DNA from: Candidatus Harrisonbacteria bacterium
GTDB lineage: Bacteria > Patescibacteriota > Minisyncoccia > UBA6257 > 1-14-0-10-44-23
Length of the DNA stretch: 55,779 nucleotides
Reading direction: 5' to 3'
Assembly: GCA_023255625.1 (NCBI GenBank)
Contig: JAHFLF010000004.1
Location: 1 to 55,779 of the forward strand
Shown: one piece after another, positions 1-55,779 of the stretch
Layout of the letters: the number at the start of each line of letters is the position of its first letter
Numbering within the stretch: position 1 is the stretch's first letter
Made by a program: the position numbers and the translations under genes
The notes under the pieces: generated by a model
Database searches by the model: none
The model's input: only the letters and a program-made list of their open reading frames with translations
Told to the model about the DNA's origin: nothing

Positions 1-1100
1 GTCGGCCGATCACAGCGCGGCAGAGGCGAGCCACCATGGCTGACCTCAAGAATATAATAACCAGCTGCCAGAGGAGCGCTAAACTTGCCGGAGGCATCAG
101 TCATCAGCGTAGTCACCAGATAATTATTACTCTTGCGAATGACAATTTGAGCATTGGCATCGGGCCGGTCGGCACAGTTCGAATCCGGCGGCGTACGCTC
201 AACCGGACAGGTCGGGCCGATATGCACATAACCATTAATACCGCTTAAACCATTCCCTGTCGAATCAGCCGTAACAACAATGGTTGCCTGCGCAGTCGCA
301 GCACTTTGCAGCTTGATAGTGTAACCCTTTATTGCAACTGTCTGATGCGTAATCATGCCTAGCTGGACTTCCTGACTGCCGGGGTTAAATTCACTGTGAT
401 CAACGATCAGTAAAGGCGCGAGTTCGCCCGCCCAAATGCACTGTACATTTTGCTGACAGCGCGAATCATTTATTTTATCAAGACCCACAATCAGTCCGTC
501 TGGGAAAAGAACATTGTCGCGGATATTCAGCGTGACTGCCTTCCCAAAGACACCGTACTTATTTGAAACCTGATCCGCGCTAAACTTCACCGGAATGATG
601 ATCTGCTTGTCCTTCGCCGGATCGCCGGAGGGATTATCGTTTTTGAGAACCAGCGAACCGTCCACAAATGGTGCGGACTTAAAAGTCAAAACTACTTTGA
701 ACGGCACAAAATCATTAGTCATCCATTCGCCTTGCGCTTGCGCTGGAGCTTCCGCGATCACATTTCCCGTCGCGTCCAATAATTTTACCGGAAAACTTGC
801 TTCAAAATACCAGGTGCCGCGGGCCTTTCCGGTGACGACTAGCGGACTGGAAATAGTCGCCCCAGAAACCGGAGCGTTTACTTGAATAAGATCGTTTAAA
901 TCACCACTGATATCCCGTACAAAATGCTTACCGTCCGGCGTGTTGCATTGCTCGGGGTAACTCTCCATGACCGGATACTTGGCTGCGCATTCTTCAAATG
1001 TGGTTATCGGCACGCTACTGCGCGCCACCAAAAATACCCAAGCGCCAACAGCAATGGCCAGAACCGCTATCAATGCCGTAATTAACCGTTTTGTGCTCAT
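1..1100 (-). CDS. Signal-anchored Gmad2 Ig-like domain protein with a carboxypeptidase-regulatory-like C-terminal part; C-terminus cut by the window edge
   Basis: Not in the ORF track because there is no stop inside the window. ATG at 1100..1098. My translation is MSTKRLITALIAVLAIAVGAWVFLVARSS (TM anchor), then APVSGATISSPLVVTGKARGTWYFEASFPVKLLDATGNVIAEAPAQAQGEWMTNDFVPFKVVLTF (Gmad2-type pattern). The frame stays open to base 1. Confidence 0.7.
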   Translation of the reverse strand, partial: MSTKRLITALIAVLAIAVGAWVFLVARSSVPITTFEECAAKYPVMESYPEQCNTPDGKHFVRDISGDLNDLIQVNAPVSGATISSPLVVTGKARGTWYFEASFPVKLLDATGNVIAEAPAQAQGEWMTNDFVPFKVVLTFKSAPFVDGSLVLKNDNPSGDPAKDKQIIIPVKFSADQVSNKYGVFGKAVTLNIRDNVLFPDGLIVGLDKINDSRCQQNVQCIWAGELAPLLIVDHSEFNPGSQEVQLGMITHQTVAIKGYTIKLQSAATAQATIVVTADSTGNGLSGINGYVHIGPTCPVERTPPDSNCADRPDANAQIVIRKSNNYLVTTLMTDASGKFSAPLAAGYYILEVSHGGSPLPRCDRP

Positions 1101-1130
1101 AGAATAGAAGACGCTTATATTAATAATATA

Positions 1131-1514
1131 TTACCTCAACTGCAAAACATACCGCTTAAGCTGCGCGCGAACTTGTTTGGGGTTAGGAATAGTTTGCCCA
1201 ACCAGCGACCAAAAATTTTTAGAATGATTCATTTCAGCCAAATGACAAAGTTCGTGCACTATCAAATAATCCTGCAGCGCGCTCGGCAAAAATAAAATTT
1301 TGTAGTTAAAGCTTAAATTTCTTTTGAGAGAACAGCTGCCCCAACGAGTCTTTTGATTGCGGATAGTAACGCGGTTATAGCTAAAGCCGTAATGACGGTT
1401 AAATTCTTGCAAGCGCAGACGAATGACCTCCTCCGCCTGTCGCTTATGCTTTTTATAGTGCCCGCGTATCACCCTGCGTCTCACCTTCACCCGATGGACT
1501 TTCCAAAATATCAT
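1131..1514 (-). CDS. YgjP-like M48/DUF45 family metal-dependent hydrolase
   Basis: 127 aa. HExxH zinc motif in LIVHELCHLAEMNHSKNFW. WGSCS and the NYKILFLP context are typical of DUF45. Confidence 0.8.
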   Translation of the reverse strand: MIFWKVHRVKVRRRVIRGHYKKHKRQAEEVIRLRLQEFNRHYGFSYNRVTIRNQKTRWGSCSLKRNLSFNYKILFLPSALQDYLIVHELCHLAEMNHSKNFWSLVGQTIPNPKQVRAQLKRYVLQLR

Positions 1515-1846
1515 TTTTTATATTTGTCCGGCAGGCCCCACTGCCAGCGCGGCTTTTCACCGGTCTTGTAGCAGATGTAGAGCAGGATAGCCACGAGTGC
1601 AACCGTTTTTACAATGAACCACAAAGGAGGCGCGCCGGTCGTCTCAACCTCATCGCCGATGATGATCCCATTCGCCACGATAAGAGCGACAAAAACAAGA
1701 AGCGTAACCCAGCCCTGCCAGCGTGCCGGCGTCCAACCCCAGCCATATAGTTTGGCCTTAAACCAGTACTTCTGCGGATTATCCTTTAGATAAGCGATAT
1801 ATTCTTTGATCATTATTCTTATTGTAACATGCCCTAGCCAATACAC
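1511..1846 (-). CDS. Small membrane protein, unknown function
   Basis: 111 aa with two hydrophobic segments (GWVTLLVFVALIVANGIIIG, FIVKTVALVAILLYICY). Its stop overlaps the downstream start by 4 nt (ATGA). Confidence 0.55.
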   Translation of the reverse strand: MYWLGHVTIRIMIKEYIAYLKDNPQKYWFKAKLYGWGWTPARWQGWVTLLVFVALIVANGIIIGDEVETTGAPPLWFIVKTVALVAILLYICYKTGEKPRWQWGLPDKYKK

Positions 1847-1874
1847 GGTTATACAAGTCCTGATATTCGCTTTT

Positions 1875-1904
1875 TTGCTATTCTTTCGTCTACTGTCGTA
1901 TAAT
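1875..1904 (+). promoter_or_regulatory. Candidate sigma70-type promoter of the PP2C gene; leaderless geometry
   Basis: TTGCTA (1875-1880), 18-nt spacer, TATAAT (1899-1904). The ATG at 1911 is only 6 nt after the -10 box and there is no SD. Confidence 0.5.
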
Positions 1905-1910
1905 CAATCC

Positions 1911-2672
1911 ATGGTAGAGCAAGCCCCTGATCCAAACGAGATAACAAAAGAAATACCTCCGGAAGAGCTTGTGCAAACAGCGCAGCATCCTTTTGAACAT
2001 CCGCTAATCGTCGAGAACAAAGTCGGCACCTTAGTCGCTGCGACTGATATTGGTTTTGGTAGAGAAAGAAATGAAGATGTGGTTGTCGTAGTGCCAGGAA
2101 AAGGATTTGCGGTCGTTGATGGAATGGGCGGTCACGGCAAGGGCGATATCGCGGCTAAAATTCTAGCCGCAGAGTTGGAAAAGGCATTATCCGGACAGCA
2201 AACAATGACAGAGGCCAGGAGAGCGGCCAGCAGAAAAATGAAAGAGAGAGGGTTAAAGGCCGAAGGCGCTTGTTTTTTGAGCGTTCAAATTGTTGGCAAT
2301 AAACTACTTATTGATCGGGCTGGCGATCCCCGGCTGGTTGTTCTATCCAGAGACGGAAAAGTAAAATTCGAAACTGCCGATGAATCTGCCGGCAGAATAG
2401 TTTTCAATTCAGTCCAAGGCAAGAGCCCGGGTGATAAAACTCATGAAGAAATCGCGGTGGCCGTGGGCGACCGCGTCTATGCCGCCTCCGATGGGTTATG
2501 GGGCAACGATGATATAGAGAGTGAGCTAAAACTAGCCGGCACTATAGATCTAGTTGCCGCTGAAGCACTGCGTAAGCTATACCAGTCCGAGCTCGAAGAA
2601 ATGCGAAGTGGCAGAAGAAAGCCGGGCGACAATATCACGATAGTGATTCAAGAAATAACTAATCTGGACTAG
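1911..2672 (+). CDS. PP2C-family Ser/Thr protein phosphatase
   Basis: Motifs RERNEDVVVV, AVVDGMGGHGKGDIAA and YAASDGLWG. The ORF-track start at 1806 runs through the promoter, so the internal ATG at 1911 (MVEQAPDP) is preferred. Confidence 0.8.
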   Translation: MVEQAPDPNEITKEIPPEELVQTAQHPFEHPLIVENKVGTLVAATDIGFGRERNEDVVVVVPGKGFAVVDGMGGHGKGDIAAKILAAELEKALSGQQTMTEARRAASRKMKERGLKAEGACFLSVQIVGNKLLIDRAGDPRLVVLSRDGKVKFETADESAGRIVFNSVQGKSPGDKTHEEIAVAVGDRVYAASDGLWGNDDIESELKLAGTIDLVAAEALRKLYQSELEEMRSGRRKPGDNITIVIQEITNLD

Positions 2673-2737
2673 AACCCGGGGCGGTTGGGAAAAAACACAA
2701 CAAATGAAAGATTGATCGATATTGATCACAATAATCT

Positions 2738-2757
2738 ATTTACCTATTCGTACGAAT
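2738..2757. repeat. Second copy of the 20-nt ArsR-box repeat containing the palindrome ATTCGTACGAAT
   Basis: atttacctattcgtacgaat is identical to 3109-3128. The 12-bp perfect palindrome is at 2746-2757. It lies between the convergent PP2C and arsR stops. Confidence 0.6.
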
Positions 2758-2793
2758 TAGACAATAAGAAAATTTGAGCAAAAAATTAACTTA

Positions 2794-3060
2794 CTAGAGA
2801 GAGTCTATAGCTGTCTTTGCGGTTGCGGGCAATTGCGAGGCAAGCCGATAGTGCATGCTTAAGTCCACCTGATCGCGCTCCACAAGTCCGGCTGCCGAAA
2901 GTACACCTATATGTTTCGAAGTTGACTTGAACGAAAGTGAAATAAATCCCGCGATATTACCCACCGTCGCACCGGGCCGTTTTTTCAAGTACTGCAAAAT
3001 TGCAAGACGCCGCCGATTTGCCAATGCTTTGTGTATCTTTTCTAAATCTTTAAGATTCAT
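2794..3060 (-). CDS. ArsR/SmtB-family winged-helix transcriptional regulator
   Basis: 88 aa. HKALANRRRLAILQYLKKRPGATVGNIAGFISLSFKSTSKHIGVLSAAGLVERDQ matches the ArsR HTH pattern. Confidence 0.85.
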   Translation of the reverse strand: MNLKDLEKIHKALANRRRLAILQYLKKRPGATVGNIAGFISLSFKSTSKHIGVLSAAGLVERDQVDLSMHYRLASQLPATAKTAIDSL

Positions 3061-3098
3061 AAAAAATGGAAAGTGCTAAGAATATTCCTCATGCTTTT

Positions 3099-3128
3099 AT
3101 TATACACCATTTACCTATTCGTACGAAT
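3099..3128 (-). promoter_or_regulatory. arsR promoter (extended -10) with an overlapping palindromic operator
   Basis: The minus strand reads TTCGTA-17 nt-TGtTATAAT (-10 at 3104..3099). The perfect palindrome ATTCGTACGAAT (3117-3128) overlaps the -35 position, 57 nt upstream of the ATG at 3060. Confidence 0.6.
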
Positions 3129-3160
3129 AAGGGTATAAGAGAATTCGGCATGCCCTTGTT

Positions 3161-3745
3161 CTACAGCGCGTGCGCTTGCCTGACAGCAACTCGTATCTCA
3201 TCCATTAATTCTTGCCATAGCGCATAGCCAGGTTCCGAGGCGACACAACGGTCCTGCGGACTTTCCCACACGAGGTATTTCCCGTTAGCCAATTGAACGA
3301 CTATAGTACTTTCAAAGATTTTCTCGCCGGTATCAGAAATCTGTAAAAGCCCCAATGCGCCACGCTGCGGCCGGCAATCCCCGTCTCCATCATTTTTCAC
3401 GGCTTCAAGCAACGATCCCGTCGAAAGGCCGTATACATTGCTTTCATAATCGCGATATGTTGGAAAGCGGCTATAGACCAAATCCTGAAGGACTCCGGTG
3501 GCGGGCACGGAAACACCAAGTTCAGCTATGGTCAAGACACCATTGGCCGAATTTGTAATCGGTTGGTCCGGATACTCGTATCCAACTGTTGGTAAATTCT
3601 CATTAGACAACGGCACTTCGTAGGTATCAAGGGGCAACGACGGCGCATTCTTAAGCAAAGACATCCGATGAATCGCATATGCTACCACAAGGAGCGCAGC
3701 CAGCCCCGCCGCCGCAAAAAAATATGTCGCTATCTTCTTAATCAT
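3161..3745 (-). CDS. Signal-anchored hypothetical protein
   Basis: 194 aa with an N-terminal hydrophobic anchor (MIKKIATYFFAAAGLAALLVVAYAI). No family recognised. Confidence 0.6.
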   Translation of the reverse strand: MIKKIATYFFAAAGLAALLVVAYAIHRMSLLKNAPSLPLDTYEVPLSNENLPTVGYEYPDQPITNSANGVLTIAELGVSVPATGVLQDLVYSRFPTYRDYESNVYGLSTGSLLEAVKNDGDGDCRPQRGALGLLQISDTGEKIFESTIVVQLANGKYLVWESPQDRCVASEPGYALWQELMDEIRVAVRQAHAL

Positions 3746-3772
3746 ATAGAGCCATCATACTCCTTATGCCCC

Positions 3773-4282
3773 TCATAAACTACGGCTGTCGTAAGCCCAA
3801 TGAAGAAGTGCTTGTCGCTGACGAGGTCGGCAAGAAAAATCACCCGGCCGGCAATTATGCGAAACGGCTGCTACATGACGGACTATCGCCTTCCACCGCT
3901 TGATTTGCCGCTCATCCTCTTTTGGAATCCGCCTGCCCATATAGTAGCGGCAATACCACTGGAACCAGCCGCGCGGGTCATCCTTATAAATCCATCCTTT
4001 GTGCCTCCATGCCCAGAGCGGCAAACTCGCGTTCACTTTGAAATAATTTAACTTCGGGTCATGCTTTTCGTGGCACAGCTTCGCATGAGTAAACCAATCC
4101 GCAGGAAACTCATCACGACAATCTGTCATGTATTTTCCGCCAAACACGCCAAGTTCAAGCATTTCTTTTGGCGTAAGATCCGGCTTAAAATCCGGATGAA
4201 AATTCTGCCCTGCCGGCTCGGTAAGTTCGTATGTATACCTTTTCTGAAATGTATCGTTCACTCTTACCGTATTTTTTCTCAC
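3773..4282 (-). CDS. Conserved-looking hypothetical protein (Trp/Tyr/Arg-rich)
   Basis: 169 aa, GWFQWYCRYYMGRRIPKEDERQIKRWKAI. The start overlaps the tspO stop by 4 nt. I cannot name the family. Confidence 0.55.
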   Translation of the reverse strand: MRKNTVRVNDTFQKRYTYELTEPAGQNFHPDFKPDLTPKEMLELGVFGGKYMTDCRDEFPADWFTHAKLCHEKHDPKLNYFKVNASLPLWAWRHKGWIYKDDPRGWFQWYCRYYMGRRIPKEDERQIKRWKAIVRHVAAVSHNCRPGDFSCRPRQRQALLHWAYDSRSL

Positions 4283-4779
4283 GGGTTTAATATCCAGATG
4301 GAGTAGTTAAGATAGGCAGCAAAACTGACCCAAAGGATGTAGGGCGCCAGAAGCCAAGCGGCCGGCTGAGAGATTTTCGCAAAGGCAATGATTGTAGTGA
4401 GAATGGCGAGCCAAAGGAATACGATCTCAACGAGCGCACCGCCCGGACTGTGTAGGCCGAAAAAAATAATTGACCAGAGCGTATTCAAAACCAGCTGTAC
4501 AAAAAACAACCCAATTGCCCACCTCCTCCACCGAAACATTATGACATTATTGCTAATATCATAATGTTGTTTCCACACCAACCACAGCGAGATTCCCATC
4601 AGCAGATAAAGTGTCGTCCACACCGGCCCAAACACCCACGCCGGAGGATTAATGGCCGGCTTCACAATCCCTGCATACCAACCGTCAATAGACGGTGTCG
4701 TAAACACCGAGCCAATAATTCCGGCAAGCTCGCACGCTACGATAGCGATGACGAGCTTGAGGGTGTTATTGATTCTCAT
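4279..4779 (-). CDS. tspO: TspO/MBR tryptophan-rich sensory protein
   Basis: 166 aa, five TM segments, GWYAGIVKPAINPPAWVFGPVWTTLYLLMGISLWLVW is the TspO signature region. Confidence 0.9.
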   Translation of the reverse strand: MRINNTLKLVIAIVACELAGIIGSVFTTPSIDGWYAGIVKPAINPPAWVFGPVWTTLYLLMGISLWLVWKQHYDISNNVIMFRWRRWAIGLFFVQLVLNTLWSIIFFGLHSPGGALVEIVFLWLAILTTIIAFAKISQPAAWLLAPYILWVSFAAYLNYSIWILNP

Positions 4780-4826
4780 ATGTCACCATTATACTCCTAA
4801 CGGCGACAAAATGGCGGCGAACCCTA

Positions 4827-5705
4827 TTACTTTCTCAAACCAATTTTCCAAATTCCTTTTTCCAAAAATGCCTCGACGGTCTGCCGATTCGCTTTGTTGA
4901 TTAAGTTTGAATGCGACAGTTTATGCTTTTTTCCGTACTCAGCGAGGGTAACGATTTCAGCCCCCTCCAAATACGCCAACCGTTTATGATAACTATTCGT
5001 AAGCGATTTACCCACTATCTCCTCCATTATTGCAGTCGTGCCCTTTGATTCAAATTCCTTGAATGCCTCATAGTACATTTTTCGATCAATAAATTTGATA
5101 TTAACCGGCACAAAACCTTCTCGTAAAAGAAGATAATTATTAATCACTCTTCCAATGCGACCATTCCCGTCTCCAAATGGATGAATATATTCAAAGGTAA
5201 GATGAAGCCGGGCGATACGCTTAATGATATTTTCGTGGCTTGCCGAGTTGTATCCCGCCAACATTTTTTCCAATCGCTCAATAACCTCTTCGGGGCGGGA
5301 GCCGATATGATTGGCAACGCGAACATACTCCTTCTCGATGCGAAATCTTCCCGCAATATCATCGCGAATATTAGACATTAACATCTTATGTAAAGACAAA
5401 ATCATCTCTAAGGTAAGCTCTTGCTGTTTAGCTTTTGAATCTATATACGAAACGACGCGTGCCAAATTTTTTGCCTCAAAAATTTCCCTTTGGCCAACAA
5501 ACCGATCCAAGTCAATTTGAAGCAGAATTTTTTCGGTTTCCTCAAGACTCAAAGTGCTATCTTCAATGGCATTTGAGTTATATACTTGCTCTGCAACTTC
5601 AGTTTCAGCAATCAACTTAATAAGCGCCTCCTTACCGGTGACGGATTTATAGTATCGCTCACGAAGTGAATTCACCTTTTTGAAGACATTCAGTGTTTTC
5701 GCCAT
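4827..5705 (-). CDS. Fic-family protein (AMPylase-type) with an N-terminal inhibitory-motif-like SNAIED
   Basis: Fic motif HPFGDGNGRIGR. The ORF-track start at 5729 lies inside the promoter, so the ATG at 5705 (MAKTLNVFKK) is preferred because it sits 7 nt after a consensus -10. Confidence 0.88.
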   Translation of the reverse strand: MAKTLNVFKKVNSLRERYYKSVTGKEALIKLIAETEVAEQVYNSNAIEDSTLSLEETEKILLQIDLDRFVGQREIFEAKNLARVVSYIDSKAKQQELTLEMILSLHKMLMSNIRDDIAGRFRIEKEYVRVANHIGSRPEEVIERLEKMLAGYNSASHENIIKRIARLHLTFEYIHPFGDGNGRIGRVINNYLLLREGFVPVNIKFIDRKMYYEAFKEFESKGTTAIMEEIVGKSLTNSYHKRLAYLEGAEIVTLAEYGKKHKLSHSNLINKANRQTVEAFLEKGIWKIGLRK

Positions 5706-5712
5706 ATATTGA

Positions 5713-5752
5713 ATTATACTCCTATTCACGATTTTGTCAAGATAATCGTGAA
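5713..5752 (-). promoter_or_regulatory. Consensus promoter of the Fic gene, bracketed by an inverted repeat (candidate operator); leaderless geometry
   Basis: The minus strand reads TTGACA (5740..5735)-16 nt-TATAAT (5718..5713), then 7 nt, then ATG 5705. Inverted repeat TTCACGATT (5725-5733) / AATCGTGAA (5744-5752) flanks the -35. A third partial copy cgatttttcacg is at 5769-5780. Confidence 0.65.
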
Positions 5753-5818
5753 AATATGCAATAAAAAACGATTTTTCACGGTTATGAGCTCATTAGCAAG
5801 AGATGTAAACATCCTCAA

Positions 5819-6070
5819 TTACGGAATGAAACCTCCTGAAGCGGCGCTGGGCGTACTGCCCCCGCTAATGAGATAGAGCTGTTCCACCTTCTCCCGCGCC
5901 CACGGCGTTTTGCGCAAAAATGTCAGGCTCGACTTGATACTCGGGTCTTTCAAAAAGCAATTAATCTTAATCCGCGCGCCAAGCTTCTCCCACCCATACT
6001 TCTCAACTAAAAACTCCAATATCACCTGCAGCGTCTTCCCATGCAACGGATCATTTGATTTCGTCTCCAT
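5819..6070 (-). CDS. VF530/DUF2132-family small DNA-binding-like protein
   Basis: 83 aa, [61 protein letters not shown] matches my memory of the DUF2132 pattern. Confidence 0.7.
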
Positions 6071-6100
6071 CCCCTCAGTCTAGCACTCCTAATGGTGGCT

Positions 6101-6141
6101 GCTTGCCCGTCCGTAGTCCGCATTAGAAGGACGAAGGAGGG
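6101..6141. repeat. Short GC-rich hairpin repeat (cttgccc.tccgtag ... cgaaggaggg), related to 48306-48339
   Basis: gcttgcccgtccgtagtccgcattagaaggacgaaggaggg compared with the reverse complement of ccaccctccttcgctaaagctacggagggcaagc. Confidence 0.45.
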
Positions 6142-6162
6142 AACCCGTTATTCCGTAACAAG

Positions 6163-6495
6163 TCATTTAATAAATGACTTATAATAAATTTTGTAAGCTA
6201 CGATAACTGTGCCTAGGCCGATTGCAATGAATACAACCCATCGCGCTAAGTTATCTTGTGGCGGGAATAGGCTAACAGCAATCTGAGAAAAAGTCATAAA
6301 AAACATCGCAAATGAAAGAGATGTCGCAACCTGATTGAATCTGTCGGTGCTCTTATTGGACTTTTCAATCGTATCTTTAAGTCGCCGCATCATTTCAACC
6401 TGCGCCTGCTGGGCTGGAAGGCCGCTAGGCGTACCGATCACACCCCTACCAGCATCGTCGACTAATTCATTATCTGATTTAATATTTTCATTCAT
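6163..6495 (-). CDS. Small two-TM membrane protein downstream of the ATPase-DUF4435 gene
   Basis: 110 aa. Soluble N-terminal half, then SLSFAMFFMTFSQIAVSLF and WVVFIAIGLGTVIVAYKIYY. Same strand as the upstream gene and 48 nt after its stop. Confidence 0.5.
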   Translation of the reverse strand: MNENIKSDNELVDDAGRGVIGTPSGLPAQQAQVEMMRRLKDTIEKSNKSTDRFNQVATSLSFAMFFMTFSQIAVSLFPPQDNLARWVVFIAIGLGTVIVAYKIYYKSFIK

Positions 6496-6543
6496 ATCAA
6501 TAGTCGCTGAATCAGTATCCTCTCAATCCCTGAGGACGATTCA

Positions 6544-8007
6544 TCAAGTAATAAGAAATTTAAACTCCGAAAAATATTTTCCTAACAAATCATCTTGAGG
6601 AATTTTTTCCAAAATTTCGACCATTAAATCATATTTCTTTTTCCTATCTCCCTTTTTATCTTCAACTAATCTGACAAAAACTTCGGATCCATCAATGTAG
6701 TCAATAAGCTCAGCCACGGTGGCACTTTTCCCAAGAGCAACTTGGATGGGCTTGATTGCTGGCTTAGTCTTAACTTCAATTAAATTTATAAGTGCTTTAA
6801 TCTTCGCTTCCCAATCAGTCACTTCATACAAATTTAAAATTTCTGGATTAAGCAAATAATTTTCAATACAATACTTCTCTAATTGTATTAAATTTTTATA
6901 CTCAACCTTCTCGATATCTGTCAGGGGTTTATTGTCTCCATCTATCAAGAAATAAACATTCTGAACTGGTATATTTTTAAAAACTTTTGAAAAACTTTTC
7001 ACAAACTCTGAACCCCCATTAACAATTTGTACGCTTATATCTAGCTTTAATATTTTTGCAATCTCCTCTAATACTGTCTTATGAGATTCATCTTCAACAT
7101 AGACAAGCTTGCCCTTCGTAGTAATCCCTTGAATAATTTTTATCGTATCCCCAGCCAAATCGCTTATCATAGCCGGAGTAAAATTTTTATCAACTAAAAC
7201 CTTCTCATTGTCCCAGAACAAAAATTTAGTCCTCGGCCTAAATTTATCTAAAGCAATAACACGAGAGTGAGTAACAGTTATTATCTGCTTCTCATATTGA
7301 GTGGAGAAAAAATCAAGAAAATCAAAAAGTTTTTCCTCGAGAGACCAATTGAGATGAACTTCAGGTTCATCGATAAGGTAGATATCCGTAAAATCTCTAG
7401 AAAAATAAATTGCGAATACAAGGGAAATTATAGCATTTTCGCCTTCACTTAATTTATTTAAAGATAAACTTTTTTTATTTTTTACTATTTGTGATTGATA
7501 TTTTGAATTCTCAGCATCCCAGCTAAAAATTAGTTGATAGTTAAAAATCCTTTTAAGAACTTTATCGTATTCTTCCTGAACAGCCTTAGCAGCGTCTGCT
7601 TTTAAGTGAGTACTCTTATTAACAAGGAGCTCTGCACTTTCTACAAGGTATTCGGCAATAGACTTTATTATTTGTACATTTTGATCTTCAATTTGTTGAT
7701 TTAAAATTTGATTAATTTCTTGAGCCTGCTTACTTTTATCGTATCCAAACTGTGTCTTAAGATTTTCAACTAAAACTTTCTGAGCATTACGTTTCGGACT
7801 AAAAACAATGACATCCTTTTTCCCAGCAGGATCGCTAAAAAAAACTTTTCCGCTATCTCCTCTATGACAAGAAATCCAGTTCAGCAACTGACTCTTACCT
7901 GTCCCGTTAGTTCCAGAAATCAAATTTAATCCGACAATAAAGTCCATGTCTTGCTGGAATACGCCTTCCCATAAACTAATTTTAATTTGCTTGATATAAT
8001 TTTTCAT
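6544..8007 (-). CDS. ABC/AAA_21-type ATPase fused to a DUF4435/Toprim-like domain (OLD / PARIS AriA-AriB-like single polypeptide)
   Basis: Walker A GTNGTGKS, signature LSEGE, Walker B IYLIDEPEVHLN, H-loop TVTHS. The C-terminal part has LVYVEDESHK, GGSEFV, YFLIDGDNKP and KYCIENYLLNPE (Toprim/DUF4435-like acidic motifs and the IENYL motif). Visibly more AT-rich than its neighbours. Confidence 0.78.
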   Translation of the reverse strand: MKNYIKQIKISLWEGVFQQDMDFIVGLNLISGTNGTGKSQLLNWISCHRGDSGKVFFSDPAGKKDVIVFSPKRNAQKVLVENLKTQFGYDKSKQAQEINQILNQQIEDQNVQIIKSIAEYLVESAELLVNKSTHLKADAAKAVQEEYDKVLKRIFNYQLIFSWDAENSKYQSQIVKNKKSLSLNKLSEGENAIISLVFAIYFSRDFTDIYLIDEPEVHLNWSLEEKLFDFLDFFSTQYEKQIITVTHSRVIALDKFRPRTKFLFWDNEKVLVDKNFTPAMISDLAGDTIKIIQGITTKGKLVYVEDESHKTVLEEIAKILKLDISVQIVNGGSEFVKSFSKVFKNIPVQNVYFLIDGDNKPLTDIEKVEYKNLIQLEKYCIENYLLNPEILNLYEVTDWEAKIKALINLIEVKTKPAIKPIQVALGKSATVAELIDYIDGSEVFVRLVEDKKGDRKKKYDLMVEILEKIPQDDLLGKYFSEFKFLIT

Positions 8008-8125
8008 AAAAATACCCCACTCCCCCGGCTTGGAAGGTTACGGGTGTAAAGTCCTAAGTCATCGGGCTCGTGTGCGCCCACCAACTATTAATTTATCTCA
8101 ATTATACCAATTTTTAAGCCAAAAA

Positions 8126-8359
8126 TCAATTGAGAGCCTTAATAATAGCTTTAAAAATTTCTTCTGGGGCGTCTTTAAGTTGATGTTCCCAAATTTGTAT
8201 GACCTGCCAACCCTTATCACGAAGATTGCGAGTAGTCTTTAAGTCTCGCCGCCTATTTGCTTCTATCTTGGCGCGCCAAAAATCATTTTTAAGCAGATGT
8301 TTCCATCGTGGATATTGCCAGCCGTGCCAAAAATCGCTATCCAAAAAATATCGAGCTTC
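8126..8359 (-). pseudogene. vsr: Remnant of a Vsr very-short-patch-repair endonuclease (C-terminal half only)
   Basis: DSDFWHGWQYPRWKHLLKNDFWRAKIEANRRRDLKTTRNLRDKGWQVIQIWEHQL matches the Vsr C-terminal half (FWHG ... FW..KI..N..RD ... GW.V...WE). An in-frame TAA at 8362..8360 removes the N-terminal half, and there is no ATG start. Confidence 0.7.
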
Positions 8360-8431
8360 TTACTAATTATCTGAATTAAATCAAATTTTGAATCAAAAAT
8401 CACTGTGGATAACTTTCGGTTTAGTTTCGGC

Positions 8432-8437
8432 TATAAT
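8432..8437 (+). promoter_or_regulatory. -10 box (TATAAT) 7 nt upstream of the LexA-MTase ATG; leaderless geometry
   Basis: TATAAT at 8432-8437, ATG at 8445, no SD. Direct repeat TTTCGG-tttag-TTTCGG (8414-8430) abuts the -10. No good -35 was found. Confidence 0.4.
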
Positions 8438-8444
8438 AAAGTAT

Positions 8445-9878
8445 ATGGAAATGACTCCGCGAAAACAACAACTTCTAGATTTCGTAAATACCTATCGCTT
8501 GCGCCGTGGTTTTGCGCCATCAATTCCGGAAATTGCCAAAAAACTCAAACGCGCGCCATCTACAATTCACCAGCACTTGGAAGAGTTGCAAGCCGGCGGG
8601 CACATTAATAGAGAAAAAAATCAGCCCCGTAGTGTTGCTGTTGTGGAGCGGCAGCAAATGGTCAGCGTTCCCCTGCTGGGCACTATCGCAGCTGGTGCAC
8701 CTCTGACTTTATTCGATATTCCTAAAGAAACCATTGCTGTTCCAAAAAATAAAATACCAGCAGCATCAACAATCTATGCTCTCCGTGTATCTGGAAACAG
8801 CATGATTGACGAAAATATTAACGACGGAGATATCGTTCTAGTTAAACAGCAAGAAACCGCCGAGAACGGACAGAAGGTGGTCGCGTTAATCGACAATCAA
8901 GAGGCCACACTGAAAAAATTCTATAAAGAGAATGGCCGCATACGACTTCAACCGGCGAACAAAACCATGGAGCCATTAATCTTCAGGAACGGTCGGGATG
9001 TTTCGATACAAGGCATCGTGCTTGATGTTATCCGTGAAGAAATAAGACCGACCGTACAAATTTATGCGCATCAAGAGACTAAAAAATATAAAGAATTGCC
9101 GCTAAATAAGATTCTTTGCGGTGATGCAGTTGAAATTTTGAAAAAAATCCCATCAAACTCCATAGACTTAGTTGTCACTTCTCCACCCTACGATGATATC
9201 AGAATGTATAACGGTTTTTCCATAAACCTACCAGCGGTAGGAAGGGAACTGAATCGTATTTTAAAAAATGGCGGAATTGCCGCGATGGTAATTCAAGATG
9301 CAACTCGTAATTTCGGGAAAACATTAACATCTTTTAAGACAATCATAGATTGGTGCGACAATGCGGGCTTTAAACTCTTTGAAACTGCAATCTATAGAAA
9401 ACACGGCACGGAAGGGGCCTGGTGGACAAAACGATTCCGTGTTGATCATGAATATATGCCAATTTTTCTGAAAGGCGACCGTCCTGGCTACTTTAATAAA
9501 GAACCGCTGAAAATACCTTCTAAGCATGGGGGTAAAACAATGACTGGCAGCGGCAATCGACGAACAGATGGGACGACAACAAAAACAGTTAGGAGAGAAA
9601 TAAATAGCATGAAGTGCAGGGGCACAGTCTGGGATTATCTGAATGCTGGGGACAAAAACCCGCTCAAAAGAAAACACCCGGCAACCTTCCCGGATAAAAT
9701 TCCAACTGACTTTATACAATGCTTCTGTCCGCCGGGAGGGGTTGTGCTTGACCCATTTATCGGATGCGGATCAACCGCTGTTACAGCGAAAAAATTAGGA
9801 AGGAATTATATCGGCATTGATATATCCCAAGAATACTGTGATCTTGCTAAAGAGCGCCTTAGCACAGACGCTAGCTAA
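8445..9878 (+). CDS. LexA (wHTH + S24 autopeptidase) fused to a beta-class N4/N6 DNA methyltransferase
   Basis: N-terminal part: LexA wHTH IPEIAKKLKRAPSTIHQHLEELQAGGHI, cleavage site GTIAAGAPL, Ser in RVSGNSM, Lys in EATLKKF. C-terminal part: motif IV DLVVTSPPYDD, then motif I LDPFIGCGSTAVTAKKLGRNYIGIDI. The frame is continuous. The ORF-track start at 8388 is TTG, so ATG 8445 is preferred. Confidence 0.85.
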   Translation: MEMTPRKQQLLDFVNTYRLRRGFAPSIPEIAKKLKRAPSTIHQHLEELQAGGHINREKNQPRSVAVVERQQMVSVPLLGTIAAGAPLTLFDIPKETIAVPKNKIPAASTIYALRVSGNSMIDENINDGDIVLVKQQETAENGQKVVALIDNQEATLKKFYKENGRIRLQPANKTMEPLIFRNGRDVSIQGIVLDVIREEIRPTVQIYAHQETKKYKELPLNKILCGDAVEILKKIPSNSIDLVVTSPPYDDIRMYNGFSINLPAVGRELNRILKNGGIAAMVIQDATRNFGKTLTSFKTIIDWCDNAGFKLFETAIYRKHGTEGAWWTKRFRVDHEYMPIFLKGDRPGYFNKEPLKIPSKHGGKTMTGSGNRRTDGTTTKTVRREINSMKCRGTVWDYLNAGDKNPLKRKHPATFPDKIPTDFIQCFCPPGGVVLDPFIGCGSTAVTAKKLGRNYIGIDISQEYCDLAKERLSTDAS

Positions 9879-10893
9879 GTTCGTCGGGATGTTCGATAGT
9901 GAATTCTATATTCTGACTACCCGTCATAGCAAACGAAAGTGGATTTTTTGCTATAAAAGCATCAAAGGACCTATTACTTAGCGAAGTACCGGTAAAATCG
10001 CCCTTTGTAAACTGCGAAAGTTGCCATTTGTTCCAAGACCAGTTTGCGATATTGTAGCTCCATCCGGTTAACTTTGATAAAAGTGCTAAGAATCTTTCAG
10101 CCCGTTTCTTTGCATCCTGATTAAGCAGATAAAAATTTTCTTCTTCAAGCACAAGGTTGTGGGGTGTTCCTTCACCGCCCCGTAGAGTAATAGTCACCCT
10201 ATCTCCTCGCTCACGCGGGATACTGATAGCGTCTCGCGCTCTAAGAAAATCATTCATCGCAAGCATAAGCTCATGAACCGAATAGTGTTTATTCAAAAAT
10301 ATTTTATTTAGAGCAGTACCCTTCTCCTCTGCACGCAAATATTTTAACCAACTTAAAGAATTTTCAGTATATTGAACCATAGTCATCCAAGTCCCATCGG
10401 CAAAAAGAATTGGCGCGATAGCTCTCTTCGATATTTCTATATTCTGAATGCTGCCAATAAGTCCGACAAGAAAATGAATTGTAGCGAAAGGATATTTTAG
10501 TCGAAAATCATGATATCCGTCATGGCCACGAAGATTATTAATCGATATACAATTATCAAAATTATTCCAGTTAGGAGGTAAGCGGCGATGGTTGTACATA
10601 ACCATATGCTGCCCCACGCTTTTAATCTCCTTGCGAAAAATTTCCATATCCAAAAATACACAATCTCTTGCCTTGAATCCTTTCTGAAGAACTAAAATTT
10701 TCCCATCATAAAAACCTCTCACTTTCCAATTGAGATGATGTGACATAAACAAACCACAAAGCAAGCCATCACTATCTGGGCTTAAAATACAATCCTGATC
10801 GCGCTCAACAATCCAAGGATATTTCTTGATGACCGCAGCATAATCAATAACATCATTACGACCCTCTAACATCTCCTGAATTTTTGAAGACAT
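9871..10893 (-). CDS. Hypothetical protein, candidate cognate nuclease of the LexA-MTase module
   Basis: 340 aa. Convergent with the MTase gene, with 3' ends overlapping by 8 nt. Acidic/Lys patches SPDSDGLLCG and FLDMEIFRKEIK could form a nuclease-type site. No family recognised. Confidence 0.55.
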   Translation of the reverse strand: MSSKIQEMLEGRNDVIDYAAVIKKYPWIVERDQDCILSPDSDGLLCGLFMSHHLNWKVRGFYDGKILVLQKGFKARDCVFLDMEIFRKEIKSVGQHMVMYNHRRLPPNWNNFDNCISINNLRGHDGYHDFRLKYPFATIHFLVGLIGSIQNIEISKRAIAPILFADGTWMTMVQYTENSLSWLKYLRAEEKGTALNKIFLNKHYSVHELMLAMNDFLRARDAISIPRERGDRVTITLRGGEGTPHNLVLEEENFYLLNQDAKKRAERFLALLSKLTGWSYNIANWSWNKWQLSQFTKGDFTGTSLSNRSFDAFIAKNPLSFAMTGSQNIEFTIEHPDELS

Positions 10894-11016
10894 GAAACTC
10901 TAAATAGAAAAATTAAATTGTACCTATCATCGCACTTCTAGGGGCTTTTTTCAACTAAATACAGCAAACTGCTCAACGATGCCGCCATTGAGTCGTTACC
11001 TTTGGTAGAGAAATTA

Positions 11017-11259
11017 TTAAAAATCTGTCTTGGAACTTCCTGCTTTAAATACTTTCCCGGTTTGTAAATCTTTATACTGACCCTTGCGATAAACGAACCG
11101 ATACTTAGCAGTGTCGCTTTTTATCCATTTTTGTTCGCTTTTTGTAGCATACTCTTTTTTATCGACATAGGCATGTCCACGCATAATAGTCTCGCCCTTT
11201 TGGTGATCAAAAAATATTTCGGCCAGTCTTTTATTAACAACCGCAAAGCTCCAACTCAT
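11017..11259 (-). CDS. Small hypothetical protein
   Basis: 80-aa ORF, Lys-rich, no recognisable motif. Supported only by ORF length and strand context. Confidence 0.35.
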   Translation of the reverse strand: MSWSFAVVNKRLAEIFFDHQKGETIMRGHAYVDKKEYATKSEQKWIKSDTAKYRFVYRKGQYKDLQTGKVFKAGSSKTDF

Positions 11260-11329
11260 GCAAAATATAACGGCAGAGCCACAGCAATCGTTACTGCGGG
11301 TCTTTGAGTTTCATCGTAAATTACTTAAA

Positions 11330-11608
11330 TCATCCTATTTCCGGATGCATAGTAGTAAATACTAAAAATATCCAAATAATTATCGGTGCGCAATATCCAA
11401 CGAAAAAAGATATTAGGGAAGGTGTGATGCTAATTTTTTTAGGACGACGGAAATAGGAAAAATAACCGCTGAAAAGTAGCAAAAAAACTATGAATTCATA
11501 GGCCCAATCCTTCCAAGAGCTAATGTCGGGCCCAGCGAACATAGCTAGTATCAATAAAAATATCCCAAGCCCCAATCCGACAAAAAAATCTGGTAAATAT
11601 TTTTTCAT
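11330..11608 (-). CDS. Small membrane protein
   Basis: 92 aa with three hydrophobic segments. It begins 2 nt after the stop of the 1041-aa gene. Confidence 0.5.
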   Translation of the reverse strand: MKKYLPDFFVGLGLGIFLLILAMFAGPDISSWKDWAYEFIVFLLLFSGYFSYFRRPKKISITPSLISFFVGYCAPIIIWIFLVFTTMHPEIG

Positions 11609-11609
11609 A

Positions 11610-14600
11610 TTAATTATTCATCATCCATTCTACATCTTCTTTGAGTAGATTGTAAGCTTCTAGAGTAACCAGATTTTGCTTGCGCTTCTTCTCCAGTTCG
11701 TTGATAAAATTTCGGCCGATAATTTTATCGACTCTGGCCTCCAACTTTTCTATCTGACGCTGAATCCTCTGCTGGGGCGTCAGCTTCTTAGCGACCGCCG
11801 GCGGTAGTTTCGCCTGCAATTTAATAATTTTCTTTTCCAGTTTGATGACCGCTTTCAAATCGTTGACCAGATCATTGCGGATGCTGGCCTTTTTAATCCA
11901 GCCCAGGGAGAAGGCGCGATGAATATCAGCGATAGAGCTAGTTGCATCCGCGTAGCTGGTAAAATCCTGGTTAACTTCAGTCGGATTGCCGGCTTTGTCG
12001 TAGGCCAAAAAATCCAGTGTGTGCGTGCCAAGTGGCTGATAAAATAAATCAATTGTAGAAGTAGTGGAAGTTGATATAACCATCCCGTCAAGCGTAATCT
12101 TAGAGAATGCAATACCTGATCCACTGTCAGATAAATTCATTGAAATCGGAACAATTTCGTTGCGGCCAAATTCAAGTTCATCCGGCGACTGGACATCAAT
12201 GGTTGGCGGTGTCGCATCAACCGCGGCCGTACCGCTAATGACTGCGCTTGGCGCAATATTCGCGTCAACCACACCATCTCCTTGCCGATCAAGCTCTAAA
12301 GTTCCGGCAGTGTTCGCACTGGTAAATTGCATCTGGGCAGTCGTGCTGATACTCGACAATGGCACGGCTAAATAGCTGGTAACACTTTTAACTGCAATGC
12401 CGCCATATACCTTTGCCTTCAAATCAAAACTACCGCTTGCCGTTGCCCTGGCAACAACCTTATATGCAGTCCCGCCAGGCACAAAGGCAAAACTGTTGTC
12501 ACCGATTAATTCATAATCACCACCAGGAATGCCCATTTCAATATCGCCGTTAGCGCCCGGGCCAAGGTGCCGGTTCTGCGCATCATAAATATGCAGTGTT
12601 ACAGGGCTGTGCGTGCTGAATGAGATCGTTGTTTCGTTTGGCGCATTGGGCAGTATTAAACCGCAGTCAGATTGGTTTGTAGAAATTCCTGTAGCAAGCG
12701 ACGGAGTAGTTGAGGTAGCGACAATATCACGAATTAAATTTACTGTACGACTATCGCCCACCAAACCCATATGGTCAATGCCGGTTTGGCTGTACAGGGC
12801 AAAATAGTCATGGCCGCTAATGCTGTAAGTTGCACTTTTCAGCGGCACAGTACCGTCCCCGTCAATCGAGTCAATATCAAAATTATTATTTGCTTGTACG
12901 CGAATATCGCCGATAGTTTTTGGATTTTGGCATCCGCTTACACGGTAGATTGAGCTAATTGGTACATTAAATCCGGCTGAATCAAGCGTTTGGTGGAAAC
13001 TGTCGGCCCGAGTAAGCAAAGTTGGATTGCGGCTATCGTTTGTATCACGCAACATGAAACCACGCGACTGGTCGTAATCCAGCAAACCCGCAGTCGAGGA
13101 GGTATAATCGGCAATATATCCGCCAACTCTAGAAATATAACTTCGGCTTGGCAGTAGTTGGTAAACCGCGGGCATGTTTTGAGAGATGATTTTAATTCTC
13201 TGTTGATTAAGAATATCGAAAAGACCGTATACTATTTCGAAACTAAAATTATCACCATAGGTTAATCCTTTGAATGCCTTCGGCGAGCCAAGTTCCGGAA
13301 TGCCAGCAAGCACGAGCTTATCAACAAAACTTGTGCTGGTGGCAGTTCGTAAATACTGCTTAACTAACAGCCCGCCCAAGCTGTGGGCGATAATATTAAC
13401 TTTGCCTGTTGGCGAATTGATGATTGCCGATTTAACGATCGTATCTAGGCGCTGAGTTGAACTGGCTATATCCAAACGCCAGTCATATGGAAAAGCGAAA
13501 AAATCAGTCCCTGACGCATAACCAGATGTAACAAATGAATTAATAAAATTACCATATACATCATTTGAAAAAGCAGAATCTAATAATAAAGTCGGATTCA
13601 TCGAACTGATCAAAGTTTGATTGCCAAAGCCGTCTAAAATCAAATCATTAAGATAAATATCTCCATTAAATCCTTTTTCGAAAAACATCTTCGCCGTATT
13701 CGGCCAAACCTCTTCTCCATCAGAAGTCCGATTCAACTTCGTCCCCAAAATCCCCGGCACGATAATGACCGGTTCGCGATGAACTCGGAAATCAACCGTT
13801 GAAGACGCGCCAAAAGGAATCCACGCGGATTGATAGCCGTCTTCGTCAACCGCCCGTGCCTGCCAAAAATAATCACCATCCGCCAGATTAGCAAGCGCAA
13901 CTGTCGCGGTTGTGCTGGAATTCACCAATGAACTAGTCGCATTTGGCTGATTGGTTAAAGTCGTGCGCGCCTCAACTTCTAGTTTGACTCTCCTGCCCGT
14001 CGGACTGGCAAGCTGTGCCGAAAAAATCACCGCATCTGGTGTTACAAGACCACCCTCGCTGATTGAAGTTGCACCGTCTGACTTCAATTGGCGAAGATTA
14101 GTCATTGTAGGAATCGGATCAGGTGCTTCCAGTTTTATTCCCCATTCTCGGTTGGTATCCTCAATCCATCTATAATTTGGAATGCAGGCGGAACAACTTC
14201 TGTACCAAAATGAAGAGTAGCTGAATTGATTACTGTTGCGATACGCTGAAAGATAGTTACCAAAAGAAAGCGTATAGACAGGATCATAATTTTCAAAGGT
14301 GAACCAATAAGTTGTGCCGCTTGAAAGCGAAATGCAACTTGGCAATGCAAATGCCGTGTAGCTGAGGGATGGGTTGGCGAGCGATAAACTAGAGGCCGGC
14401 ACAGAGCTCGAACTAACTTGCGTACCGTTTCCCGGATCGCTGCCGCCCGCCATTACGCGCAGAACTATACTGGCACTAGCCGAGACGGTACCAGCGAGGG
14501 AAACTCTTAAATACAGAGTGCAAAGTGTTTGATTCGCAGGAGCGGTATATTTTTGCGAAATCTTATCTGAAACTGTACCAGAATTACCGCCATAAATATT

Positions 14601-14735
14601 GCCGGTTGGAATCGCGTTCGTTACCTCATAAAAAGTTACCGCGGCCAGCGCCGGTTGCGCGAAAACAAAAATCGAAAAAACTAAAATACTTAAAAATGCG
14701 AACCTCCGCGAAATCCAAAAAAATTGGAAAACCAT
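11610..14735 (-). CDS. Secreted large protein with an LCAT/PGAP1-like alpha/beta-hydrolase (lipase/esterase) domain
   Basis: Signal peptide MVFQFFWISRRFAFLSILVFSIFVFAQPALA. PVIIVPGILGTKLN and the nucleophile elbow NIIAHSLGGLLVKQYL (GxSxG) are present. Ig-like beta-rich regions flank the hydrolase domain. Confidence 0.75.
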   Translation of the reverse strand: MVFQFFWISRRFAFLSILVFSIFVFAQPALAAVTFYEVTNAIPTGNIYGGNSGTVSDKISQKYTAPANQTLCTLYLRVSLAGTVSASASIVLRVMAGGSDPGNGTQVSSSSVPASSLSLANPSLSYTAFALPSCISLSSGTTYWFTFENYDPVYTLSFGNYLSAYRNSNQFSYSSFWYRSCSACIPNYRWIEDTNREWGIKLEAPDPIPTMTNLRQLKSDGATSISEGGLVTPDAVIFSAQLASPTGRRVKLEVEARTTLTNQPNATSSLVNSSTTATVALANLADGDYFWQARAVDEDGYQSAWIPFGASSTVDFRVHREPVIIVPGILGTKLNRTSDGEEVWPNTAKMFFEKGFNGDIYLNDLILDGFGNQTLISSMNPTLLLDSAFSNDVYGNFINSFVTSGYASGTDFFAFPYDWRLDIASSTQRLDTIVKSAIINSPTGKVNIIAHSLGGLLVKQYLRTATSTSFVDKLVLAGIPELGSPKAFKGLTYGDNFSFEIVYGLFDILNQQRIKIISQNMPAVYQLLPSRSYISRVGGYIADYTSSTAGLLDYDQSRGFMLRDTNDSRNPTLLTRADSFHQTLDSAGFNVPISSIYRVSGCQNPKTIGDIRVQANNNFDIDSIDGDGTVPLKSATYSISGHDYFALYSQTGIDHMGLVGDSRTVNLIRDIVATSTTPSLATGISTNQSDCGLILPNAPNETTISFSTHSPVTLHIYDAQNRHLGPGANGDIEMGIPGGDYELIGDNSFAFVPGGTAYKVVARATASGSFDLKAKVYGGIAVKSVTSYLAVPLSSISTTAQMQFTSANTAGTLELDRQGDGVVDANIAPSAVISGTAAVDATPPTIDVQSPDELEFGRNEIVPISMNLSDSGSGIAFSKITLDGMVISTSTTSTIDLFYQPLGTHTLDFLAYDKAGNPTEVNQDFTSYADATSSIADIHRAFSLGWIKKASIRNDLVNDLKAVIKLEKKIIKLQAKLPPAVAKKLTPQQRIQRQIEKLEARVDKIIGRNFINELEKKRKQNLVTLEAYNLLKEDVEWMMNN

Positions 14736-14776
14736 GGGTTATTTTGAAAATGATAATTTCAAAAATGTCTAAGTTT

Positions 14777-14785
14777 ATTATACCA
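14777..14785 (-). promoter_or_regulatory. Extended -10 element (TGgTATAAT) upstream of the lipase-like gene
   Basis: The minus strand reads tatggtataat, the same 11-mer as at 47807-47817. It lies about 40 nt upstream of the ATG at 14735. No clear -35. Confidence 0.4.
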
Positions 14786-14818
14786 TAATGCCCCGCGCCC
14801 AAACTTCTATAAATAGTA

Positions 14819-14824
14819 TATAAT
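14819..14824 (+). promoter_or_regulatory. -10 box (TATAAT) 6 nt upstream of the xfp ATG; leaderless geometry
   Basis: TATAAT at 14819-14824, ATG at 14831, no SD, no convincing -35. Confidence 0.35.
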
Positions 14825-14830
14825 TAACTA

Positions 14831-17203
14831 ATGAAGCCCACAACCGAGGCCATCCGCCAATATGTGCGGGCGGCAAACTATTTGTCAGCGGCGCAAATCT
14901 ATCTGCAAGACAATGTCCTGCTAGAAAAACCGCTCTCTTTTGCCGACATCAAACCGCGTCTGCTCGGCCACTGGGGAACCTGCCCAGGGATTAATTTTAC
15001 CTACGCGCACTTAAACGCGCTGATTACCGAACATAACCTGGAGATGCTCTTTGTTCTTGGCCCTGGCCACGGCTTTCCGGCCCTGCAGGCCAATCTATTT
15101 TTAGAAAAAACACTGGAAAAATATTACCCAGATGCAACCCAGACCGAATCCGGCATAAAACATATTGCTCAAAAATTCAGCTGGCCATACGGTTACCCCA
15201 GCCACTCCAATCCGGGAGCGCCGGGCGTAATTTTAGAGGGCGGAGAACTCGGCTATTCGCTTTCGACCAGTTACGGCGCGGCACTGGATAATCCAAATCT
15301 GATTGTTAGCTGTCTAATCGGAGACGGCGAGGCCGAGACCGGCGCGCTGGCCACAAGTTGGCATTTGAATAAATTTTTAAACCCGAAAACCGACGGTGCC
15401 GTCCTGCCGATTTTACACCTGAACGGATACAAAATCTCCGGCCCGACTATTTTTGGTCGAATGAGCAGGTCGGAACTTAAAGCGCTTTTTACCGGCTACG
15501 GGTACAAACCGTATTTTGTTGGTGGAAAAGATCCGTATGAAAGCATGATGACGACGCTCGAAAGCGCTTACGCAGACATCAAAAAAATCCAGCACGAATA
15601 TCGTGATGAGCAGCGTGGCGGTTTGCCGCCATCCGGCGTCCAAAAACCGCCCAACTTCCCCATGATTATCCTGCAAACTCCAAAGGGCTGGACCGGCATC
15701 GCAAAAATGCACGGCAAAAAACTGGAGGGCAACTGCCTCTCACATCAAGTAACCGCGCCAAACGCAAAAACGAGCAAAATAGAACTCAAGCAGTTAGAAA
15801 TTTGGCTGCGCTCATACAACTTCAACGAACTTTTTTCGCCAAAGACCGGTTTTTCTGACACTATCAAATCAGTGCTGCCAAGCGAAGAACTCCGCATGGG
15901 CCGCTCCCGACATACTTACGGCGGCGAAATAGTAAAACCGCTGAATCTACCGGACATTAAAAACTTTTTCGAGGACGCAACCAAACCGGGCACTATTGGC
16001 TCTTCGAGCATGCGCAGAGCCGGCGCATATCTGGCCGAGGTCTTTCGCCAAAGTGAACAGGAAAGAAATTTCCGTTTTTTCTCCCCCGATGAAACCTATT
16101 CCAACAAACTAGAAGAGGTCTTCTCTGCAACAACCCGGGTCTGGCAGTGGCCGATAAAAAAATGGGATAAGGATCTTGGCGGCGACGGCCGGGTCGTCGA
16201 GATGCTCTCGGAACATTCTCTCCAGGGATTATTGCAGGGTTATGTCCTGACCGGCCGGCACGGAATTTTTGCCTCATACGAAGCGTTTATTCAAGTTGTG
16301 GCCAGCATGGTTGATCAGTATGCAAAATTTCTAAAAGTCGCCAGAGAAACACCATTCCGCGGTTCAGTCCCATCACTCAACTACATCCTAACCTCTTCCG
16401 GCTGGCGCCAGGATCACAACGGCTTCTCGCATCAAAACCCCTCCTTCATTGATAATGTTCTGCAAAAACACGGCTGCTATGTGCATGTCTACTTCCCGCC
16501 CTGCGGCAATGCAACTTTGGCGGTTCTCAAAAAATGCCTGGCCAGCCGTAATGAAATCAATATCATCTGCGCCGGCAAAACGCTCGAGCCGCGCTGGCTT
16601 ACTCCGGAGCTTGTCCAAAAAGAAATGGAGCGCGGGCTGCTGACCTGGGAATTTGCCAGCGACGAAAAACCGGATATTGTTTTTTGCGGAATCGGCGATT
16701 ACCTGACTAAGGAATGCTTGGCGGCAATCGACCTGATTAAAAACGAGTTGCCGGAGGTAAAAATCCGGTTTGTGAATGTGATAGAGCTCTGCGCGCTGGG
16801 CATTGGTAATTCTGATTGCCATGTGCCGCTTAACGACTTCGCTAATTATTTTACCCACGAAAAACCGGTCATCTTCAATTTCCATGGCTACCCAGAGACA
16901 TTGAAACCATTTTTATTTGACGCCGCTCACGACTCACGCCGTTTTGCCGTCTTCGGTTATATCGAGAACGGCTCGACGACCACTCCGTTTGATATGCATG
17001 TTCGTAACAAAACAGATCGTTTCCATTTAGTACAATCGGCGGCGCGTCTTTTGGCCCGCTACGGCGCAATCACAGAAGAGCAGGCCGCCATTGTCATAAA
17101 AAAGTACGAGGACAAGCTGGCCGCGCATAGTGAATACATTAAAGAGCACGGCGTTGATCCAGAGGAAATTGAAAATTGGCAGTGGAAAAATATACGACCA
17201 TGA
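14831..17203 (+). CDS. xfp: Xylulose-5-phosphate/fructose-6-phosphate phosphoketolase
   Basis: 790 aa. LLGHWGTCPGINFTYAHLN, GPGHG, EGGELGYSLS, GDGEAETG (ThDP motif) and the overall length are typical of Xfp. Confidence 0.95.
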   Translation: MKPTTEAIRQYVRAANYLSAAQIYLQDNVLLEKPLSFADIKPRLLGHWGTCPGINFTYAHLNALITEHNLEMLFVLGPGHGFPALQANLFLEKTLEKYYPDATQTESGIKHIAQKFSWPYGYPSHSNPGAPGVILEGGELGYSLSTSYGAALDNPNLIVSCLIGDGEAETGALATSWHLNKFLNPKTDGAVLPILHLNGYKISGPTIFGRMSRSELKALFTGYGYKPYFVGGKDPYESMMTTLESAYADIKKIQHEYRDEQRGGLPPSGVQKPPNFPMIILQTPKGWTGIAKMHGKKLEGNCLSHQVTAPNAKTSKIELKQLEIWLRSYNFNELFSPKTGFSDTIKSVLPSEELRMGRSRHTYGGEIVKPLNLPDIKNFFEDATKPGTIGSSSMRRAGAYLAEVFRQSEQERNFRFFSPDETYSNKLEEVFSATTRVWQWPIKKWDKDLGGDGRVVEMLSEHSLQGLLQGYVLTGRHGIFASYEAFIQVVASMVDQYAKFLKVARETPFRGSVPSLNYILTSSGWRQDHNGFSHQNPSFIDNVLQKHGCYVHVYFPPCGNATLAVLKKCLASRNEINIICAGKTLEPRWLTPELVQKEMERGLLTWEFASDEKPDIVFCGIGDYLTKECLAAIDLIKNELPEVKIRFVNVIELCALGIGNSDCHVPLNDFANYFTHEKPVIFNFHGYPETLKPFLFDAAHDSRRFAVFGYIENGSTTTPFDMHVRNKTDRFHLVQSAARLLARYGAITEEQAAIVIKKYEDKLAAHSEYIKEHGVDPEEIENWQWKNIRP

Positions 17204-18351
17204 TCTTAACCGCCAACATCGGCAGTGCCTCGAAAAAATACTCGCTCTTTCGCGATGCGCAAGAGATGATAAGCGCCCATTTTGAAAAATCCGGCCAAGA
17301 CTTTATCGTCAGCTGGAAAAAAGATGGCGCGGTTTCGCAGGAGGTTATCACGCCTGATCAATATGAAATGGCGGCGGAACTGGTTACCACGCACGCCAAA
17401 CAACACGGCACACTAATCGGCATCGGCATTCGCGTCGTGGCCCCAGGAAAATACTTTCAAGAGCACAGGCGCATTGATGATGAGTATTTAACAAAACTGG
17501 CCAAAGCGCAGGAATTCGCACCGCTCCATATCTCTGCCACGCTAGCGGAAATTCAGGAAATGAAAAAACTCTTTCCGCAAACTTTGCTTTTTGCCATAAG
17601 CGATAGCAACTTTCACAAGACATTGCCGGAGGTCGCTAGCTGCTATGCCCTGCCGAGAGAATTCGTAAACCAGTTTGAGCTGCGCCGTTTTGGTTATCAT
17701 GGTCTTTCGCTGCAATCAATTGTAAAAAAACTCCGTGGAACGGACGGCGCAATCCCGGAAAAAGTTATCGTCTGCCACCTCGGTAGCGGCTGCAGCATCA
17801 CCGCGCTTAAAAACGGCCAGAGCATCGAGACATCAATGGGCTTTAGTCCGCTCGAAGGGCTGGTTATGGCCACTCGCAGCGGCTCAATTGATCCCTCGGT
17901 CATCCTGCTTCTGGCCGAAAAATCCGGACTCTCCCTGCGCGATCTGGAAAAAAAGCTGAACAATGAATCCGGTCTTCTGGCTATCGGCGGCAGCAGCGAT
18001 ATCCGCGAACTGCTGAAGCTCGAAAAGAAAGGTGATGCCGCAGCAAAACTCGCCCTCGAACTCTTCAGCTACCGCGTCCGTCAGTATATTGGTGCTTATG
18101 CAGCGACGCTCGGCGGAGTTGATGCACTCGTTTTCACCGGCACAGCCGGTGAACGCTCGGCAATAATGCGGGCCAGAATCTTGGCTGGTTTAGAATTTTT
18201 AAAACTGAAACCAGCCGCGCGGGCTAATAATAAAATCCTCGGCGGAACCGACGGGCAAATCAGCAAACCAGAATCGAAAATACCAATTTATGTTTTTACC
18301 ACAAACGAAGCGGAAGAAATTAGGCAAATAGCGAAGGGTCTTTCGTCGTAA
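17200..18351 (+). CDS. ackA: Acetate kinase
   Basis: MILTANIGSASKKYSLF, RRFGYHGLS, CHLGSGCSITA, ATRSGSIDP and FTGTAGERS. The ATG overlaps the xfp stop (ATGA at 17200-17203). The ORF-track start at 17176 lies inside xfp. Confidence 0.93.
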   Translation: MILTANIGSASKKYSLFRDAQEMISAHFEKSGQDFIVSWKKDGAVSQEVITPDQYEMAAELVTTHAKQHGTLIGIGIRVVAPGKYFQEHRRIDDEYLTKLAKAQEFAPLHISATLAEIQEMKKLFPQTLLFAISDSNFHKTLPEVASCYALPREFVNQFELRRFGYHGLSLQSIVKKLRGTDGAIPEKVIVCHLGSGCSITALKNGQSIETSMGFSPLEGLVMATRSGSIDPSVILLLAEKSGLSLRDLEKKLNNESGLLAIGGSSDIRELLKLEKKGDAAAKLALELFSYRVRQYIGAYAATLGGVDALVFTGTAGERSAIMRARILAGLEFLKLKPAARANNKILGGTDGQISKPESKIPIYVFTTNEAEEIRQIAKGLSS

Positions 18352-18363
18352 GAAAATCTGCAA

Positions 18364-18618
18364 CTACACTTTCGGGAGAGTTCTGTTCTGCGCTCGCTTC
18401 TGCAATGCCAGAATGAGCCAAAGTGTGCCGGTTAGGAAAGTTGTCGCTGTACTCATCCAAAGTGAGAGCGTTGCGTATACAAACGAGAATAAATACAAAA
18501 AGAAAAAAGTCGGGATGCTGGTAGAAAGCGGCGGCTTATCTTTGGCGATTATGGCCGGAATGAGCGCAATTGAAAACACGATGGACCCGGTCGTTAGAAC
18601 ATAATCTTGCCAGAGCAT
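18364..18618 (-). CDS. Small three-TM membrane protein
   Basis: 84 aa and hydrophobic throughout. No motif recognised. Confidence 0.5.
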   Translation of the reverse strand: MLWQDYVLTTGSIVFSIALIPAIIAKDKPPLSTSIPTFFFLYLFSFVYATLSLWMSTATTFLTGTLWLILALQKRAQNRTLPKV

Positions 18619-18663
18619 ATGAATAGTCAGTAAAGTATATCATAAAATATTAATTAAAATTCT

Positions 18664-18912
18664 GTGCCCTACCTCGTCTATATCCTCCGGTGCAAAGACC
18701 AAACACTCTACACCGGAATTACCAATGACCTCAAAAAGCGGCTGGCCGCTCATCGGGCCGGAACTGGAGCAAAATACACCCGTTCGCATCCGCCGGACAA
18801 AGTGGTTCACACTGAAAAATTTCCGGCTAAGGCCGGAGCGCTTAGTCGGGAGTCGGAGATAAAAAAACTTTCCCGGGCAAAAAAATTATTACTGATTAGC
18901 AATTCAGGGTAG
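18664..18912 (+). CDS. GIY-YIG nuclease-family small protein (UPF0213-like)
   Basis: YLVYILRCKDQTLYTGITNDLKKRLAAHRAGTGAKYTRSH. GTG start. Confidence 0.85.
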   Translation: MPYLVYILRCKDQTLYTGITNDLKKRLAAHRAGTGAKYTRSHPPDKVVHTEKFPAKAGALSRESEIKKLSRAKKLLLISNSG

Positions 18913-19001
18913 CTGCGGGATAGCTGCAAGACGGTTGTAAGTATTTCGCGAGTAGCGCGTCTTGTTTAAAGTACCATCACCAAAATAACTATCTTCTTCC
19001 T

Positions 19002-19154
19002 ATGCTTGAAACTATTGCTGTAATCCTTTTGATACTCTGGCTGCTCGGCGTCGTCGGCGTCTACACGATCGGCAATTTCATCCACATCCTACTGGTTGTC
19101 GCCATCATCATGTTTCTTATTCGCATCATTCAGGGACGCAACCCCATCTCCTAA
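19002..19154 (+). CDS. Lmo0937-family tiny membrane protein
   Basis: Not in the ORF track (50 aa). My translation is MLETIAVILLILWLLGVVGVYTIGNFIHILLVVAIIMFLIRIIQGRNPIS, which matches the remembered pattern of this family (ILLILWLLG ... HILLV.AI). Confidence 0.6.
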   Translation: MLETIAVILLILWLLGVVGVYTIGNFIHILLVVAIIMFLIRIIQGRNPIS

Positions 19155-19171
19155 CCTATCCTGCTATAAAA

Positions 19172-19876
19172 CTACTGCACCGTAAGCGTGCCTTTCATGC
19201 CCATCGCCCGGTGGCTGCCGACGGAGCAATAGTATTCGAATGAACCGGTCTTGTCGGCGGTGAATTCGACGGTCTCCGAACCGCCTGCTTTAAGCACTTT
19301 TGTCGCCACGCCGAACTCATCTATTCGCAAATCATGATTGCCGCCCGCGTCGGTGAAGGTAATCTTTACGCGATCCCCTTTCTTCACTGTCATGGTACTC
19401 GGCGCAAAGGAAAAATTAGAGCCGGTAACAGCGAATTCCTTGACCGCCGAGTTGGCAGAGACCGGGCTATTCACCGCCGTCTCTGGACGCAACTGAATAG
19501 TGCTAGCCGTAACACTACCGTCCGTATTTGTAGTACCCGAAACTGTAACGCGCTTACCAACCGACAGGTCGCTGGCTGAACCGGTCGCTATTTTTCCAAT
19601 CGCGGTGCTGCCGGAGAAAAATACTATTTTAGAACCACCGTCCTGCACCTTGACCGTGATGCTGTTTGCGTCCTTGCTTAAGATATCACCGCTCACTAAT
19701 CCGCCGCCCGCGCCCATACCGGTGCGCACCCGCACCCCGCCTATCTGCCCGCCGAACTGCCCGGGAACGCGCATTCCGGCAACCGATGTTGATGATGCAC
19801 CATAACTGCTGCCTGCCCAAAAACCCAAACCTGCTGCCACCACCGCAATCACTACCAAAACAATTTTTTTGTTCAT
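19172..19876 (-). CDS. Secreted cupredoxin (plastocyanin/azurin-like copper-binding) domain protein
   Basis: Signal anchor MNKKIVLVVIAVVAAGLGFWAG. The C-terminal part has GNHDL ... YYCSVGSHRAMGMKGTLTV, the His/Cys/His/Met type-1 copper ligand pattern. Confidence 0.8.
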   Translation of the reverse strand: MNKKIVLVVIAVVAAGLGFWAGSSYGASSTSVAGMRVPGQFGGQIGGVRVRTGMGAGGGLVSGDILSKDANSITVKVQDGGSKIVFFSGSTAIGKIATGSASDLSVGKRVTVSGTTNTDGSVTASTIQLRPETAVNSPVSANSAVKEFAVTGSNFSFAPSTMTVKKGDRVKITFTDAGGNHDLRIDEFGVATKVLKAGGSETVEFTADKTGSFEYYCSVGSHRAMGMKGTLTVQ

Positions 19877-19940
19877 ATGAATAAGTTATTAAAGTTTATA
19901 AAGTTCGTAAAGTCCATCAAGTACAAACCGCGGACGAATA

Positions 19941-21164
19941 CTACTCGTACCGCAACGCCTCGATGGGGTTGAGTCCCGCCGCGCGGCGAGCGGGGTAGTA
20001 GCCGAAAATAATGCCGATGGCCGCGGAGACGGCAAAGGCCAAAAGCATGGCTGTTGTAGAAACAGTTGTAGCTAGTCCGGCGAAACTACTCACACCCAGC
20101 GCAAGAAGCCAACCCAAAAGAACGCCAAAGACTCCGCCAAGAAGAGTGAGCATAACCGCCTCGGCTAAAAATTGCAAACTAATATCACGGCGTTTAGCGC
20201 CGATGGCTTTTCGTAAACCAATCTCCCGAGTCCGTTCGGTAACGGTTGTGAGCATCATGTTCATAATACCGATACCGCCAACAACCAGCGAGATGCCAGC
20301 GATTGCACCAAGAAGAATCGTAAAGGTTCCGGTAACCGAAGAAGCCGTTGCAACGATATCGGCCTGGTTCAGCACCTGAAAGTCCGCCAGCTGCGGATTA
20401 TCAATATGATGCCGATCCAGCAAAAGATCCGTAACCTGCTGCTGCACCTGCGTCATCTGATCCGCGCTTTGCGCCTGAATACTGATTGTCGTAACATAAG
20501 TATCTCCAGCTAAAAATCGCTGCGCAGTCGAAAGAGGCACAAAAATCACATCATCCTGACTGCCAAAACCGGTACCGCCCTTTGCCTTTGTAACACCAAC
20601 AACCTTGAAATCAACTTTATTAATCCGAATTGATTGACCTATGGCACTCCCATCCTGTCCGAACAAATCATCTCTTGCGGTTGGCCCAAGCACGGCAACT
20701 TTGGACAGAGAACGAACATTTTGATCAGTGATAAACGAACCTTCTTCAACAGCGATATTCCGAACAGTCGGATAGCTGGCGATCGTGCCAATCACCTGCG
20801 TATTTGTATTCGTCCCCCGGGCCGTAACCTGGTAGCGCCGCGAAACCTCCGGTGCAGTCGCAGTAATCCCGATCGGCTGATTGCTAATCGCATCTGCATC
20901 CTCCTTGGTTAGCGTCTGCGCCGAACCGCGCCCGGCTGAAACCTGCACACCGGCACCGCGCTGTGCACCAGGCGTAACAATCAGCAAATTTGAACCGATC
21001 GACTGAATACTGGCCTCAATCGTTCCCTGTGCTCCCTGGCCGATAGAAACCATCGCGATGACCGAGCCAATGCCGATCACGATACCCAAAATTGTCAGTC
21101 CGGAACGAACCTTATTTACCGTGAGCGCAAAATATGTTTCCTGGATTATATCGATAGTTTTCAT
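19941..21164 (-). CDS. ABC transporter permease, MacB/FtsX family
   Basis: 407 aa. N-terminal TM, a large periplasmic domain, and a C-terminal FtsX-type region with TERTREIGLRKAIGAKRRDI. Confidence 0.9.
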   Translation of the reverse strand: MKTIDIIQETYFALTVNKVRSGLTILGIVIGIGSVIAMVSIGQGAQGTIEASIQSIGSNLLIVTPGAQRGAGVQVSAGRGSAQTLTKEDADAISNQPIGITATAPEVSRRYQVTARGTNTNTQVIGTIASYPTVRNIAVEEGSFITDQNVRSLSKVAVLGPTARDDLFGQDGSAIGQSIRINKVDFKVVGVTKAKGGTGFGSQDDVIFVPLSTAQRFLAGDTYVTTISIQAQSADQMTQVQQQVTDLLLDRHHIDNPQLADFQVLNQADIVATASSVTGTFTILLGAIAGISLVVGGIGIMNMMLTTVTERTREIGLRKAIGAKRRDISLQFLAEAVMLTLLGGVFGVLLGWLLALGVSSFAGLATTVSTTAMLLAFAVSAAIGIIFGYYPARRAAGLNPIEALRYE

Positions 21165-21877
21165 AATTCTGGATGACTATGCACAATTCTTTTCTGATCA
21201 TTTTTTTTGTCCGACAAAATCTTGCCGTCCTGAATATGAATTATCCTGTCGGCATGCTGCGCAACATACGGCTCATGCGTGATAAGAATAATTGTATGCT
21301 GATGATCGCGGTTCAGTTGCTGAAAAGTCCCGAGAACAATTTCGCCGGTTGCCGTATCTAAATTGCCGGTCGGCTCATCGGCCAGAATAATACTCGGATT
21401 ATTGACCAGCGCCCTGGCAATAGCCACGCGCTGCATTTGCCCGCCGGAAAGCTGATTCGATTTATGACTCCAACGATCTTCATCGAGCCCGGCAGAACGC
21501 AGGGCTTTTTCAACAAGTGGACGGCGTTTGTCTGCACCAACCTCCGCATACACAAGCGGCAAAGTAACATTCCGGAGAACTGTTGCCCGTGAAAGCAAAT
21601 TAAATGACTGAAAAACAAAACCGATTTTGTTCCGGCGAATGTCGGCCAGCTCATTATCAGACAGCGAAGAAACATCGTGATTATCCAGTTTATACTCGCC
21701 GGAAGTTGGCGTATCCAGGGCGCCCAAAATATGCATGAGCGTTGACTTGCCGCTGCCGGATGGGCCCATAATGGCCACGAACTCGCCTTTTTTGATCGAG
21801 AAAGAAACCCCCTTCAAAACCGCGGTCTCCACCCCGCCGTTTGTATATATTTTCACTATATCCTTGCATTCGATCAT
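21161..21877 (-). CDS. ABC transporter ATP-binding protein, MacB/LolD-type
   Basis: [36 protein letters not shown] and ITHE. Overlaps the permease start by 4 nt. Confidence 0.93.
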
Positions 21878-21886
21878 ATTACCCGC

Positions 21887-22141
21887 CTAAATTTTTAGAA
21901 AATTATGAAGCATCTTTTGGACTTGGTTACGACCCCAGCCAGTCTTCAACCATTGTTCGCGCGTAAAGGCATCGCGTTGATTCAAAAATGCTTCATAAAA
22001 AATTAAATGTAGCGGTCTACGATTCTTCGTAGACTCAACTTTCCCGAGCGTATGGAGCGACATACGCGCACGTAAGTCCTTGGTGCAACCAACATACAGC
22101 TCGTGATCTTTTTGGCTTTCCAATATATATACATAGTGCAT
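21887..22141 (-). CDS. GIY-YIG nuclease-family small protein inserted between efflux adaptor and ATPase genes
   Basis: MHYVYILESQKDHELYVGCTKDLRARMSLH ... REQWLKTGWGRN. Confidence 0.85.
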   Translation of the reverse strand: MHYVYILESQKDHELYVGCTKDLRARMSLHTLGKVESTKNRRPLHLIFYEAFLNQRDAFTREQWLKTGWGRNQVQKMLHNFLKI

Positions 22142-22168
22142 ATTTTCTAAAAATTTTGGCGGGTGAAT

Positions 22169-23842
22169 TTAACGGCCAACAGCACGATTCCCGCCCCCGG
22201 TTACACCAGGAATGCGAATTCCGCCGATGCCGCCGGTTGCCGGTGCGGCTGCCGCAGTCGATGAAGCAATAGTCCGGGACACGACCTGGTCACCCTCTTT
22301 AAGTCCGCTAATAATTTGAGTAAAGGTATCGTTACTGACACCAATCTCGACTGGCTGCCGACTGGGCGGGACAGCAGAGGTAACCCCGGCTGAAGCGCTG
22401 GTAGAATCAACCGCTGCCAGCATCGGCAAAATTTCAACATATGAATCCTGACCGGCTGCTTTGAGGGCACTATTAGGAATCAGCAAAACATCCGGACGAA
22501 CATCGGTGATAACGGCCGCCGACACGCTCATGCCCGGCTTAATCCCGGAGCTCGCACTTTGTATATCAAAGGCAATCTGAACTTTATAGGTTACAACTCC
22601 CTGGGAAACTGTTCCGAGCGAATCAATCTGCTTAACGGTGCCACTAATCGTTAGTTCTGGGGCCGCGTCAAAAGTCAGAGTCGCCTTCTGACCAAGCGCT
22701 ATCTTGGCTATATCAACTTCGTTCAGTGCGATCTCGGCAATATATTGCGGGCTGATCAAATTAGCAAGGATGGTTCCGGAGGAGACATTGTCACCCTTTT
22801 TAACATCCAGCGAGGCAATCACGCCGCCAAAAGGCGCCCGCACAGTGTAATCAGATAGCGCCGCCTGTAAATCCTCTAACGAAGTTTCTCGCTGCTTGAT
22901 CGTTATCTCCTGCGCCCGGATATCAAATGGCGCATTCTCAATCGCATTACTCTGCGTGGCTAAATTAGAAATATGCGAATTGATCTGGCCGATATAAGTT
23001 CGCAGGGAACTTTTGTAGCCGACCACAACCGAGGAAAGCTGCTTGCGTGATCCGCTGGCATAGTCAGTCAAAAAATCAAAAAGATTTTGCTCACTCTTGA
23101 GTACCTGCGCCAAGGATTTAGCCGTGGCCAGAGTCTGCGTCAACAAATCTTCAATAATTTTTTGTCCTGAAGACCGAGTTGCATTTTTATAAGCTAGCAG
23201 TGCCGCGTCATAATCCTTGCGAGCCGCCCGATAATCTGCATCCGCCGAAGCAACAAACTGTTCAATCTTCTTGGTATTTTCGTAATCGCTGGAGGGCACA
23301 AAGTTAAAATAATATCCTTGATTATCCTGACCAGTCCCGCTAACAGTGTTACCCATTATCACATCGTGAGTCGTAGTAATCACCGCGGGAAAATCAAGAA
23401 ACCCGTTGGAAATATCCGCGAAAGCATCATCTAAAATACGGTCTATCGAACCGCTGGAGCGCTTGATTTTATCAAAGTTCAGCTCCGCCGTCTCTAGTTC
23501 AATCTGCGCATCTCTCACCGCCCGCTCTGCATCTGTTCTATCTATTTGTGCTATAACCGCACCGGCTGCAACTCGCTGTCCCTCTGCGACGCTCACCGCA
23601 ACAATCTCGCCGGCAGTTTTTGGTTTAACTTCAACTTGATCGCTAACCGAAACCTGACCGCTACCGGAGACGGAGACAACCAAAGTACCCTTATTAACTG
23701 ACGCCAGAACATACCGAGTTTGCGCCGGTACGGTTGTAGCTCTTTTATAGATAAAATACCCGCCGGATAAAATCATTAGCAGAATAAACCCGGCAAGAAA
23801 CTTGTGTCGGAGAATCTTTGTAATAAAGTGTGATGTCGCCAT
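22169..23842 (-). CDS. Efflux transporter periplasmic adaptor (HlyD/MacA family)
   Basis: 557 aa. N-terminal TM, a lipoyl-like domain (GEIVAVSVAEGQRVAAGAVIAQID), a long coiled-coil middle, and beta-barrel/MPD regions (VRAPFGGVIASLDVKKGD). Confidence 0.85.
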   Translation of the reverse strand: MATSHFITKILRHKFLAGFILLMILSGGYFIYKRATTVPAQTRYVLASVNKGTLVVSVSGSGQVSVSDQVEVKPKTAGEIVAVSVAEGQRVAAGAVIAQIDRTDAERAVRDAQIELETAELNFDKIKRSSGSIDRILDDAFADISNGFLDFPAVITTTHDVIMGNTVSGTGQDNQGYYFNFVPSSDYENTKKIEQFVASADADYRAARKDYDAALLAYKNATRSSGQKIIEDLLTQTLATAKSLAQVLKSEQNLFDFLTDYASGSRKQLSSVVVGYKSSLRTYIGQINSHISNLATQSNAIENAPFDIRAQEITIKQRETSLEDLQAALSDYTVRAPFGGVIASLDVKKGDNVSSGTILANLISPQYIAEIALNEVDIAKIALGQKATLTFDAAPELTISGTVKQIDSLGTVSQGVVTYKVQIAFDIQSASSGIKPGMSVSAAVITDVRPDVLLIPNSALKAAGQDSYVEILPMLAAVDSTSASAGVTSAVPPSRQPVEIGVSNDTFTQIISGLKEGDQVVSRTIASSTAAAAPATGGIGGIRIPGVTGGGNRAVGR

Positions 23843-23860
23843 AGAATAAAAATATTAAAA

Positions 23861-24601
23861 TTATTTAAGCATCATCCGTACATGTCGCCCAGACCAGCCA
23901 TGGTTTTCCAATTTACGAATGCCAAAGGCCTGAATAGTGCCGGTTGCCGGCTCGCCGAAAACAACAACCATGTCGCTGGTGGCAAACTGTGTTCCGACTG
24001 AAAACATGGTTTCCGGTGAAATCAGCACCTCTACAGTATCACCCCGCCGGCCTTCAAGCAAAAAACTATGCTGCATCAGCTGGACTATCTGACCCGGGTA
24101 AATCTCCGGCAGCTGCTGCTCCTCAACATTTTCATACAATTGATCAAAAAATGGAACGCGGTGCTGATAAGCATAATTGGAAATCCGCCGATGCAGCAAT
24201 GTGCCCGCAACACCAACGCCGCTTAAAATAGAAAGCGCGACAATGCCCAGCATTGAGTAAAGCAGCGGTCGGCGGTAGGCAAAAGCATAGCGACGCACCA
24301 ATACCTCGAGAACAATGATGAAGGCGACCGCAAGCAGAATCATCAGCCACGGCAAAGAACGCGCAAAGGCCAGCCAGCCGCGCGATCCAAAGGCCGGCAC
24401 AAAACCGGCGCCGGTTTCAGACATCATGAATAAAATGAGACTAATCAGATAAATCAGCGCGAGCATCAGAATCGCCAGACCAACCACCGCCAGCATTGTG
24501 CGCAAAATAAACTGCCACCTGGGACGCATCTTAATATCACCCTGCTTGATAGCGGATAATACCGACTCGTGCACCTGTTTTTCCTGATCCTGACTATCCA
24601 T
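23861..24601 (-). CDS. Multi-pass membrane protein, possible anti-sigma partner of the adjacent ECF sigma
   Basis: 246 aa with about four TM segments. It starts 2 nt after the sigma-factor stop. The function is inferred from position only. Confidence 0.5.
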   Translation of the reverse strand: MDSQDQEKQVHESVLSAIKQGDIKMRPRWQFILRTMLAVVGLAILMLALIYLISLILFMMSETGAGFVPAFGSRGWLAFARSLPWLMILLAVAFIIVLEVLVRRYAFAYRRPLLYSMLGIVALSILSGVGVAGTLLHRRISNYAYQHRVPFFDQLYENVEEQQLPEIYPGQIVQLMQHSFLLEGRRGDTVEVLISPETMFSVGTQFATSDMVVVFGEPATGTIQAFGIRKLENHGWSGRHVRMMLK

Positions 24602-24602
24602 T

Positions 24603-25181
24603 TTAGCTGATATTTTGGTGGTTAATTATTTTTCTAAGAATTTGTTTGCCGCGTGTTAAACGCACGCCGACCGTAGAAACCGGAATTTGCAAAATCTCGG
24701 CAATCTCTCGGTAATCCATCTCCTCAAAGTAATACAAAACCAGCGGCTCCCGATATTTCGAACTGACCTGGCCAAGATATCGGTCCAGCATCGCCCGCAT
24801 CTCCTTACCCTGCATATCTTGGTCTGCGGTTTCTTTGGCGGCCAGGTGCGGAAAAAGTGCGTCTAAATCAAAAGTAAAAACCGGTAGCGATAACTTTTTC
24901 CGGCCCGCATTGATAAACTCATTGTGGGCTATACGGTAAAGCCAGGGAGAAAAACGCCGCTTTGTATCAAAACTTTGGATATTAATATACGCCTTTAAGA
25001 ATACCTCCTGAACCATGTCTTTAACATCCTCACCCTGAAATAAAAATTTGCGGGCATACCGCGTCATTTTACCTTCATAACGGCTAACTAAAATACCGAA
25101 CGACTCCACATCGCCGCCCTGAACCTGCTTTGCTATTTCTTCATCTGTTTTTGGGGACGAAACAGCCGCAGATCCTGGCAT
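24603..25181 (-). CDS. ECF-type sigma-70 family RNA polymerase sigma factor
   Basis: Region 2 (MVQEVFLKAYINIQSFD ... FSPWLYRIAHNEFINAGRK) and region 4 HTH (LVLYYFEEMDYREIAEILQIPVSTVGVRLTRGK). Confidence 0.9.
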   Translation of the reverse strand: MPGSAAVSSPKTDEEIAKQVQGGDVESFGILVSRYEGKMTRYARKFLFQGEDVKDMVQEVFLKAYINIQSFDTKRRFSPWLYRIAHNEFINAGRKKLSLPVFTFDLDALFPHLAAKETADQDMQGKEMRAMLDRYLGQVSSKYREPLVLYYFEEMDYREIAEILQIPVSTVGVRLTRGKQILRKIINHQNIS

Positions 25182-25230
25182 GTAAATTTACTACAGTTAA
25201 ACTCGTCTAAATATTTCAATCCTGAATTAA

Positions 25231-26766
25231 CTATTTTTTATCACTTTTCGAGAGCAATTCGCCCAAATCAAGCTCGTGAGTAACTTTAATCTGTTTGACA
25301 AACTCGGCCATGTGGCTGACAAAGACCAGTACGCCCTCGAAACGATCCAGCGCCCGCGCAATCACCGGTAAATGGCGAAAATTAATATGATTAGTCGGCT
25401 CATCCATGATTAAAATACCCGGCTTGGCCAGAACTAGTTGCGCAAAGGCCAATAATCCTTTTTGCCCTTCGGACAGCGAGCCAACTTTTGCATTCATGAG
25501 TGAATGCGTCAGCATAAAGCGGGCAGCCACACCGCGCAACTCGTGATCGCTGCAATCAAAGGCGGATGCGGCCAAGGTTTTATAGACCGACTCCTCAAAA
25601 TCCAAACCGGAAAAATCCTGGCGATAATAGCCGACTCGCGCACCTTTAATGATTGAAACGCCGGTCGCTCGGCCGGTAGCCAGAGCGTTTAATAAAGTAC
25701 TTTTGCCTATTCCATTCGGTCCTTTGATCAGCAATTTGTCGCCACGGCGCAAAGCAATTTCAATCTTTTTACTGATCGGCTTAGCATGAGAAGCCCCTTT
25801 GTGCGCAGAGCCATGTGGCGGAATAATATTCACTTGAGTAAATTTCATAATCGGCCCGGTATCAGCAAGTTCGGTCGCGTCAAGCACCTGCGCCGGAATC
25901 CCAAATTCCGGAATTGTCTTATCCTCCTGCCGGCTATCAACCACCTCCTCCTCCAATTCCTCAATTTTTTCGCGCATCTTTCTGGCCACATCGCGCATGT
26001 GTCCGCCTTTTTGCGCGAAAAAATTAAACTGCTCCTTTCGATTGGTAATATCCCGAGCGAGCCGGGCATTTTCTCGCCGATCCCGCTCAATCCTAGCGCT
26101 AATTTCTTTCACCACATCAGCATAGTTGCCGACATACTGCTCAACCTTATGCTGGTAAACATCCAGATACAGCACACCGTGCGTAAAAGAATTTAAAAAA
26201 TCCGCCTCGTGCGAAATCACGATGCAGGTCTTATCGTACTCCAGCAAAAACTTAGTTAGATGATCTATGCCGGCGTGATCTAAATTATTGGTCGGCTCGT
26301 CCAAAAGCAAAATATCCGGCTTACTAATCAAGGCAAAGGCCAGCAGTAGACGCGCCTGCTGTCCGCCGGAAAATTCACTGACCTTTCTGGTGAGTGGCGC
26401 GTGCAGATTGACGATCTCCATTACCTCTTCGATCCGCGGCTCAATGTTGTAAATTTTCTGACCGGGAAAAGCGCTTTCAAAAAATTCGCGTACAGTCAGC
26501 TGGTGCTCCTCACGCCGCAAAACCTGGCGGCCGATAGAAATTGTCGCGCCTTTTTTAATCACAATCTCCCCATCCTCCGGCTGTTTTTCGCCCAGAATCA
26601 GCTGGAACAAGGTCGTCTTGCCTGCGCCATTTTGCCCCATTAAAGCCATTTTCGCGCCCTCACGCATACTAAAATCAACCTGATCTAAGACCGGCTTATT
26701 ATGTCCGTATTCAAAGGACACGTCATTAAAGCGCAAAATTACATCTCCATGTTCGTAAGTAGCCAT
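25231..26766 (-). CDS. ABC-F family ATPase (two tandem ABC domains, no TM region)
   Basis: Two Walker A motifs (GQNGAGKTTL, GPNGIGKSTLL), two signatures (FSGGQQARL, LSEGQKGLL), two Walker B motifs (LLLDEPTNNLD, LIMDEPTNHIN), and a charged linker. Confidence 0.92.
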   Translation of the reverse strand: MATYEHGDVILRFNDVSFEYGHNKPVLDQVDFSMREGAKMALMGQNGAGKTTLFQLILGEKQPEDGEIVIKKGATISIGRQVLRREEHQLTVREFFESAFPGQKIYNIEPRIEEVMEIVNLHAPLTRKVSEFSGGQQARLLLAFALISKPDILLLDEPTNNLDHAGIDHLTKFLLEYDKTCIVISHEADFLNSFTHGVLYLDVYQHKVEQYVGNYADVVKEISARIERDRRENARLARDITNRKEQFNFFAQKGGHMRDVARKMREKIEELEEEVVDSRQEDKTIPEFGIPAQVLDATELADTGPIMKFTQVNIIPPHGSAHKGASHAKPISKKIEIALRRGDKLLIKGPNGIGKSTLLNALATGRATGVSIIKGARVGYYRQDFSGLDFEESVYKTLAASAFDCSDHELRGVAARFMLTHSLMNAKVGSLSEGQKGLLAFAQLVLAKPGILIMDEPTNHINFRHLPVIARALDRFEGVLVFVSHMAEFVKQIKVTHELDLGELLSKSDKK

Positions 26767-26892
26767 GGGGGAAGGTTGTAGTTATTAGTTGGTAGGTTGT
26801 AGCTAATAGAAACTCGGAAACAAAAACGGGCTTGAGCCCTGATTACTAAATAATATACGCTTTTCCCCTTCCCGTCAAAGAATCGTCATTTC

Positions 26893-27717
26893 CTACAAGC
26901 CAATTGATGCTAAGAATTCCAGGAGTTCTTTTCCTTGAATCTGGCGATTTGCACCGGCTTGTAAATCGCCAATCTCCATATTCATAATCCGTACCCGTTT
27001 CAAATCGGCGACCTCATTGCCCACGGCCGTAACCATCCGGCGGATCTGATGCCGTTTCCCTTCGGTTATCACAATATGAAAAATATAGTCGCTCTCGGCC
27101 CAAACTTCGGCCGGTTTGGTAATATAGCCATCTTCCAGTTTCACACCCCTGGCCAGCCAGGTCAGCATGCTCTGTTTCAGCGGCTTTGTAACTTTAATCT
27201 CGTATTCTTTTTCGTGATCGTGCTCCGGGGAAAGCAAACGATCCGTAACTCGTCCGTCGTTAGTCAGTAAAATTAGCCCATGAGAATCTTTATCTAACCG
27301 GCCGATTGGACTGCAGGATAAAATTCCGGAGCGCGTCGGTTTAGCCGGGATTGACCGAGAAGACACAACTTCCTCTTTGGCTAAATTAGTTTGCTCAATC
27401 GAATCAAGAATGTCCTTTTCTCCTTTCTGCGCCGAGTGCGTAACAATACCAACCGGTTTATTGTAAACATAATACAAAAGTTGCTGGCGACTCTCCTTTA
27501 CCGCCTTGGTATTCACCTCAACTTTGTCAGTTGGATTTACCTTATCGCCAAGCACGGCAATCCGGCCATTAATATGCACTTTTCCGGCAGCAATCAGGGC
27601 GTCAGCGCCGCGACGGGTAGCCAAACCCTGCGTAGCAATATATTTATTGATGCGCATCGGAAACTCGTCTTTTTTGATTTCTGTCGGCTTCGGCTTCATC
27701 AAATCAGCATACGGCAA
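26893..27717 (-). CDS. RsuA/RluB-family pseudouridine synthase with an N-terminal S4 domain
   Basis: S4 domain MRINKYIATQGLATRRGADALIAAGKVHINGR. Catalytic motif GRLDKDSHGLILLTNDG, plus GKRHQIRRM. The start may instead be the internal MRINKY. Confidence 0.9.
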   Translation of the reverse strand: MPYADLMKPKPTEIKKDEFPMRINKYIATQGLATRRGADALIAAGKVHINGRIAVLGDKVNPTDKVEVNTKAVKESRQQLLYYVYNKPVGIVTHSAQKGEKDILDSIEQTNLAKEEVVSSRSIPAKPTRSGILSCSPIGRLDKDSHGLILLTNDGRVTDRLLSPEHDHEKEYEIKVTKPLKQSMLTWLARGVKLEDGYITKPAEVWAESDYIFHIVITEGKRHQIRRMVTAVGNEVADLKRVRIMNMEIGDLQAGANRQIQGKELLEFLASIGL

Positions 27718-27745
27718 TAATCGGCAGAAGTCGAATGGCTAAACC

Positions 27746-27777
27746 ATTCGGGGCGGGCCAGCTGGCCCGCCCCGAAT
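27746..27777 (-). terminator. 32-nt perfect GC-rich palindrome just downstream of the 2330-aa gene (terminator-like hairpin, no U-tract)
   Basis: attcggggcgggccag|ctggcccgccccgaat, 28 nt after the stop at 27805. Confidence 0.45.
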
Positions 27778-27804
27778 CCTCCCGCAAAATCTTTCCGCAC
27801 CCAA

Positions 27805-30800
27805 CTATCGGCCGGTGTTTAGCGCCGCCCGAGTCCCCGGGCCAACATAGCCAACTGCTTCCAGGCCAACGCTCTCTTGATACTTCATGAGCGCCTGCTT
27901 GGTCGCGTTACCGAAGTACCCTTTCGCAGTTCCAGCCGGTATCTTCAAGAATCCTTTGGCTTCTAGGATGTTCTGAAGAGCGATGACATCGGCGTTTTCT
28001 GCCCCCGTCTTGATCATCACCGTAAAGGTGTATGAGCCGGATACAGTTGCCGCAGGTGCAGGAGCGCTAACAGAGGTACTGCCACCAGCTTCAGTACTCA
28101 ACGCTGCCCGAGTCCCCGGACCAGCATAGCCAACGGCTTCCAGGCCGACGCTAGTCTGGTATTGCATCAGCGCTTTCATAGTCGCATTACCGAAGTATCC
28201 TTTGGCAATTCCAGCCGGCATCTTCAGGAATCCTTTGGCTTCGAGAATGTTCTGAAGGGCTACGACATCGTTACCTTCGGAGCCGGTCTTGAGCATGCGC
28301 GTAAAGATACCGGCACTAACCGCTCCAACCTGCTGTCTAGCTTGTAACTGCAACTGCAGAGTTGCAAGCTGCTGGGCCAGCGAAACTGCTGAAGGAGTAT
28401 TTGCAGTTACTGATGGGCTAGTCGGTATAGTAACAGCCGTACCATAACTTCCTCCACCGCCACCACCGCCACTAGTGCTACCACCGCCACCGATAGAGGC
28501 CGCGGTTAAGGTTACGGAAACTGCCGAACTGGCCGCAGATTCATTGCCGCCGGCATTTAACGCCGAAACCTTAAAGTAGTAGGTGCTGCCGTTAGTTAAT
28601 CCGGTTACATCATAACCATTCTGGTTGCCAACCGTCGGCTCCGAACCAACCCGGGCATAGGTGCCGCCCTGGCTGGAACTTTGATACACATCATAACTAT
28701 TTGCACCCGAGACAGAATCCCAGGCCAACCGAACAGTTGTGGCATTAAGTGCCGTCGCGGTGATGCTAGCCGGAGTCTCTGGCGCAGTTGGATCACTTGG
28801 AATTAACGGGGCAAAATCCGAGAAGTGGGAGACCGTTGCCGTCAGCACATCATTAACTGTGTCCACGGTTGTCGGCAAAGTCGTCCAGGAATTAGCCGAC
28901 TCGTTCCAATAACCAAGCTGGATGCTGCTCTCCGAAACTCCAGTCGGCAGATCCGCGGCTGTATATGGCACGGTAATTGTCACATCGCTGTTCAAGCTGG
29001 AGACCTCCTGACCAGATGAGTTGGTAACATTCACGGTTACAGCATTCTTGGTTAGCACACTACCAGTCGTCGGCTTCGGCACATTGGTCGTTGGCTTAGT
29101 CGCAATTGTGGACGGATTAGTATCCGAGCCGGCAGAAGCCGGAGGCATAGTTAACTTGAATCCACTACCAATGTCGTTGTTGGTAAACTGTCCGCCGGAG
29201 GCCGGGGTAAAGGTCTGCTGCTGAAGCGGCTTTGGCGTGTAACCGCTGATTGCAGTAAGCGCCACTGCAATTCCGCTCGGGCTGTTGCTGTTCACTGTAA
29301 CTGGTACGCCGTCAGAATTGTATCCGTCTGCGTGGCCACGAACCGTCCAAGTGCCATTATCAACTGCCAGCGAATAAGCACCGGTTGAGTCAGTTTGGCT
29401 GACCGCAAATCCACCAGCTCCGTCAGTAGCGTCAACGAAGGCCTGGCTCACGCCGGATCCGCCGATGGTAACCGTTCCCGTAATCGTCCGAGAGGCGGTT
29501 GTGAGCACAACATTCTGCGCGGTCAAATTTGCACCAGCTACCGTTACTGAACTTTCTGCCGGTGATTTCAGCCCTTGTTTATCAGCACGCAGATCATAAC
29601 TACCGTCTGGAACCGTGAGAGTATAAGTTCCATTCGAAGCGGTCTGGGTACCAATGTGAATCTTGTTGGTCTGGCCAGCCGGCGTACCGGTCAGCGAGAC
29701 CCAAGCACCCTCCACATTGCTGGCGTTGGCGGTAACTGTTCCGGCAACTGTCCGCTGCGTACCGGCGGTAGCTGTGAAACTTAATGTGGTGCTCGTATTG
29801 ACATTCGATTGCGCTCCAATCGGACCAAAGGCCGGGTGAGCCGCGCGAATCGTGTAAGTACCTGGCGACAACTGAAGAGTGTAGACGGCAAGAGTACCCG
29901 AAGCCACACTGACATTCGTTCCATTACCTCGCCCATTTGTATCGCGAGCATCAACAAAGGCATTAGTGATACCAGTTGTGCCGTCTGTGAGTCCAACCAC
30001 AACCGTGAGCGAGGCGCCCGGAGCACAGTTCTTGCCGGAGGTTGTGGTGTTCGCAGAAACAGTGACGCTACCGGTTACAACCGAATCACCTACACCAGGG
30101 ATAAAGCAGCTGACGGTGTAGGAGCCCGGCGGAACCTTGATGCTGTATGCGCCGCTGGCATCAGTCGTCGCCATGTTGCCGCCGTTATCTCCTTCGGCTC
30201 GAACATTCGCACCCTGCTGGGCAACGCCGCCCTTAGTAACAGAGCCGGTGATTGTGCCAAAGGTAACTGTCGCCGCGCTAAAGTCCTGACCGGTTACCGC
30301 GGTTGTACCAACGGTAATTGTCTTTGTGCCAAGTTTTCCAAACCCAGGCGCAAAGGCAGAAACTCTCCAGGTTCCGGCACTAACATACAATGTATAGCTT
30401 CCAGCACTATCAGTCGGCCCGCCGACAAAGTTTTGCGCACCGCCACCGAGTGAGGTCGTGTCGCTAGTAGAGGTAATCTTTTCCGCAGAAACACCGGCGT
30501 AGGAAATTGCGTTACCACCGTCATCTTTAACTGTTCCACTAATCGTAAGCCCAGAGGTACTGATGGCCATGACAAAGCTCAAGCTAGCCGGAACATTTGT
30601 TCCAGAGGTCGGCACGCTGATAGCCAGGTCTGGTACAAACGGCATACCCGGCTTGTTCGCGTTCACCAGATAATTACCGGCGACCACATTCAATGTAAAG
30701 CTGCCGTCAGTCTGCGTTTGCGCGCTGGTACCAAAACCAACGCTGCTACCGCCGCCGCCAGTTGTAGATCCTTCAGTTGGCCGGGCAAAAACTTGTACGC

Positions 30801-33800
30801 CGCTAATACCAGTACCGGCGCTGTCGCGAACATACCCGGTGATGGTCTTACCGGCCGCCGTTAAAGTAAAGTTCTTACCGGTAATGTTTGCTCCAAGAAC
30901 CTGGACGGTGATATTTGGCGGAGGCATAAAGGTAAATGTCGGCGCAGGCGGAGCGGCCTGACCAGGAGTCATTGGCGGCATAGCCGGGCCAACGCCCACC
31001 TGATAAGTCGTGCTGGCATTTACCGGCAGACTATAAGCGAAAGTGCCGCCGCCATTGGTCGTTCCCGTCTTCTTAGTAAACCCGCTCGGGCTGGAAGCGA
31101 AGACATCAACTTTCGTGTTAGCCGGACCAGTAATCGTGCCGGCGATCGTGAATGCGGCCGCCGTTAAACCAAGGTTTTTAGTGGTTGTACCGCTACTGAT
31201 TGAGATTGGCTGGGGCGCACTGTTAAAAACATAGTCGCCGGCCGCAGCCACGCTGTCTGGTGCAATGCCAAGCATGTAATCTCCGACGGCCAGACCAGAG
31301 AAGGTAGTCGTACCATTGGCACCGCTGGTTGCCTCAATACCGCCAGATGCCGGGCTACCTAAGAAGGCGCGGATGTTGGCCACGCCGGCTTCTGTTCCGC
31401 TCTTGATATTGTCTCCAGCCGTAGCGCCGCCAGCACCGTTATCTACAAAGACATTGAGTACTACGACAGCAGAGCCAGACTGACCAAGATAGAACGGATT
31501 CGAGGTCATATTTTCTTTCGTCACGCTGCTCGTGTCCTGGGTCAAAATCGTAACCGTGTAACCGTTGCTGGACGGCGCGGTAGAGTTCACGATTCCTTTC
31601 AGGGTAAAGCGCAGGAAGTCATTCGCCGTTGAGGCAGCACCGGCTGTCGTAACAGTAATCGTTCGCGCCGAGGCGTTTACCGCAACTGAACCAATCGTAA
31701 TCGTGCCGGTATTTGGGCCGTTCAGGTCACCGTTTGCAAAGCTCTCGGTACCAACCGTTGCGGCAACCGCGTTTGTAACATCAAAGCCGACCGGAAAAGT
31801 TACAAGAATCTTACCGCCAAGCGGCACAACCTGCGATACCGGAAATTCAAACTCGTAGTTGGAGGTGGCGCCGGCAGATCGGTTAGTCGGCGTAGCACGA
31901 ATCGGCATTGTACCGGCCTGATTCGGATTCTGCTGCGAAGTGCCGCAGTTTAAGCAGCCGCCGGTCGTGTTGGAGTTCGCCACCGTGAACTGCGTGGTGT
32001 TTGCCGCCGGAGTACCCGTAGTGAGTATTGCGTTACCGGCTAAATCCTGCAAAGCAGTGCTGGCAGTAATCTTAATTGTCGCGCCGGTTGTCAGCGACAA
32101 ACCGCTGATGCGGGCCGCCATCATCATGCCGTCATAAGTAACGGTTTTGCCGGAGAGCGAGATCGAAGTTCCAACCGGACTCTCGACTGTGTAATTCGAG
32201 ATATTATCTGCGGCATTTGCACCACCGCCGGACTGCATCGGCTCGGAGAAGGTTATGGCCGCGCCAAAGTTATCGGCGTTACCAAAGGTTACCGACGGGC
32301 CGGTGCTGTCGGTGGCACTGTCGGTGGTAAAGGTCGAAGTAAAATTCTGGTTACCGCCGGTACCCGAATCAGCATCCAGCGCATTGCCAATAATGTCTGT
32401 AACACCGGAGGTAATAGTGAAGGTATAGGTTGTGTTGCTGGCAAGCTGGCTAGTCGGACTGGCGCAGATTGTCCGGCTGTTCGGACTGTAGCTCACATTG
32501 ACCGCAATGCTGCCAGAAAGCGTAACGGTGGAAGCGGTTACAGTGGAAGCGTCGATGTCTTTCGACATACCAGAACAAACAATCGTATTGCGCTTGACCG
32601 CGGTCGCTCCGGCACTTGGGAAGACGCCATTTGCAGTCGGATGAGACGAATCGGCAGATCCGGCCGGAGTTTTAAAGTTCAGGAAGTAGGTATTGTTCAG
32701 AGCGGTGCCAGTATAACTCAAAGTGGTTGTACCGACTTTCAGAATGTAACCGGTTGAGGCGGTTAAATTTGAAGATGGAGTAACCGTTAGCGTAGTCGAA
32801 GCAGCATCGAGCGATCGCGTTGCAGTTATTGGCGTACCTGGAGCACCAAAGTTATCAGTATAAAGAGTAACATTGGAGCTGCTCAAAGCCGAACTGCCCA
32901 TCGCCTGTGAGAATGTGAGTTTTATCGGCGCGTTTATCGGATGCGATTGCGATCCGGAATTTGGCGCGGTTGATTGAACAAATGGCGGCGCAATGTTCGT
33001 ACCGCCGGTGGCACCGGTAGTAAAGCTAACTGTCGAGGTGGTGCCCAAAGCGTTACCGGCCTTGTCGCTAACCGCCGGACCAACCGTAACTACATAAGCC
33101 GTATTTGTCGTGAGCGGACTCACCGAATTATCAAAGCGCAGGTTGGCGCTGCTAATCGTGCCCGGACCGGAAACCAGGTGGAACGAATAGGTATTTAGCG
33201 GACTAGCATTTGCCGTGGCTTTCGCAAAGACGATATCGCCATTTGCCAGCGCAAGAACATTGTCAGTGACTGCCGCTTGCACTGTAGTTGCTAGCCGGAC
33301 CATCACCGAGCCGCCAGCCACGCGCGAGGTCGTCGTAGAGTTTCCGTCTAAAACTGCTGTGCTTGTCGCATCAGCCGAGAGATCACCCGCGGTAGTCGCC
33401 AGATGCCAGCTATAGGTCGTTGTGCCGACATTGGCAAAGACTAAGTCTCCTTGGCTGACCGCCAGAACGCTAGTCGAAGAAGCTGTCGAAGCCGCCAAAC
33501 TGTAGCGGGCGGCGGTCGGATAAGTCGGCGCGCCGGAGCCGCCATCAAAACGCAAAGTACTGCTGGAGATAGCTCCGGCGGTAGTTACAACATGCCAGTT
33601 GGTACGGGTTGTGTCGCCGGAATTTGTCGCCGTTTTGACTACAACTAGATCACCGACTTTGAAAGCGGGGTCAATCGCTGTTACTAAACCGGTCTGCGTT
33701 GCGGCCGCAACTTTAATCAGCTGCTGTCCGCCAAAAAGAGTTGTGCCGTTGACCGAAAAGGTTCCAGAAGTCTGCGTCGCATTAGTAACAATACCAAGCT

Positions 33801-34797
33801 CGGCCGGGAATGACTCGTGCTGGAAATAAATAATATCGCCAAGAGCGGGCCCAAAATAACTTCCATTAAAGAAGATTGGATTGGTGGCGCTAGAAAACAT
33901 GAAACTACTGACGCCAGCGGTCGGGAATTTGGCGAAGCGGGAGCTGGCGGCATAGGTCGGGGCAGAAGAAGGCACGATGTTGACATTGTTGAAGTTCGGA
34001 TTAACGGCGATCGAAACCGGCGAGCCGGCCGCAGTCATAGTGATATTGCTCGGCGTAAGCGTCGAAGGATCCATCTGTTCGGAGAAGCCGACACCGATGA
34101 AAGCACTAATCGGAACATTCGTGGAGTTATTCTGCGGTCCGGTCATACTGAAGTCCACTGTCGGCGCGGCAGTATCAACCGTAATCATACTGCTAGTTGC
34201 CGCCAAAATAGTCGGAGAGCTGGTGCTGGTAATAATGCCATCTGCCGGAATTGTTGCTTTGAAAGTTGTACTGTTGGTCAAACCGGAACTATCGGGTTTA
34301 ACTACAACATAAAAAATCTGACCGGTAGCCAGGGTCGTTGTGCTGCCCGGGGTTAGAGTGAAAACATTGGATGCAGCATAGACCGGACTGGCGGCCAAAG
34401 TTATCTGCGTATCGGCTGCGGCCGAAAAACCGGTGCCGGCGGTCTCTCGCCAAAGTTGCACGCCGCCATTTGTCGTTGCCAGGTCGGCCAATTCAGAAGA
34501 GCTAGCGGCAGTATTGTTCCAGGTCGGTGAACCGCTTTGGCCGGTAAACCGAACTTTGACTCCGGTCAGCGCCTGCGTATCTTCGTCGCTACCAATCGTA
34601 ACTTTCAAAACTGCGGCAGAGCTACCACCCTGCTTAAAGAAGACACCGCCAAAGGTCGGATCTGAAACTACCGAGACCGCTGCTCCAGCAAAATGAACGG
34701 CGACCAAACTACTAATAAAAAGAGCGGACACTAAAATTAAAAGTGCCGCCCTGACTACCGAGTAACGAGAAACACCAAACGCATTTTGCGTGTCCAT
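27805..34797 (-). CDS. Giant (2330 aa) cell-surface protein: SbsA/Big_5 Ig-like repeats, carboxypeptidase-regulatory-like repeats, FN3, and two C-terminal peptidoglycan-binding domains
   Basis: N-terminal signal anchor. Big_5-type segments (DTAAPTVDFSMTGPQNNSTNVPISAFIGVGFSEQMDPSTL). At least five CarboxypepD_reg-like units (ITGYVRDSAGTGISGVQVFARP and others). FN3 (VRLAWDSVSGANSYDVYQS ... YYFKVSALN). Tandem PG_binding_1 (NDVVALQNILEAKGFLKMPAGIAKGYFGNATMKALMQYQ, two copies). Confidence 0.9.
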   Translation of the reverse strand: MDTQNAFGVSRYSVVRAALLILVSALFISSLVAVHFAGAAVSVVSDPTFGGVFFKQGGSSAAVLKVTIGSDEDTQALTGVKVRFTGQSGSPTWNNTAASSSELADLATTNGGVQLWRETAGTGFSAAADTQITLAASPVYAASNVFTLTPGSTTTLATGQIFYVVVKPDSSGLTNSTTFKATIPADGIITSTSSPTILAATSSMITVDTAAPTVDFSMTGPQNNSTNVPISAFIGVGFSEQMDPSTLTPSNITMTAAGSPVSIAVNPNFNNVNIVPSSAPTYAASSRFAKFPTAGVSSFMFSSATNPIFFNGSYFGPALGDIIYFQHESFPAELGIVTNATQTSGTFSVNGTTLFGGQQLIKVAAATQTGLVTAIDPAFKVGDLVVVKTATNSGDTTRTNWHVVTTAGAISSSTLRFDGGSGAPTYPTAARYSLAASTASSTSVLAVSQGDLVFANVGTTTYSWHLATTAGDLSADATSTAVLDGNSTTTSRVAGGSVMVRLATTVQAAVTDNVLALANGDIVFAKATANASPLNTYSFHLVSGPGTISSANLRFDNSVSPLTTNTAYVVTVGPAVSDKAGNALGTTSTVSFTTGATGGTNIAPPFVQSTAPNSGSQSHPINAPIKLTFSQAMGSSALSSSNVTLYTDNFGAPGTPITATRSLDAASTTLTVTPSSNLTASTGYILKVGTTTLSYTGTALNNTYFLNFKTPAGSADSSHPTANGVFPSAGATAVKRNTIVCSGMSKDIDASTVTASTVTLSGSIAVNVSYSPNSRTICASPTSQLASNTTYTFTITSGVTDIIGNALDADSGTGGNQNFTSTFTTDSATDSTGPSVTFGNADNFGAAITFSEPMQSGGGANAADNISNYTVESPVGTSISLSGKTVTYDGMMMAARISGLSLTTGATIKITASTALQDLAGNAILTTGTPAANTTQFTVANSNTTGGCLNCGTSQQNPNQAGTMPIRATPTNRSAGATSNYEFEFPVSQVVPLGGKILVTFPVGFDVTNAVAATVGTESFANGDLNGPNTGTITIGSVAVNASARTITVTTAGAASTANDFLRFTLKGIVNSTAPSSNGYTVTILTQDTSSVTKENMTSNPFYLGQSGSAVVVLNVFVDNGAGGATAGDNIKSGTEAGVANIRAFLGSPASGGIEATSGANGTTTFSGLAVGDYMLGIAPDSVAAAGDYVFNSAPQPISISSGTTTKNLGLTAAAFTIAGTITGPANTKVDVFASSPSGFTKKTGTTNGGGTFAYSLPVNASTTYQVGVGPAMPPMTPGQAAPPAPTFTFMPPPNITVQVLGANITGKNFTLTAAGKTITGYVRDSAGTGISGVQVFARPTEGSTTGGGGSSVGFGTSAQTQTDGSFTLNVVAGNYLVNANKPGMPFVPDLAISVPTSGTNVPASLSFVMAISTSGLTISGTVKDDGGNAISYAGVSAEKITSTSDTTSLGGGAQNFVGGPTDSAGSYTLYVSAGTWRVSAFAPGFGKLGTKTITVGTTAVTGQDFSAATVTFGTITGSVTKGGVAQQGANVRAEGDNGGNMATTDASGAYSIKVPPGSYTVSCFIPGVGDSVVTGSVTVSANTTTSGKNCAPGASLTVVVGLTDGTTGITNAFVDARDTNGRGNGTNVSVASGTLAVYTLQLSPGTYTIRAAHPAFGPIGAQSNVNTSTTLSFTATAGTQRTVAGTVTANASNVEGAWVSLTGTPAGQTNKIHIGTQTASNGTYTLTVPDGSYDLRADKQGLKSPAESSVTVAGANLTAQNVVLTTASRTITGTVTIGGSGVSQAFVDATDGAGGFAVSQTDSTGAYSLAVDNGTWTVRGHADGYNSDGVPVTVNSNSPSGIAVALTAISGYTPKPLQQQTFTPASGGQFTNNDIGSGFKLTMPPASAGSDTNPSTIATKPTTNVPKPTTGSVLTKNAVTVNVTNSSGQEVSSLNSDVTITVPYTAADLPTGVSESSIQLGYWNESANSWTTLPTTVDTVNDVLTATVSHFSDFAPLIPSDPTAPETPASITATALNATTVRLAWDSVSGANSYDVYQSSSQGGTYARVGSEPTVGNQNGYDVTGLTNGSTYYFKVSALNAGGNESAASSAVSVTLTAASIGGGGSTSGGGGGGGSYGTAVTIPTSPSVTANTPSAVSLAQQLATLQLQLQARQQVGAVSAGIFTRMLKTGSEGNDVVALQNILEAKGFLKMPAGIAKGYFGNATMKALMQYQTSVGLEAVGYAGPGTRAALSTEAGGSTSVSAPAPAATVSGSYTFTVMIKTGAENADVIALQNILEAKGFLKIPAGTAKGYFGNATKQALMKYQESVGLEAVGYVGPGTRAALNTGR

Positions 34798-34930
34798 GGA
34801 AAATTAAATAATTAAATAATATTAATAAATTCGTAGCGAAAAATATTTCAATCAGGAGCACGATGCTCCTTGTAATTAGTATAGCTCCGTTTTCATGGCC
34901 GCTTGACAAGCGATGTGGATAACTTTCGAG

Positions 34931-34995
34931 AAACACCGCTCCGCTGTTTTGCGAGGAACGGGGTTCTATCCTCGCAAAACAGCGGAGCGGTGTTT
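34931..34995. repeat. Family-1 hairpin D: perfect 26-bp stem around the conserved core cgagg-aacggggttctat-cctcg
   Basis: Arms 34931-34956 / 34970-34995 are exact reverse complements. The core is the reverse complement of the core in hairpins E and F. Confidence 0.85.
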
Positions 34996-35010
34996 ATTTT
35001 TGGAGGGATT

Positions 35011-35081
35011 AGAAAAACCGGGGCCAGCTCTGCACGAGGATAGAACCCCGTTCCTCGTGCAGAGCTGGCCCCGGTTTTTCT
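35011..35081. repeat. Family-1 hairpin E: perfect 29-bp stem around the conserved core cgagg-atagaaccccgtt-cctcg
   Basis: Arms 35011-35039 / 35053-35081 are exact complements. The arm sequence is unrelated to D and F, and A/T runs at both ends resemble a bidirectional terminator. Confidence 0.85.
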
Positions 35082-35106
35082 GCTGAAATATATTTTGAAA
35101 AAATTC

Positions 35107-35168
35107 AAAACAAAACAGGCGGTTCGCGGGGATAAATCTTCTTTCCCGTGAACCGCCTGTTTTGTTTT
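35107..35168 (-). terminator. Intrinsic terminator of the 35178..36464 gene
   Basis: 24-bp stem (35107-35130 / 35145-35168, one G-T pair) 9 nt after the stop. On the minus strand it is followed by gaatttttt. Confidence 0.7.
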
Positions 35169-35177
35169 ATTTTCTCT

Positions 35178-36464
35178 TTATTGATGCGGCACTGAAAGCA
35201 TCGGAATCTCTCCTGGAGCACCGTGATCAATGTAGCCAGCCGAAGCAACCGCAGCCGCAGGCACCGGCTGCTTCTGCGCTTTCCAGTTAGCGGGCCGATC
35301 AACATTGAAGTGACGCAGAATACGATAACCAATATAACCCAAGACGGCCACAATCAGTAAAATCCAGAGCACCGGCTGATTCAATAACCGCCCGAGCTGT
35401 CCAAGCAATGAGGTAGAACCAACAGTCGTAGCCAATACAGAACCAACACCACTGTCAGAGCCAACCGTGGTCGGAATCTGGGTACGAACAGTAAAGGGCA
35501 GGATCATCTGCTCACCGCTATTGGCCGTGGCGTCCGTAGAAAATGCACCGATTCGGAAGAAATAAGTTTTATTCTCCAGACAACCCAACTTAACCTGGTG
35601 ATTTTTCTGATAAGAATTTCCCTCTGGCGCACTGGCTGCGTACTGGAAACTATCATTCAATGGCTGCGATGTCGGGCCATACATAACCTGGCCGACGGTC
35701 GCGACACTAGTCTGCCAATTCACTAAAACTTCACAATTACGATCTTCGCGGTCATTGATATTTTTCGGCCCGCTAATCACATTAATATTCGAGAAGGTTA
35801 TTTCTTTCGGAGTTTTCTTACCGCCGAAAAATGCGCCCAGTGCCGAGCCGCTGTAACCAGTTGTCTTTTCGTTAGAATTTGGATTAATCGAATTTGAACC
35901 GCTGGAATTACCGGTCGCACCGCCATAACCATATTGACGAACAGTAATTGTGTAGCTTTGCGTTACGACCGGCGAACGGCCATCGGTAGCTCCGACAACC
36001 ACCGGAAAACTCTGGCCGATTTTTCCCGAAGTTCCGCTCCAGCGAATCAGCCCCGTCGCTGAATCAATAGTCATTCCGACCGGGCCGGAGATTAGCTGAT
36101 AAAAAATCTGATCATGATCCGGATCGGTGGCATTAATTCCGGCGACATAAGTGTTGCCATCAATAGCATCTCGAACCGGCGTAGAAAAGATAACCGGCGG
36201 CCGGTTTATTGAGTTATTGTAGTTTGAGCCAGAATAGTTGTTGTAACCATAAGAACCGCCATAAACAACCGCTTGGCTGCCATAACCATTATAGTTATAC
36301 TGAACCGGATAATATTGGCTGCGCTGGACTGTATAAGTATCGTAATAGATCGGCTGTCCCTGTTGATCCAGGTAATATGCGGCAGATGCTGGAAAAGCGA
36401 CCGCCAGGGCCGTCAAACCAACAGAAATCGCGATAGCAAGCTTAGAAACGGTAAGGTTTTTCAT
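35178..36464 (-). CDS. Surface protein paralog 1: signal peptide, N/Y-rich region, cadherin-like (He_PIG-type) Ig domain, FN3-like domain, C-terminal TM anchor
   Basis: MKNLTVSKLAIAISVGLTALAVAFPASA. PPVIFSTPVRDAIDGNTYVAGINATDPDHDQIFYQLISGPVGMTIDSATGLIRWSG. VLVNWQTSVATVGQVMYG ... HQVKLGCLENKTYFFRIGAFS. Anchor VLWILLIVAVLGYIGYRIL. The ATG at 36464 is preferred over the TTG at 36512. Confidence 0.85.
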   Translation of the reverse strand: MKNLTVSKLAIAISVGLTALAVAFPASAAYYLDQQGQPIYYDTYTVQRSQYYPVQYNYNGYGSQAVVYGGSYGYNNYSGSNYNNSINRPPVIFSTPVRDAIDGNTYVAGINATDPDHDQIFYQLISGPVGMTIDSATGLIRWSGTSGKIGQSFPVVVGATDGRSPVVTQSYTITVRQYGYGGATGNSSGSNSINPNSNEKTTGYSGSALGAFFGGKKTPKEITFSNINVISGPKNINDREDRNCEVLVNWQTSVATVGQVMYGPTSQPLNDSFQYAASAPEGNSYQKNHQVKLGCLENKTYFFRIGAFSTDATANSGEQMILPFTVRTQIPTTVGSDSGVGSVLATTVGSTSLLGQLGRLLNQPVLWILLIVAVLGYIGYRILRHFNVDRPANWKAQKQPVPAAAVASAGYIDHGAPGEIPMLSVPHQ

Positions 36465-36527
36465 ATAAGTATATAATAGCATACCTATTGAATTTGTCAA
36501 GCCCAAACACAATGATAGGGGGAATTA

Positions 36528-36593
36528 CCCCAAACTTCTCCCCAAGATGAGCAGGGATACCTTTTACTGCTCCCTATGGGGAAAAGTTTGGGG
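36528..36593. repeat. Family-2 nested hairpin A (inverted orientation): 17-bp outer stem around the conserved ~30-nt core
   Basis: Arms ccccaaacttctcccca / tggggaaaagtttgggg (one mismatch). The core agatgagcagggataccttttactgctcccta is the reverse complement of the core of B and C. Confidence 0.8.
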
Positions 36594-36615
36594 ATTAGCC
36601 GATATACATCCTGGA

Positions 36616-36687
36616 GGAAACTCCGAAGTCCCGCCAAAGGGAGCACTAAATCTTCTGTGCTCATCTTGGCGGGACTTCGGAGTTTCC
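36616..36687. repeat. Family-2 nested hairpin B: perfect 22-bp outer stem around the core agggagcac..gtgctcatc
   Basis: Arms ggaaactccgaagtcccgccaa / ttggcgggacttcggagtttcc. The inner stem gagcac/gtgctc carries a compensatory change relative to gagcag/ctgctc in A and C. Confidence 0.85.
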
Positions 36688-36708
36688 AAAACTATAAAAT
36701 AAAATTGA

Positions 36709-36739
36709 GTGGCCAACCAGGAGATTCCTGGTCGGCCAC
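36709..36739 (-). terminator. Terminator of the GC-rich orphan gene 36776..37267
   Basis: 13-bp stem gtggccaaccagg/cctggtcggccac (one wobble). On the minus strand it is followed by tcaattttattttatag. Confidence 0.6.
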
Positions 36740-36775
36740 GCGCTCGACGGGGCGAGCTTTGTGATTCGGCAGTGA

Positions 36776-37267
36776 CTAAGCCACCGCCCTCTTCCCCTCA
36801 CCCTCCGCTTCGGAAACTGCCGCCTTCTTCGTGCCCGGCCTCGCCTCTCCCAAGCCACTGCGGTAGGAGTTGATCAGCTCCCGCCAATCGGCCAGGTCCT
36901 CAAGCACGACGACGATGCCCTGCATGTACCGCATCGTTGCGGCACGCACCCGAGATCCGCCGGATGGATTTCCCACTGGAATCGTAATGCTGGTCCGCAG
37001 CACCACGACAAGACCGGTGTCAGACCGAGAAAGCTCGATCTTGCTTGGCCGTTCCTCGTCAGAACAACTGGCCAGTACCTGGGCTCGCTTGTCCACCCAG
37101 AGCTGGCCGATCTGGTGCGTCCGCGGACCCTTGACGACAAGGGCGTCGCTTGCGAACACGAACCCGACCTCTCCGTGTCGTGTGTCAGCCAACCACTCTT
37201 CGAGCGTGGGATAGAGCTCGAGTGGCAACAGGTCATCGAGATGACCATTCTCTGAACCATCACTCAT
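36776..37267 (-). CDS. GC-rich orphan protein 1 (163 aa, cytoplasmic, no recognisable family), probably horizontally acquired
   Basis: ATG at 37267 is preceded by AGGAGG at 6 nt. G/C-biased third positions in this frame only. It has its own terminator. It is flanked by family-2 hairpins B and C. Confidence 0.6.
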   Translation of the reverse strand: MSDGSENGHLDDLLPLELYPTLEEWLADTRHGEVGFVFASDALVVKGPRTHQIGQLWVDKRAQVLASCSDEERPSKIELSRSDTGLVVVLRTSITIPVGNPSGGSRVRAATMRYMQGIVVVLEDLADWRELINSYRSGLGEARPGTKKAAVSEAEGEGKRAVA

Positions 37268-37346
37268 GACCACCTCCTGGAAACGGACACCACCGACGCG
37301 GCGGTATCACCATGTCTTAATATACACCTGCTAAAATATTTTGGCC

Positions 37347-37422
37347 AGAAACCTAAAAGTTCCCGCCAAAGGGAGCAGTAAAAGGTACCCCTGCTCATCT
37401 TGGCGGGAACTTTTAGGTTTCT
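37347..37422. repeat. Family-2 nested hairpin C: perfect 23-bp outer stem around the core agggagcagtaaaaggtacccctgctcatc
   Basis: Arms agaaacctaaaagttcccgccaa / ttggcgggaacttttaggtttct. Same orientation as B, and it shares cccgccaa|core|ttggcggg with B. Confidence 0.85.
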
Positions 37423-37430
37423 GTTTTACA

Positions 37431-37462
37431 CCCAAAACCCGCCAGAAAAGGCGGGTTTTGGG
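37431..37462 (-). terminator. Hairpin downstream of the 37483..39342 gene
   Basis: cccaaaacccgcc-agaaaa-ggcgggttttggg, 20 nt after the stop. Weak U-tract. Confidence 0.55.
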
Positions 37463-37482
37463 TTGATTACTAAACTTTGCGT

Positions 37483-39342
37483 TTACTGATTCCCGTTAGA
37501 TCCATTCTCGCTCATATGCAATTCCGGCAAGTACTCTTCTTGCGGCCGGCGGCCGGCAAAAAACCGATAAATAATATAGAGCAGAAGTGCAATCGCGACT
37601 AAACCAAGAATAATTAGGAAACCTGTCGAGGTCAGGAAACTGCCGGCCGAGTCAATCGCCGAAGCAGCTCCATCATACTGCTGCACCGACGGAGTCCCCT
37701 GTGCGGTCTGCATCGGGATAAAGATAATTTCGCGGCTGATGTCGGTCTCGCTACCGGTGCGCGAGATAGCCCGCATATAGTAAGTGCGGCCAATCTCCAG
37801 CTTGCCGAGCGAAAGCTCATGCTTTGTAGAAGGGCTGCTCTGCTCGCCGGTCGTAAAGTCATAATTGAGAATCGTGTTCCAGGAATCAGAGCGCGGATTC
37901 GAACTGTATCCGTAAACTACCTCGCCGCGACTCGGCTTGCTGGTATCCCAGGAGACCATCAAATCACCTTTTGGCTGCACCCGAACTGCCAGATTAAAAG
38001 AACGAAATGCGCTCGCACCATATGCACTACCGGTGTAAGTATCATAAGAAGCATAATTTGCAGTTGCACCTGACACGGCATATGAAGAAACCGGATAGGT
38101 CGGTACGGTTCGGCCGGCGTTAATCACGATGGCTTGACCCGGGTAATAATTACTGTTTGCAACTGTCGTGTTTTGCACCGGGGAAGCAGTCACATATTTT
38201 ACAGTTGGCGTAGCATCACGGTAAACATATTTAATTTCCGAAGCCGAAGACGGATAATAGACAATATTGGTAGCGGCCGCGCCGGAAATCGTAACAGTAA
38301 AACTTTGCGTTGCCGGAGTAGTCCGACCGTCAGCCGCAGTTACAGTAAACTGATATGACTGGCCGCTGTAAGCAGAGGCGGGCACAACCCAAACTATTCG
38401 GCCGGTACTCTGATTAATCACGGCGCCGACCGGCGCGCTTACCAGCTGATAATTTAACTGGTCGCGATCCGAATCAAAAGCAACTGCGTCGTAGATATAT
38501 GTCTCCCCGGCCCGAGCCGAAGTCGGCGCAACACTGGTAAAGTATGGCTGGCCATAAGTGCTGTAATTGTATGCACCTGGATAATACGAGTTGTATACAC
38601 CGTTATTGTAGCCGTAGCCAAAATTACCGCTGTAGTTCTGATCTGCGTCCACCACAATCGTAACCATAAACGCCGGGCTGTTCATAAACCCGTCGCTGGC
38701 AAAAAACTGTAGCGACTGGGTGCCGCGCTGCGCCTGGCTTGGCGTCCAGCGGAAAATGCCGCGCTCCTGGTCAAAGGTCGCTCCGATCGGCAAATTGGTA
38801 ACGGTGTAATAAACGCTGCTGTTTTCCGGATCAATGGCCTTAACCGTAAACTCAAACTGCTGGTTGGATTGCACGGCATAATATGAACGCGTGCTGCTAA
38901 AATACGGAGCGCTGTTGTAAGAATAGTTTGGGTCGTTGTACGGATAATTAACGCGATTGTAATCCGTGTAAACGCTGACATAAAAAGTTTTATACACTGG
39001 CGCGCTCTTGTTGTCGGTTACACCGAGAGTTACCGGAAAAGTGCCGGTCTGGTTGTACTGCGGGCTGAAGAAAAAGGCCCGGGTCGCCGGATTAAAGCTG
39101 GCATTATCTGGCAGACGAACGCCGCTATAAGTAAGTGAGTCATTGTTGTTGTCCTGCGCGCGAACCACGAGCGACAAGGTGTTGCCCTGGGCAACTGAAG
39201 TGTTGGCAATCTCGTCCCAAATCGGCGGCGTGTTGTAGCTGCCATAATAGACCTGCTGGCCGAAAGCCGGCAGCGCGACCGAGGTTAAGCCGATAATCAC
39301 TGCACCAACTGCAACTGCTGTTTTTGTAAAAATGTTTTTCAT
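37483..39342 (-). CDS. Surface protein paralog 2: signal peptide, three cadherin-like (He_PIG-type) Ig domains, N/Y-rich linkers, FN3-like domain, C-terminal TM anchor
   Basis: 619 aa. Three units of the type D..D.L.Y......P.GA.......G...W.P (for example DSDRDQLNYQLVSAPVGAVINQSTGRIVWVVP). LMVSWDTSKPSRGEVVYG ... HELSLGKLEIGRTYYMRAISR. Anchor FLIILGLVAIALLLYIIYRFF. Confidence 0.85.
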   Translation of the reverse strand: MKNIFTKTAVAVGAVIIGLTSVALPAFGQQVYYGSYNTPPIWDEIANTSVAQGNTLSLVVRAQDNNNDSLTYSGVRLPDNASFNPATRAFFFSPQYNQTGTFPVTLGVTDNKSAPVYKTFYVSVYTDYNRVNYPYNDPNYSYNSAPYFSSTRSYYAVQSNQQFEFTVKAIDPENSSVYYTVTNLPIGATFDQERGIFRWTPSQAQRGTQSLQFFASDGFMNSPAFMVTIVVDADQNYSGNFGYGYNNGVYNSYYPGAYNYSTYGQPYFTSVAPTSARAGETYIYDAVAFDSDRDQLNYQLVSAPVGAVINQSTGRIVWVVPASAYSGQSYQFTVTAADGRTTPATQSFTVTISGAAATNIVYYPSSASEIKYVYRDATPTVKYVTASPVQNTTVANSNYYPGQAIVINAGRTVPTYPVSSYAVSGATANYASYDTYTGSAYGASAFRSFNLAVRVQPKGDLMVSWDTSKPSRGEVVYGYSSNPRSDSWNTILNYDFTTGEQSSPSTKHELSLGKLEIGRTYYMRAISRTGSETDISREIIFIPMQTAQGTPSVQQYDGAASAIDSAGSFLTSTGFLIILGLVAIALLLYIIYRFFAGRRPQEEYLPELHMSENGSNGNQ

Positions 39343-39453
39343 ATAATGTTATGACAGTATTCGCCAACATGCTAATCCGGACTAATATGCGAATAAAATA
39401 TTTGAATTAATTAGTATATTAGTTTTAATTAGCGTGTTAGTGATTGCTGTAGG

Positions 39454-41418
39454 TTAGTGATTACTCTTGCGTTTAGCAATCATCGCTGCAAAAATTACGA
39501 TGGCTAAAATCAAAATCGCAAGCAGCACATAACGGCCCATCGAACCCACGGTACTAAAAGCGCTGGCCACCGTAGTTGGCTCTGAAGGTGTAACTGAAGG
39601 CACGATATTTTTACCTGGCACCGGAATATAGGCAATCTCCGGAGTAATGTCGTTACCGGTTGTAGTACGCGAGACAATCCGCAGATAGTGCGGGCGGTTT
39701 AGTTCCAACCGGCCCAAATTCACTTCGTGGTGCGCCGAAATGCCCGCGAGCGGCCCGGTCGTAAAGTCATAACTGTATTGCGGCAGATTATCGGTGGGCT
39801 GACTGGTCAGACCGAAGACCACCTCGGCATAAGTTGGCACATTGTTTTCCCAGGTAACAATCGTATTGCTATTTTCGTCAGTCCGAATCGTGATGTTGTA
39901 AGTATCGATTAAATTGCTGCTGGCAACGACAATATTGCTGGCCGGTTCAGTCACAACGGTCTGGGCTGGCCGGTCAATTACTACGGTTTGCGTGCTTGGC
40001 CGCTCAACATAAACCGTCTGCGGCTGGCTCGGCTGAACTATAGTTTGCGGCTGGCTGGGATAATAATACGAAGGAATATTGGTGTAACTCTGCTGATAAT
40101 ACGGGTAGCTGTAGCCAACTTGGGTATAGTTCTGCGGATAGGAATAATTTGGCCGACCAGTCCGGTATGGATAACAAGTATTGGTAACTGTGTCGTAAGA
40201 ATAACCGTCGCCGCAGCCCCGGAAGGTCGGCGGGTTGTAGACAACATTCGGCCGGCAGGTGCTGGTTGTAGTTTCAAAAGAATATCCGGCCGGACAGACA
40301 TTGGTCGTGGTTGGATAAAGCACGCAGGTATTGTTTTGTAAGGTGTAGCCGGCTGGGCAAATTGTAGTTGGATTTGCCACACACTGATTATTGCGGACGC
40401 TGTATCCGGTTGGACACGAGGTCAGCGTAGAGCCAATAATATTTTGCGGATTGCGGCTAGAGCCAACTACAACAACCGGCGTTCGAGTTGAGCCAATCAC
40501 GGAAATTTTATTCTGCGACGAGGAAATATATCCGCTATTAGACGGATGTGAGCTGATAATGCCACTGCTAGTAACTGCAGTAGAACCAATTATTCCATTG
40601 TTAACCGGCGAGGAGTTGATGTAACCGCTTGTAGCGCGAGACGAGGTAATAACCAAAGAATTTGCTGGAGCTGCTCCAATCATCGGATTACCATTCGGGC
40701 TGGAAGAGACATAGCCAGATGTTCCGGAACCAATAATGCCGGAACGCTGTGCGCTTGAACCAATCATTGTAGAATTATTCGCAGACGAACCGACAAAAGA
40801 CAAAGAAGAGTTAGCCGGCGAGGAATTAATCACTGCTGACCCGTTCGGGCCGGAACTAATATAAGCACTACCGGCACGAGATGAACCGACTGTTTGAAAA
40901 CCGGCGCCAGTTGAACCAATGACATATCCCCCATTTGCACTCGAGGAAATATAACCTGATTGAGTAGAATTAATAACTCCGGTCCGGACCGCGGTAGAAC
41001 CAATTGTGCTATGCCCTGCATTTGGATTTGAAGAAATGATCAAACTACCGGTCTGGGAAGACCCAATAGTTTGGGCCGGCGCAGAGCCAACGATATAGCC
41101 GCCGTAGGGACTAGAAGAAATTGAACCAACGGGTTGTGGCTTTGAACCCACAAAAACTCCACTCGGAGAAGAACCAATCACGCCCCCAGTGCTGGCACTG
41201 CCGATAACATTAGATATAGAAACGGGTCGCGAACCCACAAAAATTCCGCTCGGAGAAGAGGAAATACTAGCGGCCGGATGCGAGGAAATATAACCACTTG
41301 TCGGGCTCGAAGAGATAGCAGCAAAAGAAACAGCCGGCGCTAAAACAAGCGCACAGATAATGGCAACAAATGCGTTTATTTTAAGGACGGTATTTATTTT
41401 TTGCATTGAGCTTTTCAT
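39454..41418 (-). CDS. Surface protein paralog 3: signal peptide, about 20 degenerate Ser/Gly/Ile repeats, four Cys-pair CxxGY modules, FN3-like domain, C-terminal TM anchor
   Basis: 654 aa. Repeats of the type GYISSSP.G..VIGS. CPTGYSVRNNQCV / CPAGYTLQNNTCV / CPAGYSFETTTSTC / CGDGYSYDTVTNTC. TIVTWENNVPTYAEVVFG ... HEVNLGRLELNRPHYLRIVSR. Anchor YVLLAILILAIVIFAAMIA. Confidence 0.85.
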   Translation of the reverse strand: MKSSMQKINTVLKINAFVAIICALVLAPAVSFAAISSSPTSGYISSHPAASISSSPSGIFVGSRPVSISNVIGSASTGGVIGSSPSGVFVGSKPQPVGSISSSPYGGYIVGSAPAQTIGSSQTGSLIISSNPNAGHSTIGSTAVRTGVINSTQSGYISSSANGGYVIGSTGAGFQTVGSSRAGSAYISSGPNGSAVINSSPANSSLSFVGSSANNSTMIGSSAQRSGIIGSGTSGYVSSSPNGNPMIGAAPANSLVITSSRATSGYINSSPVNNGIIGSTAVTSSGIISSHPSNSGYISSSQNKISVIGSTRTPVVVVGSSRNPQNIIGSTLTSCPTGYSVRNNQCVANPTTICPAGYTLQNNTCVLYPTTTNVCPAGYSFETTTSTCRPNVVYNPPTFRGCGDGYSYDTVTNTCYPYRTGRPNYSYPQNYTQVGYSYPYYQQSYTNIPSYYYPSQPQTIVQPSQPQTVYVERPSTQTVVIDRPAQTVVTEPASNIVVASSNLIDTYNITIRTDENSNTIVTWENNVPTYAEVVFGLTSQPTDNLPQYSYDFTTGPLAGISAHHEVNLGRLELNRPHYLRIVSRTTTGNDITPEIAYIPVPGKNIVPSVTPSEPTTVASAFSTVGSMGRYVLLAILILAIVIFAAMIAKRKSNH

Positions 41419-41459
41419 AGGATTTTTAAGTTAATATACTTTCCAGCAAAAAGTCCTTT

Positions 41460-41494
41460 CTGTCTCGGCGGCGCGCAGGGCGCCGCCGAGACAG
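41460..41494 (-). terminator. GC-rich terminator hairpin of the orphan gene 41517..42290
   Basis: Perfect 15-bp stem ctgtctcggcggcgc / gcgccgccgagacag with a 5-nt loop, 23 nt after the stop. On the minus strand it is followed by aaaggacttttt. Confidence 0.6.
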
Positions 41495-41516
41495 TGGATG
41501 CTGGGACACCTGGGCC

Positions 41517-42290
41517 TTACTTCGGCCCGTATGTCCCGTCTCCTTTCTGTACGAACACGATCGTCCGCGTCTTGCTGTCCGCGGACATCGTCCCCGTACC
41601 AGCCCCCGCCGTCACCGTGACTGCGGGGTTCGAGAGCACCGTGATCTTCACGGTGTACGACGGAAGGTCGGCAGTCGGCGGGACTGCCGACGCGACCGCC
41701 AGGTTCGGTACCTGGCTTGCGAAGGTGTAGCCGAGCTCACCTCCGCCGAGATACGACGGGGAACTGAGCGAGAAGCTCGTCCCCCAAGTCGTTCCCGTGT
41801 TGTTGACCATCAGGATCTCCGCCGTCGTAGACGGCGGCGGCATGACCTGGTCCCCGATGTGGACCACGTAGTCATGTCGCGCCCGAATCCAGTACGACTG
41901 CTTCTCGAGCAGATCGCCGTTCGGACTCCGGACGACCAGCCAGTAGCGTCCCGGCTGCCGGACCTCGAAGAAGAAGCCATCACCGGCCGGGATCGGGGTG
42001 TTCTCCCTGATCCGGACGATACGGGCCCCGGCGTCGGTGACGCCGCGCAGCCCGATCCAGAAGACGCCGTCCGCGCCGGTGTCGTTCTGGTAGACGGCCC
42101 GCCGAGCAGCCAGGGCAGCCTTCGCCCCACCAGTGGAGCGGACGGACCCCCCGTCGCGCTCGTAGGTCGGGCGCGAGGAGATGACCCTCTCCTTGCCCGC
42201 GGCGAGGGCCGACGAGACCGTGAGGCCGGCGCCCACGAGGGCGGCGAGAACGGAGAGAAGCAAACTGCGAACGAACGAGGGGGTCCGCAT
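41517..42290 (-). CDS. GC-rich orphan protein 2: secreted beta-rich protein (257 aa), probably horizontally acquired from a high-GC donor
   Basis: ATG at 42290 (MRTPSFVRSLLLSVLAALVGAGLTVSSALAAG, a signal peptide) is preceded by GGAGG. Third positions in this frame are very strongly G/C. Several shadow ORFs in other frames are typical of high-GC DNA. Confidence 0.7.
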   Translation of the reverse strand: MRTPSFVRSLLLSVLAALVGAGLTVSSALAAGKERVISSRPTYERDGGSVRSTGGAKAALAARRAVYQNDTGADGVFWIGLRGVTDAGARIVRIRENTPIPAGDGFFFEVRQPGRYWLVVRSPNGDLLEKQSYWIRARHDYVVHIGDQVMPPPSTTAEILMVNNTGTTWGTSFSLSSPSYLGGGELGYTFASQVPNLAVASAVPPTADLPSYTVKITVLSNPAVTVTAGAGTGTMSADSKTRTIVFVQKGDGTYGPK

Positions 42291-42546
42291 GGTAGCGGCC
42301 TCCGGGCAATGGACTATGACAAGGTGGTTTTGCCCATATTTCCACCCTGATACCCCATTTCCAACCACACATGTGGCCAGATTCATGAGTTACAAGACAC
42401 TAACACATGACGATTCAAATGTCAATATATTACATAAATAGTCAAATTTGCTCCGGTTTATTCGTGCAAGCCAAAGTTATTTGACTTTCATCAACAAAAG
42501 AAGTATTTGCTTATTGCAACTTAGTTGCACCTGCCGGCAACCGAGC

Positions 42547-42576
42547 TTGACCTTGAAATCCCCTATTTGCTATACT
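42547..42576 (+). promoter_or_regulatory. Promoter of RNase P RNA
   Basis: TTGACC (42547-42552), 18 nt, TATACT (42571-42576). The predicted RNA 5' end is about 6 nt downstream. Confidence 0.6.
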
Positions 42577-42581
42577 GTGCA

Positions 42582-42947
42582 GGTACCCGGACGATCGCGT
42601 CCCGCTTTGCGGGATGAGGAAAATCGGGACACTCAACTTGCCGCAAGGCGGGTAGTCGCAGTGGGTAACGCCCATCAGTTGTAAAACAGCGGTGCGAACA
42701 GTGACGCGCGTGGCGAAAGCTTACGCGGGACCCTATCCCAACGTAGAAGGTCTAACTCCACTATAGGGAGACAAGGTGGAGGTGAAACGGCTAAATCCGT
42801 GCGAGAGTGCAAGGCCGCGCCTGCCGATAATTTGCAAAAATTATTGACGGGAGTGCCGCTTGAGCCCGCGAGTAATTGCGGGCCTAGACAAATGATTGTC
42901 GCGCCGATTCAAAATCGGTGCAACAGAATCCCGTTTATGAGGTACCA
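42582..42947 (+). ncRNA. rnpB: RNase P RNA, bacterial type A-like
   Basis: Conserved blocks: gaggaaaatcgggac (compare GAGGAAAGUCCGGGC), gtgggtaacgcc, ggaggtgaaacgg, gcttgagcc..gcg.gtaattgc..ggcctagacaaatgattgtc, acagaatcccgtttat. The 5' ggtacc pairs with the 3' ggtacc (P1). Ends are approximate, within about 5 nt. Confidence 0.88.
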
Positions 42948-42950
42948 AAA

Positions 42951-42976
42951 AATTCCGCTGCAAAGCGGAATTTTTT
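42951..42976. terminator. Bidirectional intrinsic terminator between rnpB and the convergent 792-aa gene
   Basis: aattccgc-tgcaaa-gcggaatt, flanked by an A-run on the left and a T-run on the right. Confidence 0.75.
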
Positions 42977-43010
42977 GTTGTCACGAACAAAAAGCAAGTT
43001 TAGAACCAGT

Positions 43011-45389
43011 CTATTGATAACTAACACTGGCAATCTGCAACGAACCAACCAAAGAGGTATCCGCGCCGGCACTTAGTCCGATGTCAGACGGTTGAGCAAT
43101 TGAAATTGCGAGCGTATCCGCTGCATTAGCTTGGTTTTTGAATTTCGTTGAGTTGACTAACACGCGCATATTCACCGACTGACCCTTGCCAAGAGCCAGG
43201 TTGGTGTCAAAAGTTACCGCGCAGACAGAATTTTCATCTGGCGTACAAAATTCCGTACCTGCACTACCGACCGCACTACCATTCGCCGTTTTTAAAACTA
43301 CACCGAAGGGCGCGCCGACGGCGGTACCGGAAAAGGTCAGAGTTAACTGCTCTAATTTTGTCGCCTGCTGTGCTGATCCAAAGAATGAAATACTGGCGAC
43401 CTCGTCTCCGGTCTTTCGAACCCGATTGGTCGTTGGCGAAATTGCGGTTCCATTCATGCTGACTCGCAGCGACTCAATCCTTAATGTTTGTCCCGGCGCG
43501 TTGCCATTCACAATCACCGGCTCGTCTGCTCGGCCGATGGCATCTATGTCCGAATTATTTGCGACGCTAAACGCGTGTTGCGAGCCAAGAATCGGCGCAG
43601 CGGCTACCGAGCCACGCAAAATTAGTGTTCGACTCTGACTTTTGCCAACAATAAACTGCTTGGCAAACTTAAATGGGATTCGATTTCCGGTCGCTTTTAA
43701 ATCGGTGCCGGCGACCATGCTGCCTACCTGCCCACTCCCCTCCCACAAACCATAGTTTGTAAATGATTCCAATGTATTGGCTCCGGTCATGGCGTCAGTT
43801 AGTGTGATACTCCGGACAATCACATCGCCATTACTGTCTGCCGCCAGCTTAATCCACAAAAGATCAATATTGCTGGTGCCGGCGATTAACTTGGGAGTTG
43901 TGCCGATCTGGATTGCAGAAACCGAAAGGGTTGGTGAAACTGGCGTTGGCCGTGAACCGCTGGACACCGCTCCGGCCGGACTCTGACCGACTTGCGTATT
44001 AACATTAGTTGACGAACCAATAGGAACTGTTGAACCCGAAGATGAGCCGGATGCCGTGGCCGACAAAATTGTTACGGTCTGGCCATGAATCGTCTGAATA
44101 AAATTCGGCTCACTGACGGTACTACCAGACACATTCAAGTACCAACCCTCCAAATGCAGCAGAGAAGGATATGTGCCGGAAACTGATGCCGGCGCGATAT
44201 TGGCAAATGCTTCAATCGTTATAGAACGACCGCGGCTGACAGTTATCGGCGGCTGCGTAAAACCGATGGATATGTCGCCGTTATTAACCACCGGCTCAAT
44301 CTGACCGAACTGTTTTCCATCTACCTTCAAAATTAAATTTTCCAATTTAGCTCCATTCGATTCATCTAGTTTACGCAAGATCAGCTTGCCAATCGTAATA
44401 TCCGAGTCCGCCGAATTTGTAATCGAATAACTGGCCAATTTTTGGTTAGAAGCACCGATTTTCACTGAAACCGGACCAAAACTTTTCTGTAAAAATGCGG
44501 TTGGCCTGACCGGCGCGTTTAAAACAATCAGTCCTTTGTAATTTAAACCGAAAGGGTATCCTCCGCTACCTCCGGCGCGTTGGGTCAGTTCAAATCTAAA
44601 CTCATTGTCGCCTTGCTTTAAAAATTTAGCGATATCCAACGAATTATTCTGCCGTGACTTAGCAGTTGCACTAAAGACCTCCTGCTTATTAATAAGCAAC
44701 TTAGTCGGTAAATTGGGGGCTTCAAAATTAATGTTCGCGGAACTGACTGTTCCACTTATGCGAACATTCTTAGTAAAAACAATCTGCTGATTCGCAACGA
44801 TCTTATTGGCCGACTGGCTGGTGTTTCGAACACTGATCCATTTTGCTCCGGCCATCGGCTCGTTTGCTCCTTGTAGTTTTACCATCGTCACACCGGTGCC
44901 TTCAATCGCCCGAGAAAGCGCCGTAGCTCTTGTCATTTCCTTGTTGACAGAAAATTCCCTGCCGCCAACCGTAATCCTAGCTCTCGCCGATGGAGCCACT
45001 ACCTTTTCTCCGCTGACCGGATTTATGACAAAATACTTGAAACCCTCGGAATGTCCATCGTTGTCAGAAACTGACTCCTTGTTTATCGGCAATACAGAAA
45101 TTGAATATTTTTCCCTTCCGTCGCTGACCAAATCAATGACCATTGGTTCGGTGCTGGCTGATCCGATCGACAAGCTAGTTGCAGGCGCAAAATAAGCCGC
45201 CTGCGACTGCTCGAAATTAGCCGAACGGTTAGCGACATAAACGATGCCCAGCCCCATGCCAGCAACGATACCCACTATCGCCCAAGCATACCAACTGTGA
45301 ACGCGATGTTTACCGACGAGTGTAAAATCCTTATGTATCTCTCTAACTACTGCGTCGGTTAAATTTTCTGAATTATGAGAATTGCTCAT
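43011..45389 (-). CDS. Large N-terminally anchored surface protein, beta-rich, no recognisable domain
   Basis: 792 aa. TM segment WYAWAIVGIVAGMGLGIVYVA after about 35 cytoplasmic residues. The remainder is Ser/Thr/Asn/Gly-rich and looks extracellular. Confidence 0.8.
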   Translation of the reverse strand: MSNSHNSENLTDAVVREIHKDFTLVGKHRVHSWYAWAIVGIVAGMGLGIVYVANRSANFEQSQAAYFAPATSLSIGSASTEPMVIDLVSDGREKYSISVLPINKESVSDNDGHSEGFKYFVINPVSGEKVVAPSARARITVGGREFSVNKEMTRATALSRAIEGTGVTMVKLQGANEPMAGAKWISVRNTSQSANKIVANQQIVFTKNVRISGTVSSANINFEAPNLPTKLLINKQEVFSATAKSRQNNSLDIAKFLKQGDNEFRFELTQRAGGSGGYPFGLNYKGLIVLNAPVRPTAFLQKSFGPVSVKIGASNQKLASYSITNSADSDITIGKLILRKLDESNGAKLENLILKVDGKQFGQIEPVVNNGDISIGFTQPPITVSRGRSITIEAFANIAPASVSGTYPSLLHLEGWYLNVSGSTVSEPNFIQTIHGQTVTILSATASGSSSGSTVPIGSSTNVNTQVGQSPAGAVSSGSRPTPVSPTLSVSAIQIGTTPKLIAGTSNIDLLWIKLAADSNGDVIVRSITLTDAMTGANTLESFTNYGLWEGSGQVGSMVAGTDLKATGNRIPFKFAKQFIVGKSQSRTLILRGSVAAAPILGSQHAFSVANNSDIDAIGRADEPVIVNGNAPGQTLRIESLRVSMNGTAISPTTNRVRKTGDEVASISFFGSAQQATKLEQLTLTFSGTAVGAPFGVVLKTANGSAVGSAGTEFCTPDENSVCAVTFDTNLALGKGQSVNMRVLVNSTKFKNQANAADTLAISIAQPSDIGLSAGADTSLVGSLQIASVSYQ

Positions 45390-45430
45390 ATGCTTTGGTT
45401 ATAGCGTTAAATAATAATTGATTCATTTAA

Positions 45431-45826
45431 TTATAGCGCATCGAGAACTCGATTAACAGCCGCGTCGGCCTCTTTATTCTGTTCGCGTGGCACATGGGTA
45501 AATGAAACTGATTTGAACTGACCGCAAAGCCGCCGGACTGATTCAAAAATCGGCCTTAAGCCGGCATTTTTAACTTTGTAACGGCCGGTCAGTTGCCGCT
45601 GTGCCAGCTCGCTATCCAGTCGAACCTCTACTGCCGCGTCTAACGCATTGTCGCCGGCTTCAGCAAGTGCCTTTTCGAGCGCCAGTTGAATCGCGGTATA
45701 TTCAGCGACATTGTTCGTGGTTTTACCCAAATACTTTCCATAAGATTTACCATTCACAGTATAACCGGCAGCAGCCGGTCCGGGGTTACCTCGGCTACCC
45801 CCATCGGTATAGATTAGGAAATGCAT
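45431..45826 (-). CDS. rnhA: Ribonuclease HI
   Basis: MHFLIYTDGGSRGNPGPAAAGY ... TNNVAEYTAIQLALE ... REQNKEADA. The ATG at 45826 is preferred because the TTG at 45835 lies inside repeat T1. Confidence 0.88.
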   Translation of the reverse strand: MHFLIYTDGGSRGNPGPAAAGYTVNGKSYGKYLGKTTNNVAEYTAIQLALEKALAEAGDNALDAAVEVRLDSELAQRQLTGRYKVKNAGLRPIFESVRRLCGQFKSVSFTHVPREQNKEADAAVNRVLDAL

Positions 45827-45937
45827 AATTTTCAATTTCTAATTTTTAATTTTCAAACAATGACTTAATGTCTAATTTCAAAATTTTTAAATTGAAAATT
45901 GTTTAGAAATTAGAAATTGAAAATTAGAAATTTATTT
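45827..45937. repeat. T element copy 1 (AT-rich, about 100 nt, imperfect long hairpin)
   Basis: aattttcaatttctaatttttaattttcaaacaatg ... attgtttagaaattagaaattgaaaattagaaattt. It fills the whole spacer from the exonuclease stop (45938) to the rnhA ATG (45826). Confidence 0.85.
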
Positions 45938-46486
45938 TTAAAATTCCAATAATTTTAAAAATACCCGGTAGGTTGTCCGCGCATCATCCAGCGCGCGGTG
46001 CTGCGTGCCCGGATCAATCTGGAAATGCGACGACATCTCGGAAAGCGAAAATCTTTTAAACTTCGAATTATTTCGAAGTTTGCTCCAGCCGAGCGAAAAT
46101 GTATCCAGTCCTTTGTAGAAATAGTTTGGTTTTAATCCGCACTCCTCTAAAGATTTTTTTAAAAACATCATGTCTACGGCCAAATTTTGGCCAACCAGCA
46201 TACAACCCTCTGTGTGCTGTAAAAATTGCTCCAAGCCGGTTTTTAGATCTACCGCCTCGGCCCAATCCGGTTTATTGTATCCGGAAATCGCCAGCGCCTC
46301 TGAATTAGCATCCGCCAACCGCACGGGCTTTATCTTAATCACACCCTCCTCAATGACTTCAAAAGTGCCGGCCCGCGCTTTAACAAAACCAATCTCAACT
46401 ATTTCGTGTTTCAAATCCAAACCGGTTAGTTCAGTATCGAAAAAAACCAAGTCCATTTCCTTTACATCAATTTTGTCTTTTTCCAT
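45938..46486 (-). CDS. DnaQ-like 3'-5' exonuclease (DEDDh)
   Basis: ExoI LVFFDTELTGLD, ExoII MLVGQNLAVDMMFL, ExoIII HRALDDARTTYRVF. Confidence 0.85.
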   Translation of the reverse strand: MEKDKIDVKEMDLVFFDTELTGLDLKHEIVEIGFVKARAGTFEVIEEGVIKIKPVRLADANSEALAISGYNKPDWAEAVDLKTGLEQFLQHTEGCMLVGQNLAVDMMFLKKSLEECGLKPNYFYKGLDTFSLGWSKLRNNSKFKRFSLSEMSSHFQIDPGTQHRALDDARTTYRVFLKLLEF

Positions 46487-46500
46487 TTTGTTATCTGTCT

Positions 46501-46538
46501 TAACTAACTAACCAACTAACTAATTAACCAACTAACTC
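46501..46538. repeat. Stop-codon-rich (aactaacc)n-like spacer containing the pgk stop
   Basis: taactaactaaccaactaactaattaaccaactaactc. The 13-mer aaccaactaactc is identical to 48433-48445. The minus strand reads TAG/TAA in all three frames. Confidence 0.6.
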
Positions 46539-47653
46539 TTAGTACCCTTGAGTGCCTCCACCCCAGGCAACTTCTTGCCGCCGAGCACGGCTAGCATAGC
46601 TCCGCCGCCGGTTGAGAGAAAATCAAACTTGTCCGTCATTCGCGACTGCACAATAAATTGGATAGTCTCGCCCCCACCAACTACTGAAAACGCTTTACTT
46701 TTTGCAATTGCTTTTGCGATTAGTGCCGTTCCGGCTCGATACCGGGGATCTTCAAATACACCCATTGGCCCGCTCCAGATAATAGTCTTTGCACCCTTGA
46801 TAACCTCTGTAAATTGCCGAACGGTTAATGGCCCAATATCACAAATCTTACCGGTTTCGCCAACGATCCAGTCTACCGGGACGATGACCTTTTTATCATG
46901 CAAGCTTTTTTTAACTGCCGGCAAAATCGAGGTGTCAATTTTTGAATAACCGATATCAACTCCGCGGGCGTGCAAAATAGTATTGGCGGCTACGCCGCCA
47001 ACCAAAAAATGCTCCGCCTGGCTGTGCAAATTTTTGATGACCATAAACTTATCGTCGGCCTTGCCGCCACCGATAATAACTACCAGTGGCTTGGCCGGAT
47101 TTTTCATCACCCGATTCAGCTGTTCCATCTCCTTGAGCAACAAAAAACCGGCGTAGGAGGGCAGCAATTTGGGTAGTTCGGTTATTGAGGCGCTCGGATG
47201 ATGGTTGACGGCAAATGCATCATTAACATAGATATTGCCAAGCGAAGCGAGCTGTGCGGCAAATGCCTTCTGCGCGCCTGGCTGCGTAGACTGTTCTCCG
47301 GATAGAAACCTCATATTCTCCAGCATAAATAAACTGCCGGGCCGGGCGGCCCCAACCTGGGCTCGGATATGATCAAAATTAAAATGGTCAAAGAGCATAA
47401 TGCTCTGGCTGGCCCGCCGGCGCAAAAAAGGGATCATTGCGCGCAAACTTAGCTCTGGCATAACCGTGCCATCAGGCCGGCCGCGATGACTTAATAGAAT
47501 GACGCGTGCTTTTTGTGCAAGTAAATATTTGATCGTAGGCAGCGAACGCTCCAAACGCAGCACCTCTTTAGGCGTTTCAACATTAAAATCAACCCGTACT
47601 AGAACGGTCTTACCAGAAAGATTTTTCAGTGTTTCAACAGATTTAAGAGCCAT
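46532..47653 (-). CDS. pgk: Phosphoglycerate kinase
   Basis: GKTVLVRVDFNV, ILLSHRGRP, VIIGGGKADDKF, GGVAANT and FLSTGGGAMLAVLGGKKLPGVEAL. Confidence 0.95.
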   Translation of the reverse strand: MALKSVETLKNLSGKTVLVRVDFNVETPKEVLRLERSLPTIKYLLAQKARVILLSHRGRPDGTVMPELSLRAMIPFLRRRASQSIMLFDHFNFDHIRAQVGAARPGSLFMLENMRFLSGEQSTQPGAQKAFAAQLASLGNIYVNDAFAVNHHPSASITELPKLLPSYAGFLLLKEMEQLNRVMKNPAKPLVVIIGGGKADDKFMVIKNLHSQAEHFLVGGVAANTILHARGVDIGYSKIDTSILPAVKKSLHDKKVIVPVDWIVGETGKICDIGPLTVRQFTEVIKGAKTIIWSGPMGVFEDPRYRAGTALIAKAIAKSKAFSVVGGGETIQFIVQSRMTDKFDFLSTGGGAMLAVLGGKKLPGVEALKGTKS

Positions 47654-47787
47654 GAGTAATCGCTAATACGCGAATAGCTAATAATGCAAATCGGACTATT
47701 GATAGTATAGCAAATCATATTCAAAAAGTCGTCAAAAATATCAAAAAACATGCAAAATAGGCGTTTCTAACTACTTGACAGCTTTAC

Positions 47788-47817
47788 TTGACAAATGAGC
47801 ATAAAGTATGGTATAAT
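47788..47817 (+). promoter_or_regulatory. Near-consensus promoter with extended -10, driving the GC-rich unit 47824-48192
   Basis: TTGACA (47788-47793), 18 nt, TGgTATAAT (TG 47809-47810, TATAAT 47812-47817). A second TTGACA is at 47775-47780. Confidence 0.65.
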
Positions 47818-47888
47818 ATATAAACGCCGAGTAAGCACTGTGCTGAACGGCAAGGTGGGGCTTATGCCCCCTCTCGGAGGGCTCGCTC

Positions 47889-48131
47889 ATGACGAAGTTC
47901 GGATGGCTCGTCTTCGCCGTCGCTGCGACGGCGCTCGTTCTCCCGTTCAACAAGACCGCCTTCCTGGCGGCAGTCGCGGTGGCGCTTGCGTGCGCCGCGA
48001 TCGCGGGCGCCACGAAGCGCCGGCTCCCGGCGAGCAGAAACACGATGGAGCTGGCTTTCGCGGGGTTCATCCCGCTGGCCTGCTACATCGCGGGCTCCTT
48101 GCCCACGGCCCTACCGGTATTCATCCGGTAG
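47889..48131 (+). CDS. GC-rich orphan protein 3: 80-aa hydrophobic membrane protein
   Basis: ATG preceded by GGAGGG at 7 nt. Strong G/C third-position bias in this frame only. Sequence MTKFGWLVFAVAATALVLPF ... AVAVALACAAIAG ... FIPLACYIAGSL. Followed by a canonical terminator. Confidence 0.55.
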   Translation: MTKFGWLVFAVAATALVLPFNKTAFLAAVAVALACAAIAGATKRRLPASRNTMELAFAGFIPLACYIAGSLPTALPVFIR

Positions 48132-48156
48132 CGTCAGCGCCACGACACGGCGCAGT

Positions 48157-48192
48157 TCTGGTCGGTCTCCGCGAGGAGACCGACCAGATTTG
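48157..48192 (+). terminator. Canonical intrinsic terminator of the GC-rich unit
   Basis: 14-bp perfect stem tctggtcggtctcc / ggagaccgaccaga, GCGA loop, then tttgtttat. Confidence 0.8.
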
Positions 48193-48209
48193 TTTATATT
48201 AAAACAGAT

Positions 48210-48391
48210 GAGATTCCTCGGCTTCGGAATGACGGCAAAGATGGATTGCCGCGGAGTACCTCGCAATGACAAGCGGGGCGAGATTCTTCGCTGCGTTCAG
48301 AATGACCACCCTCCTTCGCTAAAGCTACGGAGGGCAAGCATGAAAATGGGTTGCCAAAAACATTCCCGGGCGCGCCAGTCGGCGCGCCCGG
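48210..48391. repeat. Cluster of short hairpin repeats (gagattc.tcg...ggaatgac type, ccctcc...ggaggg type, and an 11-bp GC palindrome)
   Basis: gagattcctcggcttcggaatgac (48210-48233), gagattcttcgctgcgttcagaatgac (48280-48306), ccctccttcgctaaagctacggaggg (48309-48334), ccgggcgcgcc-agtc-ggcgcgcccgg (48366-48391). Confidence 0.55.
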
Positions 48392-48410
48392 ACATTGATT
48401 TATCTTTTTA

Positions 48411-48445
48411 CCAACTAACCAAATAACTAAGCAACCAACTAACTC
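48411..48445. repeat. Stop-codon-rich (aactaacc)n-like spacer downstream of secY
   Basis: ccaactaaccaaataactaagcaaccaactaactc. Shares the 13-mer aaccaactaactc with 46526-46538. Confidence 0.55.
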
Positions 48446-48453
48446 CCCCCCCT

Positions 48454-49725
48454 CTACCCGATGGCATCGTACTCTCTTATCGTTAACTGTGAATTAACCT
48501 GACGGGCGATTTCCAGCGCAACTGAAACCACAATTAAGAGTGCCGTACCGCCGATAGTAAAGCTCTGGATGCCGCTAAAAATCTGCACCAGGTTCGGCAG
48601 AATGGCCACGATGCCCAAAAAGATTGCTCCAAAAAAAGTAATCTTTCCGCTCGTGCTCTTTAAAAAGTGTTCGGTCGGTTCACCCGGGCGGATGCCTGGT
48701 ATGAAACCGCCGGACTGCTGCAGGTTCTTGGAAAGTTCGCCCGGATTAAAGGTGATCGAGGTGTAAAAATAAGTGAAGGCAACCACGAGCACGAAATAGA
48801 TCGCAGCGTAAATGCTCTGATTGTTGAAAATGCCCGAAACAAAATTTTGTAAGGTGATTGAAAGATCCACGGAAAAAACCGAAATTAACTGGGCAAATAG
48901 TTGCGGGAAAAGCATAATCGAAATCGCGAAAATAATTGGAATTACGCCGGCCTGGTTAACTTTGAGCGGCAGATAGCTAGTTACGCCGCCATACATTTTG
49001 TTACCCCGGACCCGTTTGGCATAGGTAACCGGCACCTTGCGCTCGCCCTCGCTAACAAAGACTACGCCGGCGATTACGACTACGGCGATTAAAGCAAAGA
49101 TAATATAAGTAACCAGCATCTCGTCGGTATAGCTGAAAAAAAGTTTTTGAATGACCTGCGGCAAACGGGAAACAATGCCGGCAAAGATAATCAAAGAAAT
49201 GCCGTTGCCAAGTTTCTGCTCGCTAATCAGCTCACCGATCCACATTAATATGCAGGAGCCGGCGGTAATCACGACCAAACTGGCAATTAACTGAAAACCG
49301 GCCAAAGTCGGTAGTACTCCCTGATTCGCCAGCAAATTTAAAAACGCATAACCCTGAACTAAAGCCAGCGGCACAGTTAAATAACGAGAGTATTGATTAA
49401 ATTTCTGACGGCCGAGCGCGCCCTCCTCGTAGTAAAGCTGCTTCATGCGCGTCGACATCATGGTCATGAGCTGCATGATAATCGAACCGGTAATATAGGG
49501 GCCCACGCCAAGCATCATAATCGAAAGGTTGGAAAGACCGCCGCCGGAGAAAAGGTTCAAAAAACCAAGCAACTGGTTCTGGCCAAGTACCGAGGCCAGC
49601 TGGGCCGCGTCAATACCCGGAACCGGAATGGTTGCTAAAAGACGAAAGCCGATCAAAAGTCCGGCCACAATGAAAACTTTTTTGCGGAGCTCGGGAATTC
49701 GGAAGAGTTGGAGGAATTTATTCAT
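48454..49725 (-). CDS. secY: Preprotein translocase subunit SecY
   Basis: 423 aa, 10 TM segments, GIDAAQL, LFSGGGLSNLSIMMLGVGPYITGSIIMQL, GGFIPGIRPGEPT. Confidence 0.97.
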   Translation of the reverse strand: MNKFLQLFRIPELRKKVFIVAGLLIGFRLLATIPVPGIDAAQLASVLGQNQLLGFLNLFSGGGLSNLSIMMLGVGPYITGSIIMQLMTMMSTRMKQLYYEEGALGRQKFNQYSRYLTVPLALVQGYAFLNLLANQGVLPTLAGFQLIASLVVITAGSCILMWIGELISEQKLGNGISLIIFAGIVSRLPQVIQKLFFSYTDEMLVTYIIFALIAVVVIAGVVFVSEGERKVPVTYAKRVRGNKMYGGVTSYLPLKVNQAGVIPIIFAISIMLFPQLFAQLISVFSVDLSITLQNFVSGIFNNQSIYAAIYFVLVVAFTYFYTSITFNPGELSKNLQQSGGFIPGIRPGEPTEHFLKSTSGKITFFGAIFLGIVAILPNLVQIFSGIQSFTIGGTALLIVVSVALEIARQVNSQLTIREYDAIG

Positions 49726-49824
49726 AAATTTTCAATTTCTAAGTTTCAATTTTCAAACAATGATTTAATTTCGGAATTTCTAAATTGGAAATTGTTTAGA
49801 AATTAGAAATTGAGAATTAGAAAT
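49726..49824. repeat. T element copy 2
   Basis: aaattttcaatttctaagtttcaattttcaaacaatgatttaatttcggaatttctaaattggaaattgtttagaaattagaaattgagaattagaaattta. It spans exactly from the L15 stop (49825) to the secY ATG (49725). Confidence 0.88.
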
Positions 49825-50241
49825 TTATTGCACTTTCCCGCCGGCCGTCTCAATCGCCTTCTGGGCCGACTTCGAAACAGAAATTCCGGCCAAAGTAACT
49901 GGCTTCTTTAGCTCACCATTGGCTAAAACCTTAACCGGTTGGCCACGCTTTGCATAACCAGCCGCAACGATTGACGCCAATGTTACCGGCGATGCCTTAA
50001 TTTTTCCCAGCATCGGTAATGTCAGGATGGCAGCCGGAAGCTCCATCGGCTTATTGGCATATCCGCGCAGTTTCGGCAGCCGCTGAATATATTCGCGCAT
50101 GGCCGGACGAATTCGGTGACCGGAGCGCGACTTTTGACCCTTAGTACCCTTGCCGGCGGTTGTCCCGCGTTTACCACCTCGGCCCACGCGGGCTCTTTTG
50201 TCTGCGTTCGCGTTTTTTGGTTTTAACTGGTGAAGTTGCAT
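49825..50241 (-). CDS. rplO: 50S ribosomal protein L15
   Basis: MQLHQLKPKNANADKRARVGRGGKRGTTAGKGTKGQKSRSG. Confidence 0.93.
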   Translation of the reverse strand: MQLHQLKPKNANADKRARVGRGGKRGTTAGKGTKGQKSRSGHRIRPAMREYIQRLPKLRGYANKPMELPAAILTLPMLGKIKASPVTLASIVAAGYAKRGQPVKVLANGELKKPVTLAGISVSKSAQKAIETAGGKVQ

Positions 50242-50256
50242 AGAATTTTAAAAAAC

Positions 50257-50284
50257 TTAGAACTGATAACTAAGAACTGATAAC
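50257..50284. repeat. Tandem 14-nt repeat spanning the rpsE stop
   Basis: ttagaactgataac / taagaactgataac. Inverted relatives gttctaagttctaagttcttag at 50319-50340 encode the S5 C-terminal tail (KNLELRTK). Confidence 0.55.
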
Positions 50285-51067
50285 TTTTGTTTCGACTTTT
50301 CCTGCTTCCCCGTCCTTTGTTCTAAGTTCTAAGTTCTTAGTTTGTTTGCGCGGCTTGAGCATCTTTAGCGCCTCATAAGTTGCGAGCGCGTTAGTAACCT
50401 GGTTCGGCGTGCGCCCGAGCGTCTTAGCCGTAATGTCTTTGATACCGGCTAGCGCCAAAACCGCCCGAGCCGCACCACCGGCGACTAATCCGTGTCCATC
50501 CTTAGCGGGCTTTAAACGGATGCAGGCAGCTGAATATTTTGCCTCAACTTCATGCGGGATTGTCCGCTTAGAAAGTGGCACGGTAATCACATGCTTACGC
50601 GCATCCCGCTGTGCCTTCGCGAGTGCCTGCTGCAGGTCGATTCCCTTACCCATGCCAACTCCTACTCGGCCTCGTAAATCACCAATGACGATAGTTGCCC
50701 GGAAACGAAATCTTTTACCGCCGGCCATAACACGAGCAACGCGACGCATATCTAAAGTCTGCTCCTGGAATTCATCTTTTTTCACAAATGGCCGATTGCC
50801 GCCCGGACCACCCGGACGACGCGAACCGCCTGCTCCACCGCCAGGACCGCGACCTGCGCCGCGCCCGCCTCCGGCTTGCCCGCCTCTGGCGGGACCACGG
50901 CCGCTGGCTTGCCCGCCTCTGGCGTGGCCAAAAGCTGGCCGTGCTGCAGGGGCTGCAGGCGCAGAAGAAGCTGCGGCGGGGACGGCTGACTGCTGGACTT
51001 GCCCTCCTAAATTTCCTCCGGAAACTTTGGCGGGTGAAGTATTCTGTTGTGGGTTAACATCTTCCAT
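50270..51067 (-). CDS. rpsE: 30S ribosomal protein S5 with a Gly/Arg/Pro/Ala-rich N-terminal extension
   Basis: Core RVARVMAGGKRFRFRATIVIGDLRGRVGVGMGKG ... GLVAGGAARAVLALAGIKDITAKTLG. The ATG at 51067 (MEDVNPQQ) is preferred because the TTG at 51193 runs through repeat R1 and into rplR. Confidence 0.92.
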   Translation of the reverse strand: MEDVNPQQNTSPAKVSGGNLGGQVQQSAVPAAASSAPAAPAARPAFGHARGGQASGRGPARGGQAGGGRGAGRGPGGGAGGSRRPGGPGGNRPFVKKDEFQEQTLDMRRVARVMAGGKRFRFRATIVIGDLRGRVGVGMGKGIDLQQALAKAQRDARKHVITVPLSKRTIPHEVEAKYSAACIRLKPAKDGHGLVAGGAARAVLALAGIKDITAKTLGRTPNQVTNALATYEALKMLKPRKQTKNLELRTKDGEAGKVETKVISS

Positions 51068-51073
51068 ATTTTT

Positions 51074-51114
51074 TATTCGTACTTTCGTGATTTGATTCGT
51101 TATTCGTAGCTCTC
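51074..51114. repeat. R element copy 1 (L18 to S5 spacer)
   Basis: tattcgtactttcgtgatttgattcgttattcgtagctctc. The adjacent cta at 51114-51116 is the rplR TAG stop. Confidence 0.85.
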
Positions 51115-51482
51115 TAAAACTGTAGCCCTCCCGCTCGAGCTCCTTCGGCGAGTGCCCGAACCTGTCCATGGTAAGCATATCGTCCGCGATCAAACACGAC
51201 TGTCTTTACTCCCTGCTTAATTGCGCGTTCGGCAACAATCTTGCCAAGCTCAACTGCGCGATCAACTCGCGCACCCGGAACTTTTGATTTGACGGCTTTA
51301 ATCTCGGAAAGTTTGGCCGAAGCAACCGTCTTGCCCAAAGAGTCATCAATGACCTGCGCGTACAAATTCTGATTGCTGCGATAAACAGAAAGACGCGGGC
51401 GACGCGCAAAACCCTTAAGATGCCCGCGAATGCTGTGGGCGCGCCGAGCTCGAGTCTGATTTTTTTTGATGCTTCTTTTCAT
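51114..51482 (-). CDS. rplR: 50S ribosomal protein L18
   Basis: RARRAHSIRGHLKGFARRPRLSVYRSNQNLYAQVIDD ... VVFDRGRYAYHGQVRALAEGARAGGLQF. Confidence 0.95.
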   Translation of the reverse strand: MKRSIKKNQTRARRAHSIRGHLKGFARRPRLSVYRSNQNLYAQVIDDSLGKTVASAKLSEIKAVKSKVPGARVDRAVELGKIVAERAIKQGVKTVVFDRGRYAYHGQVRALAEGARAGGLQF

Positions 51483-51517
51483 GTTTCTTGTTTATCTTTT
51501 TATTTTATAGCTTATGC

Positions 51518-51578
51518 GATATGCTGACCAGTTGTGCGAGGATAGAACCCCGTTCCTCGCGCGACTGGCCAGCATATC
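51518..51578. repeat. Family-1 hairpin F in the L6 to L18 spacer: 24-bp stem (3 mismatches) around the core cgagg-atagaaccccgtt-cctcg
   Basis: Arms gatatgctgaccagttgtgcgagg / cctcgcgcgactggccagcatatc. The 25-nt core gcgaggatagaaccccgttcctcgc is identical to the reverse complement of the D core. Confidence 0.8.
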
Positions 51579-51587
51579 AGCGTTCCG

Positions 51588-52130
51588 CTATGCTGCTCCC
51601 GCCACCTTCTTACCTTCCTTACGCCGGACCTGTTCGCCAAGATAACGGATACCCTTACCCTGATACGGCTCCGGTTTTTTAAATTGACGAATCTTCGCTG
51701 CGGTCTGTCCGACAACCTGCCGATCAATTCCGGAAATTGTAATAAAACTTTTTTCCAAAACGATTGTAATTCCGGCCGGCGGGACAAATTTGATCGGATG
51801 AGTAAAACCGAGCGCCAGAACGAGCGTCTTCCCCTCCATCGCCGCTTTGTAGCCAATACCCTGCACATCCAGCTTCTTTTCAAAACCGGTAGTAACGCCA
51901 GTAACAGCATTGCTCAAATGCGCAGCCATTGTACCCCAATTTGCCCGTGCTTGCACCTGCGTCGTGGCAACCGTCAAGGTCAGCACTCCACCCTCAAGAT
52001 GTACTTTGACATAAGGAAGAATCGGCACGACGAGTGAGCCGTTCTTACCTTTGATAGTAACCGCCGTTTCGTTAACGGTTGCGGTTACGCCCTCGGGCAA
52101 TGCAATTGGTTTTTTTCCGATCTTACTCAT
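51588..52130 (-). CDS. rplF: 50S ribosomal protein L6
   Basis: MSKIGKKPIALPEGVTATVNETAVTIKGKNG ... KKPEPYQGKGIRYLGE. Confidence 0.95.
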   Translation of the reverse strand: MSKIGKKPIALPEGVTATVNETAVTIKGKNGSLVVPILPYVKVHLEGGVLTLTVATTQVQARANWGTMAAHLSNAVTGVTTGFEKKLDVQGIGYKAAMEGKTLVLALGFTHPIKFVPPAGITIVLEKSFITISGIDRQVVGQTAAKIRQFKKPEPYQGKGIRYLGEQVRRKEGKKVAGAA

Positions 52131-52140
52131 ATACTTTTTT

Positions 52141-52179
52141 TATTCGTACTTTCGTAAAAATTCGTTATTCGTAGCTCTA
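52141..52179. repeat. R element copy 2 (S8 to L6 spacer)
   Basis: tattcgtactttcgtaaaaattcgttattcgtagctcta. Its terminal cta is the rpsH TAG stop. Confidence 0.85.
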
Positions 52180-52557
52180 CCAGATTTCAAATAGCAACTG
52201 TCCTCCAACCTTTTGCTTGCGCGCCTGGCTACCGGTCATAATCCCCTTTGGGGTAGAGATAACCGACATGCCAAAACCCTGCTTGACCGGGCGCAAATCT
52301 GCATAACCAGAATACAGACGACGGCTGGGCAGACTCAAAAACTTCATACCGCCAATCGCCCCTTTCTCGCTATCATATTTCAAATCAACTTCCAGGACGC
52401 GCTTGGGTGTGCGCCCTTTCTTAGCGACACCGGCGACAAAACCACGAGCAGACAGAAGTTCGGCAATTTCAAAATCCATATTCGAATAAGGGAGCTTCAC
52501 GCTCTGCTTCTTTGCCTTCTGGGCATTCTTCAATTTTGTAAGGAGATCGATATACAT
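52177..52557 (-). CDS. rpsH: 30S ribosomal protein S8
   Basis: MYIDLLTKLKNAQKAKKQSVKLPYSNMDFEIAELLSARGFV ... GGQLLFEIW. Confidence 0.95.
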   Translation of the reverse strand: MYIDLLTKLKNAQKAKKQSVKLPYSNMDFEIAELLSARGFVAGVAKKGRTPKRVLEVDLKYDSEKGAIGGMKFLSLPSRRLYSGYADLRPVKQGFGMSVISTPKGIMTGSQARKQKVGGQLLFEIW

Positions 52558-52666
52558 AGTGTAAAATTTTCAATTTCTAATTTTCAATTTTCAAACAATG
52601 TTTTTAAACATTGGGAAATTTTCAAATTAGTTCATTGTTTAGAAATTAGAAATTAATCATTAGAAA
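52558..52666. repeat. T element copy 3 (S14 to S8 spacer), central part divergent
   Basis: ..aaaattttcaatttctaattttcaattttcaaacaatg ... cattgtttagaaattagaaattaatcattagaaa. It spans from the rpsZ stop (52667) to the rpsH ATG (52557). Confidence 0.85.
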
Positions 52667-52852
52667 TTACCAAGAAGCTTTCTTAACTCCCGGAATCTGA
52701 CCGCGGCTGGCAAGCTCGCGAAAACAGATACGACAGATACCGAAGAGCCGCATGAAACCATGTTTACGCCCGCAACGAAAACAACGCCGCACAATCCGGC
52801 TGCTAAACTTGGGCGTCTTATTTGCTCTTGCAATAACTGATTTCTTAGCCAT
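52667..52852 (-). CDS. rpsZ: 30S ribosomal protein S14, type Z (zinc-binding)
   Basis: 61 aa with [23 protein letters not shown] (CxxC ... CxxC). Confidence 0.93.
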
Positions 52853-52862
52853 ACTTGTTTAC

Positions 52863-53390
52863 TTACTTGTTTGCACTTGTGCTACTTTTTACTTTTTTTA
52901 CCTCCTTCTCAAACGGTATGCCTAATCCCTTATAGAAGACAACGGCCGCCGCATTGTCCATGCGCTGTTTCGGAACTACGGTAACCTCTATTCCAAATGG
53001 CGCACGAACCTTCTCCAGCACAATCTCCGGATATACTGTGTGCTCTCTAATGCCAAAGGTCAAGTTGCCATCCCGATCAATTCCAGAAATTTTGATACCA
53101 TGAAAATCGCGGACACGCGGCAAAACTATCGATACGGTACGCGCCACAAACTGACGGGCCCGAGCTCCACGCAAAGTACTCTTCAAACCAATGACAACGC
53201 CTTCGCGCAGCTTGAAACCGGAAATAGAAATACGCGCAGGCCGCTGCTCGCCCTTCTGCCCGGTGATAGCCGCAAACTGCTCTTCAATTTCCGGAAGAAG
53301 TTTGCCAACAAAGTCGGGCGTGTTGGTAGCCAGCTTGCCAAAGCTGCTGTTCACGACCACCTTTTCAATTGTATTTTGAATCGTTTTCAT
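52863..53390 (-). CDS. rplE: 50S ribosomal protein L5
   Basis: KVVVNSSFG ... ITGQKGEQRPARISISGFKLREGVVIGLKSTLRG ... LPRVRDFHGI ... GNLTFGIREHTVYPEI. Confidence 0.95.
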   Translation of the reverse strand: MKTIQNTIEKVVVNSSFGKLATNTPDFVGKLLPEIEEQFAAITGQKGEQRPARISISGFKLREGVVIGLKSTLRGARARQFVARTVSIVLPRVRDFHGIKISGIDRDGNLTFGIREHTVYPEIVLEKVRAPFGIEVTVVPKQRMDNAAAVVFYKGLGIPFEKEVKKVKSSTSANK

Positions 53391-53414
53391 AATCTCTTTC
53401 TTATATTCGCGGAA

Positions 53415-53642
53415 CTATTTAACCATGACATTACTTCGATCAATCGGCCTGGCAATGCTAACCATCTGACCCTTCTCGCCCTGCTTAGTCGCCCGCTTGT
53501 GTCTCTTGACCATATTAATCCCCTCAACGAGCACTTTATTTTCTTTTGGAAAAACACGAATTACCTTACCGCTCTTGGTGCGGTCTTTTCCTTTCAGAAT
53601 AAGGACGGTGTCTCCTTTTTTAATGCTCATTTTCATATTCAT
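53415..53642 (-). CDS. rplX: 50S ribosomal protein L24
   Basis: KOW motif IKKGDTVLILKGKDRTKSGKVIRV. Three in-frame ATGs (53642, 53636, 53630) exist, and the true start may be 53630 (MSIKKGD). Confidence 0.9.
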   Translation of the reverse strand: MNMKMSIKKGDTVLILKGKDRTKSGKVIRVFPKENKVLVEGINMVKRHKRATKQGEKGQMVSIARPIDRSNVMVK

Positions 53643-53646
53643 ATTC

Positions 53647-53686
53647 TATTCGTACTTTCGTAATATATTCGTTATTCGTAGCTCTA
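53647..53686. repeat. R element copy 3 (L14 to L24 spacer)
   Basis: tattcgtactttcgtaatatattcgttattcgtagctcta. Its terminal cta is the rplN TAG stop. Confidence 0.85.
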
Positions 53687-54052
53687 CACTACCTCCTCCG
53701 CTAAAGTAAAAATCTGCTCAAACCCCTTCTCCTTGATCTCACGGGGAATTGGTCCGAAAACACGCGTGCCTTTCGGAACCTTCTTGTCGTCGACAATCAC
53801 AACTGCATTTTCATCAAAACGGATGACCGTGCCATCGGAACGGCGAAGCGGCGCAGCCGTCCGTACAACAATACACTTCACGATATCCTTCTTCTTAATG
53901 GCCTTGCGCGGTTCTGCCTGCTGCACCGAAGCATTAACCATGTCGCCCAGTTTTGCATAACGCTTGCGGCTGCCGCCGTAAACCGTAAATACACGAATAA
54001 GTTTCGCGCCGGTGTTATCTGCAACTTTTACAACTGAACGAATTTGAAGCAT
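53684..54052 (-). CDS. rplN: 50S ribosomal protein L14
   Basis: MLQIRSVVKVADNTGAKLIRVFTVYGGSRKRYAKLGDMV ... IRFDENAVVIVD. Confidence 0.96.
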   Translation of the reverse strand: MLQIRSVVKVADNTGAKLIRVFTVYGGSRKRYAKLGDMVNASVQQAEPRKAIKKKDIVKCIVVRTAAPLRRSDGTVIRFDENAVVIVDDKKVPKGTRVFGPIPREIKEKGFEQIFTLAEEVV

Positions 54053-54058
54053 ATCTTT

Positions 54059-54328
54059 TTAGTTTGCTAAATTATCAACTTCCGCAGAGACTGCTTTCTT
54101 AACTAAGCTCACAATCTTAAAATACTTATCTTTCGATAACGGACGCGTCTCCTCTATAACCACTTGATCGCCAGTCTTGTATTCGTTTTTCTCATTGTGT
54201 GCCTTAAAACGCCGAGTTACCGTATAGTATTTAAGATACTTCGGGTGCTTTTTTTGATAAGAAACCGCGACTACCGCAGTTTTCATCATTTTATCGGAGA
54301 CGACAGTTCCGTTCAATTGGCGCTTCAT
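54059..54328 (-). CDS. rpsQ: 30S ribosomal protein S17
   Basis: LNGTVVSDKMMKTAVVAVSYQKKHPKYLKYYTVTRRFKAHNEKNEYKTGDQVVIEETRPLSKDKYFKIV. Confidence 0.94.
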   Translation of the reverse strand: MKRQLNGTVVSDKMMKTAVVAVSYQKKHPKYLKYYTVTRRFKAHNEKNEYKTGDQVVIEETRPLSKDKYFKIVSLVKKAVSAEVDNLAN

Positions 54329-54379
54329 ATAAGTTTTCTATATTAACCTAGAATGAGGATTTTTTCAAGTTTTCTGATG

Positions 54380-54622
54380 TTATTTAACTTTTTTTGCTGC
54401 CCGTGATGGCAAAACAGAAAGCTCACCCTGGCTTTTCGAGTTGGCTGCGGTCAGGATGCGGGCCAAATCCCTGCGTAAAGTCAGACGGGCTTTGACATTC
54501 TTAATCTTGCCGCCGGCAACTTCGCGGCGCACCTGCCAAATTTTCTCACGCATTTCACCGGCCTCTTTCTGCAATTCAGCCGCCGATCGGTTATTCAATT
54601 TTGTGATATCCTGTTTTTTCAT
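54380..54622 (-). CDS. rpmC: 50S ribosomal protein L29
   Basis: MKKQDITKLNNRSAAELQKEAGEMREKIWQVRREVAGGKIKNVKARLTLRRDLARILT. The ATG at 54622 is preferred because the upstream ATG at 54661 lies inside repeat R4. Confidence 0.9.
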   Translation of the reverse strand: MKKQDITKLNNRSAAELQKEAGEMREKIWQVRREVAGGKIKNVKARLTLRRDLARILTAANSKSQGELSVLPSRAAKKVK

Positions 54623-54633
54623 ATTCTTATTTT

Positions 54634-54672
54634 TATTCGTACTTTCGTACAGATTCGGCATTCGTAGCTCTA
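54634..54672. repeat. R element copy 4 (L16 to L29 spacer)
   Basis: tattcgtactttcgtacagattcggcattcgtagctcta. Its terminal cta gives a second in-frame TAG immediately after the rplP stop. Confidence 0.85.
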
Positions 54673-55086
54673 CTAATCTTTCTTAATAAATCGCGTCCGT
54701 AGCGGCAACTTAAAACCAGCCAATCGAAGTGCGGCGCGGGCCTGTGTTTCAGTAACACCGTCCATTTCAAAAAGAATTCGGCCGGGACGAACCGGGAAAA
54801 CATAGTGATCAACAGAGCCCTTACCGCCACCCATTGTAACCTCCGGCGGCCGCTCCGTAATCGGCTTATCTGGAAAAATACGAATAAACACCTTGCCGGC
54901 GCGCTTAACCGAATTAGTAATCGTGCGCCGCGCGGCCTCAATCTGACGAGAATTAACCCAAGCCGAAGAAGTGGCCTTAAGCCCAAAAGTACCGTAAGCC
55001 AGCCGCGTACCGCGCACCTCAATCTGGCGTGTCTTGCGACGGCCTTTCATCCACTTACGATGTTTTACTTTTTTAGGAACTAACAT
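54673..55086 (-). CDS. rplP: 50S ribosomal protein L16
   Basis: [56 protein letters not shown]. Confidence 0.96.
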
Positions 55087-55187
55087 ATGGATAAATTAAT
55101 TTTCAATTTCTAATTTTCAATTTTCAAACAATGATTTAATTTAGGAATTTCTAAATTGGAAATTGTTTAGAAATCGAAAATTGGAAA
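55087..55187. repeat. T element copy 4 (S3 to L16 spacer)
   Basis: ..aattttcaatttctaattttcaattttcaaacaatgatttaatttaggaatttctaaattggaaattgtttagaaatcgaaaattggaaa. It spans from the rpsC stop (55188) to the rplP ATG (55086). Confidence 0.88.
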
Positions 55188-55779
55188 TTATTTTTTCTGT
55201 TTATCTTTCGAAAAAATTAGCCCTTTATATATCCAAACTTTGATGCCAACTGTTCCGTAAGTACAGTTCGCAGTCGCCGTGCCGTAGTCAATGTCAGCGC
55301 GCAGAGTTGTAAGCGGTAATGTCCCCTTGGCCAAAAATTCAGTTCGAGAAATTTCGTTCCCGTCCAAACGGCCACCCATTTTGACCTTAATTCCCTTAAC
55401 ATCCCGATTCTGAAGGGCATTCTCGATCGCCTTCTTCATGGTGCGACGAAATGGCATGCGTTTTTCGATTTCCCAGGCAATACTCTGGGCAACATACGCC
55501 GAAGCAATTTCAGTGCGCTTCAGCTCTTCGATAGTTACGGAAAGATGAATCTTCGGAGCTTTCGGACTCTTCACTTTCTGCAATTTAGAAAGTTCACCGG
55601 TGATTTGTTTGGTCAAATCTTCGATACCGGTACCGCCGCGGCCGATAATAAAACCGGGCCTGGCCGCCTTGATCGCAACTCGATAAGCATTGTTGGCGCT
55701 GCGCTCAATGATCACACTCACAACCCCGGCCAGCTTAATTTTCTCTTCAATAACTCGCCGAATCAAAACATCCTCCTGC
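55188..55779 (-). CDS. rpsC: 30S ribosomal protein S3, N-terminus beyond the window edge
   Basis: KH domain (IIERSANNAYRVAIKAARPGFIIGRGGTGIEDL) and the S3 C-terminal domain (GIKVKMGGRLDGNEISRTEF ... GTVGIKVWIYKG). The frame is open to the window end, so the M at 55766 in the ORF track is internal. Confidence 0.93.
   Translation of the reverse strand, partial: QEDVLIRRVIEEKIKLAGVVSVIIERSANNAYRVAIKAARPGFIIGRGGTGIEDLTKQITGELSKLQKVKSPKAPKIHLSVTIEELKRTEIASAYVAQSIAWEIEKRMPFRRTMKKAIENALQNRDVKGIKVKMGGRLDGNEISRTEFLAKGTLPLTTLRADIDYGTATANCTYGTVGIKVWIYKGLIFSKDKQKK

Follow-up and report, generated by a model that had tools for sequence, protein, structure and literature searches.

Four near-identical spacers of ACGAAU words precede ribosomal-protein genes in an uncultured CPR bacterium

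The ribosomal-protein operon of an uncultured CPR bacterium contains four near-identical copies of an approximately 40-base spacer of ACGAAU words, here called R, each placed between the stop codon of one gene and the start codon of the next. On the transcribed (minus) strand, the consensus reads UAG-AGCU-[ACGAAU]A[ACGAAU]-linker (4-6 nt)-[ACGAAA]GU[ACGAAU]A, followed by an A-rich tail and AUG. We tentatively favor the view that each copy is a solo arm from an intergenic repeat family that spreads by copy and paste, retained in the A-rich orientation as a single-stranded, Shine-Dalgarno-free leader and possibly bound by a factor. In this suspected role, R would allow translation of the downstream gene to begin with no Shine-Dalgarno site. 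The elements and their parts in the window, which is the whole analyzed stretch of 55,779 nucleotides, are as follows:

54634..54672, minus strand: R copy 1 in the L16-L29 spacer, UAG AGCU ACGAAU GC CGAAU CUGU ACGAAA GU ACGAAU A; L29 ATG at 54622
54653..54669, minus strand: box A of copy 1 (AGCU-ACGAAU-N-NCGAAU)
54634..54648, minus strand: box B of copy 1 (ACGAAA-GU-ACGAAU-A)
53647..53686, minus strand: R copy 2 in the L14-L24 spacer; its UAG is the L14 stop; 3' tail AGAAU AUG AAU AUG AAA AUG, in which the third ATG (53630) is the likely L24 start
53667-53683 and 53647-53661, minus strand: equivalents of box A and box B in copy 2
52141..52179, minus strand: R copy 3 in the S8-L6 spacer; its UAG is the S8 stop; L6 ATG at 52130
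52160-52176 and 52141-52155, minus strand: equivalents of box A and box B in copy 3
51074..51114, minus strand: R copy 4 in the L18-S5 spacer; L18 UAG 2 nt upstream of the register of the other copies (UAG-AG-AGCUACGAAU); C instead of U directly 5' of box B; S5 ATG at 51067
51095-51111 and 51074-51088, minus strand: equivalents of box A and box B in copy 4
53404..53410, minus strand: single GCGAAUA word in the 24-nt L24-L5 spacer

An earlier note on this DNA had located the four copies at these coordinates and in these spacers, and both assignments were confirmed: the copies are intercistronic, all are in mRNA sense, shuffled sequences contained none, and the flanking genes matched L16, L29, L14, L24, S8, L6, L18, and S5 by Pfam. 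The 16-mer TACGAAAGTACGAATA matched the four R sites with at most one mismatch, and with three mismatches allowed it gave 5 matches versus 0.45 in shuffles, while the 20-mer TAGAGCTACGAATAACGAAT gave 4 versus 0.00. The bare hexamer ACGAAT was not enriched window-wide (38 observed, 37 expected). All copies lie within the ribosomal-protein operon, at 4 of about 19 junctions; the count of four refers to a genome coverage of about 66 kb. The rest of the 55-kb window has roughly 30 further intergenic regions, which contained no R but ordinary promoters and GC-rich terminators. The extra word that the earlier note had seen near the ATG of the giant surface protein is present, but one base away from the position given, at 34829-34837; this GCTACGAAT is the single occurrence besides the four copies, and as 0.5 were expected in total, it is not significant alone. 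The same operon harbors further repeat families (F palindromes and GUUAG words), and relatives carry unrelated inserts. Elsewhere, the window encodes an ArsR-type regulator (2794-3060). Its putative operator TATTCGTACGAATA, a 14-bp palindrome that has GTACGAATA in common with box B, covers the -35 region of the promoter of the regulator itself and recurs downstream.

The internal organization of R points to constraint on the words, as the boxes are near-invariant and the linker is wholly divergent. Box B does not differ among the four copies, boxes A and B together (32 nt) have only 2 variable positions, and the 4-6 nt linker between them is completely different in each copy. Box A is the portion that R shares with the two-word versions of the relative L167 (ACGAAUUACGAAU). 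The words are direct repeats at spacings of 7, 10-12, and 8 nt, and TRF called no perfect head-to-tail tandem in R. The single GCGAAUA at 53404..53410 may be a degenerate one-word member, comparable to the forms with one or two words in L167 and L168.

How R meets the neighboring genes differs in part from the earlier description. The UAG of the element was said to be the upstream stop in three copies and a tandem second stop in the fourth. It is the stop, in register, in the L14 and S8 copies; at L16 it is an in-frame second stop after the gene's own UAG, and the L18 copy has GAG in the aligned position. That R "supplies" the UAG at L14 did not hold up, as L14 also ends in GUG-UAG in the relative L163, where another word array comes next. 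The next ATG was placed 4-11 nt behind the final ACGAAUA, and this is correct for L29 (11 nt), L6 (10 nt), and S5 (6 nt); at L24, the first ATG does follow after 4 nt, but the likely true start is the third in-frame ATG, which is 16 nt away and yields MSIKKGD. GGAGG is absent from all four spacers, so the statement that they have no Shine-Dalgarno site stands. No Shine-Dalgarno sequences were seen in the sequence covered from this bacterium. The first cistrons outside the operon look leaderless; in their promoters TATAAT lies 6-9 nt 5' of the ATG, as for leaderless mRNAs.

R does not adopt a stable fold (z-scores between -1.4 and +1.3). The GNRA-capped mini-hairpin proposed earlier would have only 2-3 pairs, the third of which cannot form in copy 4 or in many of the homologues. 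Searches of R against Rfam, ribosomal-protein leaders included, gave no family match, and promoter and terminator prediction gave no call. At all four junctions the start region was more open with R in its native orientation than with the reverse complement (0.86/0.82, 0.55/0.43, 0.51/0.39, and 0.68/0.40). R left the start site no more open than mononucleotide shuffles of it did, indicating that the effect is one of composition and not of word order.

In close relatives (72-79% concatenated protein identity), related arrays of words are again present at these four junctions. One or two UUACGAAUA words occupy precisely the four junctions of the window in L167, and by hand arithmetic from the junction table such agreement on 4 of 17 junctions has a chance of 1 in 2380. 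L163 carries a four-word CACGAA(C/U) solo array at L14-L24 and a word hairpin at L16-L29, three solo arrays of GCGAAU words, nearly identical to one another, are present in L166 at L16-L29, L14-L24, and L6-L18, and L168 has a word at S8-L6. The word variants are uniform within a genome and divergent between genomes (ACGAAU in the window, CACGAAC in L163, GCGAAU in L166). L164, the nearest tree neighbor of the window, and the close relative L165 have no words at any of the four junctions, which indicates that the element is dispensable. As the short ancestral spacers measure 4-27 nt in L163, any insert must adjoin both stop and start, and such geometry alone proves nothing.

The motif is present in dozens of other genomes, and it is therefore neither confined to this operon and genome, a pattern that the earlier note had named as counting against its own reading, nor a signal of this lineage. 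The four-word architecture [ACGAAU]N[ACGAAU]-linker-[ACGAAA]GU[ACGAAU] was found in many CPR phyla and in Bacteroidota, with at least nine CPR groups and a few other MAGs represented; we found no published description of such a repeat family. Elsewhere, the array usually makes up the 5' arm in a palindrome of 30-40 bp that begins a few bases past a stop codon, and its 5' flank, although unspecified in the search, was still (C/U)UACGAAUUA, with up to 0.93 per position. Solo sense copies were found in the L16-L29 spacer of a Moranbacteria MAG (L077) and, read by eye, just 5' of the apparent L2 start of a Liptonbacteria MAG (L031; MKSYRPYTPSRR). Among G/C-containing 5-mers, CGAAT ranks first in the ribosomal-operon spacers of about 80 CPR relatives, where it is about five times as dense as in coding sequence. 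Of the multi-word solo arrays in ribosomal-protein operons of CPR, 21 were sense and 3 antisense; the palindromic members showed no sense/antisense stability bias (46 versus 40, P = 0.74). The first word lies about 0-10 nt past the stop in 18 of 30 cases. In long spacers the arrays are at the stop end and not at the start end, and in short spacers the last word is 0-17 nt 5' of the AUG. With the last word 0-137 nt from the AUG overall and the arrays hugging the stop, the family fits poorly to a Shine-Dalgarno-like signal at fixed distance, and position goes with the upstream stop and not with the start, to which the earlier note had related it. Word-bearing junctions were missing from 26 of 44 genomes versus 18.7 expected (P = 0.0004), the words being concentrated in few genomes. 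Orthologous hairpin copies in Moranbacteria were in most pairs conserved at least as well as both flanks and fell below both in 1 of 6; the best pair had 110/110 identities in the hairpin versus 242/325 in the left and 320/355 in the right flank. In other phyla, the same words are also found beside genes that are not ribosomal. Family copies showed no target-site duplication, neither a transposase nor any recurrent protein was found near 81 family loci, none of the copies had a RAYT-type gene in its vicinity, and phage contigs lacked the family except for one coincidence in a coding sequence.

From these observations we infer that R spread by copy and paste, takes part in translation, and is bound by some factor. 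The array would have been copied among, and homogenized between, the junctions before L29, L24, L6, and S5, with the A-rich orientation being retained, so that on the mRNA the spacer would be single-stranded, free of Shine-Dalgarno sites, and devoid of start codons up to the real AUG. Most ribosomal-protein cistrons in the relatives are tightly coupled, and R spacers may set apart translationally coupled gene blocks, with ribosomes initiating on the following cistron either anew or again once they have terminated. A sequence-specific trans factor, either ribosome-associated or another RNA-binding protein, would probably read the words.

The main rival of this leader reading is that R is selfish or neutral: a palindromic family resembling REP or MITE elements would have left solo remnants, or copies duplicated locally, that are merely harmless at the sole sites tolerated in a compact operon, the stop-to-start gaps. 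We regard this as possible, if somewhat less likely. It would account for the presence/absence variation with the empty L164 and L165, for copies that are homogeneous inside and divergent across genomes, for the company of several other repeat families and inserts, for the REP-/MITE-like look of palindromes in either orientation without sense bias, for a clumped, infection-like distribution, and for a family that spans phyla; adjoining stop and start would be automatic in such short ancestral spacers. However, it is at odds with the lack of target-site duplications, of any transposase or recurrent protein nearby, and of copies in phage contigs, with the sense bias of the solo arrays, with the four junctions shared by the window and L167, with conserved boxes around a randomized linker, with the conservation of orthologous copies relative to their flanks, and with the confinement of the copies seen here to a highly expressed operon.

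The remaining alternatives also assign a function to the words. S8 and L4 are known to control the spc and S10 operons autogenously, which is in line with a distributed translational operator, in which the words would be sites for one repressor, such as a ribosomal protein that recognizes a similar rRNA motif, and would bring several internal cistrons uncoupled by the spacers under one feedback signal. Identical boxes before four cistrons of one operon, arrays that are present in some genomes and wholly missing in others as if a trans factor came and went, and word variants that shift in concert within a genome agree with this idea. We nevertheless consider it improbable, as known operators are structured rRNA mimics and R is unstructured, no ribosomal-protein leader of Rfam matched, and the words also adjoin non-ribosomal genes. 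Quite improbable, too, is that these A/U-rich single-stranded words are sites for endonucleases of the RNase E/G/Y or MazF type that cut the polycistronic mRNA into short-leader or leaderless units. Each word has a GA/AU similar to what RNase E prefers, the starts follow 6-16 nt after the end of R, the organism already seems to translate leaderless mRNAs (TATAAT shortly before ATG outside the operon), and the palindromic relatives are plausible RNase III substrates; but the last word and the AUG are not a constant distance apart, nothing in the sequence separates a cleavage site from any A/U-rich stretch, and nothing in our analysis shows the processing that the earlier note had suggested. It is very unlikely that a DNA-binding protein such as the ArsR-type regulator uses the words as half-sites: the 9-mer shared by its putative operator and box B could be coincidence, and direct repeats at uneven spacing with a variable linker suit flexible single strands and not a dimer on B-DNA. 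The sense bias of the solo arrays is likewise unexpected for a DNA site, even if the palindrome at the regulator's promoter, its second copy downstream, and the symmetry of the palindromic family members at the DNA level would be in line with one. We give equally little credence to a non-canonical ribosome-binding site in which UACGAAU pairs with an rRNA segment (AUUCGUA). The family does occur in CPR and Bacteroidota, both sparing in Shine-Dalgarno pairing (little used in Bacteroidota), and the last word is close to the AUG in short spacers. However, the words are missing upstream of the other window genes and in some close relatives, and the arrays keep no set distance to the AUG but, where spacers are long, come after the stop.

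Several known systems resemble R in part. Cyanobacterial STRR are intergenic arrays of 7-nt words with lineage-specific variants, like the R family, but they form long perfect tandems dispersed genome-wide, and we know of no described relation of them to stop or start codons. The "Kozak-like" leaders of Bacteroidetes are A-rich and unstructured 5' of the AUG and independent of Shine-Dalgarno pairing, as R and its tail appear to be; they reflect a compositional preference at fixed positions and have no conserved 40-nt repeated sequence, while the word order of R gives no gain in openness over shuffles. Bacterial MITEs (Correia, RUP, ERIC/IRU) share with the R family a non-coding nature, 50-150 nt with terminal inverted repeats, intergenic insertion, co-transcription, and presence/absence variation between relatives, but the R family has no detected target-site duplication, no known parent IS, a solo form without inverted repeat, and a sequence conserved across phyla. 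REP/BIME of enterobacteria and pseudomonads are short repeats outside genes that often lie no more than about 15 nt from a stop and can affect the upstream gene there. Like the palindromic family members of other CPR genomes, they are imperfect palindromes, transcribed with operons, near stops, and without target-site duplication, but the window copies are single arms of repeated words without a palindrome, only four were seen, all in one operon, and no RAYT-type gene is nearby. A further relative in kind are the direct-repeat arrays of the TAACTGA heptamer in Beggiatoaceae, Cyanobacteria, and some Bacteroidetes, where two to six forward words lie just 5' of Shine-Dalgarno-less starts, also inside ribosomal-protein operons, and a binding protein (S1, Csp, CsrA) was proposed but not demonstrated (MacGregor, 2015; PMC4679880). 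R has a different word and, with spacings of 7, 10-12, and 8 nt and two boxes joined by a linker, is no perfect tandem, and its family is commonly palindromic and adjoins stop codons. Shared by both are forward short words 5' of starts without Shine-Dalgarno sites, the location in ribosomal-protein operons, the absence of an associated transposase, and a patchy spread across phyla that includes Bacteroidetes.

Four spacers of the S10/spc ribosomal-protein operon carry nearly identical stretches of 40 nt, the R elements, which are built from ACGAAU words. On the minus strand, the transcribed strand of the window, they read from the upstream stop to the downstream start as follows.

L16/L29 spacer (copy 1), minus strand: UAG AGCUACGAAUGCCGAAU CUGU ACGAAAGUACGAAUA AAAAUAAGAAU AUG
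L14/L24 spacer (copy 2), minus strand: UAG AGCUACGAAUAACGAAU AUAUU ACGAAAGUACGAAUA GAAU AUG..
S8/L6 spacer (copy 3), minus strand: UAG AGCUACGAAUAACGAAU UUUU ACGAAAGUACGAAUA AAAAAAGUAU AUG
L18/S5 spacer (copy 4), minus strand: UAG-AG AGCUACGAAUAACGAAU CAAAUC ACGAAAGUACGAAUA AAAAAU AUG

The eight genes flanking the copies were identified by Pfam. Box A (AGCU and two words, 17 nt) and box B (two further words, 15 nt) show just two variable positions among the four copies, whereas the linker of 4-6 nt between them is wholly different in each. The words are spaced by 7, 10-12 and 8 nt, and the array is sense-oriented, unstructured and A-rich, occupies the entire spacer and contains no AUG, GUG or UUG ahead of the real start. 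That the four-copy motif described in the earlier note is non-random was confirmed with dinucleotide-preserving shuffles, in which its two halves had on average 0.45 and 0.00 matches. The hexamer ACGAAT alone occurs at chance frequency across the window (38 found vs 37 expected), and the related 9-mer that had been pointed out upstream of the giant surface-protein gene was not significant. All four copies lie within one operon in the ~66 kb of the genome that were read.

The window makes up one end of a metagenomic contig of 126 kb (ENA ERZ27280176), and the upstream part of the operon was taken from locus L001. The organism belongs to the CPR/Patescibacteria and is of the Parcubacteria type, with Harrison-, Lipton- and Wolfebacteria as closest named relatives. 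S5 and L15 adjoin without an L30 gene (50242-50269), which is usual for CPR, and S5 (50270-51067, minus strand) has an N-terminal extension of ~100 aa with Ala/Pro/Gly-rich stretches. Outside the operon, terminators are ordinary G+C-rich hairpins and promoters have TATAAT 6-9 nt ahead of the ATG. Promoter-like TATAAT, TATGAT or TAGACT hexamers at this distance from the start codon (3746-3772, 4780-4826, 6071-6162) suggest that leaderless mRNAs are apparently common in this organism. R is one among several low-complexity spacer families crowding the same operon, and ~30 further intergenic regions in the window contained neither R nor the F, GUUAG-word and other families. These families and further features of the region are the following.

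55087-55187: F element, S3/L16 spacer
52558-52666: F element, S14/S8 spacer
49726-49824: F element, L15/SecY spacer
45827-45937: F element, RNaseT/RNaseH spacer
5026-5128 of L001: F element, L3/L4 spacer
6056-6109 of L001: half copy of the F element, L23/L2 spacer
48395-48445: GUUAG/GUUGG-word spacer directly 3' of the SecY UAG stop
46488-46538: GUUAG/GUUGG-word spacer directly 3' of the PGK UAG stop
51483-51587, minus strand: L6/L18 spacer with a G+C-rich 30-bp hairpin
47788-47817, plus strand: opposite-strand promoter between SecY and PGK
42579-42953, plus strand: full-length match to bacterial class A RNase P RNA
36513-37482: two related long hairpins

The F elements are A/T-rich palindromes of ~100 nt, the arms of which are period-7 tandem repeats (AATTTTC / TTAGAAA). 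The copies, five of them full, are 75-98% identical to one another, and three of the full copies directly follow the TAA stop of the upstream gene. Weak TTGAAA-17-GAAAAT promoter-like matches fall in F elements at inconsistent distances from starts, and the elements are absent from the six nearest relatives. The two GUUAG/GUUGG-word spacers are 80% identical, and the near relative L163 has GUGUAACGU words at the corresponding place. Further word hairpins were seen at L2/S19, S19/L22 and L22/S3. The L6/L18 hairpin (dG -45.7 kcal/mol, z -8.2) is unlike all other operon spacers, has no U tract and is missing from relatives. The promoter between SecY and PGK is a perfect TTGACA-18-TATAAT with TG extension and faces an ORF of 135-146 aa that breaks the otherwise co-directional operon; L163 and contig P0003 also have an opposite-strand gene at this position. 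The RNase P RNA match (88.5 bits, E 1.9e-26) was missed by the default Rfam search because its score is below the gathering score of 100, and it probably is a divergent CPR RNase P RNA. The long hairpins (GGAAACTCCGAAGTCCCGCCAAGATGAGCA... and partner) occupy two neighbouring intergenic regions beside ordinary terminators and had Rfam matches at chance level only.

R itself does not fold (MFE -2 to -8 kcal/mol, z -1.4 to +1.3). The GNRA-capped UAC-GAAA-GUA hairpin that had been proposed could not be upheld, as its stem has at most three pairs and the fold z-scores (-1.4 to +1.3) are not significant. At the outer pair, copy 4 has C.A and many homologues have A.A or C.A, without compensation, and in palindromic homologues, in which the array is followed by an inverted 3' arm, the same segment pairs with that arm instead. 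The reported lack of a Shine-Dalgarno (SD) sequence was borne out, with GGAG, GAGG and AGGA absent from every R copy and tail, and none was seen in the spacers of the window's operon. At all four junctions, the start region was more open in the native orientation of R than in the reverse complement; this openness was no better than that of shuffles of the same bases. In the window, no Rfam match reached the gathering threshold, and none that was relevant appeared at E<=1 in 45000-55779, and searches of the window and ten related loci at both settings returned nothing for R, F elements or other inserts. No curated covariance model of a ribosomal-protein leader or autoregulatory RNA matched. There was also no consensus match to an intrinsic terminator or a sigma-70 promoter inside any R copy.

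Orthologous spacers were compared in the near clade (relatives at 72-79% concatenated protein identity). Words are present in four genomes, and two others have no forward words.

L167: UUACGAAUA words, singly or in pairs, at precisely the four junctions that carry R in the window; elsewhere just single words in two long spacers (L22/S3, L15/SecY)
L163: 'UAG UGUUCACGAACACACGAACUCACGAAUCACACGAAUAAAACU AUG' at L14/L24; ACGAAC-word palindrome at L16/L29
L166: three near-identical GCGAAU-word solo arrays (arrays on one strand without inverted partner) at L16/L29, L14/L24 and L6/L18
L168: one word, at S8/L6
L164 (closest to the window in the NJ tree): all junctions free of forward words; a stray single reverse word at S5/L15
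L165: all junctions free of forward words; a stray single reverse word at L15/SecY

The other spacers of these near relatives are mostly 1-30 nt long. As read from the sequences, the pattern is one of recurrence at the same junctions, with words changing together in each genome, expansion from 1-2 to 4 words and, at times, full loss. The view that R supplies the stop codon was rejected for L14, as this gene ends with GUG-UAG in both the window and L163 and the stop therefore belongs to the gene and not to R. Ahead of R-like arrays in other genomes, UAA and UAG stops are mixed.

In ~80 CPR relatives with 48-64% L6 identity, spacer lengths ranged from overlap (-4) to >300 nt; many spacers had NCGAAU-word solo arrays or word palindromes, and others unrelated inserts. 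CGAAT was the top G/C-containing 5-mer in these spacers (86 in 19.7 kb; in coding sequence, 257 in 304 kb), with its reverse complement in second place, and ACGAAT was the top 6-mer. Where at least two words occurred on one strand only, this was the sense strand in 21 spacers vs the antisense strand in 3, and arrays in long spacers were found at the stop end. Word-bearing junctions were over-dispersed, with none in 26 of the 44 genomes vs 18.7 expected (P = 0.0004) and 5-7 in three. The 93 strongly folding spacers showed no sense/antisense bias in stability or in G-U counts, a test that cannot separate DNA-level from RNA-level roles because a palindrome is nearly identical on both strands. Among the other inserts, a structured one of 150-310 nt, starting with GGGCTTTGT...ACAAAACCTTTACCC and ending with ...GGGTGCTCAA...TTGGC abutting the ATG, lies in the S8/L6 spacer of L086, L129, L135, L139, L145, L148 and L149 and additionally at L14/L24 in L145 and L18/S5 in L148. 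It looks mobile among ribosomal-protein junctions, and there was no Rfam match in its carriers L086, L129, L139, L145, L148 and L149. Inserts of 106-148 nt bounded by inverted repeats (CCCGTTAGAAA...TTTCTAACGGG) were found in L14/L24 or S8/L6 of L094, L124 and L130.

The family is not restricted to these relatives. In an exact-match scan, the pattern CGAAT-N3-9-ACGAAAGTACGAAT occurred at 81 loci in 185,579 species genomes, with ~30 expected by chance on a rough uniform-composition estimate and roughly a dozen inside ORFs. The other matches came from Moran-, Sacchari-, Uhr-, Lipton-, Sung-, Harrison-, Berkel- and Parcubacteria, unclassified Patescibacteria and many Bacteroidota, with multiple copies in several genomes, so that R is not the signal of one lineage that the earlier note had taken it for. 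The 5' flank of the matches, which lies outside the search pattern, is (C/U)UACGAAUUA, in which single positions are kept at frequencies as high as 0.93, and the linker is variable. As this unsearched flank is kept, the architecture of four words in two boxes is conserved across phyla. In most CPR matches, the array is the 5' arm of an interrupted palindrome of 30-40 bp with AUUCGU words in the 3' arm (dG down to -66 kcal/mol), and the palindromic homologues end with CTACGAA...TTCGTAG. Solo arms also occur: a Moranbacteria MAG (L077) has one in the L16/L29 spacer, and a Liptonbacteria MAG (L031) has one just 5' of what, by eye, is the L2 start (MKSYRPYTPSRR). The array begins ~0-10 nt past the upstream stop in 18 of the 30 intergenic matches with a same-strand nearest upstream ORF. 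In some Bacteroidota MAGs the ACGAAU-word unit is repeated in tandem over several hundred bases, at periods of 49, 96 and 213 nt (L055, 3774-4458; L038; L060). Five viral matches all fell in one homologous coding sequence and were judged a coincidence, and a phage origin was rejected.

The reading that we tentatively favor, with less than even confidence, is a composite one. The array would spread between junctions by a copy-and-paste or gene-conversion process and would be kept in its A-rich orientation as an open leader, at which ribosomes would start or restart on L29, L24, L6 and S5, and a trans-acting factor would read the words. Within-genome identity of the arrays extends to the non-word connectors. 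Such a factor is suggested by the conservation of the boxes next to a randomized linker, by an architecture shared across phyla and by the clustering at genome level. The main rival, which is less probable in our estimation and on balance doubtful, is a selfish REP- or MITE-like repeat that is merely tolerated. Orthologous palindromic copies in four Moranbacteria species genomes were 86-100% identical across six pairs, at or above both flanks in five pairs and below both in one (best pair 110/110 vs 242/325 in the left and 320/355 in the right flank); these pairs carry an ascertainment bias, both members having been found via an exact 19-28 nt match, and the remainder of the element is conserved too. 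No protein family, transposase included, recurs beside the element at the 81 loci, and 24 palindromic copies showed no consistent target-site duplication with a crude automatic definition of their ends.

Other explanations carry less weight. We consider it unlikely that ACGAAU arrays are a conserved, sequence-specific mRNA signal that a hypothetical ribosome-associated or RNA-binding factor reads in lineages not using SD pairing (CPR/Patescibacteria, Bacteroidota), marking the first cistron of every coupled block as a place of ribosome entry or restart, with the palindromes as a masked or bidirectional form. Feedback control through a distributed operator appears quite improbable. An RNA processing site is more doubtful still. 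Very little credence is given to a DNA-binding array. In favor of DNA binding, box B has GTACGAATA in common with a putative operator in the window. This is a perfect 14-bp palindrome, TATTCGTACGAATA (3116-3129), over the -35 of the TGTATAAT promoter of an ArsR/HTH_20 regulator gene (88 aa, 2794-3060, minus strand), with a second 12-bp copy just past the stop (2746-2757), and it probably is the regulator's own operator. Pairing of the words with rRNA is similarly improbable; across relatives, in which gene starts are heuristic calls, the distance between the last word and the AUG ranges from 0 to 137 nt and is thus not a fixed SD-type spacing of 5-10 nt. Of 164 loci searched, none contained a 16S 3' end for comparison with the words.

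We know of no mechanism for SD-less translation start on internal cistrons of CPR bacteria. If a factor reads the arrays, they would offer a handle on this process and a portable expression part for the few tractable Patescibacteria and Bacteroidota. Should the arrays be selfish, several repeat families would be able to enter even the most conserved of bacterial operons in these reduced genomes, which bears on gene calling, operon prediction and MAG assembly. In both cases, the ACGAAU-word family has a wide distribution, is conserved and lacks an Rfam entry. A limited literature search on CPR intergenic repeats and SD usage in Patescibacteria, which is no proof of absence, found no description of it.

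Among known systems, the palindromic relatives of R have a position and form like those of REP/BIME and MITEs; as far as our tests reached, they showed neither a RAYT gene nor a target-site duplication. REP/BIME are stem-loops (imperfect palindromes of 20-40 nt), whereas the R copies of the window are unstructured; homologues in other CPR form stems of 30-40 bp. REP/BIME are also dispersed in many copies genome-wide; the ~66 kb read have four R copies, all in one operon. For the RAYT (Y1 transposase) that goes with REP/BIME, no recurrent protein was found at the 81 motif loci, and the window proteins were scanned in part. Unlike MITEs with their terminal inverted repeats, the solo R arms stand in the operon without an inverted counterpart. 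The nearest published analogue is the TAACTGA heptamer arrays, which lie just 5' of SD-less starts, including those in ribosomal-protein operons, in Beggiatoaceae, Cyanobacteria and some Bacteroidetes (PMC4679880). R likewise lies in forward orientation directly 5' of SD-less starts inside ribosomal-protein operons, but it has another word, two boxes and palindromic relatives. In contrast to the perfect head-to-tail TAACTGA tandems, it is also not reported by TRF at score 30, whereas the period-7 arms of the F elements are. By analogy, R may resemble the TAACTGA arrays in its working without being a member of that family.
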